From: Minisyncoccota bacterium
GTDB taxonomy: Bacteria > Patescibacteriota > Minisyncoccia > Phycocordibacterales > BOKC01
Length of the DNA stretch: 64,000 nucleotides
Assembly (NCBI GenBank): GCA_030583745.1
Contig: CP129473.1
Span: 204,551-268,550, forward strand
Direction of reading: 5' to 3'
Part shown: positions 1 to 64,000 of the stretch, piece by piece
Layout: the number at the start of each line of letters is the position of its first letter
Numbering within the stretch: position 1 is the stretch's first letter
Translations under genes and position numbers: made by a program
Notes under the pieces: generated by a model
The model's input: the letters and a program-made list of their open reading frames with translations, nothing else
Told to the model about the DNA's origin: nothing
Database searches by the model: none

Positions 1-200
1 ACTTTTGCTTGCGGATTATTTTTCAAAAGTGCTTTTAGTGAATCAATATGAAAATGGTCGGCGTGTTCGTGCGTGATTAGCACGAAATCAATATTTTTTA
101 CTTCACTTTGTTGTGTTGAATAAGTTCCAGGGTCGGTCAAAATTCTGACTCCGTTTTCTTCAATCAACAAGCAACAATGTCCAAATTTTGTGATTTTCAT
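1..200 (-). CDS. MBL-fold metallo-hydrolase, N-terminal part (gene continues beyond window start)
   Basis: Minus-strand translation from ATG at 200-198 gives MKITKFGHCCLLIEENGVRILTDPGTYS...FVLITHEHADHFH. The HxHxDH motif is typical of metallo-beta-lactamase-fold hydrolases. Confidence 0.6.
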   Translation of the reverse strand, partial: MKITKFGHCCLLIEENGVRILTDPGTYSTQQSEVKNIDFVLITHEHADHFHIDSLKALLKNNPQAK

Positions 201-206
201 AGATTT

Positions 207-905
207 TCAAAAATATTTAGAAAAGAGGGGTCGGTACATATCTTCTCGGATGTCAATATGTAGTTCCTTGCGGTGAATTTTATCACAAAATTCAATAGGT
301 ATTTTTTCAATAATTGCCAAAGGTTGTTGCTCATTCCCTTCGCCCATGATGAACACCGCGGCCGTAGCAAGACTGTCAGCAACATTAGTTTTAGAAAATT
401 TAAATTTTCGCCCAAAAATATCGGGTGTACCACGATAACTTTTCACACCACAAAAACCCGCGTATCCGAGAGCAACACCGGTTACACCCGCTCGGAGCGG
501 GATCGTGCGGCTGTCGGTAATCAAAACACCGAGATGTCTAATGTTGTAATGTTTCCGTAATTTGTTGCGAAGATCGCGAGCCGTCTTGAAACTGTCTTTT
601 GGTAATAAAATTAACTTACCATTCGCATTTGATTCGTCAATTCCGGCAGAAGCCATCACCACCCCGTCTTTGATGGTAAGCCAGGCGTATTTAGTGGGGA
701 TAGCAAATTCGCTTTCCGCGCGAATGAGTTTTTCTTTAGTTTTTATATTTTTGACGACAACTGTTCGCTTTTCCGCAAGGGCGACGATTTTGGAAGTAAC
801 GACAATTACAGATTGATCTGGAATTTTTTTAAAGTGATCGGTAATGAACACAAGTAAGTCATCACCCTCTTGGAAAACACGAGTTTTGATTGGTCGGGTA
901 ATCAT
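207..905 (-). CDS. CofE-like F420-0:gamma-glutamyl ligase family protein
   Basis: 232 aa; SVIVVTSKIVALAEKR and GIDESN motifs resemble CofE/F420-ligase family proteins. Confidence 0.55.
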   Translation of the reverse strand: MITRPIKTRVFQEGDDLLVFITDHFKKIPDQSVIVVTSKIVALAEKRTVVVKNIKTKEKLIRAESEFAIPTKYAWLTIKDGVVMASAGIDESNANGKLILLPKDSFKTARDLRNKLRKHYNIRHLGVLITDSRTIPLRAGVTGVALGYAGFCGVKSYRGTPDIFGRKFKFSKTNVADSLATAAVFIMGEGNEQQPLAIIEKIPIEFCDKIHRKELHIDIREDMYRPLFSKYF

Positions 906-1148
906 AGTTTTTGATAATAACTTTATTTTTTAATAGTTTTAAAACAAAAATCCACCTTATAGGACGGGAACGGATGCACAAAACTATCCACACCCTATTG
1001 ATCACGAAGGTGGGGTTAAATAAAGCTAGACCAAGTTTGTATAAAATGATTGTATAGCACGACTTTGAAATTTATCTGACTAAGTGATGAAAATGGAAAC
1101 TTCTTCCGCAAAATCGCTCCGTTTCTTTAATTCCGAACAAGTTTCGTT

Positions 1149-1224
1149 TGGTGGACCCTAGCGGACTCGAACCGCTTGCCTCCGCATTGCAAATGCGGCG
1201 CTCTACCAGATGAGCTAAGGGCCC
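1149..1224 (-). tRNA. tRNA-Ala (anticodon TGC), CCA encoded
   Basis: The reverse complement GGGCCCTTAGCTCATCTGGTAGAGCGCCGCATTTGCAATGCGG...GGTTCGAGTCC...CCACCA folds as a cloverleaf. It has the G3:U70 Ala identity pair and a TTTGCAA anticodon loop. Confidence 0.85.
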
Positions 1225-1357
1225 GATAAAAACATGATTACACTGCGAACTAGCCAAGTATACTGAAAAAGGCGTAATTTTTCCACTTTTTATTTCTATG
1301 CCTTATGTTATAATTTTTCAAAATCGGACAGGTTTAGTCCTGCCTATGTTTTAATTT

Positions 1358-2128
1358 ATGGAAAAAATCCACATAAGTTTACAAGCGGAGCCAATTTTTT
1401 ACATTCTGGGGTTTGCTGTCACAAACAGCATTATTTTATCGATCATCGTCGGAATTCTTCTGGTTGGAGGGGGGATGTTAATGGTGAGAAATCTAAAATT
1501 AGTGCCGGGTAAAGCTCAAAGCGTTGCGGAGATAGCAATTGACGGAGCCCTATCTTTCATGACTCAAGTCGTCGGTGACAAAAAACAAGCTTTAAATTTT
1601 TTTCCTCTTGTCGCTTCAATATTTTTTTTCATACTTCTCAATAACTGGCTCGGGGTAATGCCCGGTATTGGTTCAATTGGAGTTTTTGCGGATGTTCATG
1701 GGCACAAAGAATTTATTCCTCTTTTCAGACCGGCGTCAGCAGATCTTAACACCACTTTTGCTTTGGCCATTGTCGCGGTGATCGGCGTCCATATTTACGC
1801 CATTAAAAAGATAGGATTTTTCAAACAAGTGTCAAAATTTATTGATATAAAACACGGCCCAATTCATTTTTTTGTCGGAATTCTGGAAATAATCGGGGAA
1901 TTCGCTAAAGTACTTTCTTTCTCCTTCCGTCTGTTTGGTAATGTTTTTGCCGGAGAAGTCCTTCTGATTATTATGCTCTCCCTTTTACCGCTATCTGTAA
2001 GTTTCGGGGTTTTGCCTTTCTTTTTCCTTGAATATTTTGTAGGCTTCATCCAAGCATTGGTATTTGCCATGCTGACATTGGTCTTCTTAAAGGTAGCGAC
2101 GACAGAGGTGGAGCCAATGGAACATTAA
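1358..2128 (+). CDS. atpB: F0F1 ATP synthase subunit a
   Basis: Hydrophobic 256 aa with an LRLFGNVFAGEVLL-type motif; first gene of the ATP synthase operon. Confidence 0.9.
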   Translation: MEKIHISLQAEPIFYILGFAVTNSIILSIIVGILLVGGGMLMVRNLKLVPGKAQSVAEIAIDGALSFMTQVVGDKKQALNFFPLVASIFFFILLNNWLGVMPGIGSIGVFADVHGHKEFIPLFRPASADLNTTFALAIVAVIGVHIYAIKKIGFFKQVSKFIDIKHGPIHFFVGILEIIGEFAKVLSFSFRLFGNVFAGEVLLIIMLSLLPLSVSFGVLPFFFLEYFVGFIQALVFAMLTLVFLKVATTEVEPMEH

Positions 2129-2232
2129 TGAATAGGGTATGGAGTTTAGAGTATCGGTTTTAGAGACATGATGGTTTTAATTATAAAAAAGTCGTTTTAA
2201 AAATTTATTAATTAATAATTACAACAAACAAT

Positions 2233-2460
2233 ATGGAAGTAGAATCAATGAGGTTGTTAGCATCAGCTTTAGCTATCGGAATTGGGGCATTGGGCCCAGC
2301 CATAGCAATCGGTTTACTCGCCGGTAAAGCAATGGAGTCAATCGGTAGAAATCCGGAAGCCGCGCCAAAAATCCAGACCGCAATGATTTTGGCTATCGCT
2401 TTTGCTGAAGCTATCGCTATTTATGCGCTGGTAGTAGCGCTGATTATTAAATTTGTTTAA
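2233..2460 (+). CDS. atpE: ATP synthase subunit c
   Basis: 75-aa proteolipid with a [12 protein letters not shown] hairpin and a conserved carboxylate helix. Confidence 0.9.
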
Positions 2461-2469
2461 TAATTTCTT

Positions 2470-2991
2470 ATGGGAGATTTATTGGGTAATCTTGGAATTG
2501 ACTGGAAAATATTAATTGCACAGACGATCAATTTTCTGATCGTGCTTTGGTTGCTCAATAGGTTTGTTTTCAAAAAAATCACCAAACATCTTGAATCTAG
2601 GAAAGATAAGATTGAGCGTGGCTTGGTCCTAACCGAAAAAGCCGAAAGGGAAATAGAGAGGATAAATGAAGCTCGGCACCGAGAAATTGAAAAAGCTAAA
2701 AGTGAAGCAGAGAAAATCTTGATTGACGCAAGAAGTACTGCGATAGAAAAAGAAAAAGCGGCAATCACCCTCGCCCGTCTGGAATCTGAAAAAATATTGA
2801 ATAAAGCAAAAAGAGAAGCGGAAGAGGAGAAAAACAGAGCCGTTCTTAATGGCAAAACCGAAATGAAAAAATTAGCCATTTTGATTGCTGAAAAATTGCT
2901 TTCTCGTAGCACTAAACCAGAAGATCAAGATACAGCAGCAGAAGAAGTATTAAACCAATTGGAAAAAATGGATTATGCGAAACAGTCCTAA
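2470..2991 (+). CDS. atpF: ATP synthase subunit b
   Basis: N-terminal TM followed by a long charged coiled coil; operon position. Confidence 0.85.
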   Translation: MGDLLGNLGIDWKILIAQTINFLIVLWLLNRFVFKKITKHLESRKDKIERGLVLTEKAEREIERINEARHREIEKAKSEAEKILIDARSTAIEKEKAAITLARLESEKILNKAKREAEEEKNRAVLNGKTEMKKLAILIAEKLLSRSTKPEDQDTAAEEVLNQLEKMDYAKQS

Positions 2992-3376
2992 AAAATACGC
3001 GGAAGTTTTGGTGTCAGTGCTTACATCCGCCTCATCCGAAGCGGAGATAAAAGACAAGGCAAAAAAACTGAAGCTCATATTACAAAAAAGAGGCGAGGTA
3101 AAATTAGCTGGAGATATTTTGCGCGAATTCTCCCGAGCTTGGGCCGAGAGGATGGGGCCAATCGCCAAGATTATTTCAGCAACACCGATTCAAGAAAAAA
3201 CTAGAGAAAAAATTTATTCTGAATTGAAAGCTAGAGGGTATGTTCCAAAAGAAAGTATCGATGAGAGTTTGATTGGTGGGCTTTCGGTTTTTCTAGGAAA
3301 TCAATATTTAATCGACGCCTCTTACAGGGGAAAATTAAGGAAATTAGAAAAAATAATACAAGCCAGCCATGAATAA
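2975..3376 (+). CDS. atpH: ATP synthase subunit delta (short OSCP)
   Basis: Position between atpF and atpA; 133 aa, overlaps atpF by 17 nt. Confidence 0.65.
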
Positions 3377-4880
3377 AAACGACTTCACATTTGACATCTT
3401 AAGGAAAGAGCTTGAGGGTCTAACAGACACCGGATCTGCAGAAGAGATTGGCAAAGTCATAAGCGTCGGAGATGGGGTGGCACAGATTGAAGGATTGCCC
3501 GGCGTTTTGTTTTCCGAAATGATTGAAATCGGTGAAGATGCCATACCGGCTATGGTTTTAAATTTGGAAGAATATGCTATCGGCGCGGTAATTTTGGGCG
3601 AAGATACAAAAATCAGAGAAGGTGATATCGCGCGCAAGACTGGCAAGGTTTTGTCAGTCCCTGTGGGTGAAGAAATTTTGGGTAGAGTTTTAAATCCACT
3701 CGGCAAGCCGATAGATGGAAAATCAAGTCTGCCAGCAAACATGAAAACTTTGCCAATTGAAAGACCAGCGCCCTCGGTTTTTGACCGACAAAGTGTTGAT
3801 ACACCACTTGGAACAGGAATTAAAGTTGTTGACGCGGCAATTCCAATCGGTCGCGGGCAAAGAGAACTTATTATTGGTGACCGACAGATTGGCAAAACAG
3901 CTCTAGCACAAGATACGATTTTAAACCAATTAAACGAACCGGAGGATAAAAGACCAATTTGTATTTATGTTGCCATTGGTCAAAAAGCTTCGAAGGTTGC
4001 AAAATTTGTCCAGGAATTAGAGGAGAGGGGGGCTATGGATTTTACGATTGTTGTTGTAGCAAACGCTTCAGAACCAGCTTCACTTTGGTACATTGCGCCT
4101 TACGCTGGCTGTTCTATGGGAGAATATTTTCGGGACAAAGGTAAGGATGTTTTAATAATTTACGACGATCTTTCAAAACACGCCTGGGCTTGGAGACAAA
4201 TTGCTTTACTTCTCCGCCGTCCACCCGGACGCGAAGCTTATCCGGGAGACGTTTTCTATCTACACTCAAGATTACTTGAACGTGCCGCTCGGCTTTCCGA
4301 CAAAAAAGGTGGCGGATCTTTAACTGCTCTGCCAATAATCGAAACCCAGCTTGGCGACGTCTCGGCTTATATTCCAACAAACGTCATCTCCATAACCGAC
4401 GGTCAAATTTATCTTGAATCTGATTTGTTCTCAAAAGGTCAGAGGCCAGCAGTTAATATCGGACTTTCCGTTTCTCGCGTCGGCTCGGCCGCACAAACCA
4501 AAGCCATGAAAAAGGTTGCCGCCAAACTAAAACTCGATTTGGCGCAATTTCAAGAACTTGCAGCTTTTGCCCAGTTTGCTCAAGATTTGGACAAAGAAAC
4601 CAAAGCTAAAATTGACCGGGGAGAGAGACTGATGGAAATCTTAAAACAAAGCCAATACAAGCCAGTGCCTTTAGAAAATCAGGTGGTCATCTTGTTTGCA
4701 GTAAATGAAGGATATTTTGATTCAGTTCCTCTGGAAAGAGTCCGGGAATTTGAAGATAAAATTGTTAGACACATGGAAGACAATCATCCAAAAATTCTAG
4801 AGATAATAAGAAACTCAAGAGACTTAACAGACGAATCAAAAGAAGAAATCAGAAAAGCGCTTGGAGAGATAAAAATTTGA
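3369..4880 (+). CDS. atpA: ATP synthase subunit alpha
   Basis: 503 aa with P-loop GDRQIGKT and other typical alpha-subunit motifs. Confidence 0.95.
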
Positions 4881-4881
4881 T

Positions 4882-7210
<2,329 letters not shown>

Positions 7211-7222
7211 TTTTGAAACTTT

Positions 7223-7471
7223 ATGAATTTCTTTCCACTTCGCGTATTCGCAATAGATCGAGAAATTTTTGTCGGCGATGCCAAGTCGCTTATTGTACCA
7301 AGTAAAACAGGGGAACTTCAAATTTTACCTGAACATGCGCCTTTAATTTCTCTACTTAAAGAGGGTGATTTAATAATAGAAAAAACCGATGGTGGCGAAG
7401 AAAAATATCCGATTGCCGGTGGCACTCTACAAGTTAGTGATAGGGAAGTCTTGGTGTTAGTAAGTTTTTAG
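7223..7471 (+). CDS. atpC: ATP synthase epsilon subunit, beta-sandwich domain only (truncated)
   Basis: 82 aa resembling the N-terminal domain of epsilon; the C-terminal helical hairpin is absent. Confidence 0.65.
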   Translation: MNFFPLRVFAIDREIFVGDAKSLIVPSKTGELQILPEHAPLISLLKEGDLIIEKTDGGEEKYPIAGGTLQVSDREVLVLVSF

Positions 7472-7651
7472 ACATCTAGTAACCAATTTATCTTCATTAG
7501 CTAGCGAACTACGTCGCTTACAAACCGAGTAATTAAATTCTAACTAAAACTTCTTATTTAAAAAAAGTCGGGGTTTTTGACACAAAACTAAATTTGGATT
7601 AATATCTTCCATGGAACGCACAAGATAAACCGAGATTGTCTCTCGGTTTCA

Positions 7652-8197
7652 ATGATTAAAATGGGGGTGTTCAGAATGGGTGGCCTCAATGACACGGACG
7701 TCAGAAGAAAGATTCCACTCAATCAAGCTGTAAGAAGGGAGGTGGTGATCAAGAAAGCTGGAAAAAAAACACAAGAAACACAAGGAGGCAACGTCGACTT
7801 CAACGTCTGGGTGGTGGGTGTCCTACTCAATGTGAAGGATGTCATCCAACCCGGGAGGGACGAAAAGGTCGACATTATCGGGATTACGCCCGAGATGCTA
7901 GGAATTACAGAAGAGGTCGGGCATCAGAGATTCTGCGAGGAGGCAGCAAGGTGCTGTGTTTTTGGAGGGAAGCTCCGTCTCTGCCATCCGGCTTTGGTGA
8001 CAGATATCGCCGAGCAACATCCAGATCTCTGCGAGACGCATACGTTCATTGGAATGAAAGGTGTGAAAGTCCCTAGCGCCCAAATTCCGATGATTCTCGC
8101 CCTCTCAACAGATTCAGTTGGGCAACCGGAAATCGTCTGCGCCTTTGCCACCGACAAGATCGAAACAGGCACAACTGTTCTCTTTGTTGTCGGGTGA
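7652..8197 (+). CDS. hypothetical protein (GC-rich, likely foreign)
   Basis: 181-aa ORF with GC3-rich codon usage unlike its neighbours. A hairpin at 7625-7647 precedes the start and a GC hairpin plus T-run terminator sits at 8226-8260. Confidence 0.4.
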   Translation: MIKMGVFRMGGLNDTDVRRKIPLNQAVRREVVIKKAGKKTQETQGGNVDFNVWVVGVLLNVKDVIQPGRDEKVDIIGITPEMLGITEEVGHQRFCEEAARCCVFGGKLRLCHPALVTDIAEQHPDLCETHTFIGMKGVKVPSAQIPMILALSTDSVGQPEIVCAFATDKIETGTTVLFVVG

Positions 8198-8328
8198 GAA
8201 TGTCTCAAACAACAAGTAGTTCTAGATCGGGCTTCCGCAGGGAGCCCGATTTTTATTGATTTTTCTTTTGTTTTGGGTAGAATTAAAAAAGATTCAAGAC
8301 ACCACAAAACCAGAAAAGGGGGTGGCGG

Positions 8329-8691
8329 ATGCCGAAAGATGAAAAGAAAATACGTAAGCGCCGTAAGCGCGAGTACACGTGGTATGTGGAGCCAACCAGT
8401 CCTCTTGCCAACCTCATCTTGAGCAACATGCTTGATGCCGAAGAGACCTGCGAACAAGTCCTACTACAAGACAACTCGACCCGCAATCTTTGGCGTTGTC
8501 GCAAACACGACCAAATCGCTCTTTTGAGAAAAAACAAAGACGTCAAAGAGGGCAGAGATTTTGTCGTTTATTGTCAGGAAGGAAACGGCAAAATCAAGGA
8601 AGTGTCATTCCCGGCAATCAAGCGCAAAGCGCGTCGGAAGAAAGAAGCCAAACGAGAAGCGAGAGAGCGAAAACAACTAACCCTCTTCTAG
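8329..8691 (+). CDS. hypothetical basic protein
   Basis: 120 aa, Lys/Arg-rich at both ends, GC-richer than the host; terminator hairpin at 8712-8740. Confidence 0.35.
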   Translation: MPKDEKKIRKRRKREYTWYVEPTSPLANLILSNMLDAEETCEQVLLQDNSTRNLWRCRKHDQIALLRKNKDVKEGRDFVVYCQEGNGKIKEVSFPAIKRKARRKKEAKREARERKQLTLF

Positions 8692-8866
8692 TCCCAACCT
8701 AGCTCTCAATCGACCCCCGCTGTCCCGGCGGGGTTTTTGTTTGCTTTAAAACAGCTTGATACAATACATAAAATAATGCGGGCTGTGGCCCCATACCAAA
8801 GTTGTCAGACAACTTGATACGGGGTAAATATAAAGAGGATTAGTTTTTATTTAATTAGAAGTAAAA

Positions 8867-8940
8867 CGGAGTATAGTATAGTGGTAGTATACACCCATGG
8901 GGTGGGTGCGGCTCCGGTTCGATTCCGGGTACTCCGACCA
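8867..8940 (+). tRNA. tRNA-Pro (anticodon GGG), CCA encoded
   Basis: CGGAGTA acceptor (C1:G72, A73 discriminator, typical of tRNA-Pro), TTCGATT T-loop, anticodon loop ATGGGGT; compact D arm. Confidence 0.7.
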
Positions 8941-9274
8941 AAACTTCCCAAATTACTACGAGGTAAAAGTTGTAAAATAGGTTCAACTTGTCCCGTACAC
9001 AGCTTTGCTGTTGTATCGGGATTCCGGGCAGCCCGAACTGAATTAGGGTTTAGGCACTAGGGTTTAGGGTATAGAAATTTAATTAATACATTTCCACCCT
9101 GAAGTGGAGGAGTGGAAAAGATAACAAATATGGATCCCGTTAGTAGTCCCCGCCTGCAGGCAGGGCGGACGCACATTGTATAATATTATAGATATGATAT
9201 TAAAATTAAAAATTAATTTACGGAGTCGAACTCTAAAACATCGATTTTAGCGTTCGCGTCCTACTACTAACGGG

Positions 9275-10216
9275 ATGGACAGAAACCTAGCATTAGAATT
9301 TGTAAGAGTAACGGAAGCGGCGGCTATCGCCGCCGCTCGCTGGATTGGTAGAGGAGATAAGAAAAAAGCCGACGGGGCGGCGGTTGATGAAATGCGCGAC
9401 CGGTTTAATCAGATTAATTTTGCCGGACGAATTGTCATCGGCGAAGGACAAAAAGACGAAGCGCCGGAGCTTTACATAGGCGAAAAAGTCGGCAGAGGAA
9501 AAAGCCCAATAATGGATATTGCTGTTGACCCCTTGGAATGCACGGCAAGTGTTGCTTATGGCCGACCAAATGCAATGTCGGTCATTTGCTCTGGCCCAAA
9601 AGAGTCTCTCCTTTCAGCACCAGACACTTATATGGAAAAAATCGTCGCGGGGCCAAAAGTAGCAAAGCTAATTCGTCTAGACGCGCCGGTTAAAATAAAT
9701 ATAGAGAAAACCGCCAAAGTTCTCGGTAAAAAAGTAAGAGACATCACGGTAGTGGTCTTAGACAAACCGAGACATGAGAGCTTAATAAACCAAATCAGGA
9801 AAGCCGGCGCGCGAGTTCGCCTTATAACAGACGGTGATGTTTCCGGAAGTATTGCAACTTGTATACCTGAATCTGGAATTGACCTGCTTATGGGCACTGG
9901 GGGCAGTGCCGAAGCGGTTTTGTCAACTACAGCAATAAAAACCTTTGGTGGCCAAATTTTTTGCCGATTTAATCCACCAAACGAACATCATAAAAATCTT
10001 TTAAAAAAATCTGGTTTAAACACAAAGAAAATTTATTCAGCAAATGATTTAGCGAAAGGCAAAGTGCTAACTTTCACCGCCACTGGAGTTATTGACGGGC
10101 CGCTTCTAAAGGGTGTTCGCTTTGCCGGAGATAAAATTATTACCCATTCAATAGTCATACGCAGTCAGTCGGGAACAGTTAGGTATATCACGACAGAGCA
10201 TAGGTTAAATAAATAA
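9275..10216 (+). CDS. glpX: fructose-1,6-bisphosphatase class II
   Basis: 313 aa; the N-terminal LALEFVRVTEAAAIAAARWIGRGDKK...DEMR and the rest match the GlpX family. Confidence 0.9.
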   Translation: MDRNLALEFVRVTEAAAIAAARWIGRGDKKKADGAAVDEMRDRFNQINFAGRIVIGEGQKDEAPELYIGEKVGRGKSPIMDIAVDPLECTASVAYGRPNAMSVICSGPKESLLSAPDTYMEKIVAGPKVAKLIRLDAPVKINIEKTAKVLGKKVRDITVVVLDKPRHESLINQIRKAGARVRLITDGDVSGSIATCIPESGIDLLMGTGGSAEAVLSTTAIKTFGGQIFCRFNPPNEHHKNLLKKSGLNTKKIYSANDLAKGKVLTFTATGVIDGPLLKGVRFAGDKIITHSIVIRSQSGTVRYITTEHRLNK

Positions 10217-10263
10217 CAAGTAACTTGTAACTTATAACAAAAACCAACTATTTAAATAGATTT

Positions 10264-10272
10264 TGATATAAT
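10264..10272 (+). promoter_or_regulatory. extended -10 promoter TGaTATAAT 7 nt upstream of the fba start codon (leaderless transcript predicted)
   Basis: ttttgatataatt immediately before ATG 10280 with no SD. Confidence 0.4.
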
Positions 10273-10279
10273 TTATGAA

Positions 10280-11326
10280 ATGAAAAATATAAAAGAACTA
10301 AACGAAATCGCAAAGCAGATGGTTGCGCCGGGGAAGGGAATTCTGGCGGCTGATGAAAGCACCGACACGATTGGAAAACGTTTCAGTGCCATAAATCTGG
10401 AAAATACCGAAGAAAACAGAAGAGCTTATCGCGAGCTTCTTTTTACAACACCTGATATCGGAAAATATATTTCCGGTGTGATTATGTATGACGAAACTAT
10501 TCACCAAAAAACAGAAGGTAAAAATAGCTTTGTTTCGGTTTTACAAAATGAAGGAGTGTTGCCAGGAATAAAAGTTGACCATGGGACTATCCCAGACCCG
10601 AACTCGCCTGATGAAAAAATTACCAAAGGATTGGAGGGCTTGTCGGAACGACTAAAAGAATATGCCTCTATTGGTGCAAAATTTGCCAAGTGGCGCACTG
10701 TTATAACAATTAACAAAAATTATTCGCAAACTGATGGATTGCCGACCGAAGAAAATCTAAAAATAACTGCTAGAGATTTAGCTCAATATGCCAAATACTG
10801 CCAAGAAGCGGGAATTGTGCCCATTGTTGAGCCGGAAGTTTTAATGGATGGTAGTCATAAAATAGAAAAATGTGAAGAAGTTACAGAGAAGACTTTAAAT
10901 TATCTTTTTGAAGAGTTAAATAAAGTCAAAGTACAAATTGAAGGAATAATTTTAAAACCTAATATGATTGTCCCCGGAAAGAATTCGGGACAAAAAACTT
11001 CGCCGGAAGAAGTTGCCAAAGCTACGATAAGTTTATTTAAGAAAGTTTTACCTGAAAATCTCCCTGGCATTGTTTTTCTCTCCGGCGGACAAAGTGAAGT
11101 TGAAGCAACCGAAAATTTAAATGCTATGAATCAAATTAAGGATTTGCCGTGGCGCTTGAGTTTCTCTTATGGCCGAGCCCTTCAAGAAAGCACTTTAAAA
11201 ACTTGGGCTGGTAAAAAAGAAAATGTTCCAGAAGCTCAAAAAGTTTTTCTCCACCGCTCTAAAATGAACTCTCTGGCAACTCTTGGCAAATATTCTCTGA
11301 CTTTGGAAGAAGAAGGTATTGCTTAA
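10280..11326 (+). CDS. fba: fructose-bisphosphate aldolase, class I
   Basis: 348 aa with the GILAADESTDTIGKRF class I aldolase signature. Confidence 0.9.
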   Translation: MKNIKELNEIAKQMVAPGKGILAADESTDTIGKRFSAINLENTEENRRAYRELLFTTPDIGKYISGVIMYDETIHQKTEGKNSFVSVLQNEGVLPGIKVDHGTIPDPNSPDEKITKGLEGLSERLKEYASIGAKFAKWRTVITINKNYSQTDGLPTEENLKITARDLAQYAKYCQEAGIVPIVEPEVLMDGSHKIEKCEEVTEKTLNYLFEELNKVKVQIEGIILKPNMIVPGKNSGQKTSPEEVAKATISLFKKVLPENLPGIVFLSGGQSEVEATENLNAMNQIKDLPWRLSFSYGRALQESTLKTWAGKKENVPEAQKVFLHRSKMNSLATLGKYSLTLEEEGIA

Positions 11327-11379
11327 TCTCAAAACTCCTGATAAATTAAATCTGGAACACGAACAAAAGGAGACACAGA

Positions 11380-11673
11380 ATGAGTCGCGGAACAAAGATG
11401 ACCTGTAAGAACTGCAGTGCAGACATCACAATGGAAGGTGCTCGAATTTGTCGGGTCTGCGATCCTGATCTCAAGGCAATCATGGATAGACAGGTTGACA
11501 GAAATACACCCGAACTATGCAAAAAGTGCTTCGAAATACACCAAGCACAACATGGTGAAGCCACATCAAACAAGCCCCCTGCTGGCGAAAGTCCCTGTCG
11601 AAACTGTGGAAACTGTGAGTTTAACCAGTTTGGAAATTGCCTCCAGTGCGGGGTTGGTCCGCAAATCGGCTAA
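11380..11673 (+). CDS. Cys-rich zinc-ribbon protein (hypothetical)
   Basis: 97 aa with CKNC, CRVC, CKKC, CRNCGNC and CLQC pairs; strong SD AAAGGAG upstream; GC-rich. Confidence 0.5.
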   Translation: MSRGTKMTCKNCSADITMEGARICRVCDPDLKAIMDRQVDRNTPELCKKCFEIHQAQHGEATSNKPPAGESPCRNCGNCEFNQFGNCLQCGVGPQIG

Positions 11674-11835
11674 CTATCGTCGTGCTACCCACCGAAGCCG
11701 GCTGTCCCAACATCCGGCTCTTTTCTTTTTCTAATTTTATGATAATCTGTCGGCAGAATTCAGCCGGACTGTCCGGGTGGATGTAAAATGTTCTCAAAAA
11801 ATAGGAGAGATACTCATGAGTGGAAAGGAATAGTC

Positions 11836-12561
11836 ATGAAGCCAATCATTCCACTGCCAGGAGAAGATCTCCTGGAACTTGGAAAGCGCTGCAATGCGGT
11901 GTATGTGTGTCCGAAGGACGGAGACAGGCGCATCGGACCTCTCGTTGCCTACGCCGGAAAAGACAGCCAGGGGCGGAACCTCGTCGGAGACATCTACTTC
12001 AACTTCCGGCGGATCGAAGTTCACCCGAAAGTAGTCGAGGCATTTGCCGAGGTTGCCTGCCAGAAGCTCTGGGAACAGGGTCGCATCGACTCGTTCGACA
12101 CTGTCTGCGGGATTCCGCAAGGTGGCCGGACGTTCGGTCAAATGCTCGCACTCGTCGCAGACAAGCGTTTCGTGTATGCGGACAAGAAGCCAAAGCCGAC
12201 GGAAACAGGCAAGAAACAGGAATACACCTGGGATTTGTCGCAATTCGATTTTGAGCAAGGTGAACGTGTCGCTATCGCGGAAGACGTTTACAACAACTTC
12301 CAAAATACCGACAGCACCCTGGCCGAGATCGCCGTCACCGGAGCAAACATCGTGCTCCTAGTCGGAGCGCTTAACCGCTCTCTGGTCTACGACAGGACCT
12401 ACACAACAAAAACACTCCAAATCTTGCCCGTCATCGCTTCCATTCGTGAAGCATATCCGGAATTCGAGCAGGACGATCCCGCTGTTGCAGCGGATATTGC
12501 CGCCGGCAACGTCGAGTTCGAGGTAAAGAAGAACTGGGCGAAACTGATGGGGATGCAGTAA
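11836..12561 (+). CDS. type I phosphoribosyltransferase-domain protein (orotate PRTase-like, degenerate PRPP loop)
   Basis: GIPQGG...KK...FEQGERVAIAEDVYNNFQNT aligns to the OPRTase core, but the PRPP-loop TTG is replaced. Start chosen at the ATG after RBS GGAAAGGA; the ORF track begins at 11788. Confidence 0.5.
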   Translation: MKPIIPLPGEDLLELGKRCNAVYVCPKDGDRRIGPLVAYAGKDSQGRNLVGDIYFNFRRIEVHPKVVEAFAEVACQKLWEQGRIDSFDTVCGIPQGGRTFGQMLALVADKRFVYADKKPKPTETGKKQEYTWDLSQFDFEQGERVAIAEDVYNNFQNTDSTLAEIAVTGANIVLLVGALNRSLVYDRTYTTKTLQILPVIASIREAYPEFEQDDPAVAADIAAGNVEFEVKKNWAKLMGMQ

Positions 12562-12650
12562 ACAACACGGGCTGTACATGATGGCCGCCAAACACTTCGG
12601 TGTGAGGCGGCCTTTTTTATATTTTTTCATCAGTTTGATATCATTTCAAA

Positions 12651-13232
12651 ATGTCTAAAGTCCTGTCTCAAGAATTTTTTCAAAGGCCGACGGAAAAGGT
12701 AGCTATTGATTTGCTTGGAAAAGTTTTAGTTAGGAGAATTGGTCGGAAACAAATCGCGGTAAAAATTACCGAGCTTGAAATTTACGACGGTTTTGAAGAC
12801 CGCGCTAGCCACGCTTTCCATGACAAGACCGAACGGAATAAAATAATGTTTGAAGAAGGCGGGCGATTTTATATTTACCTATGCTATGGCATGCATTGGA
12901 TGATAAATATCGTCGTCGGCAAGAAAGATTATCCTTCAGCAATCTTAATTAGAGGCGGAGAAATTGTTTCCAACCTAAAAGCTGACATCTCTACCTCACC
13001 GGCAGGCAAGCAAAATCTGAAAACTAATTTAAACGGACCGGGAAAATTGAGTGGGTTTTTGAAAATAGATAAAAAACTTAATGAAAGAAAAGCGATACCT
13101 AAAAATAAACTCTGGTTTGAAGATCGGGGATTCAAAATTCCTAAAAACAGAACCCAAAGAACTCCCCGAATTGGGATTCATTACGCCGGGCCCATTTGGA
13201 GTAAGAAAAAGTGGCGTTTTGTTGTTAAATAG
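12651..13232 (+). CDS. mpg: DNA-3-methyladenine glycosylase (Mpg/AAG family)
   Basis: FYIYLCYGMHWMINIV motif characteristic of the Mpg family. Confidence 0.85.
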   Translation: MSKVLSQEFFQRPTEKVAIDLLGKVLVRRIGRKQIAVKITELEIYDGFEDRASHAFHDKTERNKIMFEEGGRFYIYLCYGMHWMINIVVGKKDYPSAILIRGGEIVSNLKADISTSPAGKQNLKTNLNGPGKLSGFLKIDKKLNERKAIPKNKLWFEDRGFKIPKNRTQRTPRIGIHYAGPIWSKKKWRFVVK

Positions 13233-13246
13233 TCTTTAATTAATTT

Positions 13247-14281
13247 ATGAGTAAAAAGCCCCTTATATTAATCTCTTTGCTGATTGTCTTCTTTTCGACC
13301 ACATTACTATTTTTTGTGTTTTCAGAAAAAAAAGAGAGAGAGTCTGAAAAACAAAATTTAGAGTGCGCTGATTTTTACTGCTTTGAAAAGCACTATCAGA
13401 ATCTAGTGGAAAAACAAAACATAACCGCGGCTTTTTCCGACCTAAAAATGCAATATGAGAAAGACAATTCTTTGGTCAAAAATTATTGCCATCTTTTGAC
13501 TCACGTCATCGGACGCACGGCGGTTAAAAAATATCCTGATTTGATAGAGGCCTATCGACAAGGAGACCACTTTTGCTGGTCAGGATATTATCATGGTGTA
13601 ATGGAGGGTAATCTCTACAAAACCAAAACAGAAGAATTACCAAAAGTTATAAACGAAATTTGTCAGAAGATTCCGGGTAGAGAAAATTATTCTTTTGACT
13701 ATTACAATTGTGTTCATGGTTTGGGACACGGTGTGATGTATGTGACTAAAAACGAGCTCTTTAAAGCGCTCAAGCTTTGCGACTATTTGGACGGAGCGTG
13801 GGAAAGAGAATCGTGCTATGGCGGAGTCTTTATGGAAAATGTTATTGCTGATTTTGAAAATCACTTTACCGATTATTTGAAACCAGATGAACCGATGTAT
13901 CCTTGCCCCGCTGTGCCGGAGAAAAACAAACATGCCTGTTATCTGATGCAAACTTCTTTTGTGTTAAAAAACAACGGCTATGATTTTGCTGATGCTTTTA
14001 GTGAGTGTCGAAAAGTTGAGGAAAGATACAAGAGAACTTGTTTTCAGAGCTTGGGACGAGATGCTTCCGGACAAACGGTAAGTGATATTAAAAACACAAA
14101 AGACATTTGCCTCATCGGCGAAAACAGTGGCGAACAATTATATTGTGTTATCGGCGCAGCTCGTGATTTTGTATCTTATTTTCATTCTGATAGCCAAGCA
14201 AAGGAACTTTGCACCACCTTCGATTCTGATATCAGCGATGTTTGTTTGAGAGAGGTTGAGAATTATTATAGAAGTTTTTAG
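13247..14281 (+). CDS. membrane-anchored Cys/His-repeat protein (hypothetical)
   Basis: N-terminal TM helix followed by repeated C..H..G(H)G-type units (NYCHLLTHVIG, CWSGYYHGVMEG, CVHGLGHGVMYV, CYGGVFMENV...). Confidence 0.45.
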   Translation: MSKKPLILISLLIVFFSTTLLFFVFSEKKERESEKQNLECADFYCFEKHYQNLVEKQNITAAFSDLKMQYEKDNSLVKNYCHLLTHVIGRTAVKKYPDLIEAYRQGDHFCWSGYYHGVMEGNLYKTKTEELPKVINEICQKIPGRENYSFDYYNCVHGLGHGVMYVTKNELFKALKLCDYLDGAWERESCYGGVFMENVIADFENHFTDYLKPDEPMYPCPAVPEKNKHACYLMQTSFVLKNNGYDFADAFSECRKVEERYKRTCFQSLGRDASGQTVSDIKNTKDICLIGENSGEQLYCVIGAARDFVSYFHSDSQAKELCTTFDSDISDVCLREVENYYRSF

Positions 14282-14288
14282 CTGTTTT

Positions 14289-14338
14289 TGGTCTCATACA
14301 AAACATTCCAATATTCTATAGAATGTTGGAATGTTTTG
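14289..14338. repeat. 50-bp AT-rich near-perfect palindrome (25-bp arms, one mismatch)
   Basis: tcatacaaaacattccaatattcta/tagaatgttggaatgttttgtatga read directly from the sequence. Confidence 0.8.
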
Positions 14339-14347
14339 TATGAAAAA

Positions 14348-14372
14348 CGCCCCCGCGCTTCGCGCGGGGGCG
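14348..14372. terminator. bidirectional intrinsic terminator between convergent genes
   Basis: 11-bp GC stem cgcccccgcgc/gcgcgggggcg with loop ttc; a T-run follows on the minus strand. Confidence 0.7.
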
Positions 14373-14407
14373 TCTGAGGTGCAGTTGAGGGTTGACCCGA
14401 TATGGTC

Positions 14408-14950
14408 TTAGCCCTTGGGCACGAGCTTATCGAAAGCCAGACGAACCGCCCCTCTCTCGTCGTAGTACATAGCAATCACATCAAGGTCAGTCACGCCAGT
14501 GCTCTTGTCGAAGTCCCGCAGATGGCAGATGTTGCCGACTTCGCTCCCCGGAAGAAGTTCCAGCCCACCGCTTGAAGGTCCGAGATGGATGAGCTTGAGA
14601 AAATCGGGATCTGGCATAAAAATGCCGAAAGTGGTAGCATCTTCCGTATCTCCCCGGTGCTCCACCAGCTTGACGAGTCGGCCACGGTTTTGAACCAGAA
14701 GCTTGTGAGCAGCTTCCAGACCAAGTTCCTCTTGCGCTTCACGCAAGAGTGCGGCTTCCTCGTCATCGTCGCCCAGTTCCACCCTGCCGTGGCAAGTTAC
14801 CTGGCAGCCGCCGGGGTAGCTCTCCTTGATCTTGCCATCCGCGAGCTTTTCGGGGTTGAACTTCCCGCGCCGCTGAAGCACCGCAACCACTCCCACCTCG
14901 GGAACTTTAGTCAAAACAACCAGTCCAACACTCCGTTTCTTCTCGGCCAT
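14408..14950 (-). CDS. Nudix hydrolase-like protein (GC-rich)
   Basis: GRVELGD...LREAQEELGL matches the second half of the Nudix box exactly (REUxEExGU), with a one-residue spacing variation in the first half. Confidence 0.55.
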   Translation of the reverse strand: MAEKKRSVGLVVLTKVPEVGVVAVLQRRGKFNPEKLADGKIKESYPGGCQVTCHGRVELGDDDEEAALLREAQEELGLEAAHKLLVQNRGRLVKLVEHRGDTEDATTFGIFMPDPDFLKLIHLGPSSGGLELLPGSEVGNICHLRDFDKSTGVTDLDVIAMYYDERGAVRLAFDKLVPKG

Positions 14951-15096
14951 TTACGGCCTCCTTTTGTACGATCTGCAAACCTCATTCAAGGAAACCACTT
15001 CCTTGAAGTCTAACCAAACATTATCAGAAAGATTTAGATTCTGTCAAGTTTTTTGTAAATTTTTCAAAATTTCGCCACAACTTTTCTCAATTAAAT

Positions 15097-15126
15097 TTAC
15101 TATCATACTATATAGTATGATAGTAA
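15097..15126. promoter_or_regulatory. perfect 30-bp palindrome (15-bp arms) in the divergent Nudix/rarA intergenic region; operator candidate
   Basis: ttactatcatactat/atagtatgatagtaa. Confidence 0.45.
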
Positions 15127-15222
15127 AAAGATTGGGGATAAAATTGGCAGAAGGGGTGAAATAAAGAAGTAAATAATCGAAAAAAGATCGATTTAAAAAA
15201 ACAAAAAAACAGTTGCCATTTT

Positions 15223-15231
15223 TGATATAAT
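15223..15231 (+). promoter_or_regulatory. extended -10 promoter (TGaTATAAT) 9 nt upstream of the rarA ATG
   Basis: tttttgatataatt motif; no SD between the -10 and the ATG. Confidence 0.4.
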
Positions 15232-15240
15232 TATCGGGCA

Positions 15241-16395
15241 ATGCCAGAGCCACTCGCTTCACAAATCAGACCAAAAAACCTTGATGAATTTATCGGCCAA
15301 GGACATTTGGTTGGTAAAAGCGGGCCTATACGCGAAGCAATTGAGAAAGAACATCTTTTCTCTTTTATTCTTTGGGGTCCGCCAGGATGTGGAAAAACTA
15401 CGCTCGCCAGAATTTATTCTAAAAGCTTAGGAGGAGAACTACACGAATTATCTGCAGTCTCTGCGGGAAAGGAAGACATCAAAAAAATTATCGCCCCTAA
15501 ACCCCAGACCCTAGACCCTAAACCCCATATTCTATTTCTCGATGAAATTCATCGCTTCAATAAAGCTCAGCAGGACTATCTTCTGCCATTCGTTGAAAGC
15601 GGGGAATTAACTTTGATCGGTGCTACAACAGAAAATCCGAGCTTTGAAATTATCGCGCCACTTCTTTCACGTTGCCAAGTTTTTGTTCTTGAAAGTTTTT
15701 CAGAAGATGATATGAAAAAAATTCTTAAAAAAACCGGAATGAAAATGCCAAAATCGGCGGAAGATTGGATAATTTCCTATTCTCAAGGCGATGCCCGTCA
15801 AGCAATTTCAATCCTTGATAATACGCAACGGATCTTTAAAAAAATTACACTAGAAAACTTAAAAAATACTGTTCAATCTAAACACCTTCGTTATGATAAA
15901 AAAGGCGACGAGCATTACAACACTATAAGCGCTTTCATAAAATCGATGCGCGCCAGCCAGCCGGATGCCGCGCTTTATTATCTTGCTAAAATGATTGATG
16001 CCGGCGAAGACCCGAAATTTATAGCTCGCAGAATGGTTATTTTTGCCTCCGAAGACATTGGTCAGGCAGCGCCGACCGCGCTTGTGGTTGCCAACGAAGT
16101 TTTTCGCGCCGTGGAAACAATCGGACTTCCAGAGGCACAAATCAATCTTGCGCACGGCGTCGTTTATCTTTCTACCGCCAAAAAAGACCGACGGAGTTAT
16201 GACGCTTATTTCCGCGCTTTGGAAGATGTAAAAAAATATGGTAATTTGCCGATTCCAAAAAATATTTTGAACGCGCCGACAAAATTAATGAAGGATTTAG
16301 ATTATGGAAAAGGTTATGAAAAATATCCGCCAGACGACGGAAAGAAAAGCTATCTACCCGAGAAATTAAAAGGTAAAAAGTATTTGAAGTATTAG
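15241..16395 (+). CDS. rarA: replication-associated recombination protein A (AAA+ ATPase, MgsA/RarA)
   Basis: Walker [22 protein letters not shown] and a C-terminal MgsA domain; contains an unusual [12 protein letters not shown] insert. Confidence 0.85.
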
Positions 16396-16541
16396 TGGTA
16401 AAAATTAATCGACGTCACAAAATTGTGCTATATTGGAAGATGGAAAGTCCCTCTTCGTCTTTCTTGCCAATGCCCGTGTTCAGAACGACAGGTAAATATA
16501 CTGATACAAAGCACACCACAAACTAAGAAGGAGAAGACAAA

Positions 16542-17471
16542 ATGACGACCGCAGAGACCGGAGTGACGGCTCTGCCGTCGTCTCGTTCCACAAGACTAGG
16601 AGTTTTGTTCTTCGTCATTGCCCCACTCGTCGGCCTGATCTTGGCGATCTGGCTCTCTTGGGGGCGCGGGGTTTACGCCCTCGACATCATCCAGCTCGTC
16701 TTCTGGCACTCTATCACTGGACTGGGAGTGACAGTCGGTTTCCACCGACTCTTCACTCACGCTTCATTCAAGACCTACTCTCCGGTGAAAGCTACGCTAG
16801 GAATCTTGGGCTCAATGACAGCCCAAGGAAACTTGTTCCAGTGGTGCGCCGTTCACATGAAGCACCATCGCTATAGCGATGGAGAAAACGATCCACACTC
16901 GCCTCATGCTTACGGAGAAGGATTTTGGGCGGTCTCTCGCGGATTCTGGCACGCCCATGTTGGATGGCTCTTCTCCCATGACATGCCGTCCTCGGAAATG
17001 GAGAGGATGACGAAAAAGTTAAGGAAAGAGCGCCTTCTCGTCTGGATCGACAAACTCTTTCTCCTTTGGGTCGCCCTAGGACTTCTGCTTCCGACTCTCG
17101 TGGGCTGGCTTTTTGTCGGCACATGGGAAGGAGCTTTCCGTGGTTTTCTCTGGGGTGGAATCATCCGAATAGGAACGGTACATCACGTGACTTGGAGTAT
17201 CAATTCCGTCTGCCATCTTTGGGGGCGGAAAGATTTCCAAAGTGAAGACCAGAGTCGCAACAACTGGATCTTCGGCCTCTTGGGTTGGGGCGAAGGTTGG
17301 CACAACGGCCACCACGCTTTCCTCTGGTCTGCCAAGCACGGTCTTCTACGCGGACAGATGGACCCTAGTTGGTGGATAATCAAAGGCCTGGAATGGCTGG
17401 GATTGGCTTCGGGCATCAGAGTTCCTGAAGCCAATGCAATTCAGGCAAAGCGAAAACAACAAAAAGAATAG
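16542..17471 (+). CDS. acyl-lipid/acyl-CoA (delta-9 type) fatty acid desaturase
   Basis: Three His boxes (HRLFTH, HMKHHRYSD, HNGHHAF) and TM segments; GC3-rich codons; strong SD AAGGAG; terminator 17480-17516. Confidence 0.8.
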   Translation: MTTAETGVTALPSSRSTRLGVLFFVIAPLVGLILAIWLSWGRGVYALDIIQLVFWHSITGLGVTVGFHRLFTHASFKTYSPVKATLGILGSMTAQGNLFQWCAVHMKHHRYSDGENDPHSPHAYGEGFWAVSRGFWHAHVGWLFSHDMPSSEMERMTKKLRKERLLVWIDKLFLLWVALGLLLPTLVGWLFVGTWEGAFRGFLWGGIIRIGTVHHVTWSINSVCHLWGRKDFQSEDQSRNNWIFGLLGWGEGWHNGHHAFLWSAKHGLLRGQMDPSWWIIKGLEWLGLASGIRVPEANAIQAKRKQQKE

Positions 17472-17479
17472 GGAACTCA

Positions 17480-17516
17480 ACCCGCGCTACCAACTGGAGC
17501 GCGGGTCTTTCTTTAT
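17480..17516 (+). terminator. intrinsic terminator after the desaturase gene
   Basis: acccgcgct/agcgcgggt 9-bp stem followed by ctttctttatc. Confidence 0.7.
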
Positions 17517-17612
17517 CTGAACTTTGAGGAAATAATTTTGGGTTAATTTTCTTTTTCTTTAGAAAACCTATGCTTTCAAGCGCCGTAAATGATAGAATTC
17601 TATTAAAATAAA

Positions 17613-18221
17613 ATGACAAGAAATTTTCTAAAAATTGAATTCTTCAAAAAAACAGACGTAGATTATCTGCGAGAACTACGTAGAATGATCGTTTTTTCAT
17701 CGTTGCTTTTTTTATCTTCGGCTGTTTACGGATTTTTTTTCATTTTTCTGCATCCCGAATCCTCACAAAGATTTTTAGAAATTTTTACCGAACTTTCAAG
17801 AAAAATAGTTGACTTAAAACAACACGAGCTGACAATTTTGATTTTCTTTAACAATGGCTTTAAAATCGCCATTTTAATTTTCCTGGGGATTTTATTGGGA
17901 ATTGCTCCAATAATTTTTTTGACAGCAAACGGCTTCTTACTTGGAGTCGTAGCTTTTATGACGCAATCTGAAAATGGTTGGGCAATTTTCTTGAAAGCCA
18001 TACTGCCTCACGGAATTTTTGAAATCCCAGTTTTAATAATTGCCGGCGCTATGGGTCTTGAGCTCGGAAAATCTTTTATAAAATTCCTGAACGGCGAGGA
18101 CGTCTTGATAGCAGAATCTAAATTAGCATTTAGTTTTTTTGCAAGAATTTTGTTGCCTCTTTTGCTTTTTGCGGCTTTTGTAGAAGTTTTCATCACAAAA
18201 ACTATGATTATTTCTGGATAG
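17613..18221 (+). CDS. SpoIIM/DUF95-like integral membrane protein
   Basis: Multi-TM protein with ILPHGIFEIPVLIIAG typical of the stage II sporulation M-like family. Confidence 0.4.
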   Translation: MTRNFLKIEFFKKTDVDYLRELRRMIVFSSLLFLSSAVYGFFFIFLHPESSQRFLEIFTELSRKIVDLKQHELTILIFFNNGFKIAILIFLGILLGIAPIIFLTANGFLLGVVAFMTQSENGWAIFLKAILPHGIFEIPVLIIAGAMGLELGKSFIKFLNGEDVLIAESKLAFSFFARILLPLLLFAAFVEVFITKTMIISG

Positions 18222-18259
18222 AAACACTCATGTATAAGATATGATAATATGTTCTAAAA

Positions 18260-20953
18260 ATGACTGATTGGTATAAAAAAAATTTAGAGACAATCACAAA
18301 GGAATTCGGTGTAAATCAAGCATTTGGTTTATCCAAAACAGAGGCCGATGAACATTTGAGAAGATACGGCCCAAATAAACTTCCAGAATCAAAACCAGAT
18401 GGTTTATTTGTTATATTTTTTAGACAATTCCAAAGTCCTTTAATTTACTTACTTTTAGCCGCATCGGTTCTGGTAATGTTTTTAGAAGAATGGATTGATG
18501 CCGGAATCATAATTTTTGTTCTTTTATTTAATGCTATAGCTGGAACCGTACAGGCTGGTAAGGCTCAAAACACTCTATTAGCTCTAAGAAAATTTACCGA
18601 GACCAACACCACCGTTTTACGTGACGGTAAAGAAATAATCTTGCCGGACCAAGAAGTGGTCCCAGGTGACATTCTTATTCTACAAGAAGGCGACAAAATT
18701 CCGGCTGATGCCAGAATAATATCTGCCCATAACTTAAGAATTGATGAATCCGCCTTTTCCGGCGAATCTTTACCTTCAAGTAAAACTACCGAAATCTTAG
18801 AAGAAGAAAATTTATCACCAGCTGAACAAAAAAATATGGTTTTTAAAGGAACGCATATTGTTGGTGGAAATGGAAAAGCGGTGGTTGTAGCTACAGGTTT
18901 AGATACAGAGATAGGAAGAATTTCCGAAAAAATAAGTGAGATAAAAACTGAAATTCCACTCCAAAAAAATATCAAGAATCTCTCAAATTTGATAATTATA
19001 GTAGTGTTAGTTGTTAGCTCTCTTATTTTCTTTCTTGGCTTATTGACCGGAAAAGCAATTGAGGAAATTTTTCTCTTGTCGGTGTCTATAATAATTTCTG
19101 CCGTTCCGGAAGGTCTGCCAATTGTTATTACCCTGCTTTTGGCAACTGGGGTTTGGCGTATGAGTAAGCGCAATGTTTTAATTAAAAAACTTCAAGCTGT
19201 TGAAGCACTCGGCCAAGCACAAATTATTGCCGTAGACAAAACCGGCACACTGACAAAAAGTCAGTTAGTGACGCAAAAACTATATCTCGGCAGTGAAGAA
19301 AACTTTTCAATTACCGGTGTTGGTTATGATTCAGAAGGAGAAATCACATTCCAAGACAAAAAAATTTTTCCGGAAGATAATCCGCTACTCAAAAGAGCAG
19401 GTTTAATCGCCGGTCTTTGCTCAAACGCTAAAATTTTCAAAAAAGATGGCAATTGGAAGATTTCTGGAGATCCAACAGAAGCAGCGCTTTCAATTCTAGC
19501 GGTAAAAACTGGCTGGCCGATAAAAAAACTAGAAGACGATTTTCATCAAATAGCAGAAATTCCTTTTGATTACAAACTAAAATATCACGCTGTCCTACAT
19601 GAAATAGAAGGTAAAAAAATTATCTTTATTTCTGGCGCGCCGGAAATTATTCTAAATTTGTGCAAAAAAATAAAAACTAAAAACAAAGAGGAGGTGCTTG
19701 AAGAAGAAAAAAGAAAAGAAATACTTGATATTTTTTCAAGAATGTCAAGTGAAGCTTTGCGAGTTTTAGCTTTAGCCGAAAAAAATACGGATAAAGATTT
19801 TCTAGAAAAAGAAGATATCACGGATCTAACTTTTGTCGGACTTTGTGGAATGAAAGACGCTTTACGCGAAGAAGTCCCGGAAGCTATGGCAAAAACCCGT
19901 GAAGCCGGGGTCAAGGTGGTGATGATCACTGGTGACCACAAAATTACTGCGGAAGCCATTGCAAAAGAAGCCGGAATTTGGAAAAAAGGAGATAAAATCT
20001 TAACCGCTGAAGAACTAGAAAATTTACCAAAAGAAAAGCTGGCAGAGATTTTACCGGAAGTTTCAGTTTTTGCCAGAATCACTCCGGAAAACAAATTGAA
20101 GATAATTGAAGCTTATAAATTGCGTGGAGAGACGGTCGCAATGACCGGAGACGGAGTAAATGACGCCTTGTCTTTGGTAGCGGCAGATCTTGGAGTATCT
20201 ATGGGCAAAGGTGGTACTGAAGTCGCCAAGGAGGCCTCCGATTTGGTTTTACTGGATGATAATTTCGGTAGTATCGTCTCGGCGGTGGAAGAGGGTAGAA
20301 GCATTTACCGAACTTTAAGAAAGGTTTTACTTTATCTTTTTGCTACTAGTCTGGGAGAAATTATGGTCATTGCCGCCGCCATGCTTATGGGCCTACCCTT
20401 GCCAATTTTAGCGGCACAATTGATTTGGTTGAATTTAGTCACCGACGGCTTTTTGGATGTTTCGCTGGCTATGGAACCAAAAGAAAAAGATATTCTGAAA
20501 GAAAAATACAAAAAACCGAATCGGTGGATTTTAAATAGCTGGGATTTGCAAAGGATGATTTTAAACGCCTCAACTATGGCAATAATTTCTATTTTACTTT
20601 TTATTTATTTCTTGGACAATTACAGCTACGAACACGCACTTTCAATTTCTCTGACAACAATGGCGGTCTTCCAATGGTTTAAAGCCTGGATTTGTCGCTC
20701 CGACCACCTTTCAGTTTTCCAAATAAATCCTTTTTCAAACAAATACCTTTTGGGTGCAACAGGCATTGTGGTCATCTTACAACTTCTTGCCCTCCATACT
20801 CCATTTATGCAAAACATCCTACGACTAACCCCGCTTAGTCTAAACGAATGGATTTTGATTATTTCAATCTGCCTTACCGGAGTTGCAATAGATGAAATCA
20901 GAAAAATGTTCTATCGAAAATTTGAAATGAAAAAAAATCTTGTTCAGATATAA
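18260..20953 (+). CDS. cation-transporting P-type ATPase (Ca2+-ATPase-like, P2 type)
   Basis: 897 aa with DKTGTLT phosphorylation site, TGDGVNDA hinge, TGES and about ten TMs. Confidence 0.9.
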   Translation: MTDWYKKNLETITKEFGVNQAFGLSKTEADEHLRRYGPNKLPESKPDGLFVIFFRQFQSPLIYLLLAASVLVMFLEEWIDAGIIIFVLLFNAIAGTVQAGKAQNTLLALRKFTETNTTVLRDGKEIILPDQEVVPGDILILQEGDKIPADARIISAHNLRIDESAFSGESLPSSKTTEILEEENLSPAEQKNMVFKGTHIVGGNGKAVVVATGLDTEIGRISEKISEIKTEIPLQKNIKNLSNLIIIVVLVVSSLIFFLGLLTGKAIEEIFLLSVSIIISAVPEGLPIVITLLLATGVWRMSKRNVLIKKLQAVEALGQAQIIAVDKTGTLTKSQLVTQKLYLGSEENFSITGVGYDSEGEITFQDKKIFPEDNPLLKRAGLIAGLCSNAKIFKKDGNWKISGDPTEAALSILAVKTGWPIKKLEDDFHQIAEIPFDYKLKYHAVLHEIEGKKIIFISGAPEIILNLCKKIKTKNKEEVLEEEKRKEILDIFSRMSSEALRVLALAEKNTDKDFLEKEDITDLTFVGLCGMKDALREEVPEAMAKTREAGVKVVMITGDHKITAEAIAKEAGIWKKGDKILTAEELENLPKEKLAEILPEVSVFARITPENKLKIIEAYKLRGETVAMTGDGVNDALSLVAADLGVSMGKGGTEVAKEASDLVLLDDNFGSIVSAVEEGRSIYRTLRKVLLYLFATSLGEIMVIAAAMLMGLPLPILAAQLIWLNLVTDGFLDVSLAMEPKEKDILKEKYKKPNRWILNSWDLQRMILNASTMAIISILLFIYFLDNYSYEHALSISLTTMAVFQWFKAWICRSDHLSVFQINPFSNKYLLGATGIVVILQLLALHTPFMQNILRLTPLSLNEWILIISICLTGVAIDEIRKMFYRKFEMKKNLVQI

Positions 20954-21353
20954 AATGGAAAGTTTTATTCTAAAAATTCAAAATAATATCTGGTATTCGA
21001 TTATAATGGTTTCCCTAGCATTTTTTAGTATCGGGTTGTTGTCTTACGAACTTTTTTATCCGGGAGTGACAGAACGCGGTCATTTTCTGGCCAGAACTAC
21101 TGACCTGATAATCGCCTACATATTTCTAGCTGATTTTTTCGCCGGACTTATTTTTACAAAAGGCCTAAAAGGTCGGGGAGTTTATTTAAAAAACAACTGG
21201 CTCAATTTAGCTTCTTCTATCCCAATCACAAATGATTTCGCCAGGACTTTCCGCCTATTGCGGGTTTTTAGAGCACTTCGCATCATCAGAGCTTTTATGA
21301 ATTTAGAATTTGCCGAACAAAGACAAAAAACGGTCAACAAAAATCACAAGTAA
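20940..21353 (+). CDS. standalone voltage-sensor-domain (S1-S4) membrane protein
   Basis: Four predicted TM segments. The last, RLLRVFRALRIIRAF, carries Arg at every third position (S4-like). Overlaps the ATPase stop; alternative start ATG at 20955. Confidence 0.5.
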   Translation: MFRYKMESFILKIQNNIWYSIIMVSLAFFSIGLLSYELFYPGVTERGHFLARTTDLIIAYIFLADFFAGLIFTKGLKGRGVYLKNNWLNLASSIPITNDFARTFRLLRVFRALRIIRAFMNLEFAEQRQKTVNKNHK

Positions 21354-21465
21354 GATCAATAAAAAAATCTTGTCTGAAGATACATCCCATGCTATAAATG
21401 TCCCCAGAAAAGGCGGATTGTCCGCTTTTGTTTTGCACACCTGTTCCTTGAAAAGGAAATAAGCG

Positions 21466-22536
21466 ATGACAACAATGACGCGTAAGTTTGACATTTCGAA
21501 CCCTTTTGGTGCCGTCTGGGGAGCTTCGGGAGTTCAGGGATTCTTCGGGGAGGGATATCCTTTTCACTCCATACTCAAAAGATTCTGTCCGGGCTTTTTG
21601 CTTCGGATATCCTTTGTGGCGAAAACTGCCACTCTCGACTCAAGACCGGGAAATATGCCTCTTAGCGGCATCACTCCGACAGAACGTTTACCGAAATGTG
21701 TTTGGGCAAGCCACCGGAAGGGGATTGCCTTAAACGCCGTCGGACTCTCGAACCCGGGGCTGGAAGCTCTTCTACTCGGAAAGTTCAAAGGTGTTCCGCA
21801 GACATGGCAAGAAAGAGACAAGCCCTTCCAGATTTCGATCATGTCCACAGCTCAAACCTCCGAAGCTCGACTTCGGGAGACAAAAGACATGTTGGGCTTG
21901 ATCGGCAGATGCGCTACGGACTTCCAATCCGAATTCGGAATTCAAATCAACATCTCGTGTCCGAACGTCAGCATGAGCCACCGCTCAAATGAGGACACGG
22001 TGAATGAGACTCTGGCAACTCTTGACCTCGCTAAAGATAGCGCGCCTGGAATCAGGATCATCGTGAAGCTCTCACCGACTTTCCCGCCGGAGTCCGTTCA
22101 TCAAATTTCCCGACACCCAGCTTGCTGGGGTATCGTCATGGGCAATACAGTCCCGTGGCGAAGTCCAATCCCGTGGCTCCTTGAAGAATCTGGGTTACAA
22201 ATCAACTGGGATGATCTCTTTGGCAAGGATGAAAAGTCACCACTTCAAAAGCGTGGCTTAACGCAAGCTGGTGGGCTGTCAGGCAGACCGCTTCTGCCAA
22301 TCATCTGCGAATGGATTCAGCGAGCGCGCGGGTCTGGAGTTCAATGTCACCTGAACGGCGGAGGAGGAATCCTCCACCCGAAAGATGTGTGCCGGGTCTT
22401 TGACGCTGGCGCTGATTCTATCTCTCTCGGTTCAATCGCCTTCCTCCGCCCGTGGCGTTTGGCAGAGTGTATCACCGAGTCGCATCTTAAGATGTTGAGG
22501 CGTTTTTTCGAACATGGACATGGAGCAACTGACTGA
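21466..22536 (+). CDS. dihydroorotate dehydrogenase-like (PyrD family) TIM-barrel flavoenzyme
   Basis: ALNAVGLSNPGLEAL, QINISCPNV, GGLSGRPL and GGGGI...AGAD motifs of the DHODH/DHPDH family; GC-rich. Confidence 0.7.
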   Translation: MTTMTRKFDISNPFGAVWGASGVQGFFGEGYPFHSILKRFCPGFLLRISFVAKTATLDSRPGNMPLSGITPTERLPKCVWASHRKGIALNAVGLSNPGLEALLLGKFKGVPQTWQERDKPFQISIMSTAQTSEARLRETKDMLGLIGRCATDFQSEFGIQINISCPNVSMSHRSNEDTVNETLATLDLAKDSAPGIRIIVKLSPTFPPESVHQISRHPACWGIVMGNTVPWRSPIPWLLEESGLQINWDDLFGKDEKSPLQKRGLTQAGGLSGRPLLPIICEWIQRARGSGVQCHLNGGGGILHPKDVCRVFDAGADSISLGSIAFLRPWRLAECITESHLKMLRRFFEHGHGATD

Positions 22537-22546
22537 CGAGACGTTG

Positions 22547-22576
22547 CCCCCGCTCTGATATCTATCAGAGCGGGGG
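22547..22576. terminator. 14-bp perfect GC hairpin between the pyrD-like and pyrC-like genes (no U-tract on + strand)
   Basis: cccccgctctgata tc tatcagagcggggg. Confidence 0.5.
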
Positions 22577-22612
22577 CGGAAAAAAACGACACACCAAAAA
22601 GAAGGGGTTAGA

Positions 22613-23665
22613 ATGGTAACCAAAAAAATTGATGTTCCTCCACTCGTTGACATGCATGTCCACCTGCGGGAAGGAGCGGGTCTGATCAAAGACCTTCTCC
22701 AACTCCACGTCGCTGGAGGTGCAGATGTCCTTGGCATGATGCCAAATACCACGGAAGGTCTGACAACTGCAAAAGCGGTGCACGACTACCACAAACAAGT
22801 AGTCAATCTCATGATCGGACCGGAAAGGCAGATTACTCCAGTTCCGTTTCTGATGATTACGCCCGAGACGACCACCGACGACATAAGGAGGGCAGCTTCA
22901 GAAGAGATCAGGAATGCGAAGCTCTACCCCTTGGGACGGACAACAAATTCCAACAGGGGTATCCGAGACTACGCCAAACTCCTGCCAATAATCAGAATGT
23001 GTGGGGAACTTGATGTGTTCTGTCACTTCCATCCAGAGCATCCTGACATGCTCTTTGACAACAGAGACGCCGAGTACGTCTTCCTTCCTCTCGTTGACAT
23101 CTTCCTACGCGAAACCAACGCCAAGATCGTCTGGGAACACGGCACTGACGCGCGTTGCATCCCGTTCTGGATAGATATGGCAGGCACCCACAGATTCTTC
23201 GTCACCCTAACTGCTCATCACCTCGCGACAGACGAAGATGATGTCTTCGGCGACGTGCGTGCTATCTGCAAACCACCGATCAAAACCAGACGAGACTGTG
23301 CCGATCTCCGAGCGCTGGTTGCCAAAAATTACTCTTGGGTGATGGCCGGCACTGACAGTGCTCCACATCCAAGAAAATCCAAACATGTCTCGGATGGCAG
23401 ATGCGCTTGTGGCGCTTTCACTGCACCTTTTGCCTTACCTCTCTACGCTCACGCTCTAAATGACTTGCTCCAAACTCCGGAAGGGGTAGAGGCCTTCGTC
23501 AATTTCACGAGCCGCAACGCTCGAAGTGTTCACAGATTGCCAACAACAACCAGAACGCGAGCTCTCGTCTGTGAACCTTTCAAGGTTCCGGATCAATACG
23601 AGGTTGGAGACTGGTCAATCGAACCGTTCTGGGCTGGTCAGAAAATCAGATGGACACTCATCTAA
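22613..23665 (+). CDS. dihydroorotase-like (class II PyrC type) amidohydrolase
   Basis: VDMHVHLREG, KLYP and GTDSAPH motifs shared with E. coli-type PyrC; GC-rich; terminator 23700-23745. Confidence 0.7.
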   Translation: MVTKKIDVPPLVDMHVHLREGAGLIKDLLQLHVAGGADVLGMMPNTTEGLTTAKAVHDYHKQVVNLMIGPERQITPVPFLMITPETTTDDIRRAASEEIRNAKLYPLGRTTNSNRGIRDYAKLLPIIRMCGELDVFCHFHPEHPDMLFDNRDAEYVFLPLVDIFLRETNAKIVWEHGTDARCIPFWIDMAGTHRFFVTLTAHHLATDEDDVFGDVRAICKPPIKTRRDCADLRALVAKNYSWVMAGTDSAPHPRKSKHVSDGRCACGAFTAPFALPLYAHALNDLLQTPEGVEAFVNFTSRNARSVHRLPTTTRTRALVCEPFKVPDQYEVGDWSIEPFWAGQKIRWTLI

Positions 23666-23954
23666 CGACGACTCGTTGATTAATTCATCGCTTGATCCTT
23701 ACCCAGCTCCGCTGATCCCAGCGGAGCTGTTTTCTTTTTTCAAAAAATAAGTAAAATATTGATTATTAAATAGGGGGCCCTTAGCCCCTCACATGCAAAA
23801 GAATATGTACTATGTCTAAGCATTGAAAAGTGAGAAAGATAATAGTATATACATAGGGTACACAAATAATCTGAAAAGGCGCTTGGTAGAGCATAACGAT
23901 AAGAAAAATCTATCAAACAAACACAAAGCACCTTTTCAGCTTATTTATTACGAA

Positions 23955-25571
23955 TCATATAAATCTCAAAAGGATTCGTAATAGTTTAAGCATGTGAGGG
24001 GCCATTAGCTCATTTGGTAGAGCGCGCCCATGGCATGGGCGAGGCGACCGGTTCGAATCCGGTATGGTCCACCCGATTGAATTTCCCCGCAAAAATGCGT
24101 CCGCGCTCCGCGCGGTGATGGGAAGTTCGGCAAGAAAAGAAAAGGGCGTTTTGAAATCCACGGAGAGCGCGCTTGCGCGCAAATGGCGGTTCGAGCCGAT
24201 GGTTTTCAAAAAAGTTTTCATTTCCTCAAACTTTTTTGAAGAAGCGAGATTTTGTGCTTGGTTGGCTTGTAAAATCCAGTTTCGCACGAGTTCGAGCCAA
24301 TGATTTCCTTTTCGCTCAAAATCAGATAATTTTTCCTCTAGCGTTTTCTTTTCCGACATCAAAGCGTTCTTTTTCTGTTGAAACTCCGACAACTCAAAAC
24401 CGCCATCCAAGTATCCATCCATGAGGCGGTCAATCTTTGCTTTGATGTCAGAAATAGAAGAACGCAGATTTTGAGCGAAAACTCCCGATGATTGGCGGTT
24501 CTCTTGTTCCCATAGGGCGAGCTTGCCGAGATATTTGTCTCGCCATTCATCGGGCAAAGAAACCTTTTGACAAAGTTCCTGCACTTGTCGTTCAAATTCT
24601 TCTTCCCGCAAAAATTTATTTTCAGAACATTTAGCAATTTTGCTCTTGTGGGTACAGCGATAGTAAATAAACTGCAAACCACTTTTTTTGATATGTCTTT
24701 CGGCAGTTATCGCATAGCCACATTCCCCACAAGTAGCAAAATTTAGAAACTGAAAATTCTTTTTCTTTTGATTTTTGCGGGGTTTTCCATTTGCGACAAG
24801 TGCCTCCTGTATCTTGTCAAAAAGTTTCTTTGAAATCATTGGCTTGTGCGAACCTTGATGCACTTCGCCTCGGTAAGAAAAATATCCATAGTAAAAAGGA
24901 TTTTTCAAAATATGTTCTACCGAGGCGAGTGCGAAAGGTTTGCCAGATCGTGCGCCAACCAAGCCAAGAGAAAACATTTTGCGTTGAATAGCCGTGAGTG
25001 TATATTCGCCAGTGCTAAAAAGCTCCAATACTTCTTTTATTTTACGAAACGTCTTTTTGTCTGGTTCAATCGTTCGAAGTCGCGGTTCGTTAAAATAACC
25101 GATTGGAGCTTTTGCCGATAATTCACCACGGCGTATCTTTTGCCGTATCCCACGCAAAATGTTTTCTCTTAAATTGTCGGTGTAATATTTTGCTTGTCCG
25201 AAAGCGACACTCAACATAAATTTTCCTTGGGGTGTCGCTTCGAACCAAAATGTCGGGAATTTTAGCGCAACAATTTTTAGCGTGTCCACAAAATATATGA
25301 CCTTGCCACCATCAATGCTATTTCTCGCCAAACGGTCTGGATTCCACGCTAAAATTCCCGAGGCAGAACCTTTTTCAATTTCGCCAAGCATTTCGTTAAA
25401 TACTTCACGACCAGGCTCTTTGGCCGTTTTACTTTCATAATACTCACGAACAACAAATAACCCATTTTGCTTGGCGTATTCCCGAAGCTCATGAAGTTGC
25501 GCCTCAATACTCAAAACTTGGCGTTCTTCGTCCTCACTTGATTTTCTACAATATATAAAATATTTGATCAT
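23955..25571 (-). CDS. large serine recombinase (resolvase/integrase family with recombinase domain and zinc ribbon)
   Basis: N-terminal YCRKSSEDEERQ...SIEAQ catalytic-Ser motif, recombinase domain, CGECG...C zinc ribbon and a coiled-coil tail. The ORF has no stop until it has read through IR1-L and the antisense of tRNA-Ala, so the true C-terminus is uncertain. Confidence 0.8.
   Translation of the reverse strand: MIKYFIYCRKSSEDEERQVLSIEAQLHELREYAKQNGLFVVREYYESKTAKEPGREVFNEMLGEIEKGSASGILAWNPDRLARNSIDGGKVIYFVDTLKIVALKFPTFWFEATPQGKFMLSVAFGQAKYYTDNLRENILRGIRQKIRRGELSAKAPIGYFNEPRLRTIEPDKKTFRKIKEVLELFSTGEYTLTAIQRKMFSLGLVGARSGKPFALASVEHILKNPFYYGYFSYRGEVHQGSHKPMISKKLFDKIQEALVANGKPRKNQKKKNFQFLNFATCGECGYAITAERHIKKSGLQFIYYRCTHKSKIAKCSENKFLREEEFERQVQELCQKVSLPDEWRDKYLGKLALWEQENRQSSGVFAQNLRSSISDIKAKIDRLMDGYLDGGFELSEFQQKKNALMSEKKTLEEKLSDFERKGNHWLELVRNWILQANQAQNLASSKKFEEMKTFLKTIGSNRHLRASALSVDFKTPFSFLAELPITARSADAFLRGNSIGWTIPDSNRSPRPCHGRALPNELMAPHMLKLLRILLRFI
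23999..24071 (+). tRNA. tRNA-Ala (anticodon GGC), CCA not encoded
   Basis: GGGCCAT acceptor with G3:U70, anticodon stem CGCCC/GGGCG with loop ATGGCAT, T-loop TTCGAAT. Confidence 0.8.
24069..24192. repeat. IR1-L: 124-bp arm, perfect inverted copy of 25690-25813
   Basis: Base-by-base reverse-complement identity read from the sequence; begins within the last 3 nt of the tRNA. Confidence 0.9.
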
Positions 25572-25689
25572 GAGCTTCGGGGATTAAATTGATAAAAGGT
25601 TTTGCATTACACCGACAATTTCTAAATCTCGCTTCTCATCGGCTCCTCGGGTATTCCCGAGAATGAGGCAAAATTTATTTTGGCTCATG

Positions 25690-25813
25690 GAACCGCCATT
25701 TGCGCGCAAGCGCGCTCTCCGTGGATTTCAAAACGCCCTTTTCTTTTCTTGCCGAACTTCCCATCACCGCGCGGAGCGCGGACGCATTTTTGCGGGGAAA
25801 TTCAATCGGGTGG
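25690..25813. repeat. IR1-R: 124-bp arm, inverted copy of 24069-24192
   Basis: Direct comparison; ends in tcgggtgg, overlapping the start of IR2-L by the 5-nt GGTGG. Confidence 0.9.
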
Positions 25814-26071
25814 TGTCTTTTAAACAAAGTCCGAACTTTTTACGAACAAAATCCTGATGCCGACTAATCGCACGCTCCGCGCGCGTGGTGGCTCGAAACT
25901 ACCTCGTACGCTCTAAACAATGGACTCGGTTTTGCGGAAGCAATTTTCTGGGGATATGGTTTCCGCAAAACCTCGACTACTTTCGGATTTCGCAAGCGGA
26001 GGAGGAGGGGTCTGGGGAGGAATCCTCCGCTTGCTCCATCCGTTTTCTTTTGGCGAAATTCGGGGCGGACA
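25809..26071. repeat. IR2-L: 263-bp arm, perfect inverted copy of 31037-31299
   Basis: Direct comparison; GC-rich and hairpin-rich (ttgcggaa..ttccgcaa, gcaagcggagga..tcctccgcttgc). Confidence 0.9.
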
Positions 26072-26129
26072 TCACCCTATTACATTATACTATAATATTG
26101 GTGTATAATGTAAATGAAAGTGCTATGAT

Positions 26130-26342
26130 GTGGATATGAAAAGCGAGTCCGCGAAGTTAGGCAAAAACCTAAAGCGTATCCGAACGGAGAAAGGGATAAC
26201 ACAGGGCGATATTGTGCGAACACTCGGCGTTAGCCGAAGTTTTGTGAGCAATATTGAGAATGGAAAAACAAATCCTACACTTTCAACCATTACCAGTATT
26301 GCCAAAGCGCTTGGTGTTTCGAGCGATGAATTGTTAAAATAG
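26130..26342 (+). CDS. XRE-family HTH regulator (R-M controller C-protein candidate)
   Basis: 70 aa with LKRIRTEKGITQGDIVRTLGVSRSFVSNIENGK HTH; sits directly upstream of the MTase. Confidence 0.7.
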   Translation: MDMKSESAKLGKNLKRIRTEKGITQGDIVRTLGVSRSFVSNIENGKTNPTLSTITSIAKALGVSSDELLK

Positions 26343-26346
26343 ACTT

Positions 26347-27303
26347 ATGACAAAAAATCAAGCAATTTTAGAACTTAAAAAGACTTTTGATATAAATGAG
26401 ATTTATGCCCATAGAGTTTTTTTACTTGCAGACAAAACAAAATTTATTGAGGATGCCTCTCGTATTATTGCAGAAAAACCAAAACCATTTGTGAAATGGG
26501 TCGGTGGTAAAAGACAACTTTTAGCACAATTTCGCTTGATGAATCTTTATCCGCCAGAAAGATTTGATACAAAAAACGGGAGATATTTTGAACCATTCGT
26601 AGGTGGCGGGGCAGTATTTTTTGATCTACTTCCTGTAACAGCTTTTCTTTCCGATTTAAACAATGAACTTGTTGTAACCTACAATGTGATTAAAAATGAT
26701 GTTGAAAATTTAATAAAATCACTTAAAAAACATAAATTAGACAAGGAATATTTTCTAAAAATAAGGGCACAAAATCCAGAAAAACTTTCCGATTTAAATA
26801 TAGCTTCTCGTTTTATTTATCTAAATAGAACTTGTTTCAATGGAATGTACCGCGTGAATAGTAAGGGTGGATTTAATGTTCCCTTTGGAAAATACACAAA
26901 CCCTCTTGTTTGCGATGAAAATAATCTTAGAAAAGTATCAAAAGCATTGAAAAATGTTGAGATAAAAAAACAGGATTATAAAGAAGTGCTTAAAAAAGCA
27001 AAAAAGGGAGATTTTGTTTATTTTGATCCACCATATTATCCAATAAGCAAAACTGCTTCATTTACTTCTTACACCAGTGAATCATTTTTAGATAAAGAAC
27101 AAATTGAATTGAGAGATACATTTGTAGAATTACACAAACGAGGTTGCTTTGTTATGCTTTCAAATTCTGATACTCCATTCATAAACAAAATTTATTCTGA
27201 ACCAAAAGGTCTCCGTATTACAAAGGTACAAGCAGGTCGTGCCATTAACTCTGACGCTTCAAAGAGAGGAAAAATCACGGAGGTACTGGTAACTAATTAC
27301 TAA
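26347..27303 (+). CDS. Dam-family N6-adenine DNA methyltransferase (DpnM/M.MboIA-like)
   Basis: KWVGGKRQLL SAM/target motif near the N-terminus and a FDPPYYP catalytic motif. Confidence 0.85.
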   Translation: MTKNQAILELKKTFDINEIYAHRVFLLADKTKFIEDASRIIAEKPKPFVKWVGGKRQLLAQFRLMNLYPPERFDTKNGRYFEPFVGGGAVFFDLLPVTAFLSDLNNELVVTYNVIKNDVENLIKSLKKHKLDKEYFLKIRAQNPEKLSDLNIASRFIYLNRTCFNGMYRVNSKGGFNVPFGKYTNPLVCDENNLRKVSKALKNVEIKKQDYKEVLKKAKKGDFVYFDPPYYPISKTASFTSYTSESFLDKEQIELRDTFVELHKRGCFVMLSNSDTPFINKIYSEPKGLRITKVQAGRAINSDASKRGKITEVLVTNY

Positions 27304-27309
27304 TACAAT

Positions 27310-28167
27310 ATGCAAAAAGATTTTAATAATTTAATAACAACTTTCAAAAACTCAATTAAAACATGGGATTACTTTGTGAACTGGAAAAAGGTTTTTGGTA
27401 ATTCTTCTAATCTCGAAATTACTTTAAACAAACTAAACTATCTCTTGGGTAAGGAGAATTTAAAAGATGAATTTAAAAAACTCTATAGCTCAAATCCAGA
27501 TATTGTAAAAGCATTACCTGTACTTTTGGCAGTTAGAGAAAATAAGCTAGAAGTTTTTGATAAAGTTACCAAAAATTCTGAATTCTTTGATTTTTCTGGT
27601 ACAGAAAAGGATTCAGAAAAGTACTATGAATTTTTAGAAAAATCTGGACTTGCCCGTCTATTTCAAAAAGATGGGGTAAAAAATTTGGTTGATTATGTTA
27701 TGGGCATTGAAGTTGGTCTTGATAGTAATGGTCGTAAGAATCGTGGAGGATCTTTGATGGAAGAAATTGTAGAATCATTTATTAGTGAGCTTTGTAATAA
27801 AAATGGCTTTGAATACTTATCGCAAGCACGAGCAACTACAATAAAAAGTAAGTGGGGCGTAGATGTAAAAGTTGATAAATCAGAACGCAGTTTTGATTTT
27901 GCTGTGTTCAATCCTAAAAACAAAAAAGTTAAATTGTTTGAAGTAAATTTCTATAATGGTGGTGGCTCGAAACTCAAAGCGGTATGCGGAGAATTTAAAA
28001 GCTTATATACAGAACTCAAAGATCAAAATATAGATTTTATATGGATAACCGATGGGCTTGGTTGGTTTACAACAAAAAGACCTCTCGAAGAAACATATAA
28101 TCATAATGAATATGTTTTTAACTTAAACATGCTTGAAGCTGGCGTTTTGGATAAACTCGTATGGTAA
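27310..28167 (+). CDS. DpnII/MboI-family type II restriction endonuclease
   Basis: 285 aa; GIEVGLDSNGRKNRGG and the N-terminal TWDYFVNWKKVF resemble the DpnII (dpnB) family; M1-R-M2 order as in MboI. Confidence 0.7.
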   Translation: MQKDFNNLITTFKNSIKTWDYFVNWKKVFGNSSNLEITLNKLNYLLGKENLKDEFKKLYSSNPDIVKALPVLLAVRENKLEVFDKVTKNSEFFDFSGTEKDSEKYYEFLEKSGLARLFQKDGVKNLVDYVMGIEVGLDSNGRKNRGGSLMEEIVESFISELCNKNGFEYLSQARATTIKSKWGVDVKVDKSERSFDFAVFNPKNKKVKLFEVNFYNGGGSKLKAVCGEFKSLYTELKDQNIDFIWITDGLGWFTTKRPLEETYNHNEYVFNLNMLEAGVLDKLVW

Positions 28168-28171
28168 ATAT

Positions 28172-28915
28172 ATGTCAGATATTAAACTGCACCCTGAAGA
28201 ATTTGAATTAGAATGTACAACCGTATGGGCTTTTCCTCGCAGGGGAAACTGGGCTACGCATAAATCTGACTGGCGTGGAAATTGGTCGCCCGAAGTAGCT
28301 CGCAATCTTATTTTAAGATATTCAAAAGAGAAAGATCATTTACTAGACTGCATGATTGGTGGAGGCACTACGGCAATAGAAGCAAAAATTTTAAATCGTC
28401 ACATTACTTGCGTTGATGTTAATGAAGAAGCTTTAGAGCGAACAAAAAAATCGCTTGAATTTGAAGTTGATAATAAATCAAAACAGCGTGTAGTGAAATG
28501 CGATGCGAGAAATATGAGTTTCATTAAAGATAATGAGATAGATTTTGTCTTAACTCATCCTCCGTATGCAGATATTATAAAATATAGTGAAGGTAAAATT
28601 AAAGAAGATTTGTCAGAAATACACGATATAGACGCTTTTGTTGATGAAATAGAGAAAGTTGCAAAGGAATTATTTAGAGTATTAAAGAAAGGAAAATATT
28701 GTGCAATTTTGATGGGAGATACTCGAAGAAATAGAATGTATCAACCTCTTGCATTTAAAGTTATGCAAAAGTTTTTAGATGTAGGCTTTGTTTTAAAAGA
28801 GGACATAATAAAAAGACAGTTTAATTGTAAGGCGACAGGTTTTTGGGTCGCAAAATCAAAAGAATCAAATTTCCTATTGATAATGCATGAGCACCTTTTT
28901 GTGTTTCAGAAATAA
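28172..28915 (+). CDS. second DNA methyltransferase of the cassette (DpnA/M.MboIC-like, beta-class amino-MTase)
   Basis: LTHPPYADII catalytic motif and GGGTTAIEA SAM motif. Start chosen at ATG 28172; the ORF track starts at 28133. Confidence 0.75.
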   Translation: MSDIKLHPEEFELECTTVWAFPRRGNWATHKSDWRGNWSPEVARNLILRYSKEKDHLLDCMIGGGTTAIEAKILNRHITCVDVNEEALERTKKSLEFEVDNKSKQRVVKCDARNMSFIKDNEIDFVLTHPPYADIIKYSEGKIKEDLSEIHDIDAFVDEIEKVAKELFRVLKKGKYCAILMGDTRRNRMYQPLAFKVMQKFLDVGFVLKEDIIKRQFNCKATGFWVAKSKESNFLLIMHEHLFVFQK

Positions 28916-28962
28916 TTTAATAAATTATTGATATTCGGAGTTAAAAATGCTAGAATGCCACT

Positions 28963-29994
28963 ATGTCAAAAGTAGAACTTATAAAGAAAATCGAAGCAAA
29001 AAGAGGATCAAAAGTCATTACCTATGTGACAAGTGATAGGCAAGGACCTGTAAATGCCCGTGTTGCTATGGATATTATTCCAATAGTTAGCGAACAGCTT
29101 CGTAAAATTGGCACGAAAGTTCCTAAAATTGACCTTTTTCTTTACACAGCAGGCGGAGATACCATGGTTCCGTGGCGTTTAGTTTCTATGATACGAGAAT
29201 ATTGTGATACTTTCTCTGTTCTTGTTCCTTATAAGGCACACAGTGCTGGAACAATGATTGCTTTAGGCGCTGATGAAATAGTAATGAGCGATCTTTCAGA
29301 AATCTCACCGATTGACCCTTCAACCGCAAATGTTTTTAATCCATCAGACCCAACAAACCCGCAAAATAAAATTCCTATTTCTGTTGAGGATGTTATCGCA
29401 TACTTTGATTTGGCAAAAAATAAATTTGGTATTAAGAGCGATGAAGACCTGACAAAGATTTTTAATAAGTTTATGGAATCAAATCCTCAAATTCACCCGC
29501 TTGCTCTGGGTAATGTAAATCGCACACACAATCTTATACGATTGCTAGCCAAAAGATTACTCAAGAGCCATAAAGAGCCGATGAAAGAAGATCAGATTGA
29601 AAAAATCGTTGAGGCATTTACCGAAAAACTATACTCGCACATGTATTTTATAGGTAGAAAGGAAGCTAAAGAAGAGTTAAATGTGAAATCAATCGTCTAT
29701 GCTGATGCTGAACTTTCTGAACTTATGTCTAAACTTTATTCTGAATACGCGAACGAAATGGAATTGCAAAATACAGTTTGGAATCCAGAAAATGAAATCG
29801 GGATGAATGCAAGTCAAAACAAAAAAGAATACAAAGTAGCTTTTGTAGAAAGCGCAGTGCTTCCAAAGGCTTATGGGCTAACAATGGAGTTTAAACGTCA
29901 GCAAGTAATGGTTCCTCAGCAAACTCCGCAAGGAATTATTCAAGTTCCACAAGAACAAGTTGCGATGAGAGTTGTAGGGCAAGGTTGGAAGTAA
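28963..29994 (+). CDS. SDH/ClpP-fold serine peptidase-like protein (S49/SDH family candidate)
   Basis: LFLYTAGGDTMVPWRLV, AHSAGTMIALGADEIVM and SPIDP resemble the Ser-dehydrogenase-proteinase/SppA Clp-fold motifs. Confidence 0.45.
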   Translation: MSKVELIKKIEAKRGSKVITYVTSDRQGPVNARVAMDIIPIVSEQLRKIGTKVPKIDLFLYTAGGDTMVPWRLVSMIREYCDTFSVLVPYKAHSAGTMIALGADEIVMSDLSEISPIDPSTANVFNPSDPTNPQNKIPISVEDVIAYFDLAKNKFGIKSDEDLTKIFNKFMESNPQIHPLALGNVNRTHNLIRLLAKRLLKSHKEPMKEDQIEKIVEAFTEKLYSHMYFIGRKEAKEELNVKSIVYADAELSELMSKLYSEYANEMELQNTVWNPENEIGMNASQNKKEYKVAFVESAVLPKAYGLTMEFKRQQVMVPQQTPQGIIQVPQEQVAMRVVGQGWK

Positions 29995-29996
29995 AA

Positions 29997-30446
29997 CTAA
30001 TTTCCATCACCCAAGAAACGCTGTGGAATTCCTAGAAATCTTAATACGCCAGATAGTTTAGTTTGAGTTTTATTTAAGATAACAAGAACAAAATTTTTAT
30101 TCTCCCGCAAGGCATTTAGTGCAAACCATATCAATCCTTTCTCTGAAAAATTAAGTTCCGAAAGTTGTGCCTCTTCTACTGAAAAATTCGGCAATACAGC
30201 ATATTGATTTGTTGGGAGCATTCCTGTTGTGGAAATAAGACCAGAATTTGAAAGGGTATTTTCAATATCCCTCATAGACTTGGTGTGGGTAGTTTCTGTT
30301 ATACATTCAACGCTTACGATTGTTTCTGATTGACCTATTGTGGCTTCCGAAAAAGACAAGGTGATCGCAGCTATTTCACTCTGTTCTGCAAAAACTCCAG
30401 TTGCAAAAGCATTTTCTTTGGTTGTTAGGAATAAATTATTTTCCAT
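29997..30446 (-). CDS. hypothetical protein (island cargo)
   Basis: 149-aa ORF convergent with the protease gene. Confidence 0.35.
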   Translation of the reverse strand: MENNLFLTTKENAFATGVFAEQSEIAAITLSFSEATIGQSETIVSVECITETTHTKSMRDIENTLSNSGLISTTGMLPTNQYAVLPNFSVEEAQLSELNFSEKGLIWFALNALRENKNFVLVILNKTQTKLSGVLRFLGIPQRFLGDGN

Positions 30447-30590
30447 TTCTAGATTTTAACATAACGGATAGGCAGATGCAAATTTTTCAAAAATTTAGTT
30501 TAGGGAGTCCCGCTCGCACCCCCTCTTCTCCTCTGCGAGCGGGCTTGCGCGCGAACGGGAGGGTGGGTCAAGCGCATTTGCATTCTGCCT

Positions 30591-30948
30591 CGGGTATTTC
30601 CGCTAGGAGCGTCCAGGGCTAAAGGACGAGCGCCGACGAAATAAGAATCTCTAAAATCTAAAGTTAAGATAAACTCGGATATGAAAACGAGGAAGGGGGT
30701 TGTGCAAGGGCGGACTCCGAAGGCACGTTAAACGAAGCCACAAAGCTCTACATAAAAAGAAAAGAAATAAAGCACTGAATACTCTAGTTAACCACTGCGA
30801 GGAGGAGACCGAAGCTGGGGGAAGGATTCCTTCCTTCCCCCAAACAGCGTCCTGCCCTCGCTCCCGCTCCGCAGAGCGGTAGAGCGAGGAATAGCAGGAC
30901 ACAAAGTAGTCTAGGCGCTCGTAGCCCTAGCGGAAATATCCGAGGCGA
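30591..30948. repeat. GC-rich structured element bounded by imperfect 20-35-bp inverted repeats (MITE or ncRNA-like)
   Basis: cctcgggtatttccgctagg at 30591-30610 versus cctagcggaaatatccgagg at 30929-30948; internal nested hairpin at 30849-30900 (gtcctgc/cctcgctc/ccgctc...). Confidence 0.6.
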
Positions 30949-31036
30949 ATGCCGAGGGCTTATCTCCTTTAGACTTGGACAACCACTAGCAGAGAAATAG
31001 CCGAGACAATTTTATGGTATGATGTATTTGCATTTT

Positions 31037-31299
31037 TGTCCGCCCCGAATTTCGCCAAAAGAAAACGGATGGAGCAAGCGGAGGATTCCTCCCCAGACCC
31101 CTCCTCCTCCGCTTGCGAAATCCGAAAGTAGTCGAGGTTTTGCGGAAACCATATCCCCAGAAAATTGCTTCCGCAAAACCGAGTCCATTGTTTAGAGCGT
31201 ACGAGGTAGTTTCGAGCCACCACGCGCGCGGAGCGTGCGATTAGTCGGCATCAGGATTTTGTTCGTAAAAAGTTCGGACTTTGTTTAAAAGACACCACC
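31037..31299. repeat. IR2-R: 263-bp arm, inverted copy of 25809-26071
   Basis: Direct comparison; ends in gacaccacc. Confidence 0.9.
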
Positions 31300-31387
31300 A
31301 TTCCGAATTTGAAGAAAGATTGACCTCACCCGCGCCAAAGGCGCGGGCTCGGGCTGATGTTTCTGTTGATGAGTTTTTGAAATAGCT

Positions 31388-32044
31388 ATGGATAATAAAA
31401 TTCAAAAAATTGTATATTTTATCCGCCACGGACAGAGTAAAGACAATGTTGCTCCGGTTTTTCAGTCGCCAGACTCGCCTTTGAATGAGAAAGGTAAAAG
31501 ACAAGCAGAAAGTATCGCACAAAGAGTTTCTAGACTTTCGTTCGATGCGCTTATTGCGAGTCCGTTTGAACGAGCGAAACAGACAACAGAAGCGATTGCA
31601 AAAGTCACAGGCAAAAAAGCAGAATATTCCGACCTCTTTGTTGAGCGGGTCAAGCCGAGCTACATCAATGGCAAACCTTATACAGACGAAAAGGCAAATA
31701 ATCTTTGGCGAGAGTGGGAAAAGAGTTTATATACACCCAATATGCGTGCCGAGGACGGCGAAAACTTTGACGACCTTATCGCGCGAGCAGACAAGGCTCT
31801 CACTTTTCTGAAAAACAGAACTGAAAAATCGCTTGTTGTCGTAACGCACGGATATTTTCTACGAACGATTGTTGCGCGTGTTCTGCTCGGCGATTTACTT
31901 TCAGGCGAGGCATTTAGAAATATACAGAGAACAGCGGCTATGGAAAATACTGGACTTACTGTTTTGCAATACCGCGAGGGCTTTGAAGAAAAACCAGCAT
32001 GGCGTTTATGGATATACAATGACCATGCACATTTAGCTGATTAA
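31388..32044 (+). CDS. histidine phosphatase family protein (phosphoglycerate-mutase-like)
   Basis: IRHGQS catalytic motif near the N-terminus. Confidence 0.75.
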   Translation: MDNKIQKIVYFIRHGQSKDNVAPVFQSPDSPLNEKGKRQAESIAQRVSRLSFDALIASPFERAKQTTEAIAKVTGKKAEYSDLFVERVKPSYINGKPYTDEKANNLWREWEKSLYTPNMRAEDGENFDDLIARADKALTFLKNRTEKSLVVVTHGYFLRTIVARVLLGDLLSGEAFRNIQRTAAMENTGLTVLQYREGFEEKPAWRLWIYNDHAHLAD

Positions 32045-32048
32045 ACTT

Positions 32049-32372
32049 ATGGAAACAAAAAATGTAAAATTCGTTGTCTTCGTTCCACTCTCTCACGCTG
32101 ATATTGTGCGCCAAGCTCTCGGCGAAGCCGGAGCTGGGAAAATTGGAAACTATGACTTCTGCTCTTTTTCTTCTCGTGGCACTGGGCGTTTTCGTGGAAA
32201 CGAAAAGACCAGTCCTGCTATTGGGAAAGCTGAAAATTATGAGGCGGTAGAAGAAGAAAGAATTGAAGCTATTGTGCCACGAGCAATTTTGAAAGAAGTC
32301 GTTGAAAAAGTAAAAGCGATTCACCCATACGAGGAAGTTGCCTTTGATATTTATCCATTGGAAACATTATGA
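32049..32372 (+). CDS. PII/CutA-fold small protein (COG3323-like, Nif3-insert-type domain)
   Basis: VKFVVFVP...GAGKIGNYDFCSF..GTGRFRG...HPYEEVAFDIYPLE pattern. Confidence 0.45.
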   Translation: METKNVKFVVFVPLSHADIVRQALGEAGAGKIGNYDFCSFSSRGTGRFRGNEKTSPAIGKAENYEAVEEERIEAIVPRAILKEVVEKVKAIHPYEEVAFDIYPLETL

Positions 32373-32950
32373 ATATTTTAATTTTCGGGGACAGCATAAC
32401 TTGGGGCGCATACGATCCAGAGCAAGGCGGCTGGGCTACTCGCCTACGAAATTATTTTGAAGCACAAGACAACGATATTGATGTTTACAATCTTGGTATT
32501 TCTGGCGACACCACAGCCGACTTGCTCGAACGAATTGAAGTGGAAGCGAAATCGCGCGAGCCGAACTTGATAATTTTTGCTATTGGAATCAATGATGCGC
32601 AGTATATCCATTCTACAAACGGCTTGCGCGTTTCGCTTGATGAATTTCAACAAAATCTCGCAAAACTTTTTTCTATCGCCAAGAAATTTACCAGTGAGGT
32701 TGTATTCGTTGGTCTAACGCGGGTAGATGAATCAAAAACCACCCCCATCCCGTGGAACACTGACAAATCCTATACCAACGAAAACATCGAGCGACTTGAT
32801 AGCGCGATTGAGAAGTTTTGCAAGGACAACAAGCTGAAATTCATCCCAATGGAAAGCGTCGTCGAAAACGACGACCTTATTGACGGACTTCATCCGAATA
32901 CTGTAGGTCATACCAAAATGTTTGAAAGGATAAAGTCCGAAATTAAATAG
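32369..32950 (+). CDS. SGNH/GDSL hydrolase family protein
   Basis: N-terminal ILIFGDSITWG block and a C-terminal DGLHPN block. Confidence 0.75.
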   Translation: MNILIFGDSITWGAYDPEQGGWATRLRNYFEAQDNDIDVYNLGISGDTTADLLERIEVEAKSREPNLIIFAIGINDAQYIHSTNGLRVSLDEFQQNLAKLFSIAKKFTSEVVFVGLTRVDESKTTPIPWNTDKSYTNENIERLDSAIEKFCKDNKLKFIPMESVVENDDLIDGLHPNTVGHTKMFERIKSEIK

Positions 32951-32983
32951 CCGCCAATTTTTTCAAAAAAGAAAGCCGAAGCC

Positions 32984-33071
32984 CACGCGGATTCCTCCCC
33001 GAGACCTCGCTCCTCCGCGTGGGCAAGTCCGTCGCCCCGCCTCCTTTGCCCCAGAAAAATAGTGGCGGGGC
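32984..33071. repeat. two GC-rich hairpins of the GGAGGAATCC repeat family between convergent genes; bidirectional terminator candidates
   Basis: cccacgcggattcctcccc...ctcctccgcgtggg and cgccccgcc...ggcggggcg. Confidence 0.6.
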
Positions 33072-33176
33072 GCATCAGAAGTTCCGTTCAAAAAAAGTTC
33101 GAGCAAATACTAGAATAACACTACCAAACAAAACTTGTTCAGAATTAAAGAAGCGGAGCGATTTTGCGGGAGCCGC

Positions 33177-34541
33177 CTAAACAGCGGAGTTTTGTTTCTT
33201 CAATAACTTAGTCAAGATTGAAGGAACAACAAGAGTAGTCAAAATAACCATAATAACTATCACCGAGAAAATAGAATCAGAAATAACCCCGAGCGACAAA
33301 CCGATCGAGGCAAAAATCAAGCCAACCTCACCGCGTGGCACCATACCCCAACCAACAAGCATCCGACTACCTTTTTCAGCCGCCAAACCAGCCATAATTT
33401 TACCGACAAAAGCAATCACGGTTATCGCTAAAGCGACCAAAAGTATTTTAGTGTCAAAAAGAGTCTCAAGTCTAACCCCCATTCCAACCATAATGAAAAA
33501 AATAGGGACTAAAAAGTGGGCGATTGGTTCCATCAATTCTTCAACATGCCGATGAGCATGAGTGTGTATATTTTCTGAAATCTTATTTTTCAACTCACTT
33601 TCGGGAGCGTTTTCAATCGCTTTTTTCATGTCATCAACAATCAAGGGATCTTTAAATGATTTGAAATGCACCGGGTCCAAAACCAAGCCGGCTGCAAAAG
33701 CGCCGATAATCGGCGCCAAACCAATCTGATTGGCAGCGTAGGCAAAAAACAAACAAAAACCGAAAGCTAAAGAAAATTTCATGCTGACTCCATTATGGAT
33801 TTTTGAAAACATCCGACCAATATACGGAGCAGAAATCTGACCAACAACAATAGAACCAATTAAAAACAAAATGGCCTTGGCGATAATCCAAGAGATAACT
33901 CCGAGCGATACCGCGCCCACGGTTGCTATAGCAGAAATCACTGCCAAGATAATCAGGCCCAATACGTCGTCTATAACAGCTGCACCTAAAACTACTTGGG
34001 CGGCTGGTAATTGTAATTTACCCAAATCCTTAAAAACCCTGGCAGTAATACCAACAGAAGTAGCAGTCAAAGCGGCGCCCAAGAAAAGATAGGCAATAGT
34101 TGGTTGTCCGGGCAAAAGCAGAGGACCGGCAAAATAAGTTCCAAGAACAAATGGCAAGACGACACCGATAACCGCCACAGCAAAAGCTCTGACCCCAACT
34201 TTTTTCATCTTCTGGATATTAGATTCAAGACCAACTTGGAAAAGGAGTATCACAACGCCAAGTTCTGCCAAAAATTTTATTATTCCGTTTTCTTTTATCG
34301 GTTCAAAGATGGTTATACCCAAAAGAACCAAGTTTCCCAGAACAACACCCATCACAAGTTCACCCAAGACTGACGGTTGACCAAACTTCTCAACCATAGC
34401 TGAAACTTTAGCGGCGACCAAAATAACAGCGATCATTAAAAAAACAACAGTAATTTCTCCATTCCCGGCAGCAGCCAAAGAAACAAGTGGGAAGAGAAGC
34501 AAAAGCAAAGGCAGGGCTAAAAATAAAGGTATTTTCTTCAT
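33177..34541 (-). CDS. cation:proton antiporter (CPA family, Na+/H+ exchanger-like)
   Basis: 454 aa with about 12 TMs and Na_H_Exchanger-type motifs. Confidence 0.8.
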   Translation of the reverse strand: MKKIPLFLALPLLLLLFPLVSLAAAGNGEITVVFLMIAVILVAAKVSAMVEKFGQPSVLGELVMGVVLGNLVLLGITIFEPIKENGIIKFLAELGVVILLFQVGLESNIQKMKKVGVRAFAVAVIGVVLPFVLGTYFAGPLLLPGQPTIAYLFLGAALTATSVGITARVFKDLGKLQLPAAQVVLGAAVIDDVLGLIILAVISAIATVGAVSLGVISWIIAKAILFLIGSIVVGQISAPYIGRMFSKIHNGVSMKFSLAFGFCLFFAYAANQIGLAPIIGAFAAGLVLDPVHFKSFKDPLIVDDMKKAIENAPESELKNKISENIHTHAHRHVEELMEPIAHFLVPIFFIMVGMGVRLETLFDTKILLVALAITVIAFVGKIMAGLAAEKGSRMLVGWGMVPRGEVGLIFASIGLSLGVISDSIFSVIVIMVILTTLVVPSILTKLLKKQNSAV

Positions 34542-34710
34542 AAAAATTAAATAAAAAAGAAGCGTGACGCCCTTTTATCTGTTATTATCTGTCGTGTTTG
34601 TCGAACACAACAACAGCAATCTTACACGATTTCCAAAAAAATAAAATCTTGACTGTGGATAAACCAGAAAAACAAAAAACAATTTTCCTTATGACTGGTA
34701 TAATTCAGTA

Positions 34711-35889
34711 ATGCCAACTTTTTTCTCTTTTTTCATAATTCTTCTGGTGGCGGTAGTTTTCTCACAGCTTTTTTCAAAAATGAGAATACCGTGGGTAGTT
34801 GCTCTTATTGTGGGCGGAATGGCAATAGGGCCGAGCGGTCTTGGTCTTTTTGAACTTGACGCAACGATAAGTTTTCTAGCTCAAATCGGACTGATTTTTT
34901 TGATGTTTATGGCCGGCCTTGAGTCACGCTTTTCAGACACTGCCGGAATAAAAAGTAAAATTATTTTAATCGCGATATTTATAGGATTGTTTCCGGCATT
35001 GGTTGGAATAGGAATAGGATTCTATTCCGGAGCAGAATGGTCAGCTTCAATTTTGATTGGGATTATCTTTATGTCTTCAGCGATTGCCCTGCTTATTCCT
35101 CAATTCCAATCTCAAAAAATAATCGGGACAGACCTCGGGAAAACAATAGTAAATGCCGCAATCATTATTGATGCCATAAGTCTGATCTTGCTCTCAATTT
35201 TTCTTCAATCAATAAACGATACTTTAAATTTCTGGAATTTAATTATCTACCCATTACTTTTACTGGCTTTTGCCGGATTTTTTCATATAGTACCAAAAAT
35301 CAGGTGGCTAACATTTTCTGAAGATTATCCGGAAGAACAAGACTTGTTCGAAAAAGAATTAAGGTTTGTAATACTGATTCTAATCGGTTCTGTAGTCTTC
35401 TTTGAGTTGGTTGGACTACATGCGATTGTTGCCGGATTTTTTGCCGGATTGATTCTATCAAGAGCAATGCAAAGTCGCTTGTTAAAAGCCAAACTGCACG
35501 CCGTCGGCTACGGTTTTTTCGTGCCGGTCTTTTTTGTCGTTGTCGGAGCCAACACCAATATTTCAGTTTTTTGGGAAAAAGGGAATTATAGTTCTTTGTT
35601 TTTAGCCACAAGTATAATTTTGGGGCTTCTAATTTCCAAATTCATCAGCGGATTTCTGGCTGGAAAAATCTCTAAATTTAATAATCGGGAAAGCGTGTTT
35701 CTTGGTGTCGCCGTAACGCCACAACTTTCTACGTCTCTTGCGGTGGCTTTCTTGGGTTTTGGTTATGGGATAATCAGCCAAGAACTTCTCTCCTCAATAG
35801 TCGCCCTAACTATAACCACAAGTATTATCGCGCCAATAACAATAAATATTTTAAGTCAGAGACTCCAAAAGAAAGAGGTGGTAGAATAA
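34711..35889 (+). CDS. cation:proton antiporter (CPA2-like)
   Basis: 392-aa polytopic membrane protein, divergently transcribed from the previous antiporter. Confidence 0.7.
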   Translation: MPTFFSFFIILLVAVVFSQLFSKMRIPWVVALIVGGMAIGPSGLGLFELDATISFLAQIGLIFLMFMAGLESRFSDTAGIKSKIILIAIFIGLFPALVGIGIGFYSGAEWSASILIGIIFMSSAIALLIPQFQSQKIIGTDLGKTIVNAAIIIDAISLILLSIFLQSINDTLNFWNLIIYPLLLLAFAGFFHIVPKIRWLTFSEDYPEEQDLFEKELRFVILILIGSVVFFELVGLHAIVAGFFAGLILSRAMQSRLLKAKLHAVGYGFFVPVFFVVVGANTNISVFWEKGNYSSLFLATSIILGLLISKFISGFLAGKISKFNNRESVFLGVAVTPQLSTSLAVAFLGFGYGIISQELLSSIVALTITTSIIAPITINILSQRLQKKEVVE

Positions 35890-36168
35890 AGGCTCCCCGG
35901 GGCAAAGCCATAGGGTATTATCGGAACTCGCTTTACTCGTTCATTCGCGCGACAGAGCCGCGCGGTATTGAACCTATATTAGCTCCTCTATTAGCTCCTC
36001 GGCCGTCGGCACGATGGAGTCGGCCTTTGGCCAGACGAAGTCAGCCGTCGGCACGACGGAGTCAGCTCGGAAATGTGAAAGCTTTGCTTTCCCATTTCTC
36101 TCGCTCTACGTCACGAACAAAAACCCCCAAAATAAGAGAGTTAAAAAAGACTTGATTAAAACCGAAAC

Positions 36169-36324
36169 TTAGCTTTTCGGCAAAATCTTGTACATCCCTG
36201 TGCTACAATTAGTGCAAGTGCCTTTAGCGGCTGGGCGCCCCGGTTTTATTTCAACCTTCTGGACGTCCTTCATCTCACGCTTGTCTTTACACTTAACACA
36301 ATATCCGATAACTTTTTCTTCCAT
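36169..36324 (-). CDS. small zinc-ribbon protein (DUF5679-like), 51 aa; below the ORF-track length cutoff
   Basis: Minus-strand ATG at 36324, giving MEEKVIGYCVKCKDKREMKDVQKVEIKPGRPAAKGTCTNCSTGMYKILPKS with CxxC...CxxC. Confidence 0.5.
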   Translation of the reverse strand: MEEKVIGYCVKCKDKREMKDVQKVEIKPGRPAAKGTCTNCSTGMYKILPKS

Positions 36325-36441
36325 ATGTTAAATATATCACAATAAAAGTATGTCGACAATCTTTTATCCACAATTTTAAAAATTCAAAAAATTGACAATA
36401 AAAACGAATTATGGAAAACTTCTAATCCAGATTCGCTCCTA

Positions 36442-36807
36442 GTGTGGGGGCGGAAGAGGGAACACAGACAACAGATGGAGAATCTCATGTCTGGAAGAAC
36501 AGGGGTGGCAAGAGCTGCTGTCCGCACGTCGAGAGAGAAGGGGAGGAAAAAGCCACCCGGCGGTGGCCGACCGGTTCGACTGGACAAAGAGAAGGCGAAA
36601 GAAATCGCCCGAGCACTTCGTCGAGACGGGGCCATCGATCGGACGGAAGAAGTCAAGCTCCGTGCCAACCTCATCAATGGCAATCAAGTGCCAGAAGAGA
36701 TGATGGGGCAGATCGAAAAGCATTCCTCGGACTTCGCAAATAAAATCCGAGATCTCCAGAATCCGGAGGATGGATCGGCGACAACCGTCAAGATCAGGGC
36801 CTTCTAA
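36442..36807 (+). CDS. hypothetical protein (GC-rich); true start possibly the internal Met at 36475
   Basis: ORF followed by a perfect 20-nt palindromic hairpin plus T-run terminator at 36824-36850. Confidence 0.35.
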   Translation: MWGRKREHRQQMENLMSGRTGVARAAVRTSREKGRKKPPGGGRPVRLDKEKAKEIARALRRDGAIDRTEEVKLRANLINGNQVPEEMMGQIEKHSSDFANKIRDLQNPEDGSATTVKIRAF

Positions 36808-36823
36808 CATTCGTTCCCACGAC

Positions 36824-36850
36824 GGGAGGCGCTAGCGCCTCCCGTTTTTT
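36824..36850 (+). terminator. intrinsic terminator (perfect 20-nt palindromic hairpin plus T-run)
   Basis: gggaggcgctagcgcctccc gtttttt. Confidence 0.75.
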
Positions 36851-36922
36851 GACAAAAATTTAATTTGTGTAATAATGCCAAAGGAACTTTTGTTTGCCTG
36901 AAGGCAAAGAAGGGAGGATTCT

Positions 36923-37312
36923 GTGGGGCGCCCGACAGCAGAAATGATCAAGATCGCAAACAGATTCAATGCCCAGATGGAAAGGGGAAGCAGGCCGACC
37001 AAAAGGAAGTCGAGGAAAAACAAACCAGGGAATGGGGGTAGGGGTCTAGTCAAAGTGGAGAAAGATTCGCCAGAGTGGAACAGAATCTTGGTGATTCTGG
37101 AAAAAACCTGGGCCGGATACATGGGCTTGCACAACGCCGGCGGACACGCTGAATCCAGAAAAAACCAGTTGTTGAATTCGCTTGAGAGAGGGAATCCGGT
37201 CTCAAACAAAATCATGAGGAACTTCCCAACAGGAATCCAACAGGAGATCAAGGCCATACAAAAGGGGGAGTGGACACCGGGGATGCACCTTGAAAAGGTG
37301 CTGAACACATAG
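36923..37312 (+). CDS. hypothetical protein (GC-rich)
   Basis: 129-aa ORF followed by a terminator hairpin ggcgcaggt...acctgcgcc plus T-run. Confidence 0.35.
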   Translation: MGRPTAEMIKIANRFNAQMERGSRPTKRKSRKNKPGNGGRGLVKVEKDSPEWNRILVILEKTWAGYMGLHNAGGHAESRKNQLLNSLERGNPVSNKIMRNFPTGIQQEIKAIQKGEWTPGMHLEKVLNT

Positions 37313-37353
37313 AACGATCGAGGCGCAGGTAAAAACAAACCTGCGCCTTCTTT

Positions 37354-38229
37354 TTAACTATTTGACTTAACGAAATTTAACAACTTCAAACAACCTACTT
37401 TGTTCTCGGCACCAGCGGTTAATCGAATTAATGGTTCGGTATTTGAAGCTCGTAAGTTGATAAAACTGTCCTTAAAAACCAAACTTATTCCATCTCTTCT
37501 CTCAATTTTTGCTTTTTTGATTATTGCAATTTTTTTAGCTTCCTGCTCATAGATTTTGAAATCGGCATTTTTAATTTCAATCGCTTGGATTGAAAAAACA
37601 GGCAAGCTTTTTAGAAATTCAGACAATAACCCATTTTGAGAAATAAAATTACACATTTTTATCAAAGCCAACATACCGGAATCAGCATAAAAGAAATCTT
37701 TGAAATAAAAGTGACCGGAGTATTCGGCCGAAACATTGGCCTTGTGTTTTTGCATTTCCGTTTTCACGTAATAAGAACCGACTTTTGAAGGCAGTAAATC
37801 TTTGCTCGAAAAAATTTTAAGAAGTCGGAGAGATTGATAAACTAGTTCATCAGCCACAAAAGGCGGTCTAGAGGCCTTGAATAAGACTATCGAAGTTAAA
37901 TAGGAGGGAAGCGTCTGGCCTTTGTCGTCTATAAAAAATATTCGATCGGCGTCGGCGTCGAAAACCGCGCCCAGATCGGCTTTTTCTTTCAAAACTCGTT
38001 TAGAAGCTTCTTCCATCGCGCCTTGCGCCAATGGATTCGGACCATGAGCTGGAAAATTACCGTCGGGCTTTTGGTTTATAAGAATTAATTTTATTTTCGA
38101 ATTATTTTTAAAAGTTTCTCTTAAAATCGGTCCAGCAGTGCCGTTCGAAGCGTCGCAAACCACCTTTAGAGGCCGATTTACTTTTAAGTGTTTCTTTAAA
38201 AATTTTACGTAAAGTTGCAAGTAAGTCAT
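37354..38229 (-). CDS. phosphoglucomutase/phosphomannomutase, domains II-IV fragment (C-terminal part of a split gene)
   Basis: DADADR metal loop, AEYSGH sugar loop and RASNTEP phosphate loop; 56-nt gap and a frame change relative to the upstream fragment. Confidence 0.75.
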   Translation of the reverse strand: MTYLQLYVKFLKKHLKVNRPLKVVCDASNGTAGPILRETFKNNSKIKLILINQKPDGNFPAHGPNPLAQGAMEEASKRVLKEKADLGAVFDADADRIFFIDDKGQTLPSYLTSIVLFKASRPPFVADELVYQSLRLLKIFSSKDLLPSKVGSYYVKTEMQKHKANVSAEYSGHFYFKDFFYADSGMLALIKMCNFISQNGLLSEFLKSLPVFSIQAIEIKNADFKIYEQEAKKIAIIKKAKIERRDGISLVFKDSFINLRASNTEPLIRLTAGAENKVGCLKLLNFVKSNS

Positions 38230-38285
38230 ATTTTTAGGATGATATAGGATATTAGGGCTTTAGAAATTTTCCTAGCGTCTAGTGC

Positions 38286-38705
38286 CTAAATCTTAACGCC
38301 TTCTATTATTCTTTCTATTTCTTTCCCCCCAATCATTCTGGCTTTTTTGCCGACAATTTTAAAACCACCGTATTCTTTTGGATTGTGAGAAGCTGTAACC
38401 ATCGCACCGCCAACCGCTTTGAAATAATTAACTAAAAAATAATACATCGGCGTAGTAGAGAGCCCCACTATTTCAATCTTAAATTTTTTTTTGGTCTGCG
38501 TTGTCGTTTTTTGGAACCCATTAAGAAAACTCTTGAATAGCTTCTTCGAGCTTAAACGCGCGTCGTAAGCAACAACAAAAGTTCCGCTTGCAAAATACTT
38601 AGCGCAGGTTTGGCCAATAACAAAAGCGGTTTTTTCGTCTAATTCAGACGGATAAACACCTCGAATATCGTAAGTTTTAAATATTTTATTGTTTATTTGA
38701 GACAT
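38286..38705 (-). CDS. phosphoglucomutase/phosphomannomutase, domain I fragment (N-terminal part of a split gene)
   Basis: 139 aa with the TASHNP active-site Ser loop; ends at TAG with domains II-IV following in another frame. Confidence 0.75.
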   Translation of the reverse strand: MSQINNKIFKTYDIRGVYPSELDEKTAFVIGQTCAKYFASGTFVVAYDARLSSKKLFKSFLNGFQKTTTQTKKKFKIEIVGLSTTPMYYFLVNYFKAVGGAMVTASHNPKEYGGFKIVGKKARMIGGKEIERIIEGVKI

Positions 38706-38718
38706 CTAACTTAAAAAT

Positions 38719-39714
38719 ATGCTTTTCAAATGGTATGCTATTATCATGCAAGAATCAATAAGAAATTTTGCCGAGCAATTTAACTTTGAGCCGACAATTG
38801 AAAATTCCGATAATCTAAAACCGGCTAAAAGTTTTGTAGTCGGCGGTATGGGGGGCTCGCGCCTGTCAGCAGAAATTTTAAAAGCGATTTCCGAAAATTT
38901 GGACATAACTATCCATAAAAATTACGGCCTGCCGTTACTCGCCAACAAAAATCCAGAAGAAATTTTATTTATCGCAAGTTCCTTTTCCGGCAATACCGAA
39001 GAGACGATAGATTTTCTGGAGAAAGCTCTTGCGCAAAAATTAAACACAGCAGTCATCACTAAGGACGGCCGACTTTTGGAAATTGCTCTGGAGAAAAAAT
39101 TGCCTTTCATAAAATTGCCGGATTCCGACATTCAGCCGAGAATGGCTCTGGGGTGGTCTTTAATGGCTCTCTTGAAACTGACCAGTCCTAACCTATTACC
39201 AGAATTAAAAGAATTAGCCAGAATTTTAAATCCACTCAATTTTGAAGACCAAGGTGAAGAATTGGCGGAAAAGATAAAAGGCAAAATACCAATAATTTAT
39301 GCTTCGGAGAAAAACAGAGCAATTGCCGAAATTTGGAAAATAAAATTTAACGAAACGGCAAAAATTCCGGCTTTCTTCAATATTTTTCCCGAATTAAATC
39401 ATAACGAAATGACGAGCTTTGATTACACTCCTGAAAACCGAGAACTTTCCGAAAATTTTTTCTTCATTTTTATAAAAGACGGCGACGACCACCCGCGAAT
39501 CCAAAAGAGGATGGAGATAACGGCAAAAATGCTCAAAGACAGAAAGTTGTCTATAAATGAACACCAAATCCAAGAATCAAGGTCTGTGGCAATTTTCAAT
39601 TCGCTTTTGCTCGCCGATTGGACAGCGCTTAATATTGCCCGCCTCTATAACGCCGAGCCAGAGCAAGTGCCAATGGTAGAAAAATTCAAGAAACTTTTAA
39701 CAAATAACAATTAA
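38719..39714 (+). CDS. bifunctional phosphoglucose/phosphomannose isomerase (SIS-domain, archaeal-type PGI/PMI)
   Basis: GGMGGSRLSAE and SSFSGNTEET SIS motifs. Confidence 0.65.
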   Translation: MLFKWYAIIMQESIRNFAEQFNFEPTIENSDNLKPAKSFVVGGMGGSRLSAEILKAISENLDITIHKNYGLPLLANKNPEEILFIASSFSGNTEETIDFLEKALAQKLNTAVITKDGRLLEIALEKKLPFIKLPDSDIQPRMALGWSLMALLKLTSPNLLPELKELARILNPLNFEDQGEELAEKIKGKIPIIYASEKNRAIAEIWKIKFNETAKIPAFFNIFPELNHNEMTSFDYTPENRELSENFFFIFIKDGDDHPRIQKRMEITAKMLKDRKLSINEHQIQESRSVAIFNSLLLADWTALNIARLYNAEPEQVPMVEKFKKLLTNNN

Positions 39715-39771
39715 CGTTCAACATAAAATTAATCAGTTTGTAATTTAGTTATAAGTTATTAGAAATCTATC

Positions 39772-40560
39772 ATGTATATTCTCTTTGACCTCGGGAAAAC
39801 CAATTTAAGAGTCGCTGGAACTTCGGACAAGAAGAAGTTTTTCGGCCAGAAAATTTTAAAAAGTCCAAAGACCTTGGAAAAGGCGGTGGATTTGATTATT
39901 GAAGAATCAGAAAAAATTTCAAAAGGCAAAAAAATAGAAGGTTTTGCCGGCGGGGTAACAGCCGTCTTAGACAAAAGCCGGGGAGAAAAAACCGCTTCAC
40001 TTCTTAAGAAAAAAACCGACAGGCGCGCCTTAATCACCAATGACTCGGCTTTGGTTGGATTGGGCGAAGCCAACTTTGGTGCTGGCAAGAATTTTTCAAT
40101 CGTCCAATACATCACGGTCTCAAGTGGCATCGGCGGAACACGGATTGTGGATAGCCAAATTGCCAAATCAGCTTTTGGTTTTGAACCAGGCAATCAAATT
40201 ATTGACTGGAGAAAAAAAATAAAATTAGAAGACATCGCTTCCGGCACCGCCATAAGAAAAAAATACAAAAAAGAGCCGAAAGAAGTCCTATCGCCTAAGG
40301 TGTGGCGCGATTTGTGCCAGCCGCTTTCCGTCGGTATTTATAATTCAATTTTACACTGGATGCCGGATGTCGTGGTTTTAGGCGGTTCAATGATAACCGG
40401 CAACCCAGCAATACCGATTAAAGGCATTGAACAGGAACTTAAAAAAATAAACAAGGTTCTGCCTAAACTACCACCACTCAAAAAAGCCACTCTCGGTGAT
40501 TTCGGCGGGCTTTACGGCGCTCTAAATTTACTTGACAAAAACCTTGACTTTTTCGGCTGA
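39772..40560 (+). CDS. ROK-family sugar kinase (glucokinase-like)
   Basis: FDLGKTNLRVA N-terminal motif, NDSALVGLGE and SSGIGG. Confidence 0.65.
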   Translation: MYILFDLGKTNLRVAGTSDKKKFFGQKILKSPKTLEKAVDLIIEESEKISKGKKIEGFAGGVTAVLDKSRGEKTASLLKKKTDRRALITNDSALVGLGEANFGAGKNFSIVQYITVSSGIGGTRIVDSQIAKSAFGFEPGNQIIDWRKKIKLEDIASGTAIRKKYKKEPKEVLSPKVWRDLCQPLSVGIYNSILHWMPDVVVLGGSMITGNPAIPIKGIEQELKKINKVLPKLPPLKKATLGDFGGLYGALNLLDKNLDFFG

Positions 40561-40632
40561 TATATTATTTTAAAAGTAGAAGAAAGTGTGCCCCAACCCA
40601 AAACCCGCCCGCAAAGAAAGGAGGTAGAAATC

Positions 40633-40908
40633 ATGAGCGAGAATGGAGACGGTCTTAGAGCTCTACAAGAGTACGCCGAGCGCAGAAGAGAGCGTGAGGC
40701 CAAGGAAAGAGCGCTTGCGTCTCTCAAGGCAGAGCTTGCAGAAGCTGAAAATAGAGACGAGGACAACACCTTGACTCAAGAACTCCAGACGCAAGTTAGA
40801 GAGGCCGAGCTTGAAATCAGAACTCTGAACGAGGAGTGCATACAGCTCAACAGAGTCTTTCGTTCAGACCCGGTCAAGGCAACCAAGATAGCAAGGGAGA
40901 GCTCGTGA
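40633..40908 (+). CDS. hypothetical coiled-coil protein (GC-rich)
   Basis: Start placed at the ATG after strong SD AAGGAGG; the ORF track begins at 40588. Confidence 0.4.
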   Translation: MSENGDGLRALQEYAERRREREAKERALASLKAELAEAENRDEDNTLTQELQTQVREAELEIRTLNEECIQLNRVFRSDPVKATKIARESS

Positions 40909-41006
40909 TGGCGACTTGCAATAAAGTCAGTCGAGAGGGGAACACAAGCCGGTAACGTCCAAACAGACGATGCCGGCTTTCTCACTTCCAAAATTTTAAA
41001 ACTTTT

Positions 41007-42011
41007 ATGAAAATCGGAATTGTCGGTCTTCCAAATGTAGGGAAAAGCACGCTTTTTAACGCCTTGACCAAAAAATCGGTACCGGCTGAGAATTATCCCT
41101 TTTGCACCATTGACCCTTCGGTCGGCGTAGTTGCCGTTCCCGACGAGCGACTGGACAAACTTTCAGAATTCTCAAAATCAAAAAAGACAATTCCTGCTGC
41201 CGTTGAATTTGTTGATATTGCCGGCCTGGTCAAAGGCGCCTCTATCGGCGAAGGTTTAGGGAATAAGTTTTTATCGCACATCCGCGAGGTGGACGCTATT
41301 GCCCAGGTCGTCAGAAACTTTAAAGACGATAAAATAACTCACGTGGAAGGCAAGATTGAACCGCTCTCCGACATTGAAATCATAAATTTAGAACTTGTTA
41401 TGGCCGACCTTGAAACGGTCAATAAACGATTAAGCAATATTGAAAGGGAAGCGAAAACAGGATCCGCCAGTCGGTTAAAAGAAGTAATTTTTGAAAAAGA
41501 AATTTTGTTGAAATTGAAAGCTGATCTTGAACAGGGGAAAGCGGCAAGACAGATTGAATTGAATGAAAAAGAAAAATCAGCAATCAAAGGTCTTCATCTG
41601 CTTTCAATCAAACCGACGCTTTATGTTTTAAACGTTTCGGAAGCTGGAGATAGGTCGCTCTCTGATCTGTCTAAAATTCCCGGAGAATATCTGGAAATTG
41701 ACGCGATTTTCGGCAAAGGTTTGGACGAATTTATTAAAAAAAGCTATGAGCTATTGAAGCTAATCACTTTTTTCACAACGGGCGAAGACGAGACCCGCGC
41801 TTGGACCATAAAACAAGATTCAACTGCGCCAATCGCCGGCGCGGCCATCCACAGCGACTTCCGCGATAAATTTATTCGCGCCGAAGTTATAAATTGGCAA
41901 AAGCTGTTGGAAGTCGGTTCCTATGCCGCCGCTCGAGAAAAAGGACTTATTCGTACTGAAGGAAAGCAATACATAGTTCAAGACGGAGATGTCGTAGAAT
42001 TTAAAATCTAA
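41007..42011 (+). CDS. ychF: ribosome-binding ATPase YchF (Obg-like GTPase family)
   Basis: GIVGLPNVGKSTLFNALT P-loop, NYPFCTIDP and a C-terminal TGS domain; 334 aa. Confidence 0.9.
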   Translation: MKIGIVGLPNVGKSTLFNALTKKSVPAENYPFCTIDPSVGVVAVPDERLDKLSEFSKSKKTIPAAVEFVDIAGLVKGASIGEGLGNKFLSHIREVDAIAQVVRNFKDDKITHVEGKIEPLSDIEIINLELVMADLETVNKRLSNIEREAKTGSASRLKEVIFEKEILLKLKADLEQGKAARQIELNEKEKSAIKGLHLLSIKPTLYVLNVSEAGDRSLSDLSKIPGEYLEIDAIFGKGLDEFIKKSYELLKLITFFTTGEDETRAWTIKQDSTAPIAGAAIHSDFRDKFIRAEVINWQKLLEVGSYAAAREKGLIRTEGKQYIVQDGDVVEFKI

Positions 42012-42224
42012 ACCCGAATGAGTTTAGATTTTAAATTCGGAGATCCTGAGGGAGCGCTTGCGCGAGTCGAACGGATCGTAGAATTTAAAATTTGATGGGA
42101 TGCCTGCCCCATACCAAGCTCTGCTTTGGTATGGGGTGATTGAGTTTAAGGTTAAAAACAAAAATGAAAAACCCCGACCGAAATCGGGGCTCATCGTCAA
42201 AGCATATCGATGAAAGCTTGTGCT

Positions 42225-42536
42225 TCAGACCTTGATCAGGACAGCCACCAGAACGTGGTTGATCGTGGGTTCGTGGCCGAAGTTGGGCGTACCGTCCTTT
42301 CGCTTGTAGGCGACAGTGACGACCTTCCAACCATCATTGATCAGCAGGTCCATGAGTTCGTGAGGGCTGATGTATTCACGCTCTTCCCCTCCCTTCCGAA
42401 AGAAGGGGTTGCTGACGTTGCTGACGTCTGTACGAATCTCGACGCATCCCTTCACATCCGTGGCGTTCACCTTCTGCGGTTCCACCAGATGGAGGAGATG
42501 GTCGCCTTCCAACACAGTGGGTTCTGACTTCGTCAT
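42225..42536 (-). CDS. hypothetical protein
   Basis: 103-aa ORF with a downstream hairpin plus T-run terminator on the minus strand (42170-42195). Confidence 0.35.
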   Translation of the reverse strand: MTKSEPTVLEGDHLLHLVEPQKVNATDVKGCVEIRTDVSNVSNPFFRKGGEEREYISPHELMDLLINDGWKVVTVAYKRKDGTPNFGHEPTINHVLVAVLIKV

Positions 42537-42643
42537 TTTTCTACTCCTCGGCCTAAGGCCGTGTATGTATCAGCAAGTCCACAACAAGGAACTCGCTCTA
42601 TTATTAGCTTATCAAGAAATAAGTAATTTGTCAAGTATTTTGA

Positions 42644-42672
42644 TTGACAATTTAATACCAATATGCTATACT
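42644..42672 (+). promoter_or_regulatory. consensus-like sigma70 promoter TTGACA-17-TATACT
   Basis: ttgaca at 42644-42649, a 17-nt spacer, then tatact at 42667-42672; followed by SD AAGGAG and ATG 42732. Confidence 0.5.
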
Positions 42673-42731
42673 ATACAAAGTAGGACGTAATGATAATCCC
42701 TGACCTGAACGAAAAACGAAAGGAGTATTCC

Positions 42732-42989
42732 ATGAAGATGTGGAATTCGAAAAAGGAAGTGAGAGAGGAGCAGGTCGGAACGATGATCCTGATCATCGGG
42801 ATGTGGTGTGGATTCATGCTCATGTTCCCACTGTGGTGTGTGCAAAAAGCACCCTCACTGTGGTGGACATTCATTCCCACAGCTGTCATCATCGGTGGGG
42901 TCGTCAAATACGCGTGTGTGATTCATCGGAAACATCCGTATGTGCTCGTAATGAAAAAGGAGCAATACGGACGGTTGTTTCCTGATTAA
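42732..42989 (+). CDS. small membrane protein (hypothetical)
   Basis: 85 aa with two TMs, SD AAAGGAG; the ORF track start at 42690 is probably too far upstream. Confidence 0.35.
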   Translation: MKMWNSKKEVREEQVGTMILIIGMWCGFMLMFPLWCVQKAPSLWWTFIPTAVIIGGVVKYACVIHRKHPYVLVMKKEQYGRLFPD

Positions 42990-43130
42990 TCAGTAATCAG
43001 GCCCACCCACCATCTCAACACGGAAAATTCACGTCGCGAGAGGTGGGTTTTCTGTTAAATAAAGATGGTGGTGCTATAGAGTTTAAGGTTAAAAACAAAA
43101 ATGAAAAACCCCCACCACTCTGGGCGGGGG

Positions 43131-43451
43131 TCAGCGGACGAAAGTCTCGCAAATGTCTGAGGCCTGAAAATCCGGAGGATCCAGGCCGAACTCTTTGCAT
43201 TTTTCAATCAACCTCCTCTTGGCTTCATTGAAGTTGGCCTGGAATTGATCTTCTAGCTTCTTGTCAGACTCTGGAAGCTCTCTGAAACCGCCTATCTCTT
43301 TGTCCCAAGCCCTGCGGAATCGGCCTGTACAAAGCATGATCGCCGACTCAAGCACCCGATCCCAAAGCGGCTTTAAAACCTCCGGTCTCCTAAAGCACTC
43401 ATCCTTTAGGTTCTCCAACACCACGGACCAATCAACTTCATTCTCGCTCAT
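43131..43451 (-). CDS. hypothetical protein
   Basis: 106 aa with SD AAGGAGAG before the ATG; terminator with T-run on the minus strand at 43100-43130. Confidence 0.4.
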   Translation of the reverse strand: MSENEVDWSVVLENLKDECFRRPEVLKPLWDRVLESAIMLCTGRFRRAWDKEIGGFRELPESDKKLEDQFQANFNEAKRRLIEKCKEFGLDPPDFQASDICETFVR

Positions 43452-43599
43452 TAGTTCTCTCCTTCTTTGATGTTTACGTGTCTATCAACTTCTTGAGCCC
43501 ACTTTTGGACATCAGTCCTATTATATCCTATCATATCTCTCCACGATGTGTCAAGTTCTGAATTTTTCATAAGGCGGGCTAGAATATTTAGCTGATCAA

Positions 43600-43905
43600 T
43601 TAAAGCGTTGTGGGCAAAACTGCGGCTCTCGTCTCCAATCTCAACATCACATCTTTTGGAGTTTCCTCATTTGTTTTATTAAAAGCAAAAACAGTTTGAA
43701 TATAGTTCGCAATACTTTCTTGAAGAGCTTGAAAATTATCCTCTATATCCTCGCGGGTCTGTTCGGAAAGGGAATCGGGCAGGTTTTTTATACAACTTTT
43801 CAAATCCTCGTATATTTTGGCTTCTTTGCCAAGCTCCTCAAGACCGACAGTTTGAGTTTGCTCGCGATGCAGTTTTCTCCAACTATTCCCTAAAAAATCT
43901 TCCAT
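43600..43905 (-). CDS. hypothetical protein
   Basis: 101-aa acidic ORF. Confidence 0.3.
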   Translation of the reverse strand: MEDFLGNSWRKLHREQTQTVGLEELGKEAKIYEDLKSCIKNLPDSLSEQTREDIEDNFQALQESIANYIQTVFAFNKTNEETPKDVMLRLETRAAVLPTTL

Positions 43906-43945
43906 AATTGTGTAAATTTTACCAAAAAATGCTAGAATTGGAAAT

Positions 43946-44866
43946 ATGAAAACCTCACCAAAAGATTTCTTTTTGCATCTTGGCGTTATTGCGACGCTTT
44001 ACGCCATAGCAGTCGCTTTTATTAATCTGGCCTGGCGAGTCATTGACCACCTTTTCCCGCGAGAAGATTTTTATTATGGATTTTATGAATCAAGTTTGAG
44101 CGGACCAGTCGCAACTTTGATTGTCGTTTTTCCGATTTTTATAATTCTGTCTTGGCTTTTAAACAGGGAATACAAAACTGCGCCAGAAAAAAGAAATTCT
44201 TGGATTAGAAAATGGCTGGTTTATATCACCCTCTTTGTCGCCGGCATTGTCATCATTGTGGACTTGATTGTTGTCCTGATTGCTTTCTTGGGCGGGGAAA
44301 TAATAACTCTAGGATTTATATTGAAAGCTCTGTCGGTGCTTTTTGTGGCTTTGGCAGTTTTCGGCTATTACATATCTGACCTGCGCGACAAAACTACACC
44401 GAAAAGAAACAAGGTGTTTGCTTGGATTTCCGGTTTGATTATTCTGGCTTTGATTGTTGCCGGATTTTCCATTATGGGCTCGCCTAGAACCCAGCGTCTT
44501 TTGAGAATTGACCAAAATAAAGTTAATGACTTGCAAAATATTCAGTGGCAGATTGTAAATTTCTGGCAACAAAAAGGAGAGCTACCGGAAGCTCTTGCCG
44601 ATTTGTCTGACCCGATTTCCGGTTTTGTCGTGCCGAAAGACCCACAAAGCGGGGAAGAATACGAATATCGTATTTTGAACAAACCTTTGTCTTTTGAACT
44701 TTGCGCCGAATTTAATTTATCCTCAAGAAAAAATGGGGTAAACACGATCGCGATGCGTCCGTTAATGCCTGAAGCTATCGGGGTAAAGGAAGATGTCTGG
44801 ACTCACGAAGCGGGCCGTTATTGCTTTGAACGGACGATTGACCCCGAACTTTATTCGAAAAGATAA
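43946..44866 (+). CDS. polytopic membrane protein (hypothetical)
   Basis: 306 aa with about 5 TMs and a C-terminal soluble domain; extended -10 TGcTAGAAT upstream; 17-bp-stem terminator at 44873-44914. Confidence 0.45.
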   Translation: MKTSPKDFFLHLGVIATLYAIAVAFINLAWRVIDHLFPREDFYYGFYESSLSGPVATLIVVFPIFIILSWLLNREYKTAPEKRNSWIRKWLVYITLFVAGIVIIVDLIVVLIAFLGGEIITLGFILKALSVLFVALAVFGYYISDLRDKTTPKRNKVFAWISGLIILALIVAGFSIMGSPRTQRLLRIDQNKVNDLQNIQWQIVNFWQQKGELPEALADLSDPISGFVVPKDPQSGEEYEYRILNKPLSFELCAEFNLSSRKNGVNTIAMRPLMPEAIGVKEDVWTHEAGRYCFERTIDPELYSKR

Positions 44867-44872
44867 AAACAT

Positions 44873-44914
44873 GTCAAGGACTCCCCTTGCCATGCTGGCA
44901 AGGGGAGTCCTTGG
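44873..44914 (+). terminator. 17-bp-stem hairpin after membrane-protein gene 43946-44866
   Basis: aaggactccccttgcca tgc tggcaaggggagtcctt. Confidence 0.6.
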
Positions 44915-44968
44915 AAAAAAGTTTTTTTGCTAATAGTTTGTTTCTCTTGTATTATTTTCAAAAGTTAT

Positions 44969-47344
44969 ATGAAAGAATACGACCACAAGAAAATAGAGAA
45001 AAAATGGCAGAGAGAATGGGCTAAAAGTAAAATTTATAAAACCACCGATAAAAATAAGGGCAAGAAAAATTTTTATACTCTAGTAGAAATCCCATATCCT
45101 TCAGGCAATCTTCATGTCGGGCACTGGTATGCCTTTTCAGTGCCGGATATTTTCGCTCGCTACAAAAGAATGTCGGGCGAAAATGTCATGTTTCCGATAG
45201 GGTTTGACGCTTTCGGTCTTCCGGCAGAAAATGCGGCGATAAAAAAAGGATTGAACCCGCGAAAGTGGACTTACGACAATATCAAATACATGGAAAACCA
45301 GCTCCAAAGCATGGGGGCTTCTTTTGATTGGTCTCGCAAAATCATCACGGCAGATCCAGAATATTACTGCTTTACGCAATGGATGTTTACGGAGTTTTTT
45401 AAAAAAGGTTTAGCTTATCAAAAGAAAACTCCAGCAAATTGGTGCCCGAGTTGTAAAACTGTGCTCGCTAACGAGCAAGTGGTGGATGGAAAATGCGAAC
45501 GCTGTGACAGTGAAGTTGAAAAAAAAGAAATTCTGCAATGGAATTTAAAAATTACTGACTACGCGGAAAGACTGTTAAGCGGTTTAGATAACTTGTCTTG
45601 GCCGGAGCCAATAAAAAATTCGCAAAGAAATTGGATAGGAAAAAGCGACGGCGCTGAAATAGAATTTCAGCTGTTAGCTGCTAGCTTTCAGAAAAATTCC
45701 AAACTAAAAGCTAAAAGCCAAAAGCTAGCAGCTATAAAAGTCTTTACAACACGTCCGGATACGATTTTTGGAGCAACTTATCTAGTGCTTGCACCAGAAC
45801 ACGAATTTATACAAGAACAAATCACAAATAACGAGTCACAAATAACGAACAAATCTGAAATTCAGAAATACGTTGATCAATCGAAAAAAAAGACAGAAAT
45901 TGAAAGAACGGCGGAAGGAAAGGAGAAGAGTGGCGTTGAACTTAAGGGAATAAAAGCCATAAATCCGGCAACAAAAGAAGAAATTCCGATCTTCGTTGCA
46001 GATTATGTTTTGTCCGGCTATGGCACCGGCGCAATTATGGCCGTGCCAGCTGATGATAAAAGAGATCAGGAGTTTGCGGAGAAATTTAATTTACCAATCA
46101 TAAAAGATTACACCCCTGCCGGTTTTGAAGACTTCGGAAAAAAAGTTGTTAAATATAAACTCCGCGATTGGGGAGTGTCACGCCAGAGATACTGGGGCGT
46201 GCCGATTCCGATCATTCACTGCGAAAAATGCGGTCAAGTTCCGGTGCCAGATAAAGATTTGCCTGTGAAATTGCCCGAAATAAAAGATTATCTGCCTCGC
46301 GACGACGGCAGGTCGCCACTTGCCAAAGCAGAAAAGTGGGTGAATGTTAAATGTCCAAATTGCAAAGGAAAAGCGGAAAGGGAAACTGACACGCTTGATA
46401 CTTTTGTTGATTCTTCGTGGTACTTCCTCCGTTACACTGATCCAAAAAACAAAAAAGAATTCGCTTCAAAAAAGAAAATGGAAAATTGGATGCCGGTTGA
46501 TTTCTATTCCGGCGGGGCGGAACACAACACAATGCATCTTCTGTATTCACGTTTTTGGCAAAAAGCTTTGTATGATTTTGGTTTAGTAAAGGACGAAGAG
46601 CCATACAAAACGCGCATGAACCGTGGGCTGATTCTAGGGCCGGACGGCAACAAAATGAGCAAATCAAAAGGCAATATCGTTGATCCGGACGAAATAGTGC
46701 GAAATCTTGGCGCGGACACTATCAGAATGTACCTGGCTTTCATCGGTCCATTTAATGAAGTCGGCTCTTTCCCATGGTCAACAGATGGAATTGTTGGCGT
46801 CCGCAGGTTTTTGGAAAAAGTTTGGAATTTAAAAAACAAATTACAAATTACAAATGACAAAACACAAAAAAAACCAAATCCAGAAATTGAAAATTTAATG
46901 CATCAGACAATCAAAAAAGTTGGGGAAGATATTGAGAGCTTAAAAATAAACACCGCTGTAAGTCAACTTATGATTTTTGTAAACGCTTTAACAAAACAGG
47001 AAAAAATTTTCAGAAAAGAATTCGAAATCCTACTCGTACTACTTGCGCCATTCGCTCCGCATTTGACTGAAGAATTGTGGCACAAACTTGGCAATCCACG
47101 TTCTATCCATCTGACCTTATGGCCAAAATACGATCAGTCCAAAATACAGGGGAGTAAAACAAAAATCGGTATCCAAATTGACGGAAAAATAAGAGACATT
47201 CTGGAAGTAGAGAATGATGCTTCAGAAGATGAGATAAAATCAAAAGCCCTTGAGTCGGAGGCAGTAAAAAAGTGGCTGGCGAATAGAGAAGTCAAAAAAA
47301 TAATTTATATCAAAGGCAAGATTTTGAGTATTGTATTGACTTAA
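44969..47344 (+). CDS. leuS: leucyl-tRNA synthetase
   Basis: HVGHWY (HIGH) and KMSKS motifs; start placed at MKEYDH rather than the ORF-track start 44927. Confidence 0.95.
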   Translation: MKEYDHKKIEKKWQREWAKSKIYKTTDKNKGKKNFYTLVEIPYPSGNLHVGHWYAFSVPDIFARYKRMSGENVMFPIGFDAFGLPAENAAIKKGLNPRKWTYDNIKYMENQLQSMGASFDWSRKIITADPEYYCFTQWMFTEFFKKGLAYQKKTPANWCPSCKTVLANEQVVDGKCERCDSEVEKKEILQWNLKITDYAERLLSGLDNLSWPEPIKNSQRNWIGKSDGAEIEFQLLAASFQKNSKLKAKSQKLAAIKVFTTRPDTIFGATYLVLAPEHEFIQEQITNNESQITNKSEIQKYVDQSKKKTEIERTAEGKEKSGVELKGIKAINPATKEEIPIFVADYVLSGYGTGAIMAVPADDKRDQEFAEKFNLPIIKDYTPAGFEDFGKKVVKYKLRDWGVSRQRYWGVPIPIIHCEKCGQVPVPDKDLPVKLPEIKDYLPRDDGRSPLAKAEKWVNVKCPNCKGKAERETDTLDTFVDSSWYFLRYTDPKNKKEFASKKKMENWMPVDFYSGGAEHNTMHLLYSRFWQKALYDFGLVKDEEPYKTRMNRGLILGPDGNKMSKSKGNIVDPDEIVRNLGADTIRMYLAFIGPFNEVGSFPWSTDGIVGVRRFLEKVWNLKNKLQITNDKTQKKPNPEIENLMHQTIKKVGEDIESLKINTAVSQLMIFVNALTKQEKIFRKEFEILLVLLAPFAPHLTEELWHKLGNPRSIHLTLWPKYDQSKIQGSKTKIGIQIDGKIRDILEVENDASEDEIKSKALESEAVKKWLANREVKKIIYIKGKILSIVLT

Positions 47345-47396
47345 AAAACCAAAGGTGCTAAAGTATCGTTCATAATTTGATAATATTTTTTAGATT

Positions 47397-48449
47397 ATGC
47401 CAACACAAACAAGTCATACAAATAATACGCTTAGCTTTGACCCGAAAGAGTTGAATCAAAAACTCTTGGCCATTATGCCCAAAAGAGCGGCTAATATTCT
47501 GACCCTAAGATTTGGTCTTGGAAAAAGCCCTAAAAAGTTGACTCTCGAATCTATTGGCCAAAAATATGACATTACTAGAGAAAGGGTCAGGCAGGTTGAA
47601 GAATACTCATTAAAATTCATCAGAAAATCAAAAGAATACGAGAATGAGGCATCGGCCTATGAAGAGCTGAAAAAAGCGCTTAAATCATTCGGTGGAATTG
47701 TCAAGGAAAATGATTTTCTAGAACATATCTCCAAAGACAAGAGCGTCCAAAACCATGTCCATTTTATGCTTGTGATATCTCATCATTTCAAAAAGATGAA
47801 AGAGGATGAAGAATTTCACCACCGTTGGCATATTGAGCCGGAATTAGCCGACAAAATCCACAACGCCCTAAAGAAGTTATATGAAAATCTAGAAGATGAA
47901 AAAATAGTTCCTGAATCAGAGATTGTAAAAATGTTCCTTGAACACATCCAAGATGTATCCGAGGAATACAAGAACGAAGAAATTGCCAAAAGGTGGCTCA
48001 CACTTTCAAAGAAAATTGGCAAAAATATGTTGGGTGATTGGGGCAAAGCCAGTTCCTCAAACATCAGAACAAAAGGCATAAAAGATTACGCTTATCTTGT
48101 GGTCAGGAAACACGGCTCACCTCTCCATTTCAGGGAAGTTGCCAAATTGATAGAAGAAACTTTCAAGAAAAAAGCTCATGCCGCTACAACCCACAACGAA
48201 CTTATAAAAGATAAAAGATTTGTCCTAGTCGGCAGGGGACTTTATGCCTTAACCGAGTGGGGATACACCCCGGGCATTGTCCGAGATGTAATAAAAGAAG
48301 TTATAGAAAAAGAGGGCCCCCTACCAAGAAAAGAAGTTATAGAAAAAGTCTTAGAAAAAAGACACGTTCAACCAAACACCGTATTAGTAAATCTACAAAA
48401 TCCAAAGTTTTTCAGAAAAGATAAAGAAGGAAGATACTCTGTTGTTTAA
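47397..48449 (+). CDS. sigma-70 region-4-like HTH protein with a C-terminal domain of unknown function
   Basis: N-terminal LTLRFGL...TLESIGQKYDITRERVRQVEEYSLKFIRK resembles sigma region 4.2; no regions 2 or 3. Confidence 0.45.
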   Translation: MPTQTSHTNNTLSFDPKELNQKLLAIMPKRAANILTLRFGLGKSPKKLTLESIGQKYDITRERVRQVEEYSLKFIRKSKEYENEASAYEELKKALKSFGGIVKENDFLEHISKDKSVQNHVHFMLVISHHFKKMKEDEEFHHRWHIEPELADKIHNALKKLYENLEDEKIVPESEIVKMFLEHIQDVSEEYKNEEIAKRWLTLSKKIGKNMLGDWGKASSSNIRTKGIKDYAYLVVRKHGSPLHFREVAKLIEETFKKKAHAATTHNELIKDKRFVLVGRGLYALTEWGYTPGIVRDVIKEVIEKEGPLPRKEVIEKVLEKRHVQPNTVLVNLQNPKFFRKDKEGRYSVV

Positions 48450-48491
48450 ACGGTATTGGCGAAATAAACATGTTGGGCTAAAATATAGCTC

Positions 48492-49751
48492 ATGGTTGAA
48501 ATTTTTAACCAATTCTCTCTCGTATTTTCACAATCTATAAAAATAACGTTTTTCGCTTTGGTTATTGCAAGCCCTTTTCTTTTGGGCTTTCTTTTTTTCA
48601 GCTCTTGGCTTAGATACATACGGACTCGTTATATTTTCAAACAAGAATACGTGCTTCTTGAAATAAAAATGCCAAGAGAAATAATCAAGTCTCCAGTAGC
48701 AATGGAGATATTTTTGATGTCCCTTTACCAAACGGGAGCGGTAACTTATACCGATACTTACATCCTCGGCAAGATAAAGCCGTGGTTTTCGCTGGAAATT
48801 ATTTCACAAGGTGGGGAAGTCAGATTTTTCATCTGGGCGCAGGCAAAATACAAGAATCTGATTGAAACCCAGATTTACGCCCAATATCAAGATGTGGAGA
48901 TATATGAAGCCAACGACTACACAACCGCTGTCAAACATGATCCAAAAAATATGATAATGTGGGGGACTTATTACGGTCTTAAAGAAAAGGATGTCTATCC
49001 GATAAAAACTTATATTGACTACGGATTGGAAAAAGAGACAAAAGAAGAAGAATACAAAGTTGACCCATTTGCTTCAGTCATAGAATATCTCGGCTCAATG
49101 AAAGAGGGAGAACAGGTGTGGATTCAGATTTTAATCCAAGCTCACAAAAAAGAGGGCTTGAGAGAGGGACGATTATTTAAAAAACAGAATTGGAAAAATG
49201 AGGCCCAAAAAGAGATACAAAAAATACAAGCAGACATGATGCTTGATTCAGCTCACATGAGAATGATGACGGAGATGGAAAAAGAAAAGATAACGGCAAT
49301 TGAAAGAAGTTTGGGTAAATTTGCCTTTGACTGCATGATAAGAGCTTTTTACATCAGTAAAAAAGAGTCCTTTAACGAAATTGCAATACCTGGTCTCATA
49401 GGTAGCATAAGGCAATATAATTCAAACAACCTGAACGGCTTTCAGCTCGGACTATATACCGACCACACCGACAATGAAAAAGATTGGATAAATATTGGAA
49501 GTATTTTTTTTCCGCCTTTAAATAAAATGATGGACAAAAGGAGGTCAAAACTGGAATACCAAATGCTTGAAGCATATAAGATGAGATCGTTTTTCCAACC
49601 TCCATATAAAAATTACCGCACCAAGCCATTTATCCTAACAACCGAAGAACTCGCAACCATATATCATTTCCCAGGCAAAATCGCTTCCACCCCAACCTTA
49701 TCAAGAATTGGCTCACGTAAAGCCAAACCGCCACCAAATTTGCCAGTCTAA
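48492..49751 (+). CDS. hypothetical membrane-anchored protein
   Basis: N-terminal TM followed by a 370-aa domain with no recognisable motifs. Confidence 0.35.
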   Translation: MVEIFNQFSLVFSQSIKITFFALVIASPFLLGFLFFSSWLRYIRTRYIFKQEYVLLEIKMPREIIKSPVAMEIFLMSLYQTGAVTYTDTYILGKIKPWFSLEIISQGGEVRFFIWAQAKYKNLIETQIYAQYQDVEIYEANDYTTAVKHDPKNMIMWGTYYGLKEKDVYPIKTYIDYGLEKETKEEEYKVDPFASVIEYLGSMKEGEQVWIQILIQAHKKEGLREGRLFKKQNWKNEAQKEIQKIQADMMLDSAHMRMMTEMEKEKITAIERSLGKFAFDCMIRAFYISKKESFNEIAIPGLIGSIRQYNSNNLNGFQLGLYTDHTDNEKDWINIGSIFFPPLNKMMDKRRSKLEYQMLEAYKMRSFFQPPYKNYRTKPFILTTEELATIYHFPGKIASTPTLSRIGSRKAKPPPNLPV

Positions 49752-49752
49752 G

Positions 49753-50799
49753 ATGCAAATCAACAATCTCAAACAATTAAAAGAGAGAGTGAAATTATCT
49801 ATTAAAAACTTTTTAAATCGATATTTTTCTGCTTGGCGAAAAAAGAAAACAAAATTCGTCATAGCGCATTTTGGTATTTTGGCTTTGGTCGCTTTTTTAT
49901 TTTTCTTCAATGCTTTTTTTGCCGCACCAACAAACTTTCCAGAGTCATCAATTTTTTCTGTTCAAGGTGGCGAAACTTTAAACCGAATATCTTTTGGTCT
50001 TCAAGAAGAAAACATTGTCAAATCAGCTTTTTGGTTTAGAAACGCCGCGATCCTACTAAGGGGGGAGAGAGGAATTAAATCCGGCGAATACTTTTTCAAC
50101 CAGCCAGAAAACGCTTTTGAGGTTGCAAAAAGATTAAGAGACGGGGACTTCGGATTATCACCAATCAGAATTACGATTCCCGAAGGGTTAAATGTTTTTG
50201 AAATAGCAGAAATTCTGGCCACAGAACTTCCAGAATTTGATAAACACCATTTCGTAAAAACAGCACAAGAAAGTGAGGGGTTTTTATTTCCGGATACCTA
50301 TTTTTTACCGCCAAATGCAAAAGTTGAGTTGATAATAGACGTAATGCAAAGAAATTTTCAGCAAAGAATTTCAAAGATAGAAGATATGCTAAAAGATTTC
50401 GGCAAGCCGATAGAGGAAATCATCAGCTTGGCCTCGATAGTAGAGACCGAGGCCAGAGATCCGGAAACTCGGCGTATCATTTCCGGTATACTTTGGCGCC
50501 GACTTGAAATCGGCATGCCACTTCAAGTCGATGTGACCTTCAAATATATAAACGGAAAAAATACTTACCAACTGACAAGCGAGGATTTAAAGATAGATTC
50601 ACCATACAACACTTATGTCTACGCCGGTCTACCACCGACCCCGATTGCCAACCCCAGCATCGACGCGATTTTGGCGGCAATTGAACCGGTTGAGACAAAA
50701 TTCTTGTATTTTTTGTCTGACAAACTCGGTAATATGTATTACGCTGCGACTCATGAAGAACATGTTTTAAACAAAAGAAAATATTTAAATTTACAATAA
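49753..50799 (+). CDS. mltG: endolytic murein transglycosylase MltG (YceG family)
   Basis: N-terminal TM and YceG-like domain (IRITIPEG...); start placed at MQINNL. Confidence 0.8.
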   Translation: MQINNLKQLKERVKLSIKNFLNRYFSAWRKKKTKFVIAHFGILALVAFLFFFNAFFAAPTNFPESSIFSVQGGETLNRISFGLQEENIVKSAFWFRNAAILLRGERGIKSGEYFFNQPENAFEVAKRLRDGDFGLSPIRITIPEGLNVFEIAEILATELPEFDKHHFVKTAQESEGFLFPDTYFLPPNAKVELIIDVMQRNFQQRISKIEDMLKDFGKPIEEIISLASIVETEARDPETRRIISGILWRRLEIGMPLQVDVTFKYINGKNTYQLTSEDLKIDSPYNTYVYAGLPPTPIANPSIDAILAAIEPVETKFLYFLSDKLGNMYYAATHEEHVLNKRKYLNLQ

Positions 50800-50805
50800 T
50801 TTAAA

Positions 50806-51633
50806 ATGACAAAAATTTTAAAAGCAGACAGACGGTTGGAAGATTTTGACAAAGAAAAGCTAATTAATTCTTTGATCAATTCCGGCGCCAACCAAGGTCT
50901 CGCTGTAGAAATAGCAGAACACATACAAAGAGAGCTGAAAGACGGAATGAGTTCCGACCAAATCTCCAAGCACTCGGCATTTTTATTGGAGAAACATTCG
51001 AAAAAAGTAGCCGTCAGTTATTCTTTAAAAAACGCAGTGTTAGCGCTCGGACCGTCTGGGTTTCCTTTTGAAAAATTCATCGCTGAAATTTTAAAAGAAA
51101 AAGGTTATCAAACTCTGGTTGGAGAAATTGTCACTGGCCAATGTGCCGAACACGAGCTTGATGTTCTGGCGTTCAATGAAAACAAACTTATTGCGATAGA
51201 GGCAAAATTTCACAATGAACACGGGATCAGAAGCGATTTAAAGGTGGCACTCTATGTTCAAGCCCGTTTTGAGGACCTGTTGCAGAAAGAATACGATTAT
51301 GGAGGGAAAAGAAAATTCAATGAAAATTGGCTCATCACAAACACCAAATTTACTTCAAGCGCTTTTAAATACGGAAAGTGCAAAGGTATGACAATGATCG
51401 GCTGGAATTATCCCAAAGAGGGCAATCTGCAAGACATGATAGAAGATTCCGGTCTTCACCCCCTGACTTGCCTTACAACCCTAAGTCAAAAGCAAAAAAT
51501 AGAAGCCCTAAAAAGCGGAGAGGTCTTGTGCAAAAAATTGCATAATAACGAAGGGTTGTTAAAATCTATAGGCATCAGTGGCGAAAAAATGGATGAAGTG
51601 AAAAGAGAAATAAATTTAGTTTGTGAAATTTAA
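50806..51633 (+). CDS. ATP-cone domain fused to PD-(D/E)xK (Mrr-like) restriction-endonuclease-fold domain
   Basis: N-terminal ILKADRRLEDFDKEKLINSLI (ATP-cone, as in NrdR); central ELDVLAF...IAIEAKF nuclease core. Confidence 0.5.
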   Translation: MTKILKADRRLEDFDKEKLINSLINSGANQGLAVEIAEHIQRELKDGMSSDQISKHSAFLLEKHSKKVAVSYSLKNAVLALGPSGFPFEKFIAEILKEKGYQTLVGEIVTGQCAEHELDVLAFNENKLIAIEAKFHNEHGIRSDLKVALYVQARFEDLLQKEYDYGGKRKFNENWLITNTKFTSSAFKYGKCKGMTMIGWNYPKEGNLQDMIEDSGLHPLTCLTTLSQKQKIEALKSGEVLCKKLHNNEGLLKSIGISGEKMDEVKREINLVCEI

Positions 51634-51641
51634 AAATCAAT

Positions 51642-52118
51642 ATGGAGTTATTACAAGAATATATGCCTTATCTTCAGCTAATTCTGGCTTTAGCCCTTGG
51701 TGTTATTTTGGGGTTGGAGAGAACTTTTGCTGGCAAGGTCGCCGGTGTTAGAACTTTCGGTTTGGTTTCAATGGGCGCCTGTCTTTTAATCATCTCGTCT
51801 GTCTTGGTAAACCAAAACTTTATCGGCATAACAAATTTTGACCCAATGCGTCTTGCCGCCGGCATTATAACCGGCATCGGTTTTATCGGCGCCGGACTTA
51901 TTATTCTCAAAGAAAACAAGCTTGAAGGTCTAACCACTGCCGCCGGACTTTGGGTGTCTTGTGGTATTGGAATCGCTGTTGGTTTTAAGCTTTTCGGATT
52001 GGCTGTCTTTGCCGCTTTCTTGGTATTTTTGACCTTTACCTTAATGTGGTTTGTTGAGGACAAATTCAGAAAGACAATTCAGAAAAATGCATCCGACTAT
52101 CAAGGGCCAGAAATATAA
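51642..52118 (+). CDS. mgtC: MgtC/SapB family membrane protein
   Basis: ALALGVILGLERTFAGKVAGVRTFGLVSMGAC matches the MgtC signature. Confidence 0.8.
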   Translation: MELLQEYMPYLQLILALALGVILGLERTFAGKVAGVRTFGLVSMGACLLIISSVLVNQNFIGITNFDPMRLAAGIITGIGFIGAGLIILKENKLEGLTTAAGLWVSCGIGIAVGFKLFGLAVFAAFLVFLTFTLMWFVEDKFRKTIQKNASDYQGPEI

Positions 52119-52127
52119 CTTTAAAAA

Positions 52128-52985
52128 GTGCCGACTAGAAACCAGAAAAAATTAAGCCGGTCAAAAATCGACCTTTTTATAGAGTGTCAGAGGTGTTTTT
52201 ATCTAGACCAAAAACTCAAAGTTAAAAGACCTGGAATGCCGGCTTTCACCTTAAACAGCGCGGTCGACCATCTTTTAAAAAAAGAGTTTGACATTCATCG
52301 CGCCGGAAAACAAGCTCACCCAATGATGGAAAAATACGGCATCAAAGCCGTGCCGTTTGAGCACCCTGATTTGGAAAAGTGGCGACACAATTTTACTGGT
52401 ATTCAATATCTGCATCCGGAAACCGGTTTTTTGGTTTTCGGAGCGATTGATGATGTTTGGATTAACGACAAGACAAAAGAACTCCACATCGTTGATTACA
52501 AAGCAACAAGTAAGAGTGAGAAGCCGAATTTGGAAGGCAGGTGGCAACAGGCCTATAAAAGGCAGATGGAAATTTACCAATGGCTGTTCAGGCAAAATAA
52601 TTTTAAAGTTTCAGACACCGGCTACTTTGTTTATGTCAACGGACGGAAAGACGAAAAAGCATTTGATGGTCGGCTGGAATTCGATGTTGATATAATTTCT
52701 TACAAAGGCAACGACGGTTGGATAGAGAATACTCTTATTGAAATTGCTGAGACTTTTGAAAAAAAAGAATTACCGGAAGCGGCGGAAAATTGCGAACACT
52801 GCGCTTACAGAAAAAATTCCACTTTAGCTATAAAAGAATTATACGGAAATGTCGGCAAGTCAAAAATCCCGCCCGCACCCGAACACGCTCAAATAAAAAA
52901 AACTACTAAAAGTAAAAGGGGTGCGGAGAAGGAAAATTTGCCGGCCGATAAAATTCGAGAACCTAAAGATCAGACTTTGTTTTAG
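52128..52985 (+). CDS. PD-(D/E)xK nuclease superfamily protein (Cas4/RecB-like fold) with Cys clusters
   Basis: CQRC N-terminal, IVDYK core and CEHCAY C-terminal Cys motif. Confidence 0.45.
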   Translation: MPTRNQKKLSRSKIDLFIECQRCFYLDQKLKVKRPGMPAFTLNSAVDHLLKKEFDIHRAGKQAHPMMEKYGIKAVPFEHPDLEKWRHNFTGIQYLHPETGFLVFGAIDDVWINDKTKELHIVDYKATSKSEKPNLEGRWQQAYKRQMEIYQWLFRQNNFKVSDTGYFVYVNGRKDEKAFDGRLEFDVDIISYKGNDGWIENTLIEIAETFEKKELPEAAENCEHCAYRKNSTLAIKELYGNVGKSKIPPAPEHAQIKKTTKSKRGAEKENLPADKIREPKDQTLF

Positions 52986-53031
52986 AAAGACCATTCTTTC
53001 GCCGAACAAAATTACGGGAAATAAAAAATTT

Positions 53032-53280
53032 ATGAAATTCAAAGAGCGGGTTTTGAAAATCGTTTCAAAAATCCCAAAAGGAAAAACTTTAACGTACAAA
53101 GAAGTGGCCCGGAAAGCCCAAAGTCCTAGGGCTTTCCGGGCCGTGGGAAATATTCTTAATAAAAATTATGATCCAAAAATCCCATGTCACCGAGTAATAA
53201 AATCTAATGGCGAAATCGGGGAATATAACCGAGGTAAGAAGTTAAAAGTTTTCAAGTTAAAGAAAGAAAAGGCGATATGA
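53032..53280 (+). CDS. MGMT-family DNA-binding domain protein (6-O-methylguanine-DNA methyltransferase-like)
   Basis: TYKEVARKA...PCHRVI motif (PCHR active-site Cys); 82 aa. Confidence 0.65.
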   Translation: MKFKERVLKIVSKIPKGKTLTYKEVARKAQSPRAFRAVGNILNKNYDPKIPCHRVIKSNGEIGEYNRGKKLKVFKLKKEKAI

Positions 53281-53894
53281 AAGAGCCAGAAAAAGAGAAA
53301 ACAGAACGGTTTGAACAAATGAAAAAAATCAGGGACGAAGTGGTGGATTTGAAAAGGTCGCCACTTTATGAATTCAGAACTTCGGAAGGTAACGTACCGG
53401 TTATCGGGGAGGGAAGTCATTTTGCAAAAATAATGTTTATCGGCGAGGCACCGGGAAAAAATGAAGCAGCTACCGGTCGGCCTTTTTGCGGAGCATCGGG
53501 AAGAATTTTGGACGAACTTTTGGCAAGTATAAAAATTCCACGCTCCGAAGTTTACATAACCAACATAGTTAAAGATCGTCCGCCGGGCAATCGAGACCCG
53601 CTGCCGGAAGAAGTTGAACTTTACGGACCGTTTTTGGACCGGCAAATTAACATCATCCAGCCGAAAATCATTGCTACTTTAGGTCGCCATTCAATGGCTT
53701 ACATTTTCCATAAATTTGATTTGGATTTTGAATTGGACACGATTTCTAAAATTCACGGAAAATCTTTTGATGTTAAGACCTCATTTGGCCAAATAAAAAT
53801 CGTCGCTCTTTTCCATCCGGCCGTCGCTGTCTATGACGCCTCCAAGAAAGACGTCCTGAAAGAAGATTTCAAGATTCTAAAAGATTTAATTTAG
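53277..53894 (+). CDS. uracil-DNA glycosylase, family 4
   Basis: GEAPG...GRPFCGASG motifs and a C-terminal HPA motif. Confidence 0.85.
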   Translation: MKEPEKEKTERFEQMKKIRDEVVDLKRSPLYEFRTSEGNVPVIGEGSHFAKIMFIGEAPGKNEAATGRPFCGASGRILDELLASIKIPRSEVYITNIVKDRPPGNRDPLPEEVELYGPFLDRQINIIQPKIIATLGRHSMAYIFHKFDLDFELDTISKIHGKSFDVKTSFGQIKIVALFHPAVAVYDASKKDVLKEDFKILKDLI

Positions 53895-53902
53895 TCCCTT
53901 TT

Positions 53903-54448
53903 CTAACTCCTGTTAGATTTTACAAAATCAATAAAAGTATCTATCGCCTTTTTTAGTCGCTCTTTTGTCGCCTCATCTGTAAGCTCGCCGTCAGCGCTAA
54001 ATTTATCTTGAGCGGCAGAGAGATAAAATTCTGGCTGGCCGAGTACCCGAGCATCCAAGTATAAAAGAGCTTGTTTTAAGTTGTATTGCGAAAGTGCTGT
54101 TCCGATATTTCCAACAGTTGCGCCCAAAACAAGAACTGGTTTCCCGGCAATTGAATTTTTACCGTAGGGTCGGGAAAACCAATCTACGGCATTTTTTAGA
54201 GGCGCAGGAATTGTCCGGTTAAATTCCGGAGTAAAAAATATGATACCGTCTGCTTGCTCAATAACTTTCTTCAATTTTTCTGCCGACTTTGGAAAATCTT
54301 CTTCCAAATCTTGATTGTAGAGAGGTAAATCGGCTATTTCAGCTTCATTCAAGTTCACACCTTCGGGCAAGACTTGGCCAAACGCCTTAAAAAGCATCCT
54401 GTTATAAGAATCTTTGCGCAAACTACCGATAATACCGAGAAAATTCAT
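53903..54448 (-). CDS. NAD(P)H-dependent FMN reductase (flavodoxin-like fold)
   Basis: IIGSLRKDSYN N-terminal motif of the SsuE/YieF family. Confidence 0.65.
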   Translation of the reverse strand: MNFLGIIGSLRKDSYNRMLFKAFGQVLPEGVNLNEAEIADLPLYNQDLEEDFPKSAEKLKKVIEQADGIIFFTPEFNRTIPAPLKNAVDWFSRPYGKNSIAGKPVLVLGATVGNIGTALSQYNLKQALLYLDARVLGQPEFYLSAAQDKFSADGELTDEATKERLKKAIDTFIDFVKSNRS

Positions 54449-54535
54449 TCTTTACATATTATCACTTTTTGGTCATTCCTGGAACAAGGGTCAACTTTTT
54501 TATTTGAAAAGACTAAATGATATACTTTTAAACGT

Positions 54536-56230
54536 ATGACTTCCGGAGAAATTCGTCGAAAATTTTTAAATTTTTTTGAAAAAAGGGGGCACAAAATCAT
54601 CCAATCTTCTTCTTTGATTCCAGAAAATGATCCGACCGTGCTTTTTACAACTGCCGGCATGCAGCAGTTTAAGCCATACTACCTTGGCGATAGCGACGCA
54701 ATGAAAGATTTTGGATCGCTCAATACTGCGACAGTTCAAAAATGCATGAGAACATCCGACATTGATGAAGTTGGCGATGAGACACATCTGACTTTTTTTG
54801 AAATGCTTGGAAATTTTTCTTTCGGCGGATATGGAAAAAGAGAAGCAATTTCCTACGCTCATGAATTCATAACAAAAGACCTCGGTTTAGAAATTTCATA
54901 CGTTACCATTTTTGAGGGCTCGCATGGCGTGCCGAAAGATGAAGAGTCAAAAGAAATTTGGCAGTCACTCGGCCTAACTAACATTCGAGAAGAGGGAATT
55001 GGAGACGTCTTCTGGGGACCAACCGGCTCCGGCGGCCCTTGTGGCCCGACAACGGAAATTTACTGTAAGAACGTGACCGGAAAAGATGTTGAAGTTTGGA
55101 ATATTGTTTTCAACCAATTTTATTATCCAGGCAGCCGGGAAGAATTACTCTCTGGCGAAAGTGGAAAGGAATTAAAGCCGCTTGCTCAAATGGGCGTTGA
55201 TACCGGAATGGGCCTCGAACGCCTCTCCATGATTTCCCAAAAAACTCCGACAATTTTCGAGACAGACTTATTTAACGGTTTTGTGGTTACCTTACCTGAC
55301 AATTTACCGGAAGATAAAAAAAGGGTTTTGGCCGACCACGCCCGCTCAATAAGTTTTCTCATTTCAGACGGAGTCCGCCCGGGAAATAAAGGATCTGGGT
55401 ACATTTTAAGGAGACTAGTAAGAAGAATTCTGGCGCAATTTGATATTGAAATCGTAAAGAATTCAATTAATTGGGTAACTGAGAAATACAAAGATGTTTA
55501 TCGAGAACTTGACGGAGTTTTAATAATGGAAGTCATAAATGAAGAATGGAAGCAATTTAATCAAACGCTTGAGCTCGGCATGAAAGAGTTGGACAAACTT
55601 GAGAATGTAAATCCTGAATCTGCTTTCAAACTTTATGAAAGCTTTGGTCTGCCGTTTGAAATCATACACGACGAATTTCCCAACTTAAGCCGAGAAGAAT
55701 TTGATAAAGAATTTAAGAAACACCAAGAAGTCTCCCGATCAGGACTGGATCAAAAATTTAAAGGGGGGCTGGCTGATGAGAGCGAGGAAACCATTAAGCT
55801 TCACACCACACACCATCTATTGCTCGCCGCACTCCAAAAAATTTTAGGGAAAGAAATTAAACAACGGGGAAGCAACATAACTTCCGAACGGCTGCGGATT
55901 GACTTCTCTTTTGAAAGAAAACTAACAGATGGGGAAAAACAAAAAATAGAGGACTTGGTAAATGAGTGGATTTCAGAAGGATTTGAAGTCGTTAGAAAAG
56001 AAATGAAAAAGGAAGAAGCCGAACAAATCGGCGCCGAAATGGAATTCGGCGCAAAATACCCGGATATGGTTTCGGTATATTTCATTCAAGATAAAGAAGG
56101 CAATACTATCAGCAAAGAATTCTGCGGGGGACCACATGTTAAAAACACCAACGAGCTAGGAAAATTTAAAATCAAAAAAGAAGAAGCGGTTTCGGCAGGA
56201 GTTAGGAGAATAAAAGCGGTATTGGACTAA
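54536..56230 (+). CDS. alaS: alanyl-tRNA synthetase (short form)
   Basis: Class II AlaRS catalytic core (FTTAGMQQFKP...) and HxxxH editing-type motif; 564 aa. Confidence 0.9.
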   Translation: MTSGEIRRKFLNFFEKRGHKIIQSSSLIPENDPTVLFTTAGMQQFKPYYLGDSDAMKDFGSLNTATVQKCMRTSDIDEVGDETHLTFFEMLGNFSFGGYGKREAISYAHEFITKDLGLEISYVTIFEGSHGVPKDEESKEIWQSLGLTNIREEGIGDVFWGPTGSGGPCGPTTEIYCKNVTGKDVEVWNIVFNQFYYPGSREELLSGESGKELKPLAQMGVDTGMGLERLSMISQKTPTIFETDLFNGFVVTLPDNLPEDKKRVLADHARSISFLISDGVRPGNKGSGYILRRLVRRILAQFDIEIVKNSINWVTEKYKDVYRELDGVLIMEVINEEWKQFNQTLELGMKELDKLENVNPESAFKLYESFGLPFEIIHDEFPNLSREEFDKEFKKHQEVSRSGLDQKFKGGLADESEETIKLHTTHHLLLAALQKILGKEIKQRGSNITSERLRIDFSFERKLTDGEKQKIEDLVNEWISEGFEVVRKEMKKEEAEQIGAEMEFGAKYPDMVSVYFIQDKEGNTISKEFCGGPHVKNTNELGKFKIKKEEAVSAGVRRIKAVLD

Positions 56231-56256
56231 AGTAGTAAAACGCTCTCATGTTATAA

Positions 56257-57390
56257 TTGATAGAAATGGCAGCGCTTTGGAAAAGTAAAAATAAAGAGTG
56301 CGATTTGATTATTGATATCTCAAGCCACAGTGTCGGTGCTGTTTTGACAGATTTTCAAAACACAAAACCGAAAATACTTTTCAGCCGGAGATTATACCTT
56401 CCCCTAGGAACTCTTGCGAGAGAAGCTTTAGAGAAAAAAACTTTGGAAAGTCTAGAAATAATACTTGATAATCTGCTAAAAGAAGAAGTAGCTCCGAAGA
56501 ATAAACAAATAAGAAAAATACTTTGCATAATGTCTGCCCCTTGGGTAGTATCCGGCGTTAATGAAATTTCAGCAAGAGAGGAAAAAGAAATTTTAATAAC
56601 CCAAAAAACGATTGATGCCTTGCTCGGAAAAGAAATGAGCGAGAAAAAAATAATTACCCAAACCGCGGTTACCATTGAAAAATGGTTGACCCAAATAAAA
56701 CTCAACGGTTATTTGATTAAAAATCCAATAGGCAAAAGAGCTCAAGATATCAAAGCCACAGCTTTTGAAAGCCGAGCAAGGACTGAATGGTTAGAAAAAG
56801 TAGAGAAAATAATTTTTCGACGTTTCCATCGCGAATCTTATTTCCATTCACACTCTTTCATCCTACTAAACGCTATTGAGCAATTATTTCCCGAAAACAA
56901 AAATTATCTCCTGATTGAAATCACGGGGGAGACAACCGAGTTAACTATTATCAAAAATGGAGTTATAAAAAGAATTTACAATTTTGGACTTGGCAAAAAT
57001 ATATTCTTGAAAAGTGTTGCTGAAAAATTTGGCGTTGAAGCCGATATCGCTCTCTCTTTCCTAAAAATCTATCAGGATAAGAAAGCTGAACAAAAATTCA
57101 GCAATGCAATAAGTGAGACTATAAGTATTGCCGAAAAAGATTGGATAAATTCTTTAAACAATTTTTTGGAAAATTCAAAAATCAAACCCCAAACCATATT
57201 TTTGTCTGTAGACCCATTGTTTGCCTCATTCTTCAAAAGTTATATTAGTAATTATCTGGGCAAAGAAGGCGAACGGAAAATAATTTCTCTTGGATCTGAA
57301 GCTTTGTCCCATTTTATAGATTTAAATGGCAACCAATATGATCCGACACTTGCGCTTGGCTTACTTTCTCTAAAACAAATACACAGCTAG
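56257..57390 (+). CDS. actin-like ATPase domain protein (PilM/FtsA-like)
   Basis: LIIDISSHSVGAV and LLIEITGETTELTII phosphate-binding motifs; C-terminal DPTLALGLL. Confidence 0.4.
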   Translation: MIEMAALWKSKNKECDLIIDISSHSVGAVLTDFQNTKPKILFSRRLYLPLGTLAREALEKKTLESLEIILDNLLKEEVAPKNKQIRKILCIMSAPWVVSGVNEISAREEKEILITQKTIDALLGKEMSEKKIITQTAVTIEKWLTQIKLNGYLIKNPIGKRAQDIKATAFESRARTEWLEKVEKIIFRRFHRESYFHSHSFILLNAIEQLFPENKNYLLIEITGETTELTIIKNGVIKRIYNFGLGKNIFLKSVAEKFGVEADIALSFLKIYQDKKAEQKFSNAISETISIAEKDWINSLNNFLENSKIKPQTIFLSVDPLFASFFKSYISNYLGKEGERKIISLGSEALSHFIDLNGNQYDPTLALGLLSLKQIHS

Positions 57391-57427
57391 AGATTGTGTT
57401 AATATTTTTTTAAGATAAAATTAGAAT

Positions 57428-58741
57428 ATGGCAAAACAGACCTTTCAAGATATCGTTCCACCCGAAAAAGAAAAGACTATTAGAAAAATTCCTCTCTCTA
57501 GGGAAAAGACCGATAACACTGAAGAGGAGAGAAGTGGCAGAATTCGGCTGGCTCGTACTTTGGCCGGTGGTTGGAAGGGTGGAGGACCCGACAAACAACT
57601 TAATTTCTCAAGAAAAAATAAATTCTTAGGCCTAGGAGTGCTGGTGGTTTTTCTAATTCTATTGTTCGGAATATTTGGAAGAAGCGGAGCGGAAGTACAA
57701 ATTACTCCGAGACAAATTTCACACAACTTTGACTTGAGCTTAATAGCGAACCGTGAAGGGGAGAATTTAAGTTTTGAAATATTACAAATCAAAAGGGAAG
57801 CCGAAAAATCCGTTGAAGCCCAGGGGGAAGAAATGGTTGAAAGAAAGGCCTCGGGTGAAATCGTCATCTATAATAAGCACAGCACCAACCCACAGACCCT
57901 AATAAGAAACACCCGATTTGAAACTCCAGCAGGATTAATTTACAGGATCGAGGAAAGCGTAACGGTCCCCGGCATGACAGAGAAAGGTGGAGAAAAAAAT
58001 CCTGGTCAAATAAGGGTCAAGGTCTATGCCGATGAGCCGGGCGAAAAACACAACATCGGACTGACAGACTTTACGATTCCAGGGTTTAAAGGCCTACCCC
58101 AATATGAAAATTTTTTCGCGCGAAGTGCAACACCGATAACCGGAGGGTTTGTCGGTAGAATGAAAAAAGTTGATGATCAAACCCTAAAGACAGTCAGAGA
58201 AGAAATTAGAAGCACGCTTGAAAAAACACTAAAAGAAACAGCGATCGAAGACTCAAATGACGAATTTATAATCCTAACCGAGTCTCTAGAAATAAGATTC
58301 AGTAGTCTACCCGAGCAAGAAAGTGGCAACAACATGGTAAAGATAAGAGAAAGCGGAGAAATCAGTGGAATAAAAATAAACAAAAAAGAATTGGAGAAAG
58401 TCTTGGTAGAATCAGCTCTTGGAAACCGAGACGAAACTGAAATAAAAATCCCGAACTTAAAAAAACTGGTCTACAAGATAACAGACCCGAAAGAATTCCA
58501 TTCTTTGTCTGGCTTAAGTTCTGTGGTTTTTGAAATAAAGGGCACCGCCTCTCTTGCTTGGCAAATAAACCCGCTTACAATACAGGGAGAATTGGCGGGC
58601 AAAAAACAGAGAGATTTGAAAGATATATTGTCAAAATTCCAAGCCGTAGAACAAGCCACAGCCACCGTAAAACCTTTTTGGAAAAGAAGCTTTCCTTCAA
58701 ATCCGAAAAAAATTGACATTCTGATAAAAGAACAAATCTAA
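57428..58741 (+). CDS. bitopic membrane protein (hypothetical; possible partner of the upstream PilM-like gene)
   Basis: Basic cytoplasmic N-terminus, a single TM (FLGLGVLVVFLILLFGIFG) and a 350-aa extracytoplasmic domain. Confidence 0.35.
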   Translation: MAKQTFQDIVPPEKEKTIRKIPLSREKTDNTEEERSGRIRLARTLAGGWKGGGPDKQLNFSRKNKFLGLGVLVVFLILLFGIFGRSGAEVQITPRQISHNFDLSLIANREGENLSFEILQIKREAEKSVEAQGEEMVERKASGEIVIYNKHSTNPQTLIRNTRFETPAGLIYRIEESVTVPGMTEKGGEKNPGQIRVKVYADEPGEKHNIGLTDFTIPGFKGLPQYENFFARSATPITGGFVGRMKKVDDQTLKTVREEIRSTLEKTLKETAIEDSNDEFIILTESLEIRFSSLPEQESGNNMVKIRESGEISGIKINKKELEKVLVESALGNRDETEIKIPNLKKLVYKITDPKEFHSLSGLSSVVFEIKGTASLAWQINPLTIQGELAGKKQRDLKDILSKFQAVEQATATVKPFWKRSFPSNPKKIDILIKEQI

Positions 58742-58850
58742 AAAGCCCTTAATTGCTGGTGGAGAGCAAGATTCCATAATATAACCTTCGACTATTGACT
58801 CAAATAGCTATAATCTGCTAATATAGTCATCGTTATACCAAAATTTTAAA

Positions 58851-59072
58851 TTGATGCCATCATCAAGTCCCAAGAGCACCCTGCAAGGAGTAGTCGTAGA
58901 AGCCCTACCAGACACCTTGTTTAAGGTGAAAATCGACAACCAAGACAAAGAACTTCTGGTATATTTATCTGGCAAGATGCGTTTATACAGAATCAGAGTG
59001 ATGGTCGGCGACAAGGTTTTGGTTGAAATTGACCCTTACGGGGGTAAAGGACGGGTAGTTAAAAGAATTTAA
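58851..59072 (+). CDS. infA: translation initiation factor IF-1
   Basis: S1-like LQGVVVEALPDTLFKVKIDN...LVYLSGKMRLYRIRVMVGDKVLVEIDPYG sequence. Confidence 0.8.
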   Translation: MMPSSSPKSTLQGVVVEALPDTLFKVKIDNQDKELLVYLSGKMRLYRIRVMVGDKVLVEIDPYGGKGRVVKRI

Positions 59073-59125
59073 ATAAAGAAGAGTTGAAAAGTTTCAAATG
59101 AATAATTTGAAATTCGGATTTTTTT

Positions 59126-59242
59126 ATGAAAGTTAAAGCTTCAGTCAAAAAAATATGCCCGAAATGCCAGATCGTCAGGAGAAAAAGACGTGTTTATGTA
59201 GTCTGTAAAAGTAATCCGAGACACAAACAAAGACAAGGTTAA
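59126..59242 (+). CDS. rpmJ: 50S ribosomal protein L36 (38 aa; below the ORF-track cutoff)
   Basis: [38 protein letters not shown] read from the sequence. Confidence 0.85.
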
Positions 59243-59256
59243 AACATTTTAAAATC

Positions 59257-59637
59257 ATGCGCATATTAGGTATAAACATCCCTGAAGAAAAAAGACTGGA
59301 AATCGGTTTAACCGTAATTTACGGCATTGGCCGCCCCAGAGCTAAACAAATCCTAAAAGAGGCGGGGGTAGATTTTGGAAAAAAATCAAAAGATCTAAAA
59401 ACTGAGGAAGAAAACGCTATCAGAAAACTCGTTGAAAAATTCAAAGTTGAGGGAGATTTGAAAAGAAAAATTAGTGCTGACATAAAAAGACTTAAAGATA
59501 TAAAAACATACAGAGGCACAAGACATTTAAGAGGATTACCGGTTAGAGGCCAGAGAACAAAAACAAATTCCAGAACGAGAAGAGGTAACGTCAGAAAGAC
59601 AATGGGTAGCGGAAAGAGGGCTGTTGAGAAGAAGTAA
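59257..59637 (+). CDS. rpsM: 30S ribosomal protein S13
   Basis: MRILGINIPEEKRLEIGLTVIYGIG... Confidence 0.95.
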   Translation: MRILGINIPEEKRLEIGLTVIYGIGRPRAKQILKEAGVDFGKKSKDLKTEEENAIRKLVEKFKVEGDLKRKISADIKRLKDIKTYRGTRHLRGLPVRGQRTKTNSRTRRGNVRKTMGSGKRAVEKK

Positions 59638-59677
59638 AATTTGTTTTAAATTTAGAATTTGAAGTATTAAATAAACC

Positions 59678-60106
59678 ATGGGAAAAAAGAGAATTATAAA
59701 GAAAACTGGAGCGCAAGAATCCGGACCAAAAACAAAAAATGTTTCGGTTTCCAAAAAAAATGTGGAGTACGGGGTTCTGCAAGTCCAATCAACCTTCAAT
59801 AACACCTTGGTCAATTTGACAGACAACAAGGGTAATACTTTAGCGTGGAGTTCAAGTGGTGCCGTTGGCTTTAAGGGAGCAAAAAGAGGAACACCCTTTG
59901 CCGCAGCCAAAGTTGGAGAGTTTTTAGGCGAAAAAGCTCAAGCAATGGGAATAAAAGAAGTCGGGGTTGTAATCAGGGGCGTTGGTGCCGGCCGAGAATC
60001 AGCAGTGCGAGGTTTTATATCAAAAGGAATTAATTTGTCTTTCGTTAGAGACGAAACCCCACTACCACATAACGGACCAAGACCACCGAGACCAAGACGA
60101 GTTTAA
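59678..60106 (+). CDS. rpsK: 30S ribosomal protein S11
   Basis: GVLQVQSTFNNTLVNLTD...FKG S11 signature. Confidence 0.95.
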   Translation: MGKKRIIKKTGAQESGPKTKNVSVSKKNVEYGVLQVQSTFNNTLVNLTDNKGNTLAWSSSGAVGFKGAKRGTPFAAAKVGEFLGEKAQAMGIKEVGVVIRGVGAGRESAVRGFISKGINLSFVRDETPLPHNGPRPPRPRRV

Positions 60107-60117
60107 AATAGAAAACT

Positions 60118-60738
60118 ATGAAAATTGGACCAAAATACAAAATAGCTAGGAGACTTGGTGCGCCTGTGTTTGAAAAAACCCAAACACAGAAATTTACCCT
60201 TTCTCAAGCAAAAAAATCCGGAGGACAGAGAAATCGCAAACACATGAGCCAAATGACGGATTTCAACAAGCAGTTGAGAGAAAAGCAAAAAGCCCGATAT
60301 TCTTACATATTGACAGAAAAGCAATTTTCGGGTTATGTTAAGATGTCCTTAAAACAAAAGACTGGGGACAAGGCCGGAAATCTTTTTGAAATTTTAGAGA
60401 GCAGACTGGATAACATTGTCTGGAGAGCTGGTTTGGCCTCAACCAAAATGGCCGCCAGACAAATCGTCTCTCACGGTCATATTTTGGTAAACGGCAAAAG
60501 AACAACTATTCCTTCACGCCAAATAAAAACAGGAGATAAAATCACAATCAGAAGCCAGAGCTTGGGAAAGGGTATATTTACTGACTTGGAAAAAAACCCT
60601 AATAAACAATCCATCCCGGACTGGATTGAGTTTGATATCAATAAAAAAGAAATAACACTGATTTCAAAACCTGATCTAAAAAAATCCGACAGTCTACTTT
60701 TTGACCTGAATTCGGTTTTGGAGTTTTACAGTCGTTAA
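60118..60738 (+). CDS. rpsD: 30S ribosomal protein S4
   Basis: MKIGPKYKIARRLG... N-terminus and an S4 domain. Confidence 0.95.
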   Translation: MKIGPKYKIARRLGAPVFEKTQTQKFTLSQAKKSGGQRNRKHMSQMTDFNKQLREKQKARYSYILTEKQFSGYVKMSLKQKTGDKAGNLFEILESRLDNIVWRAGLASTKMAARQIVSHGHILVNGKRTTIPSRQIKTGDKITIRSQSLGKGIFTDLEKNPNKQSIPDWIEFDINKKEITLISKPDLKKSDSLLFDLNSVLEFYSR

Positions 60739-60780
60739 TTTCGTTAAATCAAATTAGTAGCAAGTAAATTTAAATATTTT

Positions 60781-61725
60781 ATGATTTATCACGACATCGT
60801 CTTACCGTCAAAGCCAAAAATAATTTCAGAAGATGGAACTTCAGGAATATATGAAATAGACGGGCTCTATCCTGGATACGGACACACGCTTGGTAACTCT
60901 CTTCGAAGAATCATTCTTTCTTCTCTGCCGGGAGCGGCAATAACTTCAGTTAAAATTTCTGGAGCAGAACACGAGTTTTCAACCTTAAAGGGTGTGAAAG
61001 AGGACGTGATCACAATAATTTTAAATTTAAAGAAAATCAGAATAAAATTTTTGGCTGAAGGGGCGCAAACCATGCATCTGAAGGTCAAAAAAGAAGGAGA
61101 AGTGAGAGCTGGAGACATAGAGGTTCCAGGGCAATTAGAAATTATGAACACTGATCTTGTAATCGCACACCTGACCGACAAAAATACGACATTAGACATA
61201 GAAATGAACGTGGAAAGCGGTCTTGGTTATGTGCCAAAAGAAGTTTTACAAAAAGACAAGGTTGACATAGGAACAATCGCTCTTGATGCAATTTTTACAC
61301 CAATCAGAAGAGTTAGTTACGAAGTTGAAAACATGCGCGTTGGTGACCGAACTGATTTCAACAGGTTGAGAGTTTCAATTGAGACAGATGGCAGTGTTAC
61401 ACCCAAAGCCGCACTTGAGAAATCAATAGAAATTATGATAAATCAATTAAAAGCCGTGGTTGGTTTCCAAGAAGAAAGAATTATGACCGCTGAAGAGAAA
61501 CAGGAAAAATCTCCAGATGAAGATATTCTGAAAACTAAAATTGATTCTCTGGATATCTCAACAAGAACCTTAAACGCTCTATCAGCGGCAAATATCAAAA
61601 CAATCGGCGGACTTTCAAAGAAAAAAGACAAAGACTTGTTAGAAATCGAAGGTTTGGGACCTAAGGGCGTAGAGGAAATTAAAAAAATCCTTGCCGAACA
61701 CGGGCTAACCTTAAAACGAGGTTAA
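60781..61725 (+). CDS. rpoA: DNA-directed RNA polymerase subunit alpha
   Basis: N-terminal and C-terminal alpha domains ([22 protein letters not shown]...). Confidence 0.95.
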   Translation: [314 protein letters not shown]

Positions 61726-61739
61726 AATATTTTTACAAC

Positions 61740-62087
61740 ATGAGACATCACGACAGGAACAAAAAACTTGGTAGAGAAAAAAACCAGAGAGGGGCTCTAA
61801 TGAAATCACTGGCTCGATCTTTGGTCTTGCATGAAAAAATTAAGACGACTGAAACAAAAGCTAAGGCCTTGAGACCATATGTTGAACGTCTGATAACCCA
61901 AAGCAAGAAAAACACAATTCCTGCAAGAAGAATGGTTGTCTCAAAAATTGGAACAGACGGCGCGAAAAAGATGTTTGATATCCTGGGACCAAAGTATAAA
62001 GAAAGAAGGGGTGGTTACACAAGGATAACAAAGTTACAAAGAAGAAATAGCGACGATAGCAAAATGTCTTTGATAGAATTAGTTTAA
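61740..62087 (+). CDS. rplQ: 50S ribosomal protein L17
   Basis: MRHHDRNKKLGREKNQRGALMKSLARSLVLHEKIKTT... Confidence 0.9.
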   Translation: MRHHDRNKKLGREKNQRGALMKSLARSLVLHEKIKTTETKAKALRPYVERLITQSKKNTIPARRMVVSKIGTDGAKKMFDILGPKYKERRGGYTRITKLQRRNSDDSKMSLIELV

Positions 62088-62101
62088 TTTTTATATAAAC
62101 C

Positions 62102-62452
62102 ATGGCAACCACCATTGACGCAAAAAATAAAAAAATAGGCCGAGTGGCATCTGAAGCCGCCATCTTTCTTATGGGTAAAAATAAGCCCGATTACAAAAAG
62201 GGGGGAGCCCCAAGTCCAGACAATCGGGTCGAGATAATAAACGCCGCAAGAATGGTCATTACGGAAAAGAAAAGGGGGGATAAGGAATACAGAAGATACA
62301 CCGGATATCCCGGCGGGTTGAAGTCAGAAAATCTAGAAAATTTAATCAGTAGAAGAGGGGTGTCTGAAGCATTAAGGGGAGCGATTTACGGGATGCTTCC
62401 AAAAAATAAATTAAGATCGAATAGAATAAAAAATTTAACCATAAAAGAATAA
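62102..62452 (+). CDS. rplM: 50S ribosomal protein L13
   Basis: ATTIDAKNKKIGRVASEAAIFLMGKNKPDY... Confidence 0.85.
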   Translation: MATTIDAKNKKIGRVASEAAIFLMGKNKPDYKKGGAPSPDNRVEIINAARMVITEKKRGDKEYRRYTGYPGGLKSENLENLISRRGVSEALRGAIYGMLPKNKLRSNRIKNLTIKE

Positions 62453-62874
62453 TGACAAACCAAGACAGACAAAAAAAACAGGTTGAAAAATACATAGAGG
62501 CCGTAGGGCGGAGAAAGACATCGGTAGCTAGAGTTAGAATCACAGAAGCTGGAAAAAACTCGATCACAGTCAACAATAAAGATCTGAAAGATTATTTTCC
62601 AACCGAAACACTAAGAACAATTGCTAGCGAAGCTATCCATAAAATAAAACCGGAAAAAAAATTTAAAATCTCTGTTTTGGTAAAGGGCGGTGGTATAAGC
62701 TCGCAAGCCGAAGCTATAAGACACGGTGTGGCAAGATCACTTGTAGACGATAATCCAGAATTAAGAAAAAAAATAAAATCTGCAGGGTTCTTAAAAAGAG
62801 ATCCGCGTGCCAAAGAAAGAAGAAAATTCGGCTTAAAGAAAGCCCGAAAAGCTCCTCAGTGGTCAAAGAGATAG
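62452..62874 (+). CDS. rpsI: 30S ribosomal protein S9
   Basis: C-terminal GGGISSQAEAIRHGVARSL...KRDPRAKERRKFGLKKARKAPQWSKR. Confidence 0.9.
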   Translation: MTNQDRQKKQVEKYIEAVGRRKTSVARVRITEAGKNSITVNNKDLKDYFPTETLRTIASEAIHKIKPEKKFKISVLVKGGGISSQAEAIRHGVARSLVDDNPELRKKIKSAGFLKRDPRAKERRKFGLKKARKAPQWSKR

Positions 62875-62945
62875 AAAACAGTCTCGCTCTGATTTCAACA
62901 AAATAACAACAAAAATGTTGAGATTTTTAAGTCTTAAGTAAAAAT

Positions 62946-63506
62946 ATGGACGAAGAAATAAACAACCAACCAGAAGAATTTGAAGAAGATCTTGTGGCAG
63001 ACGAGGAAAATGGCGGGTGTCTAGAAAAAATCAAAAAACTTAAGCTTCAGCTGAAAAAAATCGAGGAAGAAAAAAAGTTGTATCTTGATGGGTGGCAAAG
63101 AACAAAAGCTGATTTTATAAATGCAAGAAAAAAAGATGCTGAAGAGAAAGATAATTTTGTAAAATTCGCAAATCAAAATTTGATTTCTGATATTATTCCA
63201 AGCTTGGATAATTTCCAATCAGCGCTTGAGAGTCAGGACTGGCAGAAAATGCCAGAAGGTTGGCGACAAGGAATAGAGAATTCGGTCAAAGAACTAGAAA
63301 AAACTTTGTCGCAAAGCGGTCTGGAAGAGATAAATCCAGAAAACAAAGCAGAATTTGATCCTAACTTTCATGAAGCGGTAGCGGTGGAATCGACCGATTC
63401 TCCGGAAAATGAAAATAGAATCGCAAGAGTAATTCAAAAAGGTTATAAACTCAACAACAGAGTTATCCGACCGGCAAAAGTCGTAGTCAGTGAATGTAAG
63501 AAGTAA
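62946..63506 (+). CDS. grpE: nucleotide exchange factor GrpE
   Basis: Coiled-coil N-terminus and a C-terminal GrpE beta domain (ARVIQKGYKLNNRVIRPAKVVV). Confidence 0.85.
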   Translation: MDEEINNQPEEFEEDLVADEENGGCLEKIKKLKLQLKKIEEEKKLYLDGWQRTKADFINARKKDAEEKDNFVKFANQNLISDIIPSLDNFQSALESQDWQKMPEGWRQGIENSVKELEKTLSQSGLEEINPENKAEFDPNFHEAVAVESTDSPENENRIARVIQKGYKLNNRVIRPAKVVVSECKK

Positions 63507-63593
63507 AAACAAGAAATTTTTTGCTGGACAATCGGTAAAAAATATATAAAATGTCTTCGTACAGAATACTTATTGGTTAATTTCTAAAAAACT

Positions 63594-64000
63594 ATGTCTA
63601 AGATTATAGGAATAGATTTAGGCACAACTTTTTCTGCAGTCGCGGTAGTTGAGGGGGGAGAACCAAGAATCTTAGAAAATTCAGAGGGTTCACGAACAAC
63701 TCCGTCGATTGTTTCTGTCAGCAAAACAGGCGAAAGACTTGCAGGTCTTTTAGCAAAAAGACAAGCTGTTACAAATCCAAAGAGTACGGTCTATCAAATC
63801 AAAAGATTTATTGGTCATTCTTTCGATGACCCCGCAGTTCAAAAGGACATAAAAACTGTACCTTTCGAAGTAAAAAAAGCTCCAGACGGCGGAATTTTGG
63901 TTAGAATGGGTGACAAAGATTATCGACCGGAAGAGATTTCGGCTATGATTCTGCAAAAAATAAAAACTGATGCCGAAGCCAAGCTCGGACAAAAAATTAC
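63594..64000 (+). CDS. dnaK: molecular chaperone DnaK, N-terminal fragment (continues past window end)
   Basis: [29 protein letters not shown]... Hsp70 signature. Confidence 0.9.

Follow-up and report, generated by a model that had tools for sequence, protein, structure and literature searches.

Three GC-rich genes of a Minisyncoccota bacterium as candidate patescibacterial versions of consecutive UMP-synthesis enzymes

Three GC-rich genes in the genome of a Minisyncoccota bacterium resemble pyrC, pyrD and pyrE, and the question raised by this locus is whether they encode working enzymes of UMP synthesis, proteins with other functions or fragments of a pathway acquired from elsewhere. Under the best explanation, to which sequence and structure comparisons lend a probability of roughly 0.7, the three genes would be Patescibacteria (CPR) versions of three consecutive UMP-synthesis enzymes, which are probably functional rather than decayed. 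All three proteins are members of large Patescibacteria families.

The genes and their surroundings

The window, i.e., the whole 64-kb stretch of DNA analysed here, spans 9% of the 692-kb genome and contains the three genes as intact open reading frames (ORFs) on the forward strand, exactly where the original prediction had placed them (Table 1); each of the motifs named there (VDMHVHLREG, KLYP, GTDSAPH, GIPQGG and EDVYNNFQNT) was found in the sequence. The pyrD-like and pyrC-like genes make up a unit of two that is closed by a terminator of its own (an 11-pair stem with 8 GC pairs, followed by TTTTCTTTTT), and the PRTase-like gene stands alone 9 kb upstream.

Table 1. Coordinates of the genes and of the sequence features associated with them
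Feature	Position	Strand	Description
PRTase-like gene	11836-12561	+	Start at MKPIIP, as supported by the family; at its longest, the ORF begins at 11788
pyrD-like gene	21466-22536	+	Predicted divergent class 1 dihydroorotate dehydrogenase, "long" Patescibacteria subtype
pyrC-like gene	22613-23665	+	Predicted divergent class II dihydroorotase, "type W"
Strain-variable tract	21494-23681		Delimited by blastn and sliding-window identity against the near-identical relative L048
Perfect GC-rich palindrome, 32 nt	22546-22577		Between pyrD and pyrC
Intrinsic-terminator-like hairpin with T-run	23704-23739	+	Closes the pyrD-pyrC unit

The GC-rich status of the genes is evident from GC3 values of 0.653 for the PRTase-like gene (z = 5.6), 0.543 for the pyrD-like gene and 0.544 for the pyrC-like gene (z = 3.5 for both), against a mean of 0.359 (sd 0.053, maximum 0.464) for the 49 other genes of the window. 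Four further GC3 outliers are a NUDIX gene (14408-14950, reverse strand), a desaturase gene (16542-17471) and the ORFs at 7652-8197 and 8329-8691. An assembly artefact was rejected as the source of this mosaic, since Logan assemblies built independently from different sequencing runs show it too, at 99.9% identity. The hairpin anticipated between the pyrD-like and pyrC-like genes is also present (-31.6 kcal/mol, z = -6.8) and lacks a U-tract, the run of A residues coming after the palindrome.

The reported lack of pyrB, pyrF and carAB in the 64 kb held up as well. A tblastn search of the window with three PyrF sequences from Patescibacteria found no OMP decarboxylase, and a search for pyrB by motifs only found no reading frame with both ATCase/OTCase motifs. 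In the window, carB is considered absent because the only ORFs above 800 aa are a P-type ATPase and one of 805 aa that was judged by eye to be LeuRS.

The pyrC-like and pyrD-like proteins

The pyrC-like protein aligns full-length and collinearly with class II PyrC, the homodimeric E. coli-type enzyme (PDB 1j79, 1xge, 5vgm), and is of similar length (about 350 aa); class II DHOases were matched end to end in a PDB profile search (E about 1e-44). Shared with these enzymes are HxH, the carboxylated Lys of KLYP, two more His and an Asp in the binuclear Zn site, the Arg/Asn/His that bind the carboxylate of the substrate, and the TT loop. None of the corresponding residues of the pyrC-like protein, H15, H17, R19, N45, K103, T110, H138/H140, H176, D248 and H252, varies among 30 homologues; they include every Zn ligand, the carboxylated Lys, the Arg/Asn/His that hold the substrate and the Thr loop. 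The class II PyrC-like assignment of the original prediction is upheld. Unlike the canonical enzymes, the protein shows only about 25% identity to class II PyrC and scores below the equivalog cut-off of TIGR00856 (184.8 against 292.95 bits); it belongs to a Patescibacteria clade of its own, denoted type W (about 55% internal identity), apart from the canonical "type K" pyrC of Paceibacterota. In 25 of 32 GTDB loci, type W pyrC has a DHO_dh homologue as its neighbour; at least three DHODH subtypes pair with pyrC in Paceibacterota. An OMPdecase gene lies near type W pyrC in two loci (L017 and L020), and on one JGI contig the gene order is DHO_dh - type W - PRT (weak) - OMPdecase. The predicted activity of the type W protein would be the interconversion of carbamoyl-aspartate and dihydroorotate.

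The pyrD-like protein matches PF01180 with 53 bits (cut-off 27), and its AF2 model (pLDDT 93) has as top PDB matches L. lactis DHODB PyrD (1ep3) and then class 1A enzymes, a group that is fumarate-dependent. With these class 1 DHODHs it shares the TIM-barrel FMN fold, the catalytic Cys in the S-C-P-N loop and the Lys, Asn, GLSG and GG elements; K53, N90, N162, C165-P166-N167, K201, N227, GLSG and GG are invariant. It departs from the class 1 enzymes in its low identity (about 22%), an extended N-terminus and some 25 inserted residues (PWRSPIPWLxE...) ahead of GGLSG. The PyrD-like assignment made originally is upheld by the Pfam match, the Cys/FMN motifs and the model, and the protein is probably a class 1, Cys-base, FMN-dependent enzyme that converts dihydroorotate to orotate. 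No PyrK partner gene adjoins the pyrD-like gene, and neither a PyrK-like partner nor another electron acceptor was found.

It had also been suggested that the two proteins form a reductive pair of pyrimidine catabolism; on this reading they would be a PreA/dihydropyrimidine dehydrogenase-like protein and a hydantoinase/dihydropyrimidinase, or the two would ferment orotate. Although both reactions are reversible in principle and both proteins are divergent and fall under equivalog cut-offs, this is very improbable: the pyrD-like protein scores 80 bits with DHODH structures and 23 with dihydropyrimidine dehydrogenase (a gap of about 57 bits), the best-ranked fold matches of its model are all DHODHs, the pyrC-like protein matches DHOase models only and keeps the residues that bind the dihydroorotate carboxylate, and the linkage to pyrF and PRT genes points to the biosynthetic direction.

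The PRTase-like protein and its PRPP loop

The AF2 model of the PRTase-like protein (pLDDT 74) is closest to OPRTases, as originally proposed, the best matches being those of B. cenocepacia (4ohc) and H. pylori (HP1257, 4paw). The core fold is common with PyrE, a type I PRT, as are the acidic ED pair after a hydrophobic strand and a Lys-rich flexible loop, and the position of the diphosphate loop is kept as GIPQGGR. In contrast to PyrE, the protein carries N- and C-terminal extensions that add about 30 residues, and its 5-phosphate loop has the pattern V-x-N-N-F-[SQ]-[TN]-T, where PyrE has V-x-T-[TS]-G-x-[TS]. The view that this "degenerate" PRPP loop signals changed or lost activity is not supported in light of its conservation and of the coupling of the family to pyrF: the close family shows EDV[YF]NNFQNT without variation, and over 307 clusters (50% identity, E <= 1e-10) the consensus is EDVxNNFSTT. 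The loop is a family signature, EDVxNNF[SQ][TN]T.

Of 40 distinct metagenome loci, 32 (80%) have an OMPdecase gene immediately beside the PRT gene, usually 0-4 nt downstream, and so do L045, L046 and L131. In five loci (L045, L052, L053, L054 and L111) the operon order is pyrD-pyrC-PRT-pyrF, with PRT in the position of pyrE between pyrC and pyrF. Full-length OMPdecase-PRT fusions (P0486 and P0493) mirror UMP synthase; in a further fusion (P0478) the OMPdecase match is sub-threshold, and in P0466 PRT is fused to only the C-terminal part of the OMPdecase domain.

These associations, together with the retained PRT motifs, argue against a role other than that of an OPRTase, such as the use of another base or ribosyl donor or PyrR-like regulation of pyr genes. 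We regard such a role as unlikely, even though the PRPP loop is non-canonical, the window protein has no Pfam match and reaches only 28 bits with curated pyrE models, under every cut-off, the structural match is only moderate (TM 0.5-0.6), the identity among homologues across Paceibacterota (75-88%) is unusually strong for a metabolic enzyme, and the gene is unlinked here to other pyr genes. Most likely, the family is the CPR orotate phosphoribosyltransferase, a pyrE analogue, in which the conserved NNF[SQ][TN]T loop would replace the TTG phosphate-binding loop in the conversion of orotate and PRPP to OMP.

Some observations stand against the main reading, among them the missing PyrK-like partner. 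All three proteins score far under the curated equivalog cut-offs (in bits, 185 against 293 for pyrC, 56 against 269 for pyrD and 28 against 150 for pyrE), and the PRTase-like protein lacks canonical PRPP-loop residues and its gene has no adjacent pyrF, which was not found elsewhere in the 64-kb window either.

GC excess, cassette exchange and the extent of the pathway

Excess GC is a trait of these gene families in low-GC hosts rather than of this genome alone. PRT genes have a GC content of 0.53 +/- 0.03 irrespective of that of their flanks (0.33-0.58; slope 0.15), OMPdc genes one of 0.55 +/- 0.04, and in 34 of 37 loci type W pyrC is richer in GC than its flanks, the excess being 10 points where the flanks are below 0.42. 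The contrast might be caused by horizontal exchange, possibly with GC-biased gene conversion.

Comparison with the near-identical relative L048, whose flanking proteins are 95.6-99.4% identical to those of the window, reveals a pyrD mosaic (61-92% nucleotide identity; PyrD 77-79% in amino acids) and zero nucleotide similarity over 22604-23681, where pyrC is replaced outright (PyrC 24-26%). The palindrome forms the left edge of the tract without similarity; it is 100% conserved in L048 within a diverged spacer and is not present in L049, a more distant syntenic locus. Both L048 and L049 carry type K pyrC at the same position, and the type K copies of L048 (297 bits) and L045 (301 bits) pass the TIGR00856 cut-off of 293 bits. 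The difference is an in-situ cassette swap with a canonical pyrC, and replacement at one position supports equivalent function of types W and K.

The suggestion of recently acquired fragments thus stands only in part, as the pyrD-pyrC cassette was exchanged between near-identical strains, whereas pyrD, the desaturase gene and the GC contrast occupy the same positions in L049, where flanking proteins are 62-79% identical and synonymous sites largely diverged. A stronger version, that the genes are foreign or decaying, lie outside metabolism and include a PRTase-like protein devoid of PRPP binding or activity, could draw on the GC3 outliers, the exchange itself, the missing PRT+MPG block at the syntenic site in L049 and a tRNA-Ala and serine recombinase just downstream. 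It is nonetheless quite improbable in view of three intact ORFs with invariant catalytic residues, an unusual loop conserved over hundreds of clusters, persistence in L049 and a family-wide GC excess.

More weight, short of even odds, is due to a truncated pathway, for which the enzymes would be assigned as above and only the starting point would be another: without carAB and pyrB, the products of pyrC, pyrD, pyrE and pyrF would make UMP from carbamoyl-aspartate, dihydroorotate or orotate supplied by a host or the community. Complete de novo nucleotide pathways are reported to be missing in most Patescibacteria, 93% of genomes by KEGG annotation in a 2026 preprint. Combined with this report, the finding that no ORF combines the two ATCase motifs across about 1.2 Mb surrounding the pyrC, pyrD and PRT genes of relatives suggests that the pathway may be truncated, as do the window without ATCase or CarB and the conserved pyrD-pyrC-PRT-pyrF module without pyrB. 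However, pyrB and carAB are often unlinked to other pyr genes in bacteria, so that their absence from these neighbourhoods says little, all the more so in a window of this size and with an ATCase search by motifs only. Nor is salvage by uptake of carbamoyl-aspartate known as an established route.

Under the main reading, pyrF would be encoded elsewhere in this genome and a source of carbamoyl-aspartate would have to be presumed. Overall, the pathway is ordinary and the enzymes are divergent.

Probable enzymes for the late steps of UMP synthesis

The three GC-rich genes of interest (see the table) are most likely, with a probability of roughly 0.7, divergent patescibacterial versions of pyrC, pyrD and, judging by context, pyrE, which would encode functional enzymes for steps 3 to 5 of UMP synthesis. 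The three ORFs and the motifs quoted in the original prediction are present as given, and its family assignments (PyrD-like, class II PyrC-like and OPRTase-like) proved right. For each of the three proteins, homologues with a named source come from Patescibacteria (CPR) or unclassified bacteria.

Features of the window discussed in the text (window coordinates)
Feature	Position	Strand	Remark
ORF without family hit	7652-8197	+	GC3 outlier, by tRNA-Pro
ORF without family hit	8329-8691	+	GC3 outlier, by tRNA-Pro
Native small gene	11380-11673		Syntenic homologue in L049
PRTase-like gene	11836-12561	+	GC3 0.653
Near-perfect palindrome	14294-14343		50 nt; between ORF 13247-14281 and NUDIX gene
NUDIX hydrolase	14408-14950	-	GC3 outlier
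AT-rich palindrome	15096-15127		32 nt; upstream of RarA
Patches divergent from L048	15998-16297, 16798-16997		Inside RarA/desaturase
Membrane fatty-acid desaturase	16542-17471	+	GC3 outlier
pyrD-like gene	21466-22536	+	GC3 0.543
Hairpin	22546-22577		Between pyrD-like and pyrC-like genes
pyrC-like gene	22613-23665	+	GC3 0.544
Canonical terminator	23704-23739		After pyrC; terminator scan
Segment missing from L003	23786-23997		Exactly 212 bp; holds mini-ORF
Mini-ORF	23823-23981	+	52 codons; between pyrC terminator and tRNA-Ala
Large serine recombinase	23955-25571	-	Resolvase, Recombinase and Zn-ribbon domains
tRNA-Ala(GGC)	23999-24073
Inverted repeat, left arm	24069-24192		Starts within 3' end of tRNA-Ala(GGC)
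Inverted repeat, right arm	25690-25813
Very low GC region	26347-28915		GC 0.31-0.34, GC3 0.20-0.26
Putative phosphoglucomutase/phosphomannomutase halves	37354-38229, 38286-38705	-	Consecutive ORFs

The pyrD-like protein matches the Pfam DHO_dh family (PF01180) with 53.1 bits, above the gathering threshold of 27, and passes none of the NCBIfam equivalog or subfamily models (1A, 1B, archaeal and class 2; best 55.8 bits against 269). Residues K53, N90, N162, C165-P166-N167, K201, N227, G269-L271-S272-G273 and G300-G301, which are invariant in 39 pyrD-like sequences, make up the catalytic Cys loop (S-C-P-N), the Lys and Asn residues and the GLSG and GG motifs (FMN/orotate-binding). The best Foldseek matches of the AlphaFold model (pLDDT 93) are the PyrD subunit of L. 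lactis DHODB and, next, class 1A enzymes; the sequence profile matches DHODB with E = 1e-21, compared with 3e-4 (marginal, 23 bits) for dihydropyrimidine dehydrogenase. Given these motifs, the DHODH-like model and the marginal dihydropyrimidine dehydrogenase match, the protein is predicted to be a class 1 type DHODH, not PreA. The neighbors of pyrD in the window are the gene for an Ion_trans protein and pyrC, and no partner gene that might encode a PyrK-type subunit recurs beside pyrD across 36 loci.

For the pyrC-like protein, all 15 NCBIfam matches are to dihydroorotase models, the best being TIGR00856 (pyrC_dimer, class II) with 184.8 bits, below the equivalog cut-off of 292.95, and a profile of 30 homologues matches class II dihydroorotase structures end to end (E ~1e-44). 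The binuclear-Zn ligand set H15, H17, K103, H138/H140, H176 and D248, located in HxH, KLYP (Lys), two further His and DSAPH (Asp), is invariant in these 30 homologues and aligns to the ligands of 5vgm; R19, N45 and H252 are likewise invariant, and T110/T111 (the Thr-Thr mobile loop) are conserved. R19, N45 and H252 correspond to Arg20, Asn44 and His254 of the E. coli enzyme, which hold the carboxylate of dihydroorotate or carbamoyl-aspartate. HMM assignment, proposed at the outset as a check, thus places the pyrD-like protein away from PreA and the pyrC-like protein with dihydroorotase, not hydantoinase. A reductive catabolic pair, one of the roles initially considered, is not supported by the marginal dihydropyrimidine dehydrogenase match of the pyrD-like protein, nor by the NCBIfam matches of the pyrC-like protein, which are uniformly to dihydroorotase.

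The genomic context of the clade to which the window pyrC belongs (hereafter type W) points in the same direction. A DHO_dh homologue, namely one of three DHODH subtypes, adjoins type W in 25 of 32 GTDB loci, an OMPdecase gene lies nearby in L017, L020 and the P0033 contig, and the order DHO_dh - type W - PRT - OMPdecase is found on one contig. The other conserved neighbors of type W (holA-like, polA, tsaE, pilB-like, DoxX and SpoU) are housekeeping genes and carry no pathway meaning.

A PRTase-like family with an alternative PRPP-loop motif

The preferred start of the PRTase-like gene is at 11836 (MKPIIP), where 26 homologues start. The encoded protein has no Pfam match, PF00156 is matched weakly by 15 of its 27 relatives, and the pyrE models (including TIGR00336 and TIGR01367) score at most 28 bits with cut-offs of 107-245. 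The structural model (pLDDT only 74) adopts a type I PRT fold, and the top Foldseek matches are the OPRTases 4ohc, 4paw and 9e5g (E 4e-8 to 1e-7, TM 0.5-0.6). The protein lacks a canonical PRPP loop, defined as a hydrophobic strand and two acidic residues followed by x-x-T-[TS]-G-x-[TS]: the corresponding region, AIAEDVYNNFQNT, retains the acidic pair and has NNF in place of TTG, and the loop of the H. pylori OPRTase 4paw, EDIITTGKSA, aligns with it without gaps.

The original prediction took the altered loop as a sign of changed or lost activity. Against this, the motif EDV[YF]NNFQNT is invariant in homologues that are 75-88% identical across many Paceibacterota, and the profile of the family matches 307 clusters (50% identity, E <= 1e-10; 1.84 billion representatives searched), most of them of ~250 aa with the consensus EDVxNNFSTT. 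Such conservation indicates, at the level of sequence, that the NNF loop is a conserved alternative and not a product of decay.

The assignment to the OPRTase step comes from the linkage to OMP decarboxylase. Forty distinct metagenome loci extend far enough on either side of the PRTase-like gene to show its neighbors, and in 32 of these an immediate neighbor is an OMP decarboxylase gene, usually 0-4 nt downstream; in L045 this decarboxylase scores above the TIGR01740 cut-off for pyrF. Complete pyrD-pyrC-PRT-pyrF operons are present in L045, L052, L053, L054 and L111. The proteins P0486 and P0493 are fusions of an N-terminal OMPdecase domain with the PRTase-like domain, a likeness to UMP synthase; P0478 is arranged alike, with an OMPdecase match that stays below threshold, and P0466 contains only a partial OMPdecase domain. 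The pyrC, pyrD, PRT and pyrF variants combine freely, which argues that they are interchangeable parts of one pathway.

This coupling characterizes the family but not the window gene, which has no pyrF within 64 kb. The absence of pyrF noted originally is upheld by tblastn, and that of pyrB and carB by the lack of any frame with both ATCase motifs or any ORF long enough for carB; related loci totalling about 1.2 Mb likewise yielded no ATCase-like ORF. Searches with tblastn, blastn and tblastx of the sequence around the solitary PRTase-like gene (11327-11835 and 12562-12650) detected no remnants of pyrF, pyrC or pyrD. The PRTase-like gene and the neighboring 3-methyladenine DNA glycosylase gene (11836-13232) are missing from the syntenic site of the more distant relative L049 (positions 1935-2292 of that locus), which is bounded by the small ORF that follows FBA and by a 344-aa protein of no assigned family. 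In L130, where the PRTase-like protein is 95% identical, the window arrangement FBA - small ORF - PRT extends to the contig end.

Replacement of dihydroorotase between strains and the GC contrast

A near-identical relative, L048, has the same gene order as the window and encodes RarA, desaturase, SpoIIM, ATPase and Ion_trans proteins 95.6-99.4% identical to those of the window, but its PyrD and PyrC are only 77-79% and 24-26% identical, respectively. Nucleotide identity is ~99-100% as far as about 21,490, becomes a mosaic of 61-92% within pyrD, is undetectable over 22,604-23,681 and returns to 86-97% thereafter. The pyrC of L048 is of the canonical form also found in Paceibacterota (type K), and scores 297.1 bits on TIGR00856, above the equivalog cut-off; the type K sequences of L045, L048 and L049 share 76-81% identity. 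Because L049, with flanking proteins 62-79% identical, likewise has type K at the position of the window pyrC, it is type W that, from these sequence comparisons, probably entered the window lineage. Of all the observations, this position-for-position replacement of canonical pyrC speaks most strongly for type W as a working dihydroorotase.

In the short patches inside RarA and the desaturase, identity to L048 is 71-92%, with 97-100% in the surroundings, which suggests frequent small recombination tracts in the population. The GC hairpin without a U-tract that had been noticed between the two genes was recovered as a perfect 32-nt palindrome (-31.6 kcal/mol, z = -6.8) and occurs in the window species only. 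A terminator role on either strand was rejected: an A-run follows it on the plus strand, a T-run precedes it on the minus strand, and the terminator scan does not list it. It may instead mark an edge of recombination or act as an RNA element.

All three pyr-like genes are clear compositional outliers, given that GC3 of the remaining 49 window genes averages 0.359 +/- 0.053 and nowhere exceeds 0.464, and the GC steps fall on gene borders. The mosaic does not result from chimeric assembly, since independent assemblies from other sequencing runs give the same arrangement at 99.9% identity. Four additional GC3 outliers (0.54-0.62) are listed in the table, among which the desaturase is GC-rich and syntenic in both L048 and L049, its orientation being inverted in the latter. 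A repeat search for integron-like or repeated flanks at the GC-rich genes found no common flanking repeat, only hairpins beside individual genes.

A simple recent arrival fails as an explanation of the contrast on comparison with relatives. The GC content of the PRT gene is 0.53 +/- 0.03 at flank GC of 0.33-0.58 (slope 0.15), that of pyrF is 0.55 +/- 0.04 across loci, and type W is richer in GC than its flanks in 34 of 37 loci, the difference being 10 points for flanks below 0.42 and 2.5 points for flanks of 0.50 or more. The desaturase, pyrD and pyrC genes of L048 and L049 are GC-rich on an AT-rich backbone as in the window, and the slot in L049 equivalent to the window NUDIX gene holds a different GC-rich gene (HTH). 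The pyrD genes of the window and L049 have diverged about as far as housekeeping genes (67% amino-acid and 42% fourfold-site identity) and still show GC3 of 0.54-0.59 in both, so that recent arrival does not account for the excess. Fourfold-site identity is 49-67% for PRT and 28-51% for longer housekeeping genes, the two sets being at differing host distances. The contrast may stem either from genes exchanged repeatedly with a pool of higher GC or, where the loci recombine, from GC-biased gene conversion.

Tentatively, and at less than even odds, these observations can be combined in a single reading. The late pyrimidine genes of Paceibacterota would form a set kept at ~50-55% GC whatever the host GC, exchanged repeatedly between lineages as cassettes (compare the swap of types W and K), with the high GC possibly upheld by recombination (GC-biased gene conversion) and not reflecting recent arrival, and with the OPRTase step performed by an uncharacterised lineage of more than 300 clusters that binds PRPP via NNF[SQ][TN]T instead of the near-universal TTG.

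Several other features of the window were observed. Directly downstream of the swapped pyrD-pyrC pair, a perfect 124-nt inverted repeat brackets the large serine recombinase gene at the tRNA, a unit that looks like an invertible or mobile module. The mini-ORF contains a motif that, by eye, resembles GIY-YIG nucleases (…SIYIGYTNNLKRRLVEHN…), and the absence of exactly the segment holding it from the same-strain assembly L003 implies a strain-level insertion or deletion. Just past the recombinase, the translations of the three ORFs in the very low GC region resemble a Dam-type methyltransferase, a restriction endonuclease and an N4/N6 methyltransferase; this region is probably a mobile restriction-modification island. 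The palindromes near the NUDIX gene and RarA may serve as terminators in both directions or as sites of recombination, and the two mutase halves, recognized by translation, may represent a split or frameshifted gene.

Pyrimidine synthesis in Patescibacteria

The general description of Patescibacteria is that they cannot make nucleotides, and a 2026 preprint, using KEGG annotation, reports de novo nucleotide pathways to be lacking from 93% of their genomes and such genes to be phylogenetically scattered. This pattern fits a patchy exchangeable module and also under-annotation of divergent families, given that nearly all homologues are named "hypothetical protein" at NCBI whereas several JGI names are those of the enzymes; the capacity of CPR for pyrimidine synthesis may therefore be under-called. 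In the full-text literature, we found none of these patescibacterial families of pyrC, pyrD and pyrE described; the statements located there on the lack of nucleotide synthesis are general ones.

The pathway itself is ordinary, and the moderate interest of the findings lies in the NNF-loop PRTase lineage, the exchange of dihydroorotases in situ and a GC contrast that persists. The NNF-loop family would be a natural experiment on PRPP binding by type I phosphoribosyltransferases, the swap between strains clearly exemplifies how an isofunctional gene can replace another in a reduced genome, and the GC contrast is usable as a test case for gene transfer versus biased gene conversion. Together, the data suggest that a module of pyrD, pyrC, NNF-loop PRTase and pyrF is widespread in CPR/Patescibacteria, and because its members are mostly labeled hypothetical at NCBI and missed by curated profiles, the late steps of UMP synthesis may be under-counted in annotation-based reconstructions of these bacteria.

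Follow-up and report, generated by a model that had tools for sequence, protein, structure and literature searches.

Among described systems, the closest in structure is mammalian SCD1 (PDB 4YMK, 4ZYO, 6WF2), with which the desaturase studied here shares the predicted fold, the His boxes, the N-x3-H motif, their spacing and four helices. In SCD1 the distance between His box 1 and His box 2 runs from H120 to H157, the N-x3-H ligands are N265/H269, located on TM4, and the four helices bear a di-metal domain on the cytosolic side. SCD-type desaturases annotated as acyl-CoA delta-9 enzymes are also found in Planctomycetota, Sumerlaeota and Actinomycetota. They are similar in size to our protein, show 50-59% full-length identity to it, and have the same bacterial-type third box, GEGWHNxHHAF. 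A characterized bacterial example is DesA3 (Rv3229c) of Mycobacterium tuberculosis, with its reductase Rv3230c. Two further enzymes, the cyanobacterial acyl-lipid delta-9 desaturase DesC and the delta-5 acyl-lipid desaturase Des of Bacillus subtilis, which uses ferredoxin/flavodoxin and belongs to a different His-box subfamily, are models of direct action on membrane glycerolipids. This would be the simplest mechanism for an organism that imports whole lipids.

CPR bacteria are often anaerobic fermenters, whereas an SCD-type desaturase requires O2, and this counts against a role for such an enzyme in these cells. According to the literature they cannot make fatty acids or membrane lipids of their own and take them from hosts (PMC7242380). 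A Paceibacteria MAG has been reported to carry a lysophospholipase gained from Pseudomonadota (PMC12455944). Like the gene described below, it is one metabolic gene that entered Paceibacteria from outside CPR and concerns the use of foreign lipids; it encodes a hydrolase that frees fatty acids, whereas our enzyme is predicted to modify acyl chains with the help of O2. That paper names no desaturase, and full-text literature searches on lipid scavenging by CPR and on desaturases in this group (CPR, Patescibacteria, Parcubacteria, Saccharibacteria) found no report of a CPR fatty-acid desaturase. The matches for CPR desaturases dealt with carotenoid desaturases or unrelated topics.

The window, i.e. 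the whole 64-kb (64,000 nucleotides) stretch of DNA analysed here, comes from the small genome of a host-dependent 'Candidatus Paceibacterota' (CPR/Patescibacteria) bacterium, a contig of 691,769 bp (~0.69 Mb), in agreement with the CPR-like genome type assumed in the original prediction. 'Candidatus Paceibacterota' is a synonym of the phylum Minisyncoccota. Proteins from the window are identical to GenBank entries WKZ26674/85/86/88 of that contig, and GenBank already names the gene in question acyl-CoA desaturase. The enzyme type is ordinary; its CPR carrier is unusual. We consider it quite probable that the gene encodes an SCD-type desaturase which was acquired long ago as a single gene and acts on scavenged acyl chains. 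The coding sequence and its active-site motifs are the following.

16542-17471, forward strand: desaturase coding sequence, ATG start, 309 aa, the end coordinate including the stop codon.
16743-16760, forward strand: His box 1, HRLFTH, residues 68-73, aligned to HRLWSH in SCD1.
16854-16880, forward strand: His box 2, HMKHHRYSD, residues 105-113, aligned to HRAHHKFSE in SCD1.
17202-17216, forward strand: N-x3-H motif NSVCH (N221, H225), which SCD-family enzymes have as an additional metal-ligand motif, aligned to NSAAH in SCD1.
17301-17321, forward strand: His box 3, HNGHHAF, residues 254-260, aligned to HNYHHSF in SCD1.

The Pfam family FA_desaturase (PF00487) matches residues 57-260 with 64.5 bits (cut-off 29.7). 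Human and mouse SCD1 are matched with E-values of 2e-31 and 1.5e-30, and each His box aligns, as does the N-x3-H motif. The three boxes named in the original prediction are all present. They fit the HX4H, HX2HH, HX2HH pattern with SCD-like spacing. A spacing incompatible with desaturases had been proposed as a possible refutation; on alignment it matches SCD1 exactly, with 37 residues between box 1 and box 2 and 29 between the N-x3-H motif and box 3. Across 64 homologues all nine metal-ligand positions are invariant, and the full set of invariant motif residues comprises H68, R69 and H73 in box 1, H105, H108, H109 and D113 in box 2, N221, S222, C224 and H225 in the N-x3-H motif, and H254, H257, H258 and F260 in box 3.

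The AlphaFold2 model of the protein (pLDDT 93.9, pTM 0.90) has four predicted transmembrane helices, with long helices at residues 15-38, 46-72, 173-192 and 195-226. When this model was used in Foldseek, the only significant PDB matches were SCD1 structures (4ymk, 4zyo, 6wf2; probability 1.00, TM 0.70-0.74). The identity in the structural alignment is only about 25-28%, and the window desaturase differs from SCD1 by a 10-residue insertion after His box 2. Judged by Pfam, the sequence match to PDB entries and the predicted fold, the gene product is an SCD-type (delta-9 'first desaturase') integral-membrane di-iron desaturase.

The His-box superfamily is functionally plastic, and the protein might instead be a delta-5, -6 or -11 desaturase, a hydroxylase, a ketolase or a modifier of sphingolipids or ether lipids, with no role in membrane fluidity. 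The score for the NCBIfam equivalog 'DesA family fatty acid desaturase' (NF049918), 82.3 bits, is far under the cut-off of 400, so the protein falls outside this equivalog, and the neighbouring genes provide no partner pointing to a substrate; both would fit such an activity. The spacing of the His boxes and the N-x3-H motif equal those of SCD1, the fold matches SCD1 only, and stearoyl-CoA/acyl-CoA delta-9 desaturase is the name given, as an annotation only, to hundreds of relatives with 50-55% identity. On this balance another activity is unlikely, and a delta-9-like first desaturation is the preferred reading.

The foreign origin of the gene is first seen in its composition. Its GC content is 0.537 and its GC3 0.600, while the GC of the window is 0.408, the host GC3 is about 0.37 and the ribosomal-protein and RpoA genes have a GC3 of 0.31-0.39, so the GC3-rich codon usage in the original prediction holds. 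Codon usage indistinguishable from that of the core genes would have spoken against it, and the comparison separates them. Using synonymous usage conditional on amino-acid composition, the desaturase deviates from a host-like reference set with z=6.4 (Karlin B=0.479), whereas host-like genes mostly stay at |z|<2.5, the extremes being a P-type ATPase (-3.2) and a serine recombinase (+3.5). The GC3 excess is mainly in two-fold codons, C-ending 0.67 vs 0.39 and G-ending 0.47 vs 0.26. The GARP/FYMINK ratio is 1.23 in the desaturase, 0.50-0.87 in host membrane proteins and 1.5-3.1 in donor-like homologues. Both codon and amino-acid composition are intermediate between donor-like and host-like values. 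GC and codon usage change sharply at the borders of the gene, and the intergenic regions around it are AT-rich and host-like.

Six further genes at 7.6-23.7 kb carry the same codon signature (z 3.6-8.5): PyrD-like, PyrC, a weak PyrE-like, NUDIX and two unknowns. Because pyrimidine-type and NUDIX genes nearby are also GC-rich, GC-richness alone is not specific to the desaturase. A check for co-transfer in 80 GTDB loci found no homologue of these other GC-rich genes near a desaturase.

The phylogenetic placement agrees with the composition. A search of 5.8 billion proteins gave only about five close relatives, after which the identities level off at 50-55%. Among GTDB species representatives the best matches come from Phycisphaerales, Tepidisphaerales and other Planctomycetota. 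In an NJ tree with bootstrap, the desaturase belongs to a clade of six (98.5%), which is joined by its sister sequence P0006 with 100%. The contig of P0006 has 62.5% GC, and one protein encoded beside it shares 85-87% identity with proteins of Sumerlaeaceae, from which we place this sister sequence in a Sumerlaeaceae genome. The clade is surrounded by mostly Planctomycetota sequences at 50-55% identity. The bootstrap of the Planctomycetota-dominated ingroup is 40%, and since the deep nodes are weak, the donor phylum is not fixed. Taken together, composition and phylogeny support the horizontal acquisition that had been proposed, with a GC-rich bacterium as donor: codon usage appears foreign, the clade is nested among non-CPR sequences, with a Sumerlaeaceae sister and mostly Planctomycetota around it, and the family is rare in CPR.

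A vertically inherited CPR gene could also become GC-rich, either through the constraints of a membrane enzyme rich in His, Trp, Gly and Arg or through codon selection. The desaturase is GC-rich in all relatives of its clade, and this excess persists in all five members even though synonymous sites are near saturation (dS 1-2). Directional counts at conserved four-fold sites give 17 S>W and 23 W>S changes, i.e. no excess of S>W and no AT-ward drift, with a GC4 at these sites of 0.43-0.56, near host values. The lack of AT-ward amelioration seen in these counts is suggestive, not decisive. Desaturases are also GC-enriched in other low-GC genomes (0.50 vs 0.42 in L042, 0.52 vs 0.44 in L076). All this would suit a vertically inherited gene, but the codon usage deviates strongly even after amino-acid composition is allowed for, the very rare CPR members of the family form two small clades, each nested in different non-CPR phyla, the closest outgroup comes from Sumerlaeaceae, in a genome that agrees with the desaturase in composition, and the other GC-rich genes of the window are likewise metabolic add-ons atypical for CPR. 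Vertical inheritance is thus very unlikely, and we continue with acquisition from outside CPR.

The gene is accompanied by its own candidate expression signals.

16426-16434, forward strand: extended -10-like element TGCTATATT, read from the sequence, inside the motif GTGCTAYAYTT.
16527-16533, forward strand: Shine-Dalgarno sequence GAAGGAG, 8 nt 5' of the ATG, read from the sequence.
17480-17514, forward strand: intrinsic-terminator-like hairpin and U-rich tail, from folding.

The motif GTGCTA(C/T)A(C/T)TT is found 60-117 nt 5' of the desaturase ATG in the window and in two relatives (L001 and L089), and it is kept in L089 although the desaturase gene is inverted there. A scan with the sigma-70 consensus called no promoter 5' of the desaturase; from its position and conservation the -10-like element may act as one. 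The strong Shine-Dalgarno sequence and the clean terminator expected from the original prediction are both found. The terminator consists of the hairpin CCCGCGCU...AGCGCGGG, followed by UCUUUCUUU, and folds with a dG of -23.6 kcal/mol (z=-4.9; 0/200 shuffles equal it). A simple terminator scan did not pick up this hairpin, probably because its 9-nt loop is above the limit of the scan. Equivalent but non-homologous GC hairpins with T-runs lie 3' of the desaturase in L001, L089, L092 and L093.

In at least three diverged relatives the desaturase is located between RarA and SpoIIM, as in the window, and in two of them it is inverted. In L001, where the desaturase is 79% identical, the order RarA-Des-SpoIIM-P-ATPase-Ion_trans-PyrD is the same as in the window; the inverted copies are those of L089 (69% identity) and L092 (74%). 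The flanking genes are 74-85% identical between the window and its relatives, and the divergence of the desaturase roughly keeps pace with that of its neighbours. Conserved synteny between genomes whose flanking genes are only this similar indicates that the transfer is ancient and not recent. Against its orthologues the desaturase has a dN/dS of 0.13-0.15, showing purifying selection.

A classical genomic island or integrative element was rejected as the vehicle, as there is neither an adjacent integrase nor flanking repeats beyond chance. No recombinase adjoins the desaturase, and the search for flanking repeats, including inverted ones, gave only chance-level 10-14-mers. The serine recombinase at about 24-25.6 kb is part of a separate low-GC island. 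A tRNA-like sequence lies beside the desaturase only in L093, the most basal member of the clade.

A natural deletion allele of the gene exists, in which the following segment is absent.

16918-17337, forward strand: 420 bp, in frame, residues about 126-266.

The deletion takes out TM3-TM4, the N-x3-H motif and His box 3. The resulting 170-aa allele (P0014) is present in three NCBI assemblies (GCA_013328875.1, GCA_013328915.1, GCA_013328895.1), where the aligned gene and flanks share 98.6% identity with the window and neither RarA nor SpoIIM is damaged. Its presence in three assemblies means that the desaturase is dispensable in some populations. This allele, together with the lack of an adjoining reductase, could be taken as a sign that the gene is a decaying relic without current function in a cell lacking O2 or an electron donor. 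The window and at least four diverged relatives nevertheless have an intact open reading frame in which all ligands are conserved, the dN/dS is 0.13-0.15, and the promoter-like element, Shine-Dalgarno sequence and terminator are retained even through an inversion, which makes a relic highly improbable.

Contamination, in which assembly or binning would have joined a piece of some GC-rich organism to a CPR contig, is hardly credible and was rejected despite the sharp switch in GC and codon usage at the borders of the gene. The identical protein, flanked by RarA and SpoIIM as in the window, is encoded on 21 contigs that were assembled independently from several sequencing runs; runs with the gene include SRR23332755, SRR24881069 and SRR18243706. 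In addition, the same slot is filled in diverged relatives whose assemblies come from JGI, NCBI, ENA and Logan, the intergenic regions are host-like, and the gene diverges about as its neighbours do.

The preferred reading, an old acquisition of a functional desaturase, would run as follows. The ancestor of a small Patescibacteria/'Paceibacterota' sublineage would have gained the desaturase as a single-gene cassette that brought its own promoter-like element, Shine-Dalgarno sequence and terminator. The donor was probably a GC-rich bacterium whose nearest surviving relatives are represented by one Sumerlaeaceae sequence and then by Planctomycetota. The gene would then have remained in the RarA-SpoIIM intergenic slot, inverted once, under purifying selection. 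The O2-dependent enzyme would most likely add the first cis double bond (delta-9-like) to saturated acyl chains that the cell has obtained from others, whether these are still part of membrane lipids or present as thioesters, and thereby tune membrane fluidity under oxic conditions.

The substrate is proposed from the reports that CPR lack fatty-acid and lipid synthesis, which would leave acyl chains from other cells to be desaturated; we regard the remodelling of scavenged chains as a reasonable inference. The ORFs annotated in the window, which covers 64 of the 692 kb, include no fab, pls or acp genes. A gene for a GDSL lipase, similar to lysophospholipase L1, at 32369-32950 fits the theme of lipid salvage. 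Neither a dedicated reductase nor a cytochrome b5 partner lies beside the desaturase, a point against the proposed role; the missing reductase neighbour and the carrier, a 0.69-Mb CPR genome, set the gene apart from the bacterial SCD-type desaturases named above. Bacteria are not known to have the cytochrome b5/b5-reductase system, and the enzyme must therefore have another electron donor than SCD1. Electrons may come from an endogenous ferredoxin- or flavodoxin-type donor, for which the window offers a single candidate with a flavodoxin fold, the FMN_red protein encoded at 53903-54448 on the reverse strand, 36 kb away and host-like in composition.

If the desaturase is active, at least some CPR lineages would modify imported acyl chains instead of using them unchanged, and the carrier lineages would live where O2 is present. 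Lipid-based inference of who feeds on whom would then have to allow for remodelling on the side of the symbiont. The value of the finding is in CPR physiology and in hypotheses for host prediction rather than in new biochemistry, as the enzyme class is well known.

A sublineage of Saccharibacteria also has a desaturase (L042; P0277-P0281). It is 44% identical to the window protein and is placed elsewhere in the NJ tree, its nearest named relatives being Solirubrobacterales/Thermoleophilia (Actinomycetota). The distant branch and the Actinomycetota relatives point to an independent acquisition, and two independent acquisitions suggest a recurrent selective need. Known hosts of Saccharibacteria belong to Actinomycetota, the phylum nearest to their desaturase, and by analogy a Sumerlaeota/Planctomycetota-like host could be proposed for the lineage studied here. 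It is doubtful, though worth stating, that donors of CPR desaturases mark episymbiont hosts and that a GC-rich acquired class is kept by a process other than amelioration. If true, the desaturase would be matched to the lipid chemistry of the host, and the symbiont would re-tune stolen lipids under oxic conditions. The acquired class (desaturase, PyrC, PyrD-like, weak PyrE-like and NUDIX) has GC-rich codons across lineages with saturated synonymous sites. Persistence of such codons at saturation would need selection, biased gene conversion or continuing exchange of cassettes among CPR, not slow amelioration. Like the window gene, the Saccharibacteria desaturase is a single GC-enriched gene in a CPR genome (GC3 0.52 vs 0.28-0.39) and is syntenic across diverged genomes, there in the order LigA...Des-Mur ligase-LeuRS.

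The three histidine boxes named in the original prediction are all present in a single 309-codon ORF, together with a fourth metal-ligand motif, and the desaturase is a real gene that had been read correctly.

16542-17471, + strand: desaturase ORF, ATG start, 309 codons plus stop
Residues 68-73: HRLFTH, His box 1
Residues 105-113: HMKHHRYSD, His box 2
Residues 254-260: HNGHHAF, His box 3
N221-x3-H225: fourth metal-ligand motif

The gene also has its own expression signals, as had been proposed. A Shine-Dalgarno sequence, GAAGGAG, ends 8 nt upstream of the ATG, and the stop codon is followed by a GC-rich hairpin with a U-rich tail (folding energy -23.6 kcal/mol, z=-4.9, equalled by 0 of 200 shuffles).

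The match to the Pfam FA_desaturase profile exceeds the cut-off, and among PDB sequences the protein matches only stearoyl-CoA desaturase 1 (SCD1) of human and mouse, with E-values of 2e-31 and 1.5e-30. In the alignment with SCD1 the three His boxes and the N-x3-H motif are all paired. The spacing is that of SCD1, with 37 residues from box 1 to box 2 and 29 from N-x3-H to box 3, and is compatible with a desaturase. All nine ligand positions are invariant in an alignment of 64 sequences. The AlphaFold2 model (mean pLDDT 93.9, pTM 0.90) contains four long membrane helices, and a Foldseek search of the PDB returns only SCD1 entries, TM-score 0.70-0.74, before matches with E>1. The di-iron site is complete and, like the modelled fold, of the SCD type. 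Because the NCBIfam "DesA family" equivalog model gives 82 bits, far below its cut-off of 400, we classify it as an SCD/delta-9 "first desaturase" and not as DesA. The enzyme family is well known; what is unusual is the host of this further member, and nothing in it implies new biochemistry.

The gene has a GC content of 0.537 and a GC3 of 0.600; the GC content of the window is 0.408, and GC3 is 0.31-0.39 in the genes for S13, S11, S4, S9 and RpoA (59-63 kb). To compare codon usage we used a test of synonymous usage conditional on the amino-acid composition of each gene. The desaturase deviates with z=6.4 (Karlin B=0.479), while host-like genes mostly stay within |z|<2.5, the extremes being a P-type ATPase (-3.2) and a serine recombinase (+3.5). 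Its usage is clearly distinguishable from that of the core genes, and the claim of a distinct, GC3-rich codon choice holds. The GARP/FYMINK ratio is 1.23, compared with 0.50-0.87 in host membrane proteins and 1.5-3.1 in donor-like homologues. Between 7.6 and 23.7 kb, six more genes have the same GC-rich codon signature (z 3.6-8.5):

7652-8197 and 8329-8691: two genes of unknown function
11788-12561: weakly orotate-phosphoribosyltransferase-like (PyrE-like) gene
14408-14950, - strand: NUDIX hydrolase
21466-22536: dihydroorotate-dehydrogenase-like (PyrD-like) gene
22613-23665: dihydroorotase (PyrC-like), pyrC_dimer 185 bits, under the cut-off

GC-richness in the window is therefore a mark of several add-on metabolic genes, of which the desaturase is one. 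Relatives, too, have GC-rich PyrD-like and NUDIX genes. The slot after pyrD is variable; at one related locus (L089) the homologue of the PyrC-like protein found there is just 27.5% identical, and at another (L001) the slot is taken by an unrelated GC-rich ORF. We found no evidence of co-transfer, as none of the six genes ever adjoins a desaturase in 80 non-CPR loci. A separate GC-rich stretch (0.48-0.55) holds two strongly basic, apparently paralogous ORFs lacking a family match, 36442-36807(+) and 36923-37312(+), whose coding strand is uncertain because opposite-strand ORFs overlap them.

A search of 5.8 billion proteins identified only a few close relatives, P0001 (96% identity), P0002 (79%), P0003 (74%), P0004 (69%), P0005 (63%) and P0006 (59%), followed by thousands of sequences at 50-55%. 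The best-matching GTDB species representatives belong to Phycisphaerales, Tepidisphaerales and other Planctomycetota, with 42-52% identity. In a bootstrapped neighbour-joining tree of 81 sequences, the window protein groups with P0001-P0005 (98.5%) and then with P0006 (100%), inside a Planctomycetota-dominated radiation whose deeper split has 40% bootstrap. The contig of P0006 has 62.5% GC, and a neighbouring protein is 85-87% identical to proteins from Candidatus Sumerlaeaceae MAGs. These sequence relationships, with the GARP/FYMINK ratio, point to a GC-rich donor in the Sumerlaeota/Planctomycetota neighbourhood, without fixing the phylum. Together with the foreign codon usage, this placement bears out the proposed horizontal acquisition. 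An assembly artefact was ruled out, as 21 contigs, drawn from several sequencing runs, encode the identical desaturase between the same RarA and SpoIIM genes.

In the locus with the 79% identical desaturase (L001/L002, GCA_020724885.1), the gene order RarA-Des-SpoIIM-P-ATPase-Ion_trans-PyrD is that of the window. L089 (69%) and L092 (74%) have the desaturase in this slot too, but there it runs convergently to RarA. On the desaturase gene tree this is most simply explained if the gene was inverted once, in place, in the common ancestor of the window lineage and the P0002 lineage. Flanking genes share 74-85% identity across these genomes (SpoIIM 53-63%), and the dN/dS of the desaturase is 0.13-0.15. 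The acquisition is therefore older than the split of the window, L001, L089 and L092 lineages, and purifying selection has acted on the gene. In the window, L001 and L089 the gene is preceded by an extended -10-like motif, GTGCTAYAYTT, and terminator hairpins unrelated in sequence follow it in these three and in L092 and L093; both are consistent with an autonomous cassette. We conclude that the desaturase has a foreign origin, has long been retained under selection and is laid out as an autonomous transcription unit. In one population variant (L007), RarA is 95.6% and both desaturase and SpoIIM are 100% identical to the window, while the P-type ATPase (3166-5894) is only about 65-66% identical to that of the window (18260-20953), which suggests allelic replacement through recombination beside the desaturase.

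Every clade member with sequenced neighbour genes shows the same GC3 excess, +0.2 to +0.27, which lies mostly in two-fold codons. Synonymous sites are near saturation between members (dS 1-2 for the desaturase, 1.5-2.7 for most host genes). The window desaturase is closer to L001 (79%, dS 0.97) than to L089 (69%, dS 1.9), and the gene tree joins it with L001; most flanking genes show the opposite pattern or no difference, and for most host genes the window is at least as close to L089. Between window and L001, the NUDIX gene shares the dS of about 1.0, against 1.5-2.7 for host genes. Candidate explanations for the GC3 and dS pattern are selection on codons or GC content, GC-biased gene conversion and cassette exchange among related CPR lineages; for the low dS, constrained synonymous sites are another candidate. 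Simple neutral amelioration fits the excess poorly, with no AT-ward drift at conserved four-fold sites (17 GC-to-AT and 23 AT-to-GC changes).

A strain with 98.6% nucleotide identity to the window and intact RarA and SpoIIM carries a 170-aa allele, found in three NCBI assemblies (GCA_013328875.1, GCA_013328915.1 and GCA_013328895.1). Its 420-bp in-frame deletion (window 16918-17337, residues about 126-266) removes TM3-TM4, the N-x3-H motif and His box 3. The desaturase is thus an accessory function, lost in some populations.

The desaturase (WKZ26686, already named acyl-CoA desaturase in GenBank), ATP synthase beta (WKZ26674), RarA (WKZ26685) and P-type ATPase (WKZ26688) are identical to proteins of a 691,769-bp contig labelled "MAG: Candidatus Paceibacterota bacterium", a name that has become a synonym for Minisyncoccota, a CPR phylum. 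The window content is CPR-typical, with an F-type ATP synthase, a few glycolytic/gluconeogenic enzymes, tRNA synthetases and DUF5671/DUF5679 proteins. A CofE-like F420-0:gamma-glutamyl ligase family protein, 207-905(-), seems unexpected for a minimal CPR genome. The annotated ORFs of the window, which covers 64 kb or 9% of the genome, include no fab, pls or acp genes. CPR bacteria appear incapable of membrane lipid synthesis (PMC7242380), and Paceibacteria are reported to have gained a lysophospholipase via HGT (PMC12455944). A full-text literature search found no published report of a fatty-acid desaturase in CPR.

The enzyme would place a cis double bond, with delta-9 the likeliest position, in saturated acyl chains taken from other cells, as acyl-CoA or acyl-lipid, using O2 and two electrons per turnover. 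The electrons would come from an endogenous ferredoxin- or flavodoxin-type donor. The sole candidate within the window is an NADPH-dependent FMN reductase (FMN_red), 53903-54448(-), with a flavodoxin-like fold and host-like composition; its role as donor is purely conjectural. A GDSL lipase/acylhydrolase (32369-32950), weakly matching thioesterase I/lysophospholipase L1, could draw on foreign lipids to provide fatty acids or lysolipids.

A Saccharibacteria GTDB representative (L042) encodes a desaturase (9974-10936) 44% identical to that of the window, in a context typical of Saccharibacteria (LigA, Mur ligase, LeuRS). Its GC3 is 0.52, compared with 0.28-0.39 in neighbouring genes. A syntenic homologue in GCA_964348695.1 (L094, 6001-6972) is 55% identical to it. 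The L042 protein has a small clade of its own, to which this homologue belongs, and branches away from the window clade in the neighbour-joining tree; its nearest named relatives are from Solirubrobacterales and Thermoleophilia (52-58%). Judged from these sequences, CPR acquired SCD-type desaturases at least twice, independently in Saccharibacteria. The cultured hosts of Saccharibacteria are Actinomycetota, which leads to the testable idea that the donors of CPR desaturases mirror the hosts. For CPR, the desaturase is relevant to lipid physiology and to relations with oxygen, and it yields a host-prediction hypothesis.

Elsewhere in the window, a 1.9-kb region (42012-43945) has no ORF of at least 120 aa and no Rfam match. 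Within it lie two copies of a 48-nt direct repeat, 42132-42179 and 43069-43116, which are spaced 937 bp apart and are 90% identical. Phosphoglucomutase/phosphomannomutase is divided into two ORFs, 37354-38229(-) and 38286-38705(-), with domain I apart from domains II-IV, either a frameshift/pseudogene or a genuine split gene. The region 23999-29994 looks like an integrated mobile element. A tRNA-Ala(GGC) at 23999-24073 precedes a large serine recombinase encoded by the minus strand (ORF 23955-25571), whose true start is probably downstream since the upstream end of the ORF overlaps the tRNA. Next comes a 31%-GC island with an SDH-type protease and a DpnII-type restriction-modification system made up of a D12 adenine methylase, a DpnII endonuclease and a second N6/N4 methylase.

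Follow-up and report, generated by a model that had tools for sequence, protein, structure and literature searches.

Among described restriction-modification (R-M) systems, DpnII of Streptococcus pneumoniae and LlaDCHI (LlaII) of the Lactococcus lactis plasmid pSRQ700 combine a DpnM-type first methyltransferase (M1), a second methyltransferase (M2) of the beta-class DpnA type and a DpnII-family endonuclease (R) in compact three-enzyme operons on mobile DNA, arranged in the order M1-M2-R. The mboA-mboB-mboC genes of MboI (Moraxella bovis; target GATC) follow the order methyltransferase, endonuclease, methyltransferase, and M.MboC is DpnA/HinfI-like. Controller (C) protein systems such as those of C.AhdI, C.BclI and C.Esp1396I possess a small XRE-family HTH gene at the operon head, preceding the endonuclease gene, and their operators are about 34 bp in size. 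Regarding mobile vehicles, SCCmec and other cassette chromosomes (CcrAB) are small islands mobilized by large serine recombinases (LSRs), which carry variable cargo including R-M genes, insert at the 3' end of a conserved gene and accrete in tandem at the same site.

The locus described here resides in a 64,000-nucleotide stretch of contig CP129473.1 from a Minisyncoccota bacterium (the window, to which all positions refer). In agreement with the very small genome assumed earlier, the 691,769-bp contig represents a Candidatus Paceibacterota MAG. Between positions 26130 and 28915, the ORF list contains four intact forward-strand genes in the order HTH-M1-R-M2, at the coordinates first assigned to them in an interpretation made from the nucleotides without database searches (the sequence-only reading), and the gaps of 4, 6 and 4 nt between them bear out the tight single-operon spacing described there. 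Pfam, NCBIfam and PADLOC searches returned the DpnII, Dam and N6_N4_Mtase assignments that this reading had named for checking, with full-length profile matches. Based on these results, the segment very probably represents an intact four-gene DpnII-family type II R-M operon, with the predicted roles given in Table 1, carried as cargo of an integrative element. In GenBank, the genes at this position are already annotated as DNA adenine methylase, type II restriction endonuclease and methyltransferase. Base composition was previously described as host-like, but the cassette is AT-richer, with a GC content of 0.32 vs. 0.41 for the remainder of the window.

Table 1. Features of the R-M operon, its carrier element and the adjoining older element (window positions).
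Feature	Position	Strand	Basis
tRNA-Ala(ggc), 3' end = integration site (attB half)	23999-24073	+	ARAGORN, Rfam
X, LSR 3' coding end and att core, one arm	24069-24192		Repeat search
LSR gene	24074-25571	-	Pfam Resolvase, Recombinase, Zn_ribbon_recom
X', inverted copy of X	25690-25813		Repeat search, junction reading
Y, left arm of cargo inverted repeat	25798-26071		Repeat search, covariance model R1
Candidate operator (C-box-like)	26080-26113		TTACATTATAC-N12-GTATAATGTAA, overlaps TATAAT-like hexamers
XRE-family HTH regulator, 68-70 aa, first cargo gene, putative autoregulator/controller	26130 (GTG) or 26136 (ATG)-26342	+	Pfam HTH_3
M1, DpnM/Dam-type alpha-class N6-adenine DNA methyltransferase, predicted G(m6A)TC	26347-27303	+	Pfam, TIGR00571, PDB, PADLOC
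R, DpnII-family type IIP restriction endonuclease, predicted GATC	27310-28167	+	Pfam DpnII, PADLOC
M2, amino-methyltransferase, unpermuted motif order (I before IV), catalytic HPPY	28172-28915	+	Pfam, PADLOC
SDH-type serine protease, ClpP-like, co-cargo	28963-29994	+	Pfam SDH_protease 3.8e-15
Hypothetical 149-aa protein, co-cargo	29997-30446	-	ORF
nc590, conserved non-coding structured region	30447-31036		Homologues, folding
Y', right arm of cargo inverted repeat	31037-31310		Repeat search, covariance model R1
Older tandem element remnant	31300-33122		Absent from L085
Histidine phosphatase in older remnant	31388-32044		Pfam/gene table
107-aa protein in older remnant	within 31300-33122		Gene table
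GDSL lipase in older remnant	32369-32950		Pfam/gene table
Third, diverged Y copy in older remnant	32966-33091	-	Model R1, 71.1 bits, E 2.4e-20

The locus resembles DpnII and LlaDCHI in its DpnM-type M1, its DpnII-family R and its compactness, but differs in the order M1-R-M2 and in the additional HTH gene upstream. M1 matched Pfam MethyltransfD12 (PF02086, 2.9e-63), TIGR00571 dam (5.8e-87, over its cut-off) and the DpnM structure (PDB 2dpm, 3.3e-70), carries FVGGG at aa 84 and DPPY at aa 227, and is 44% identical to M.LlaDCHI-A, the first methyltransferase of pSRQ700; the Dam-like character read from the sequence was thereby confirmed. For R, Pfam DpnII (PF04556, 6.8e-95) spans profile positions 1-277 of 278 and PADLOC REase_II was matched at 4.1e-99. 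This profile evidence is decisive for its family. Furthermore, an alignment of R with the type II restriction endonuclease encoded on pSRQ700 shows 40% identity across 286 aa; this plasmid carries the characterised GATC system LlaDCHI, to which its R and first methyltransferase genes belong. A structure-database search yielded no solved structure matching R by sequence. From homology at 40-55% identity, we infer GATC specificity and activity: M1, as DpnM/Dam orthologue, would methylate the adenine of GATC in double-stranded DNA, and R would cut unmethylated GATC. GATC is mildly under-represented (observed/expected 0.66); however, GGCC (0.64), GTAC (0.58) and TCGA (0.58) are equally low, and GATC avoidance, being uninformative in this respect, was dropped as a sign of activity.

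The regulatory gene at the head of the operon was assigned to Pfam HTH_3 (4.4e-17). Its PADLOC match to Control_protein (2.4e-12) is exceeded by HTH_VI (1.7e-15), the best PADLOC and NCBIfam matches being generic XRE or antitoxin families. In the PDB, C.BclI (1e-8) and C.AhdI (8e-8) appear amid generic XRE proteins (DdrO, HipB, SinR), with C.Esp1396I likewise among the top structure-database matches. A search for a C-box palindrome upstream of position 26130, proposed by the sequence-only reading, yielded a candidate: two perfectly matching inverted arms of 11 bp, set 12 nt apart (34 bp in total), lie just upstream of the gene, a result reached by none of 5000 shuffles. In contrast to C-protein systems, this palindrome does not contain a recognizable GACT/AGTC C-box consensus. 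A scan of 25500-31500 for sigma-70 promoters and terminators gave counts no higher than in shuffles and no sigma-70-like consensus promoter upstream of the HTH gene; the one standout was a promoter-like site at 28928-28956 ahead of the SDH protease gene. By analogy to controller proteins, the HTH protein probably binds the palindrome in its own promoter region, thereby autoregulating the operon.

Chances are even that the HTH protein is instead a backbone regulator of the element's cargo segment, either acting on a cassette-entry promoter or serving as element repressor, and precedes M1 only incidentally. Of 120 metagenome loci representing the same element platform, 51 carry a homologue (33-63% identity), none of these together with M1 or R; where mapped, it is usually the first gene inside a repeat arm, reading inward. 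Since it also heads many non-R-M cassettes, which sets it apart from the described C-protein systems, the gene is not R-M-specific. Moreover, most M1-R-M2 operons of other genomes are devoid of it, generic XRE/antitoxin families match best, and the gene is placed before M1 and not before R. On the other hand, at least seven M1-R-M2 loci, among them L018 and L024 with repeats of a different type, feature an HTH gene 7-24 nt upstream of M1, and both the C proteins among the top structural matches and the operator-like palindrome of C-operator size argue for a controller. Of the earlier designation as C-protein, the small HTH gene heading the operon and the candidate palindrome remain, while the label itself is uncertain. 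The controller role and the backbone role are not mutually exclusive.

The M1-R-M2 arrangement recurs in approximately 30 Patescibacteria species genomes. Of 32 species-representative genomes encoding R with at least 71% identity, 29 show this synteny. Fusobacterium, whose M2 is 58% identical, and a MAG of the Ignavibacteriales share it as well; in an Actinomycetota MAG the genes are ordered M2-M1-R. The best start of M2 is the ATG at 28172, as called on an independent contig. The sequence-only reading of this gene as a second amino-methyltransferase with HPPY was corroborated by Pfam N6_N4_Mtase (2.2e-22) and the HPPY motif at aa 129, which is conserved without exception across 120 homologues. 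Histidine is accepted as first residue of the [DNSH]PP[YFW] motif, and unpermuted group-1 methyltransferases have been noted in DpnII systems (PMC4738411). Literature searches on HPPY methyltransferases gave nothing relevant.

In M2, motif I (MIGGG, aa 61) precedes HPPY, whereas in the DpnA-type enzymes of DpnII and LlaDCHI DPPY (aa 48) precedes FxGxG (aa 227). Only 57 aa around motif I could be aligned with LlaDCHI-B, a DpnA homologue, and the match to the beta-class structure 2zie is circularly permuted. As judged from motif order and this alignment, M2 is not of the DpnA (beta-class) type. The MboI-type organisation suggested previously applies to the M-R-M order; M2 would differ in class from M.MboC if the type given above for the latter holds.

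M2 appears to be a fixed partner of the system and probably acts on GATC too, perhaps on a different substrate form, e.g., single-stranded or incoming DNA. It is unlikely that M2 is not this system's GATC enzyme but an orphan or anti-restriction methyltransferase of other specificity, or a travelling RNA methyltransferase. Its architecture, which is not homologous to DpnA or LlaDCHI-B, the weak matches to TIGR01177 and to Trm11-like and RsmD-like RNA-methyltransferase families, and the fact that JGI lists part of its 90% cluster under Trm11 tRNA methylase would fit such a role. However, M2 directly follows R in 29 of 32 close loci, and this linkage outlasts gene insertions (Fusobacterium) and rearrangement (M2-M1-R in L069). 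Furthermore, the PADLOC type II methyltransferase profile (MTase_II) is matched along the entire length of M2 (3e-91), and dN/dS values of 0.02-0.03 indicate very strong purifying selection.

The operon had also been regarded as island cargo, and direct evidence for this was obtained from the empty-site contig L085, in which the tRNA-Ala end is joined directly to window position 33123 and 24074-33122 is absent. This proves insertion at the 3' end of the tRNA-Ala gene and confirms the island status. The junctions are located at 24073/24074 (attL, CCACC/CGATTG) and 33122/33123 (attR, CTACC/AAACAA), the empty site reading CCACC/AAACAA (attB). The operon is the cargo segment of an LSR integrative element of approximately 7.2 kb (24074-31299), which is followed by a decayed, older member of its family (31300-33122). 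The LSR, whose gene adjoins the attL edge, was identified by the Pfam families Resolvase (2.5e-20), Recombinase (1.3e-11) and zinc-ribbon (5.5e-8), with weak NCBIfam matches to XisF, CcrB and CcrA. In the integrated state, its ORF extends across the tRNA gene to 23955; the excised form would end in ...NSIG* just past the junction.

Two pairs of inverted repeats structure the element. X and X' (124 nt, 100% identical) bracket the LSR gene, a repeat also found in L161, L114, L119, L093, L147, L132 and L104, whereas Y and Y' (274 nt, 98-100% identical) enclose the cargo. Both pairs meet where X' and the start of Y form an inverted attP copy inside the element: in reverse complement, the X'/Y junction reads ...AGACACCACC/CGATTG..., with the X side identical to attL. 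The outer end of Y' is joined to the remnant of an older LSR 3' end. Within the arms, covariance model R1 matched 25908-26049 (Y) and 31059-31200 (Y') with 107.5 bits each. Analysis of 59 arms revealed two covarying hairpins with invariant loops, represented in Y by hairpin B (loop TTTTCTGGGGATATGG) and hairpin C (loop AGGAGGGGTCTGGGGAGGAAT, 26003-26023). G-U pairs showed no strand preference (23 vs. 30), so that functions at the RNA and the DNA level are inseparable. At least 120 metagenome contigs contain one of the loops (21 nt), mostly as inverted pairs that flank different cargo; this loop had no match in viral contigs, which leaves a phage origin unsupported.

Concerning the co-cargo, the 149-aa protein had no match in Pfam, NCBIfam or PADLOC. 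The non-coding region nc590 always follows one repeat arm and possesses homologues in L003, L007, L095, L111, L167 and L195. It is closed by a 23-bp stem (about 30587-30609 with 30924-30946) with further hairpins within, shows compensatory changes in 13 of 73 predicted pairs and folds with a z of about -7, equally well on both strands. Rfam searches at the gathering threshold over the whole window and at E<=1 on 23900-31600 returned tRNAs, but no family for the repeat arms or nc590.

As in the cassette chromosomes, which the LSR recalls through its weak CcrB/CcrA matches, a small LSR-mobilized island with variable cargo and tandem accretion is present here; its target is a tRNA 3' end, and it contains an internal inverted attP copy in near-perfect inverted repeats of 300-450 nt with conserved hairpins. 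Such an arrangement is not known from SCC elements. The layout is analogous to that of the yeast 2-micron plasmid (FLP/FRT), in that recombinase and cargo segments of the predicted circle are split by two long inverted repeats, each with the recombinase's site, and both relative orientations are found. However, the 2-micron enzyme is a tyrosine recombinase unrelated to the serine recombinase described here, for which the circle, its replication and flipping are putative. Alternative restriction systems between conserved flanks are also known from the pneumococcal DpnI/DpnII 'intercellular cassette', where the flanks are chromosomal genes; here they are inverted repeats of a mobile element. The counterpart is L095, a 94%-identical backbone whose arms enclose a type I R-M system in place of the DpnII-type operon, in opposite orientation relative to the recombinase. 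The literature was also searched for inverted-repeat-bearing LSR elements of Patescibacteria, with no relevant result.

Tentatively, with a likelihood slightly short of even, the operon is considered one interchangeable cargo of previously undescribed small LSR elements (about 4-10 kb) of Patescibacteria targeting tRNA 3' ends. In the free circle, recombinase and cargo segments would be split by two inverted repeats of 300-450 nt, each with an attP core and two covarying hairpins; integration via one copy would leave the other in the island as an intact inverted attP, and recombination between copies would flip or exchange the cargo. The nc590 region (about 450 nt) would act either as a new non-coding RNA or as an origin. 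Elements sharing repeat arms probably exchange cargo, and the operon probably aids both defence and retention of its element.

The sequence-only reading had further considered phase-variable expression, should the segment invert; inversion between the repeats would then turn R-M expression on or off. The 98-100% identical 274-nt repeats flanking the cargo, the adjacent LSR, the opposite cargo orientation in L095 and the many contigs that break inside the arms are compatible with such phase variation; short-read unitigs break at repeats. Nevertheless, the invertible segment includes the operator-like palindrome as well as the HTH gene, and both would flip together with the R-M genes, so that the control region is not uncoupled, and phase variation becomes very unlikely. 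No external promoter outside the segment was found in the scan of 25500-31500, the two orientations originate from different elements with different cargo and from different samples and not from one population, and a simultaneous shutdown of M and R carries the risk of self-restriction, as established for post-segregational killing. Equally improbable is a decayed or silent remnant conferring methylation only or no activity at all: orphan methyltransferases are frequent in reduced genomes, but here every ORF is full length against its profile, M1, R and M2 are under strong purifying selection (dN/dS 0.02-0.14; R 0.03-0.05), and the identical R protein was recovered in independent sequencing runs.

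Other explanations for the island and its repeats were rejected. A tRNA island of the tyrosine-integrase type was excluded because no long direct repeat exists and ACC alone is common to the insertion junctions, as expected for an LSR. The att-copy model explains the repeats better than a transposon, since the flanks themselves are inverted, not direct, and no target-site duplication was seen. An assembly artefact was dismissed, as numerous independent assemblies show this layout.

Taken by itself, the R-M operon adds little, since DpnII-family systems are well known, the genes are annotated in GenBank and R-M-bearing islands in Patescibacteria have already been reported (PMC12455944). It is intact but ordinary, and deserves attention mainly as swappable cargo of a widespread, apparently undescribed LSR element. 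This vehicle provides a concrete and testable picture of the swapping of defence and metabolic cassettes in ultra-small genomes, comprising a recombinase with mapped attB, attL, attR and attP sites, structured arms present in at least 120 metagenome contigs, and a DpnII-type cassette replaced by type I R-M between 94%-identical arms. Moreover, the second methyltransferase dominating DpnII-family systems in Patescibacteria is an unpermuted HPPY enzyme and not DpnA, which is relevant for organisms thought to rely on DNA uptake. Finally, with its att sites mapped, the recombinase is a compact serine integrase directed at a tRNA end, which could be tried as a genetic tool for these uncultivated lineages.

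The predicted GATC restriction-modification (R-M) cassette, located on a 691,769-bp contig of a Candidatus Paceibacterota MAG, comprises four forward-strand genes at the positions proposed in the sequence-only reading, and the motifs quoted there are present in the deduced proteins. Intergenic gaps of 4, 6 and 4 nt, counting M2 from the ATG that was also chosen in an independent gene call on an identical contig (247 aa), bear out the proposed tight packing. The protein encoded at the R locus was assigned to the DpnII endonuclease family, M1 has DpnM (2dpm, 3.3e-70) as closest solved relative, and M2 gives a full-length match to the PADLOC type II methyltransferase profile (3e-91). In GenBank, the cassette genes are named 'DNA adenine methylase', 'type II restriction endonuclease' and 'class I SAM-dependent methyltransferase'. 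The R-M system belongs to a known type. A host-like AT content had been claimed but does not hold, with GC values of 0.31-0.34 for M1, R and M2 versus 0.41 for the remainder of the window.

Features of the island and of compared loci (window positions unless a locus is named; a slash within an att sequence marks the junction)
Feature	Coordinates	Strand	Details
HTH gene	26130 (GTG) or 26136 (ATG) to 26342	+	Pfam HTH_3 4.4e-17
M1	26347-27303	+	MethyltransfD12 2.9e-63; NCBIfam TIGR00571 'dam' 5.8e-87, above cut-off
R	27310-28167	+	Pfam DpnII 6.8e-95, profile positions 1-277/278; PADLOC REase_II 4.1e-99
M2	28133 (TTG) or 28172 (ATG) to 28915	+	N6_N4_Mtase 2.2e-22
Palindrome	26080-26113		TTACATTATAC-N12-GTATAATGTAA
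LSR	23955-25571		Resolvase, Recombinase, Zn_ribbon_recom domains
X / X'	24069-24192 / 25690-25813		124-nt, 100% inverted repeat bracketing LSR
Y / Y'	25798-26071 / 31037-31310		274-nt, 98% inverted repeat bracketing cargo
Third, diverged Y copy	32966-33091		beside attR; covariance model, E = 2.4e-20
attL			GGTCCACC/CGATTG
attR			AACACTACC/AAACAAAAC
attB			GGTCCACC/AAACAAAAC
tRNA-like attP arms	25814-25850, 33090-33122; L161 4290-4347
Insertion at tRNA-Ala 5' end	23786-23997		212 nt; terminal inverted repeats cccctcacatgc / gcatgtgagggg
Truncated ORF therein	23823-23981		resembles GIY-YIG nuclease fragment
SDH protease and 149-aa protein	28963-30446
SDH protease homologue	L073 2505-3521		86% identical; beside LSR and M2
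nc590	30447-31036		non-coding block
nc590 homologues (~450 nt)	L003 5174-5633; L095 1908-2321; L167 206-609; L007 5088-5522; L111 5061-5461
Defence genes inserted in M1-R-M2 operons	L005 2192-3934; L031 4012-5709; L026 4394-6004; L017 4221-5999; L078 5303-6121
Second repeat type (255-265 nt) around M1-R-M2	L018 4474-4728/10098-10352; L024 3340-3604/9932-10196

M1 and R share 44% and 40% identity with LlaDCHI-A and R.LlaDCHI, respectively, of the Lactococcus plasmid pSRQ700, the carrier of the characterised GATC system LlaDCHI. For M2, the alignment with the DpnA homologue LlaDCHI-B is limited to 57 residues around motif I. Its motif order (MIGGG at 61, HPPY at 129) is unlike the beta-class order of LlaDCHI-B (DPPY at residue 48, FVGSG at 227), and M2 matches 2zie, a solved beta-class enzyme, in circularly permuted order. 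Given the reversed order and the short alignment, M2 was rejected as a DpnA-type enzyme. The HPPY motif is invariant in all 120 closest M2 homologues and also kept in the Fusobacterium orthologue (58% identical); histidine is accepted at the first residue of the [DNSH]PP[YFW] motif, and unpermuted group-1 methyltransferases have been noted in DpnII systems (PMC4738411). Despite its non-DpnA build, M2 is part of the R-M system, since it directly follows R at the 3' side in 29 of 32 species-representative genomes (R at least 71% identical) and the linkage survives both an Mrr-type nuclease gene between R and M2 in Fusobacterium and the rearranged order M2-M1-R in an Actinomycetota MAG. In loci with more distant R homologues (45-50% identity), M1 and R are far enough apart to accommodate a gene of roughly 850 nt, which is the DpnII-like order.

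All cassette genes are full length against their profiles, and pairwise dN/dS values, computed against the orthologues of five or six further genomes, are 0.05-0.14 (M1), 0.03-0.05 (R) and 0.02-0.09 (M2). GATC is mildly under-represented, at 0.66 of expectation (148 sites against 222.6). Since at least equal depletion was found for three other 4-bp palindromes, this value is uninformative either way. GATC specificity and R-M activity are predicted from homology. Compared with the related locus L003, dS is 0.16 for R and 0.65-0.67 for the flanking M1 and M2, a mosaic divergence that suggests recent recombination within the operon.

The location of the cassette on an island, as had been proposed, is evident from L085, an empty-site contig originating from another sequencing run. 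It corresponds to window positions 19251-23785 at 99.9% identity, contains the tRNA-Ala gene at 100% and continues straight into 33123-34556 at 98%. Since tRNA-Ala is joined directly to 33123, the segment 24074-33122, including the cassette, was inserted at the tRNA-Ala(ggc) 3' end. The sequence ACC is all that the att sites have in common, which fits the large serine recombinase (LSR) encoded at the attL edge and does not fit a tyrosine integrase.

Further observations concern the same site. The 212-nt insertion at the extreme 5' end of the tRNA-Ala gene is absent from L085. Similarity to the target tRNA, in its T-arm and acceptor end, is seen in the element-side attP arm (GTTCGGAC...ACCACC versus GGTTCGAATCC...GTCCACC of tRNA-Ala; GTTCGAAC...CCGCCA versus tRNA-Asp in locus L161). 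Moreover, the LSR has no GenBank protein accession, WKZ26691 being directly followed by WKZ26692 (HTH protein). Its open reading frame is intact in the window; that it extends through the tRNA gene may be why it was dropped or marked as a pseudogene.

The layout of the X and Y repeats is explained by the junction sequences. X' and Y adjoin, and their junction in reverse complement (...AGACACCACC/CGATTG...) equals the outer end of Y' joined to X; it is the attP that excision of 24074-31299 would recreate. The junctions of L161 follow the same logic cleanly, with attL reading tRNA-Asp...CTCCGCCA/ATTTTCAC, the internal copy ...AACACCGCCA/ATTTTCAC and attR ...AACACCGC/ACTAG. On the 3' side of Y' in the window, ATTCCGAATTTG... 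represents the remnant of an older LSR 3' end, followed by genes for a histidine phosphatase, a 107-aa protein and a GDSL lipase. We conclude that the 9-kb island consists of two tandem elements, the newer of which (24074-31299, LSR and R-M cassette) inserted at the tRNA ahead of an older, decayed one. Repeats of 100-200 nt bracketing an LSR were also found in seven further loci, with arms approximately 1.46-1.5 kb apart (1.64 kb in L104), and a tRNA gene (Ser, Asp or Ala) adjoins the LSR 3' end in five of these.

In an alignment of 59 non-redundant arms, the stems of two arm hairpins covary while their loops stay fixed. Pairing was seen in 89.9% of cells (shuffles, 73.5%) and change on both sides in 172 cells (64.7), with a covariation score of 0.353 (0.117); with partners slid by 1-3 columns, at most 51% of cells paired. 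Hairpin C has a 21-nt loop, AGGAGGGGTCTGGGGAGGAAT, which is present in two copies in the window (none expected by chance) and in at least 120 metagenome stretches, with no occurrence in the viral contigs searched. Among the 120 loci listed, an inverted loop pair (spacing 1.6-7.8 kb) is present in 37 and an LSR homologue in 23; M1 and R are absent from all. Where present in the first 80 of these, the LSR lies just outside an arm and is divergent from it. Cargo at the listed loci includes a type I R-M system, Res-plus-methyltransferase pairs and genes for GmrSD, Mrr and C5-methyltransferase, together with an ABC transporter, hydrolases, a radical-SAM enzyme and further metabolic genes. The second repeat type, found in L018 and L024 beside tRNA-Ser with no recombinase close by, has only the outer block in common with the window arm and is devoid of hairpins B and C.

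Upstream of the HTH gene, where a search for a C-box palindrome had been suggested, an inverted repeat with perfect 11-bp arms and a 12-nt spacer was found 16-22 nt 5' of the start codon. It overlaps TATAAT-like hexamers, was matched by none of 5000 shuffles and represents a candidate operator. The proposed C-protein identity is favoured by this palindrome, by a match to the PADLOC Control_protein profile (2.4e-12) and by the presence of C.BclI, C.AhdI and C.Esp1396I, alongside generic XRE proteins, near the top of the structure-database matches. The gene, however, precedes M1 and not R, is lacking from most M1-R-M2 operons elsewhere, and has homologues (33-63% identity) in 51 of the 120 loop-containing loci listed, none of which has M1 or R. 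Where mapped, these usually lie just inside a repeat arm and read inward; the ones close to an arm have their own AT-rich, palindrome-containing upstream regions. The HTH protein is therefore read as an autoregulator acting like a C protein and is not classed in that family.

Homologues of the non-coding block nc590 were identified in six other loci; each follows an arm immediately, with unchanged orientation. The nc590 consensus fold comprises a 23-bp closing stem and inner hairpins, with compensatory change in 13 of 73 pairs, and both strands fold about 7 standard deviations better than shuffles. No Rfam match was obtained; nc590 may act as an origin or as an accessory site in recombination, or may encode a new structured RNA. 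The cassette is accompanied by genes for a 343-aa ClpP-like serine protease of the SDH type and for a divergent protein of 149 aa; neither product matches a PADLOC defence profile. In related genomes, GmrSD type IV endonucleases, an AIPR abortive-infection protein and an AAA_15 ATPase are encoded between M1 and R.

R is 78-89% identical in cassettes of five loci (L018, L021, L022, L023, L034) whose MAG labels include Dehalococcoidia (UBA6803 for L018), Oscillospiraceae and Gammaproteobacteria. Since the L018 flanks are genuinely non-Patescibacteria (acetyl-CoA synthetase, fumarate hydratase), at least this cassette looks like a case of cross-phylum transfer, not mis-binning. Genomic islands with R-M have been reported in Patescibacteria, with no mention of recombinase, tRNA target or inverted repeats (PMC12455944); no description of the element layout turned up in the other literature searched.

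With two unique segments and two inverted long-repeat copies, each with a recombinase site, the element resembles the yeast 2-micron plasmid by analogy alone. We infer a circular form and recombinase-driven flipping of the element. The suggested phase-variable R-M expression by inversion is unsupported, because the candidate operator and the first gene lie inside the flipping segment. Over LSR, X' and Y, locus L095 and the window are 94% identical at the nucleotide level; the similarity stops precisely where Y ends on its inner side, and a type I R-M system takes the place of the DpnII-type cassette. In L095, the non-coding block adjoins the arm proximal to the LSR instead of the distal arm, and the HTH gene is in the distal position. 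As judged from this comparison, cargo exchange appears to take place between arms that the elements share, and both orientations of the cargo segment relative to the recombinase appear to exist.
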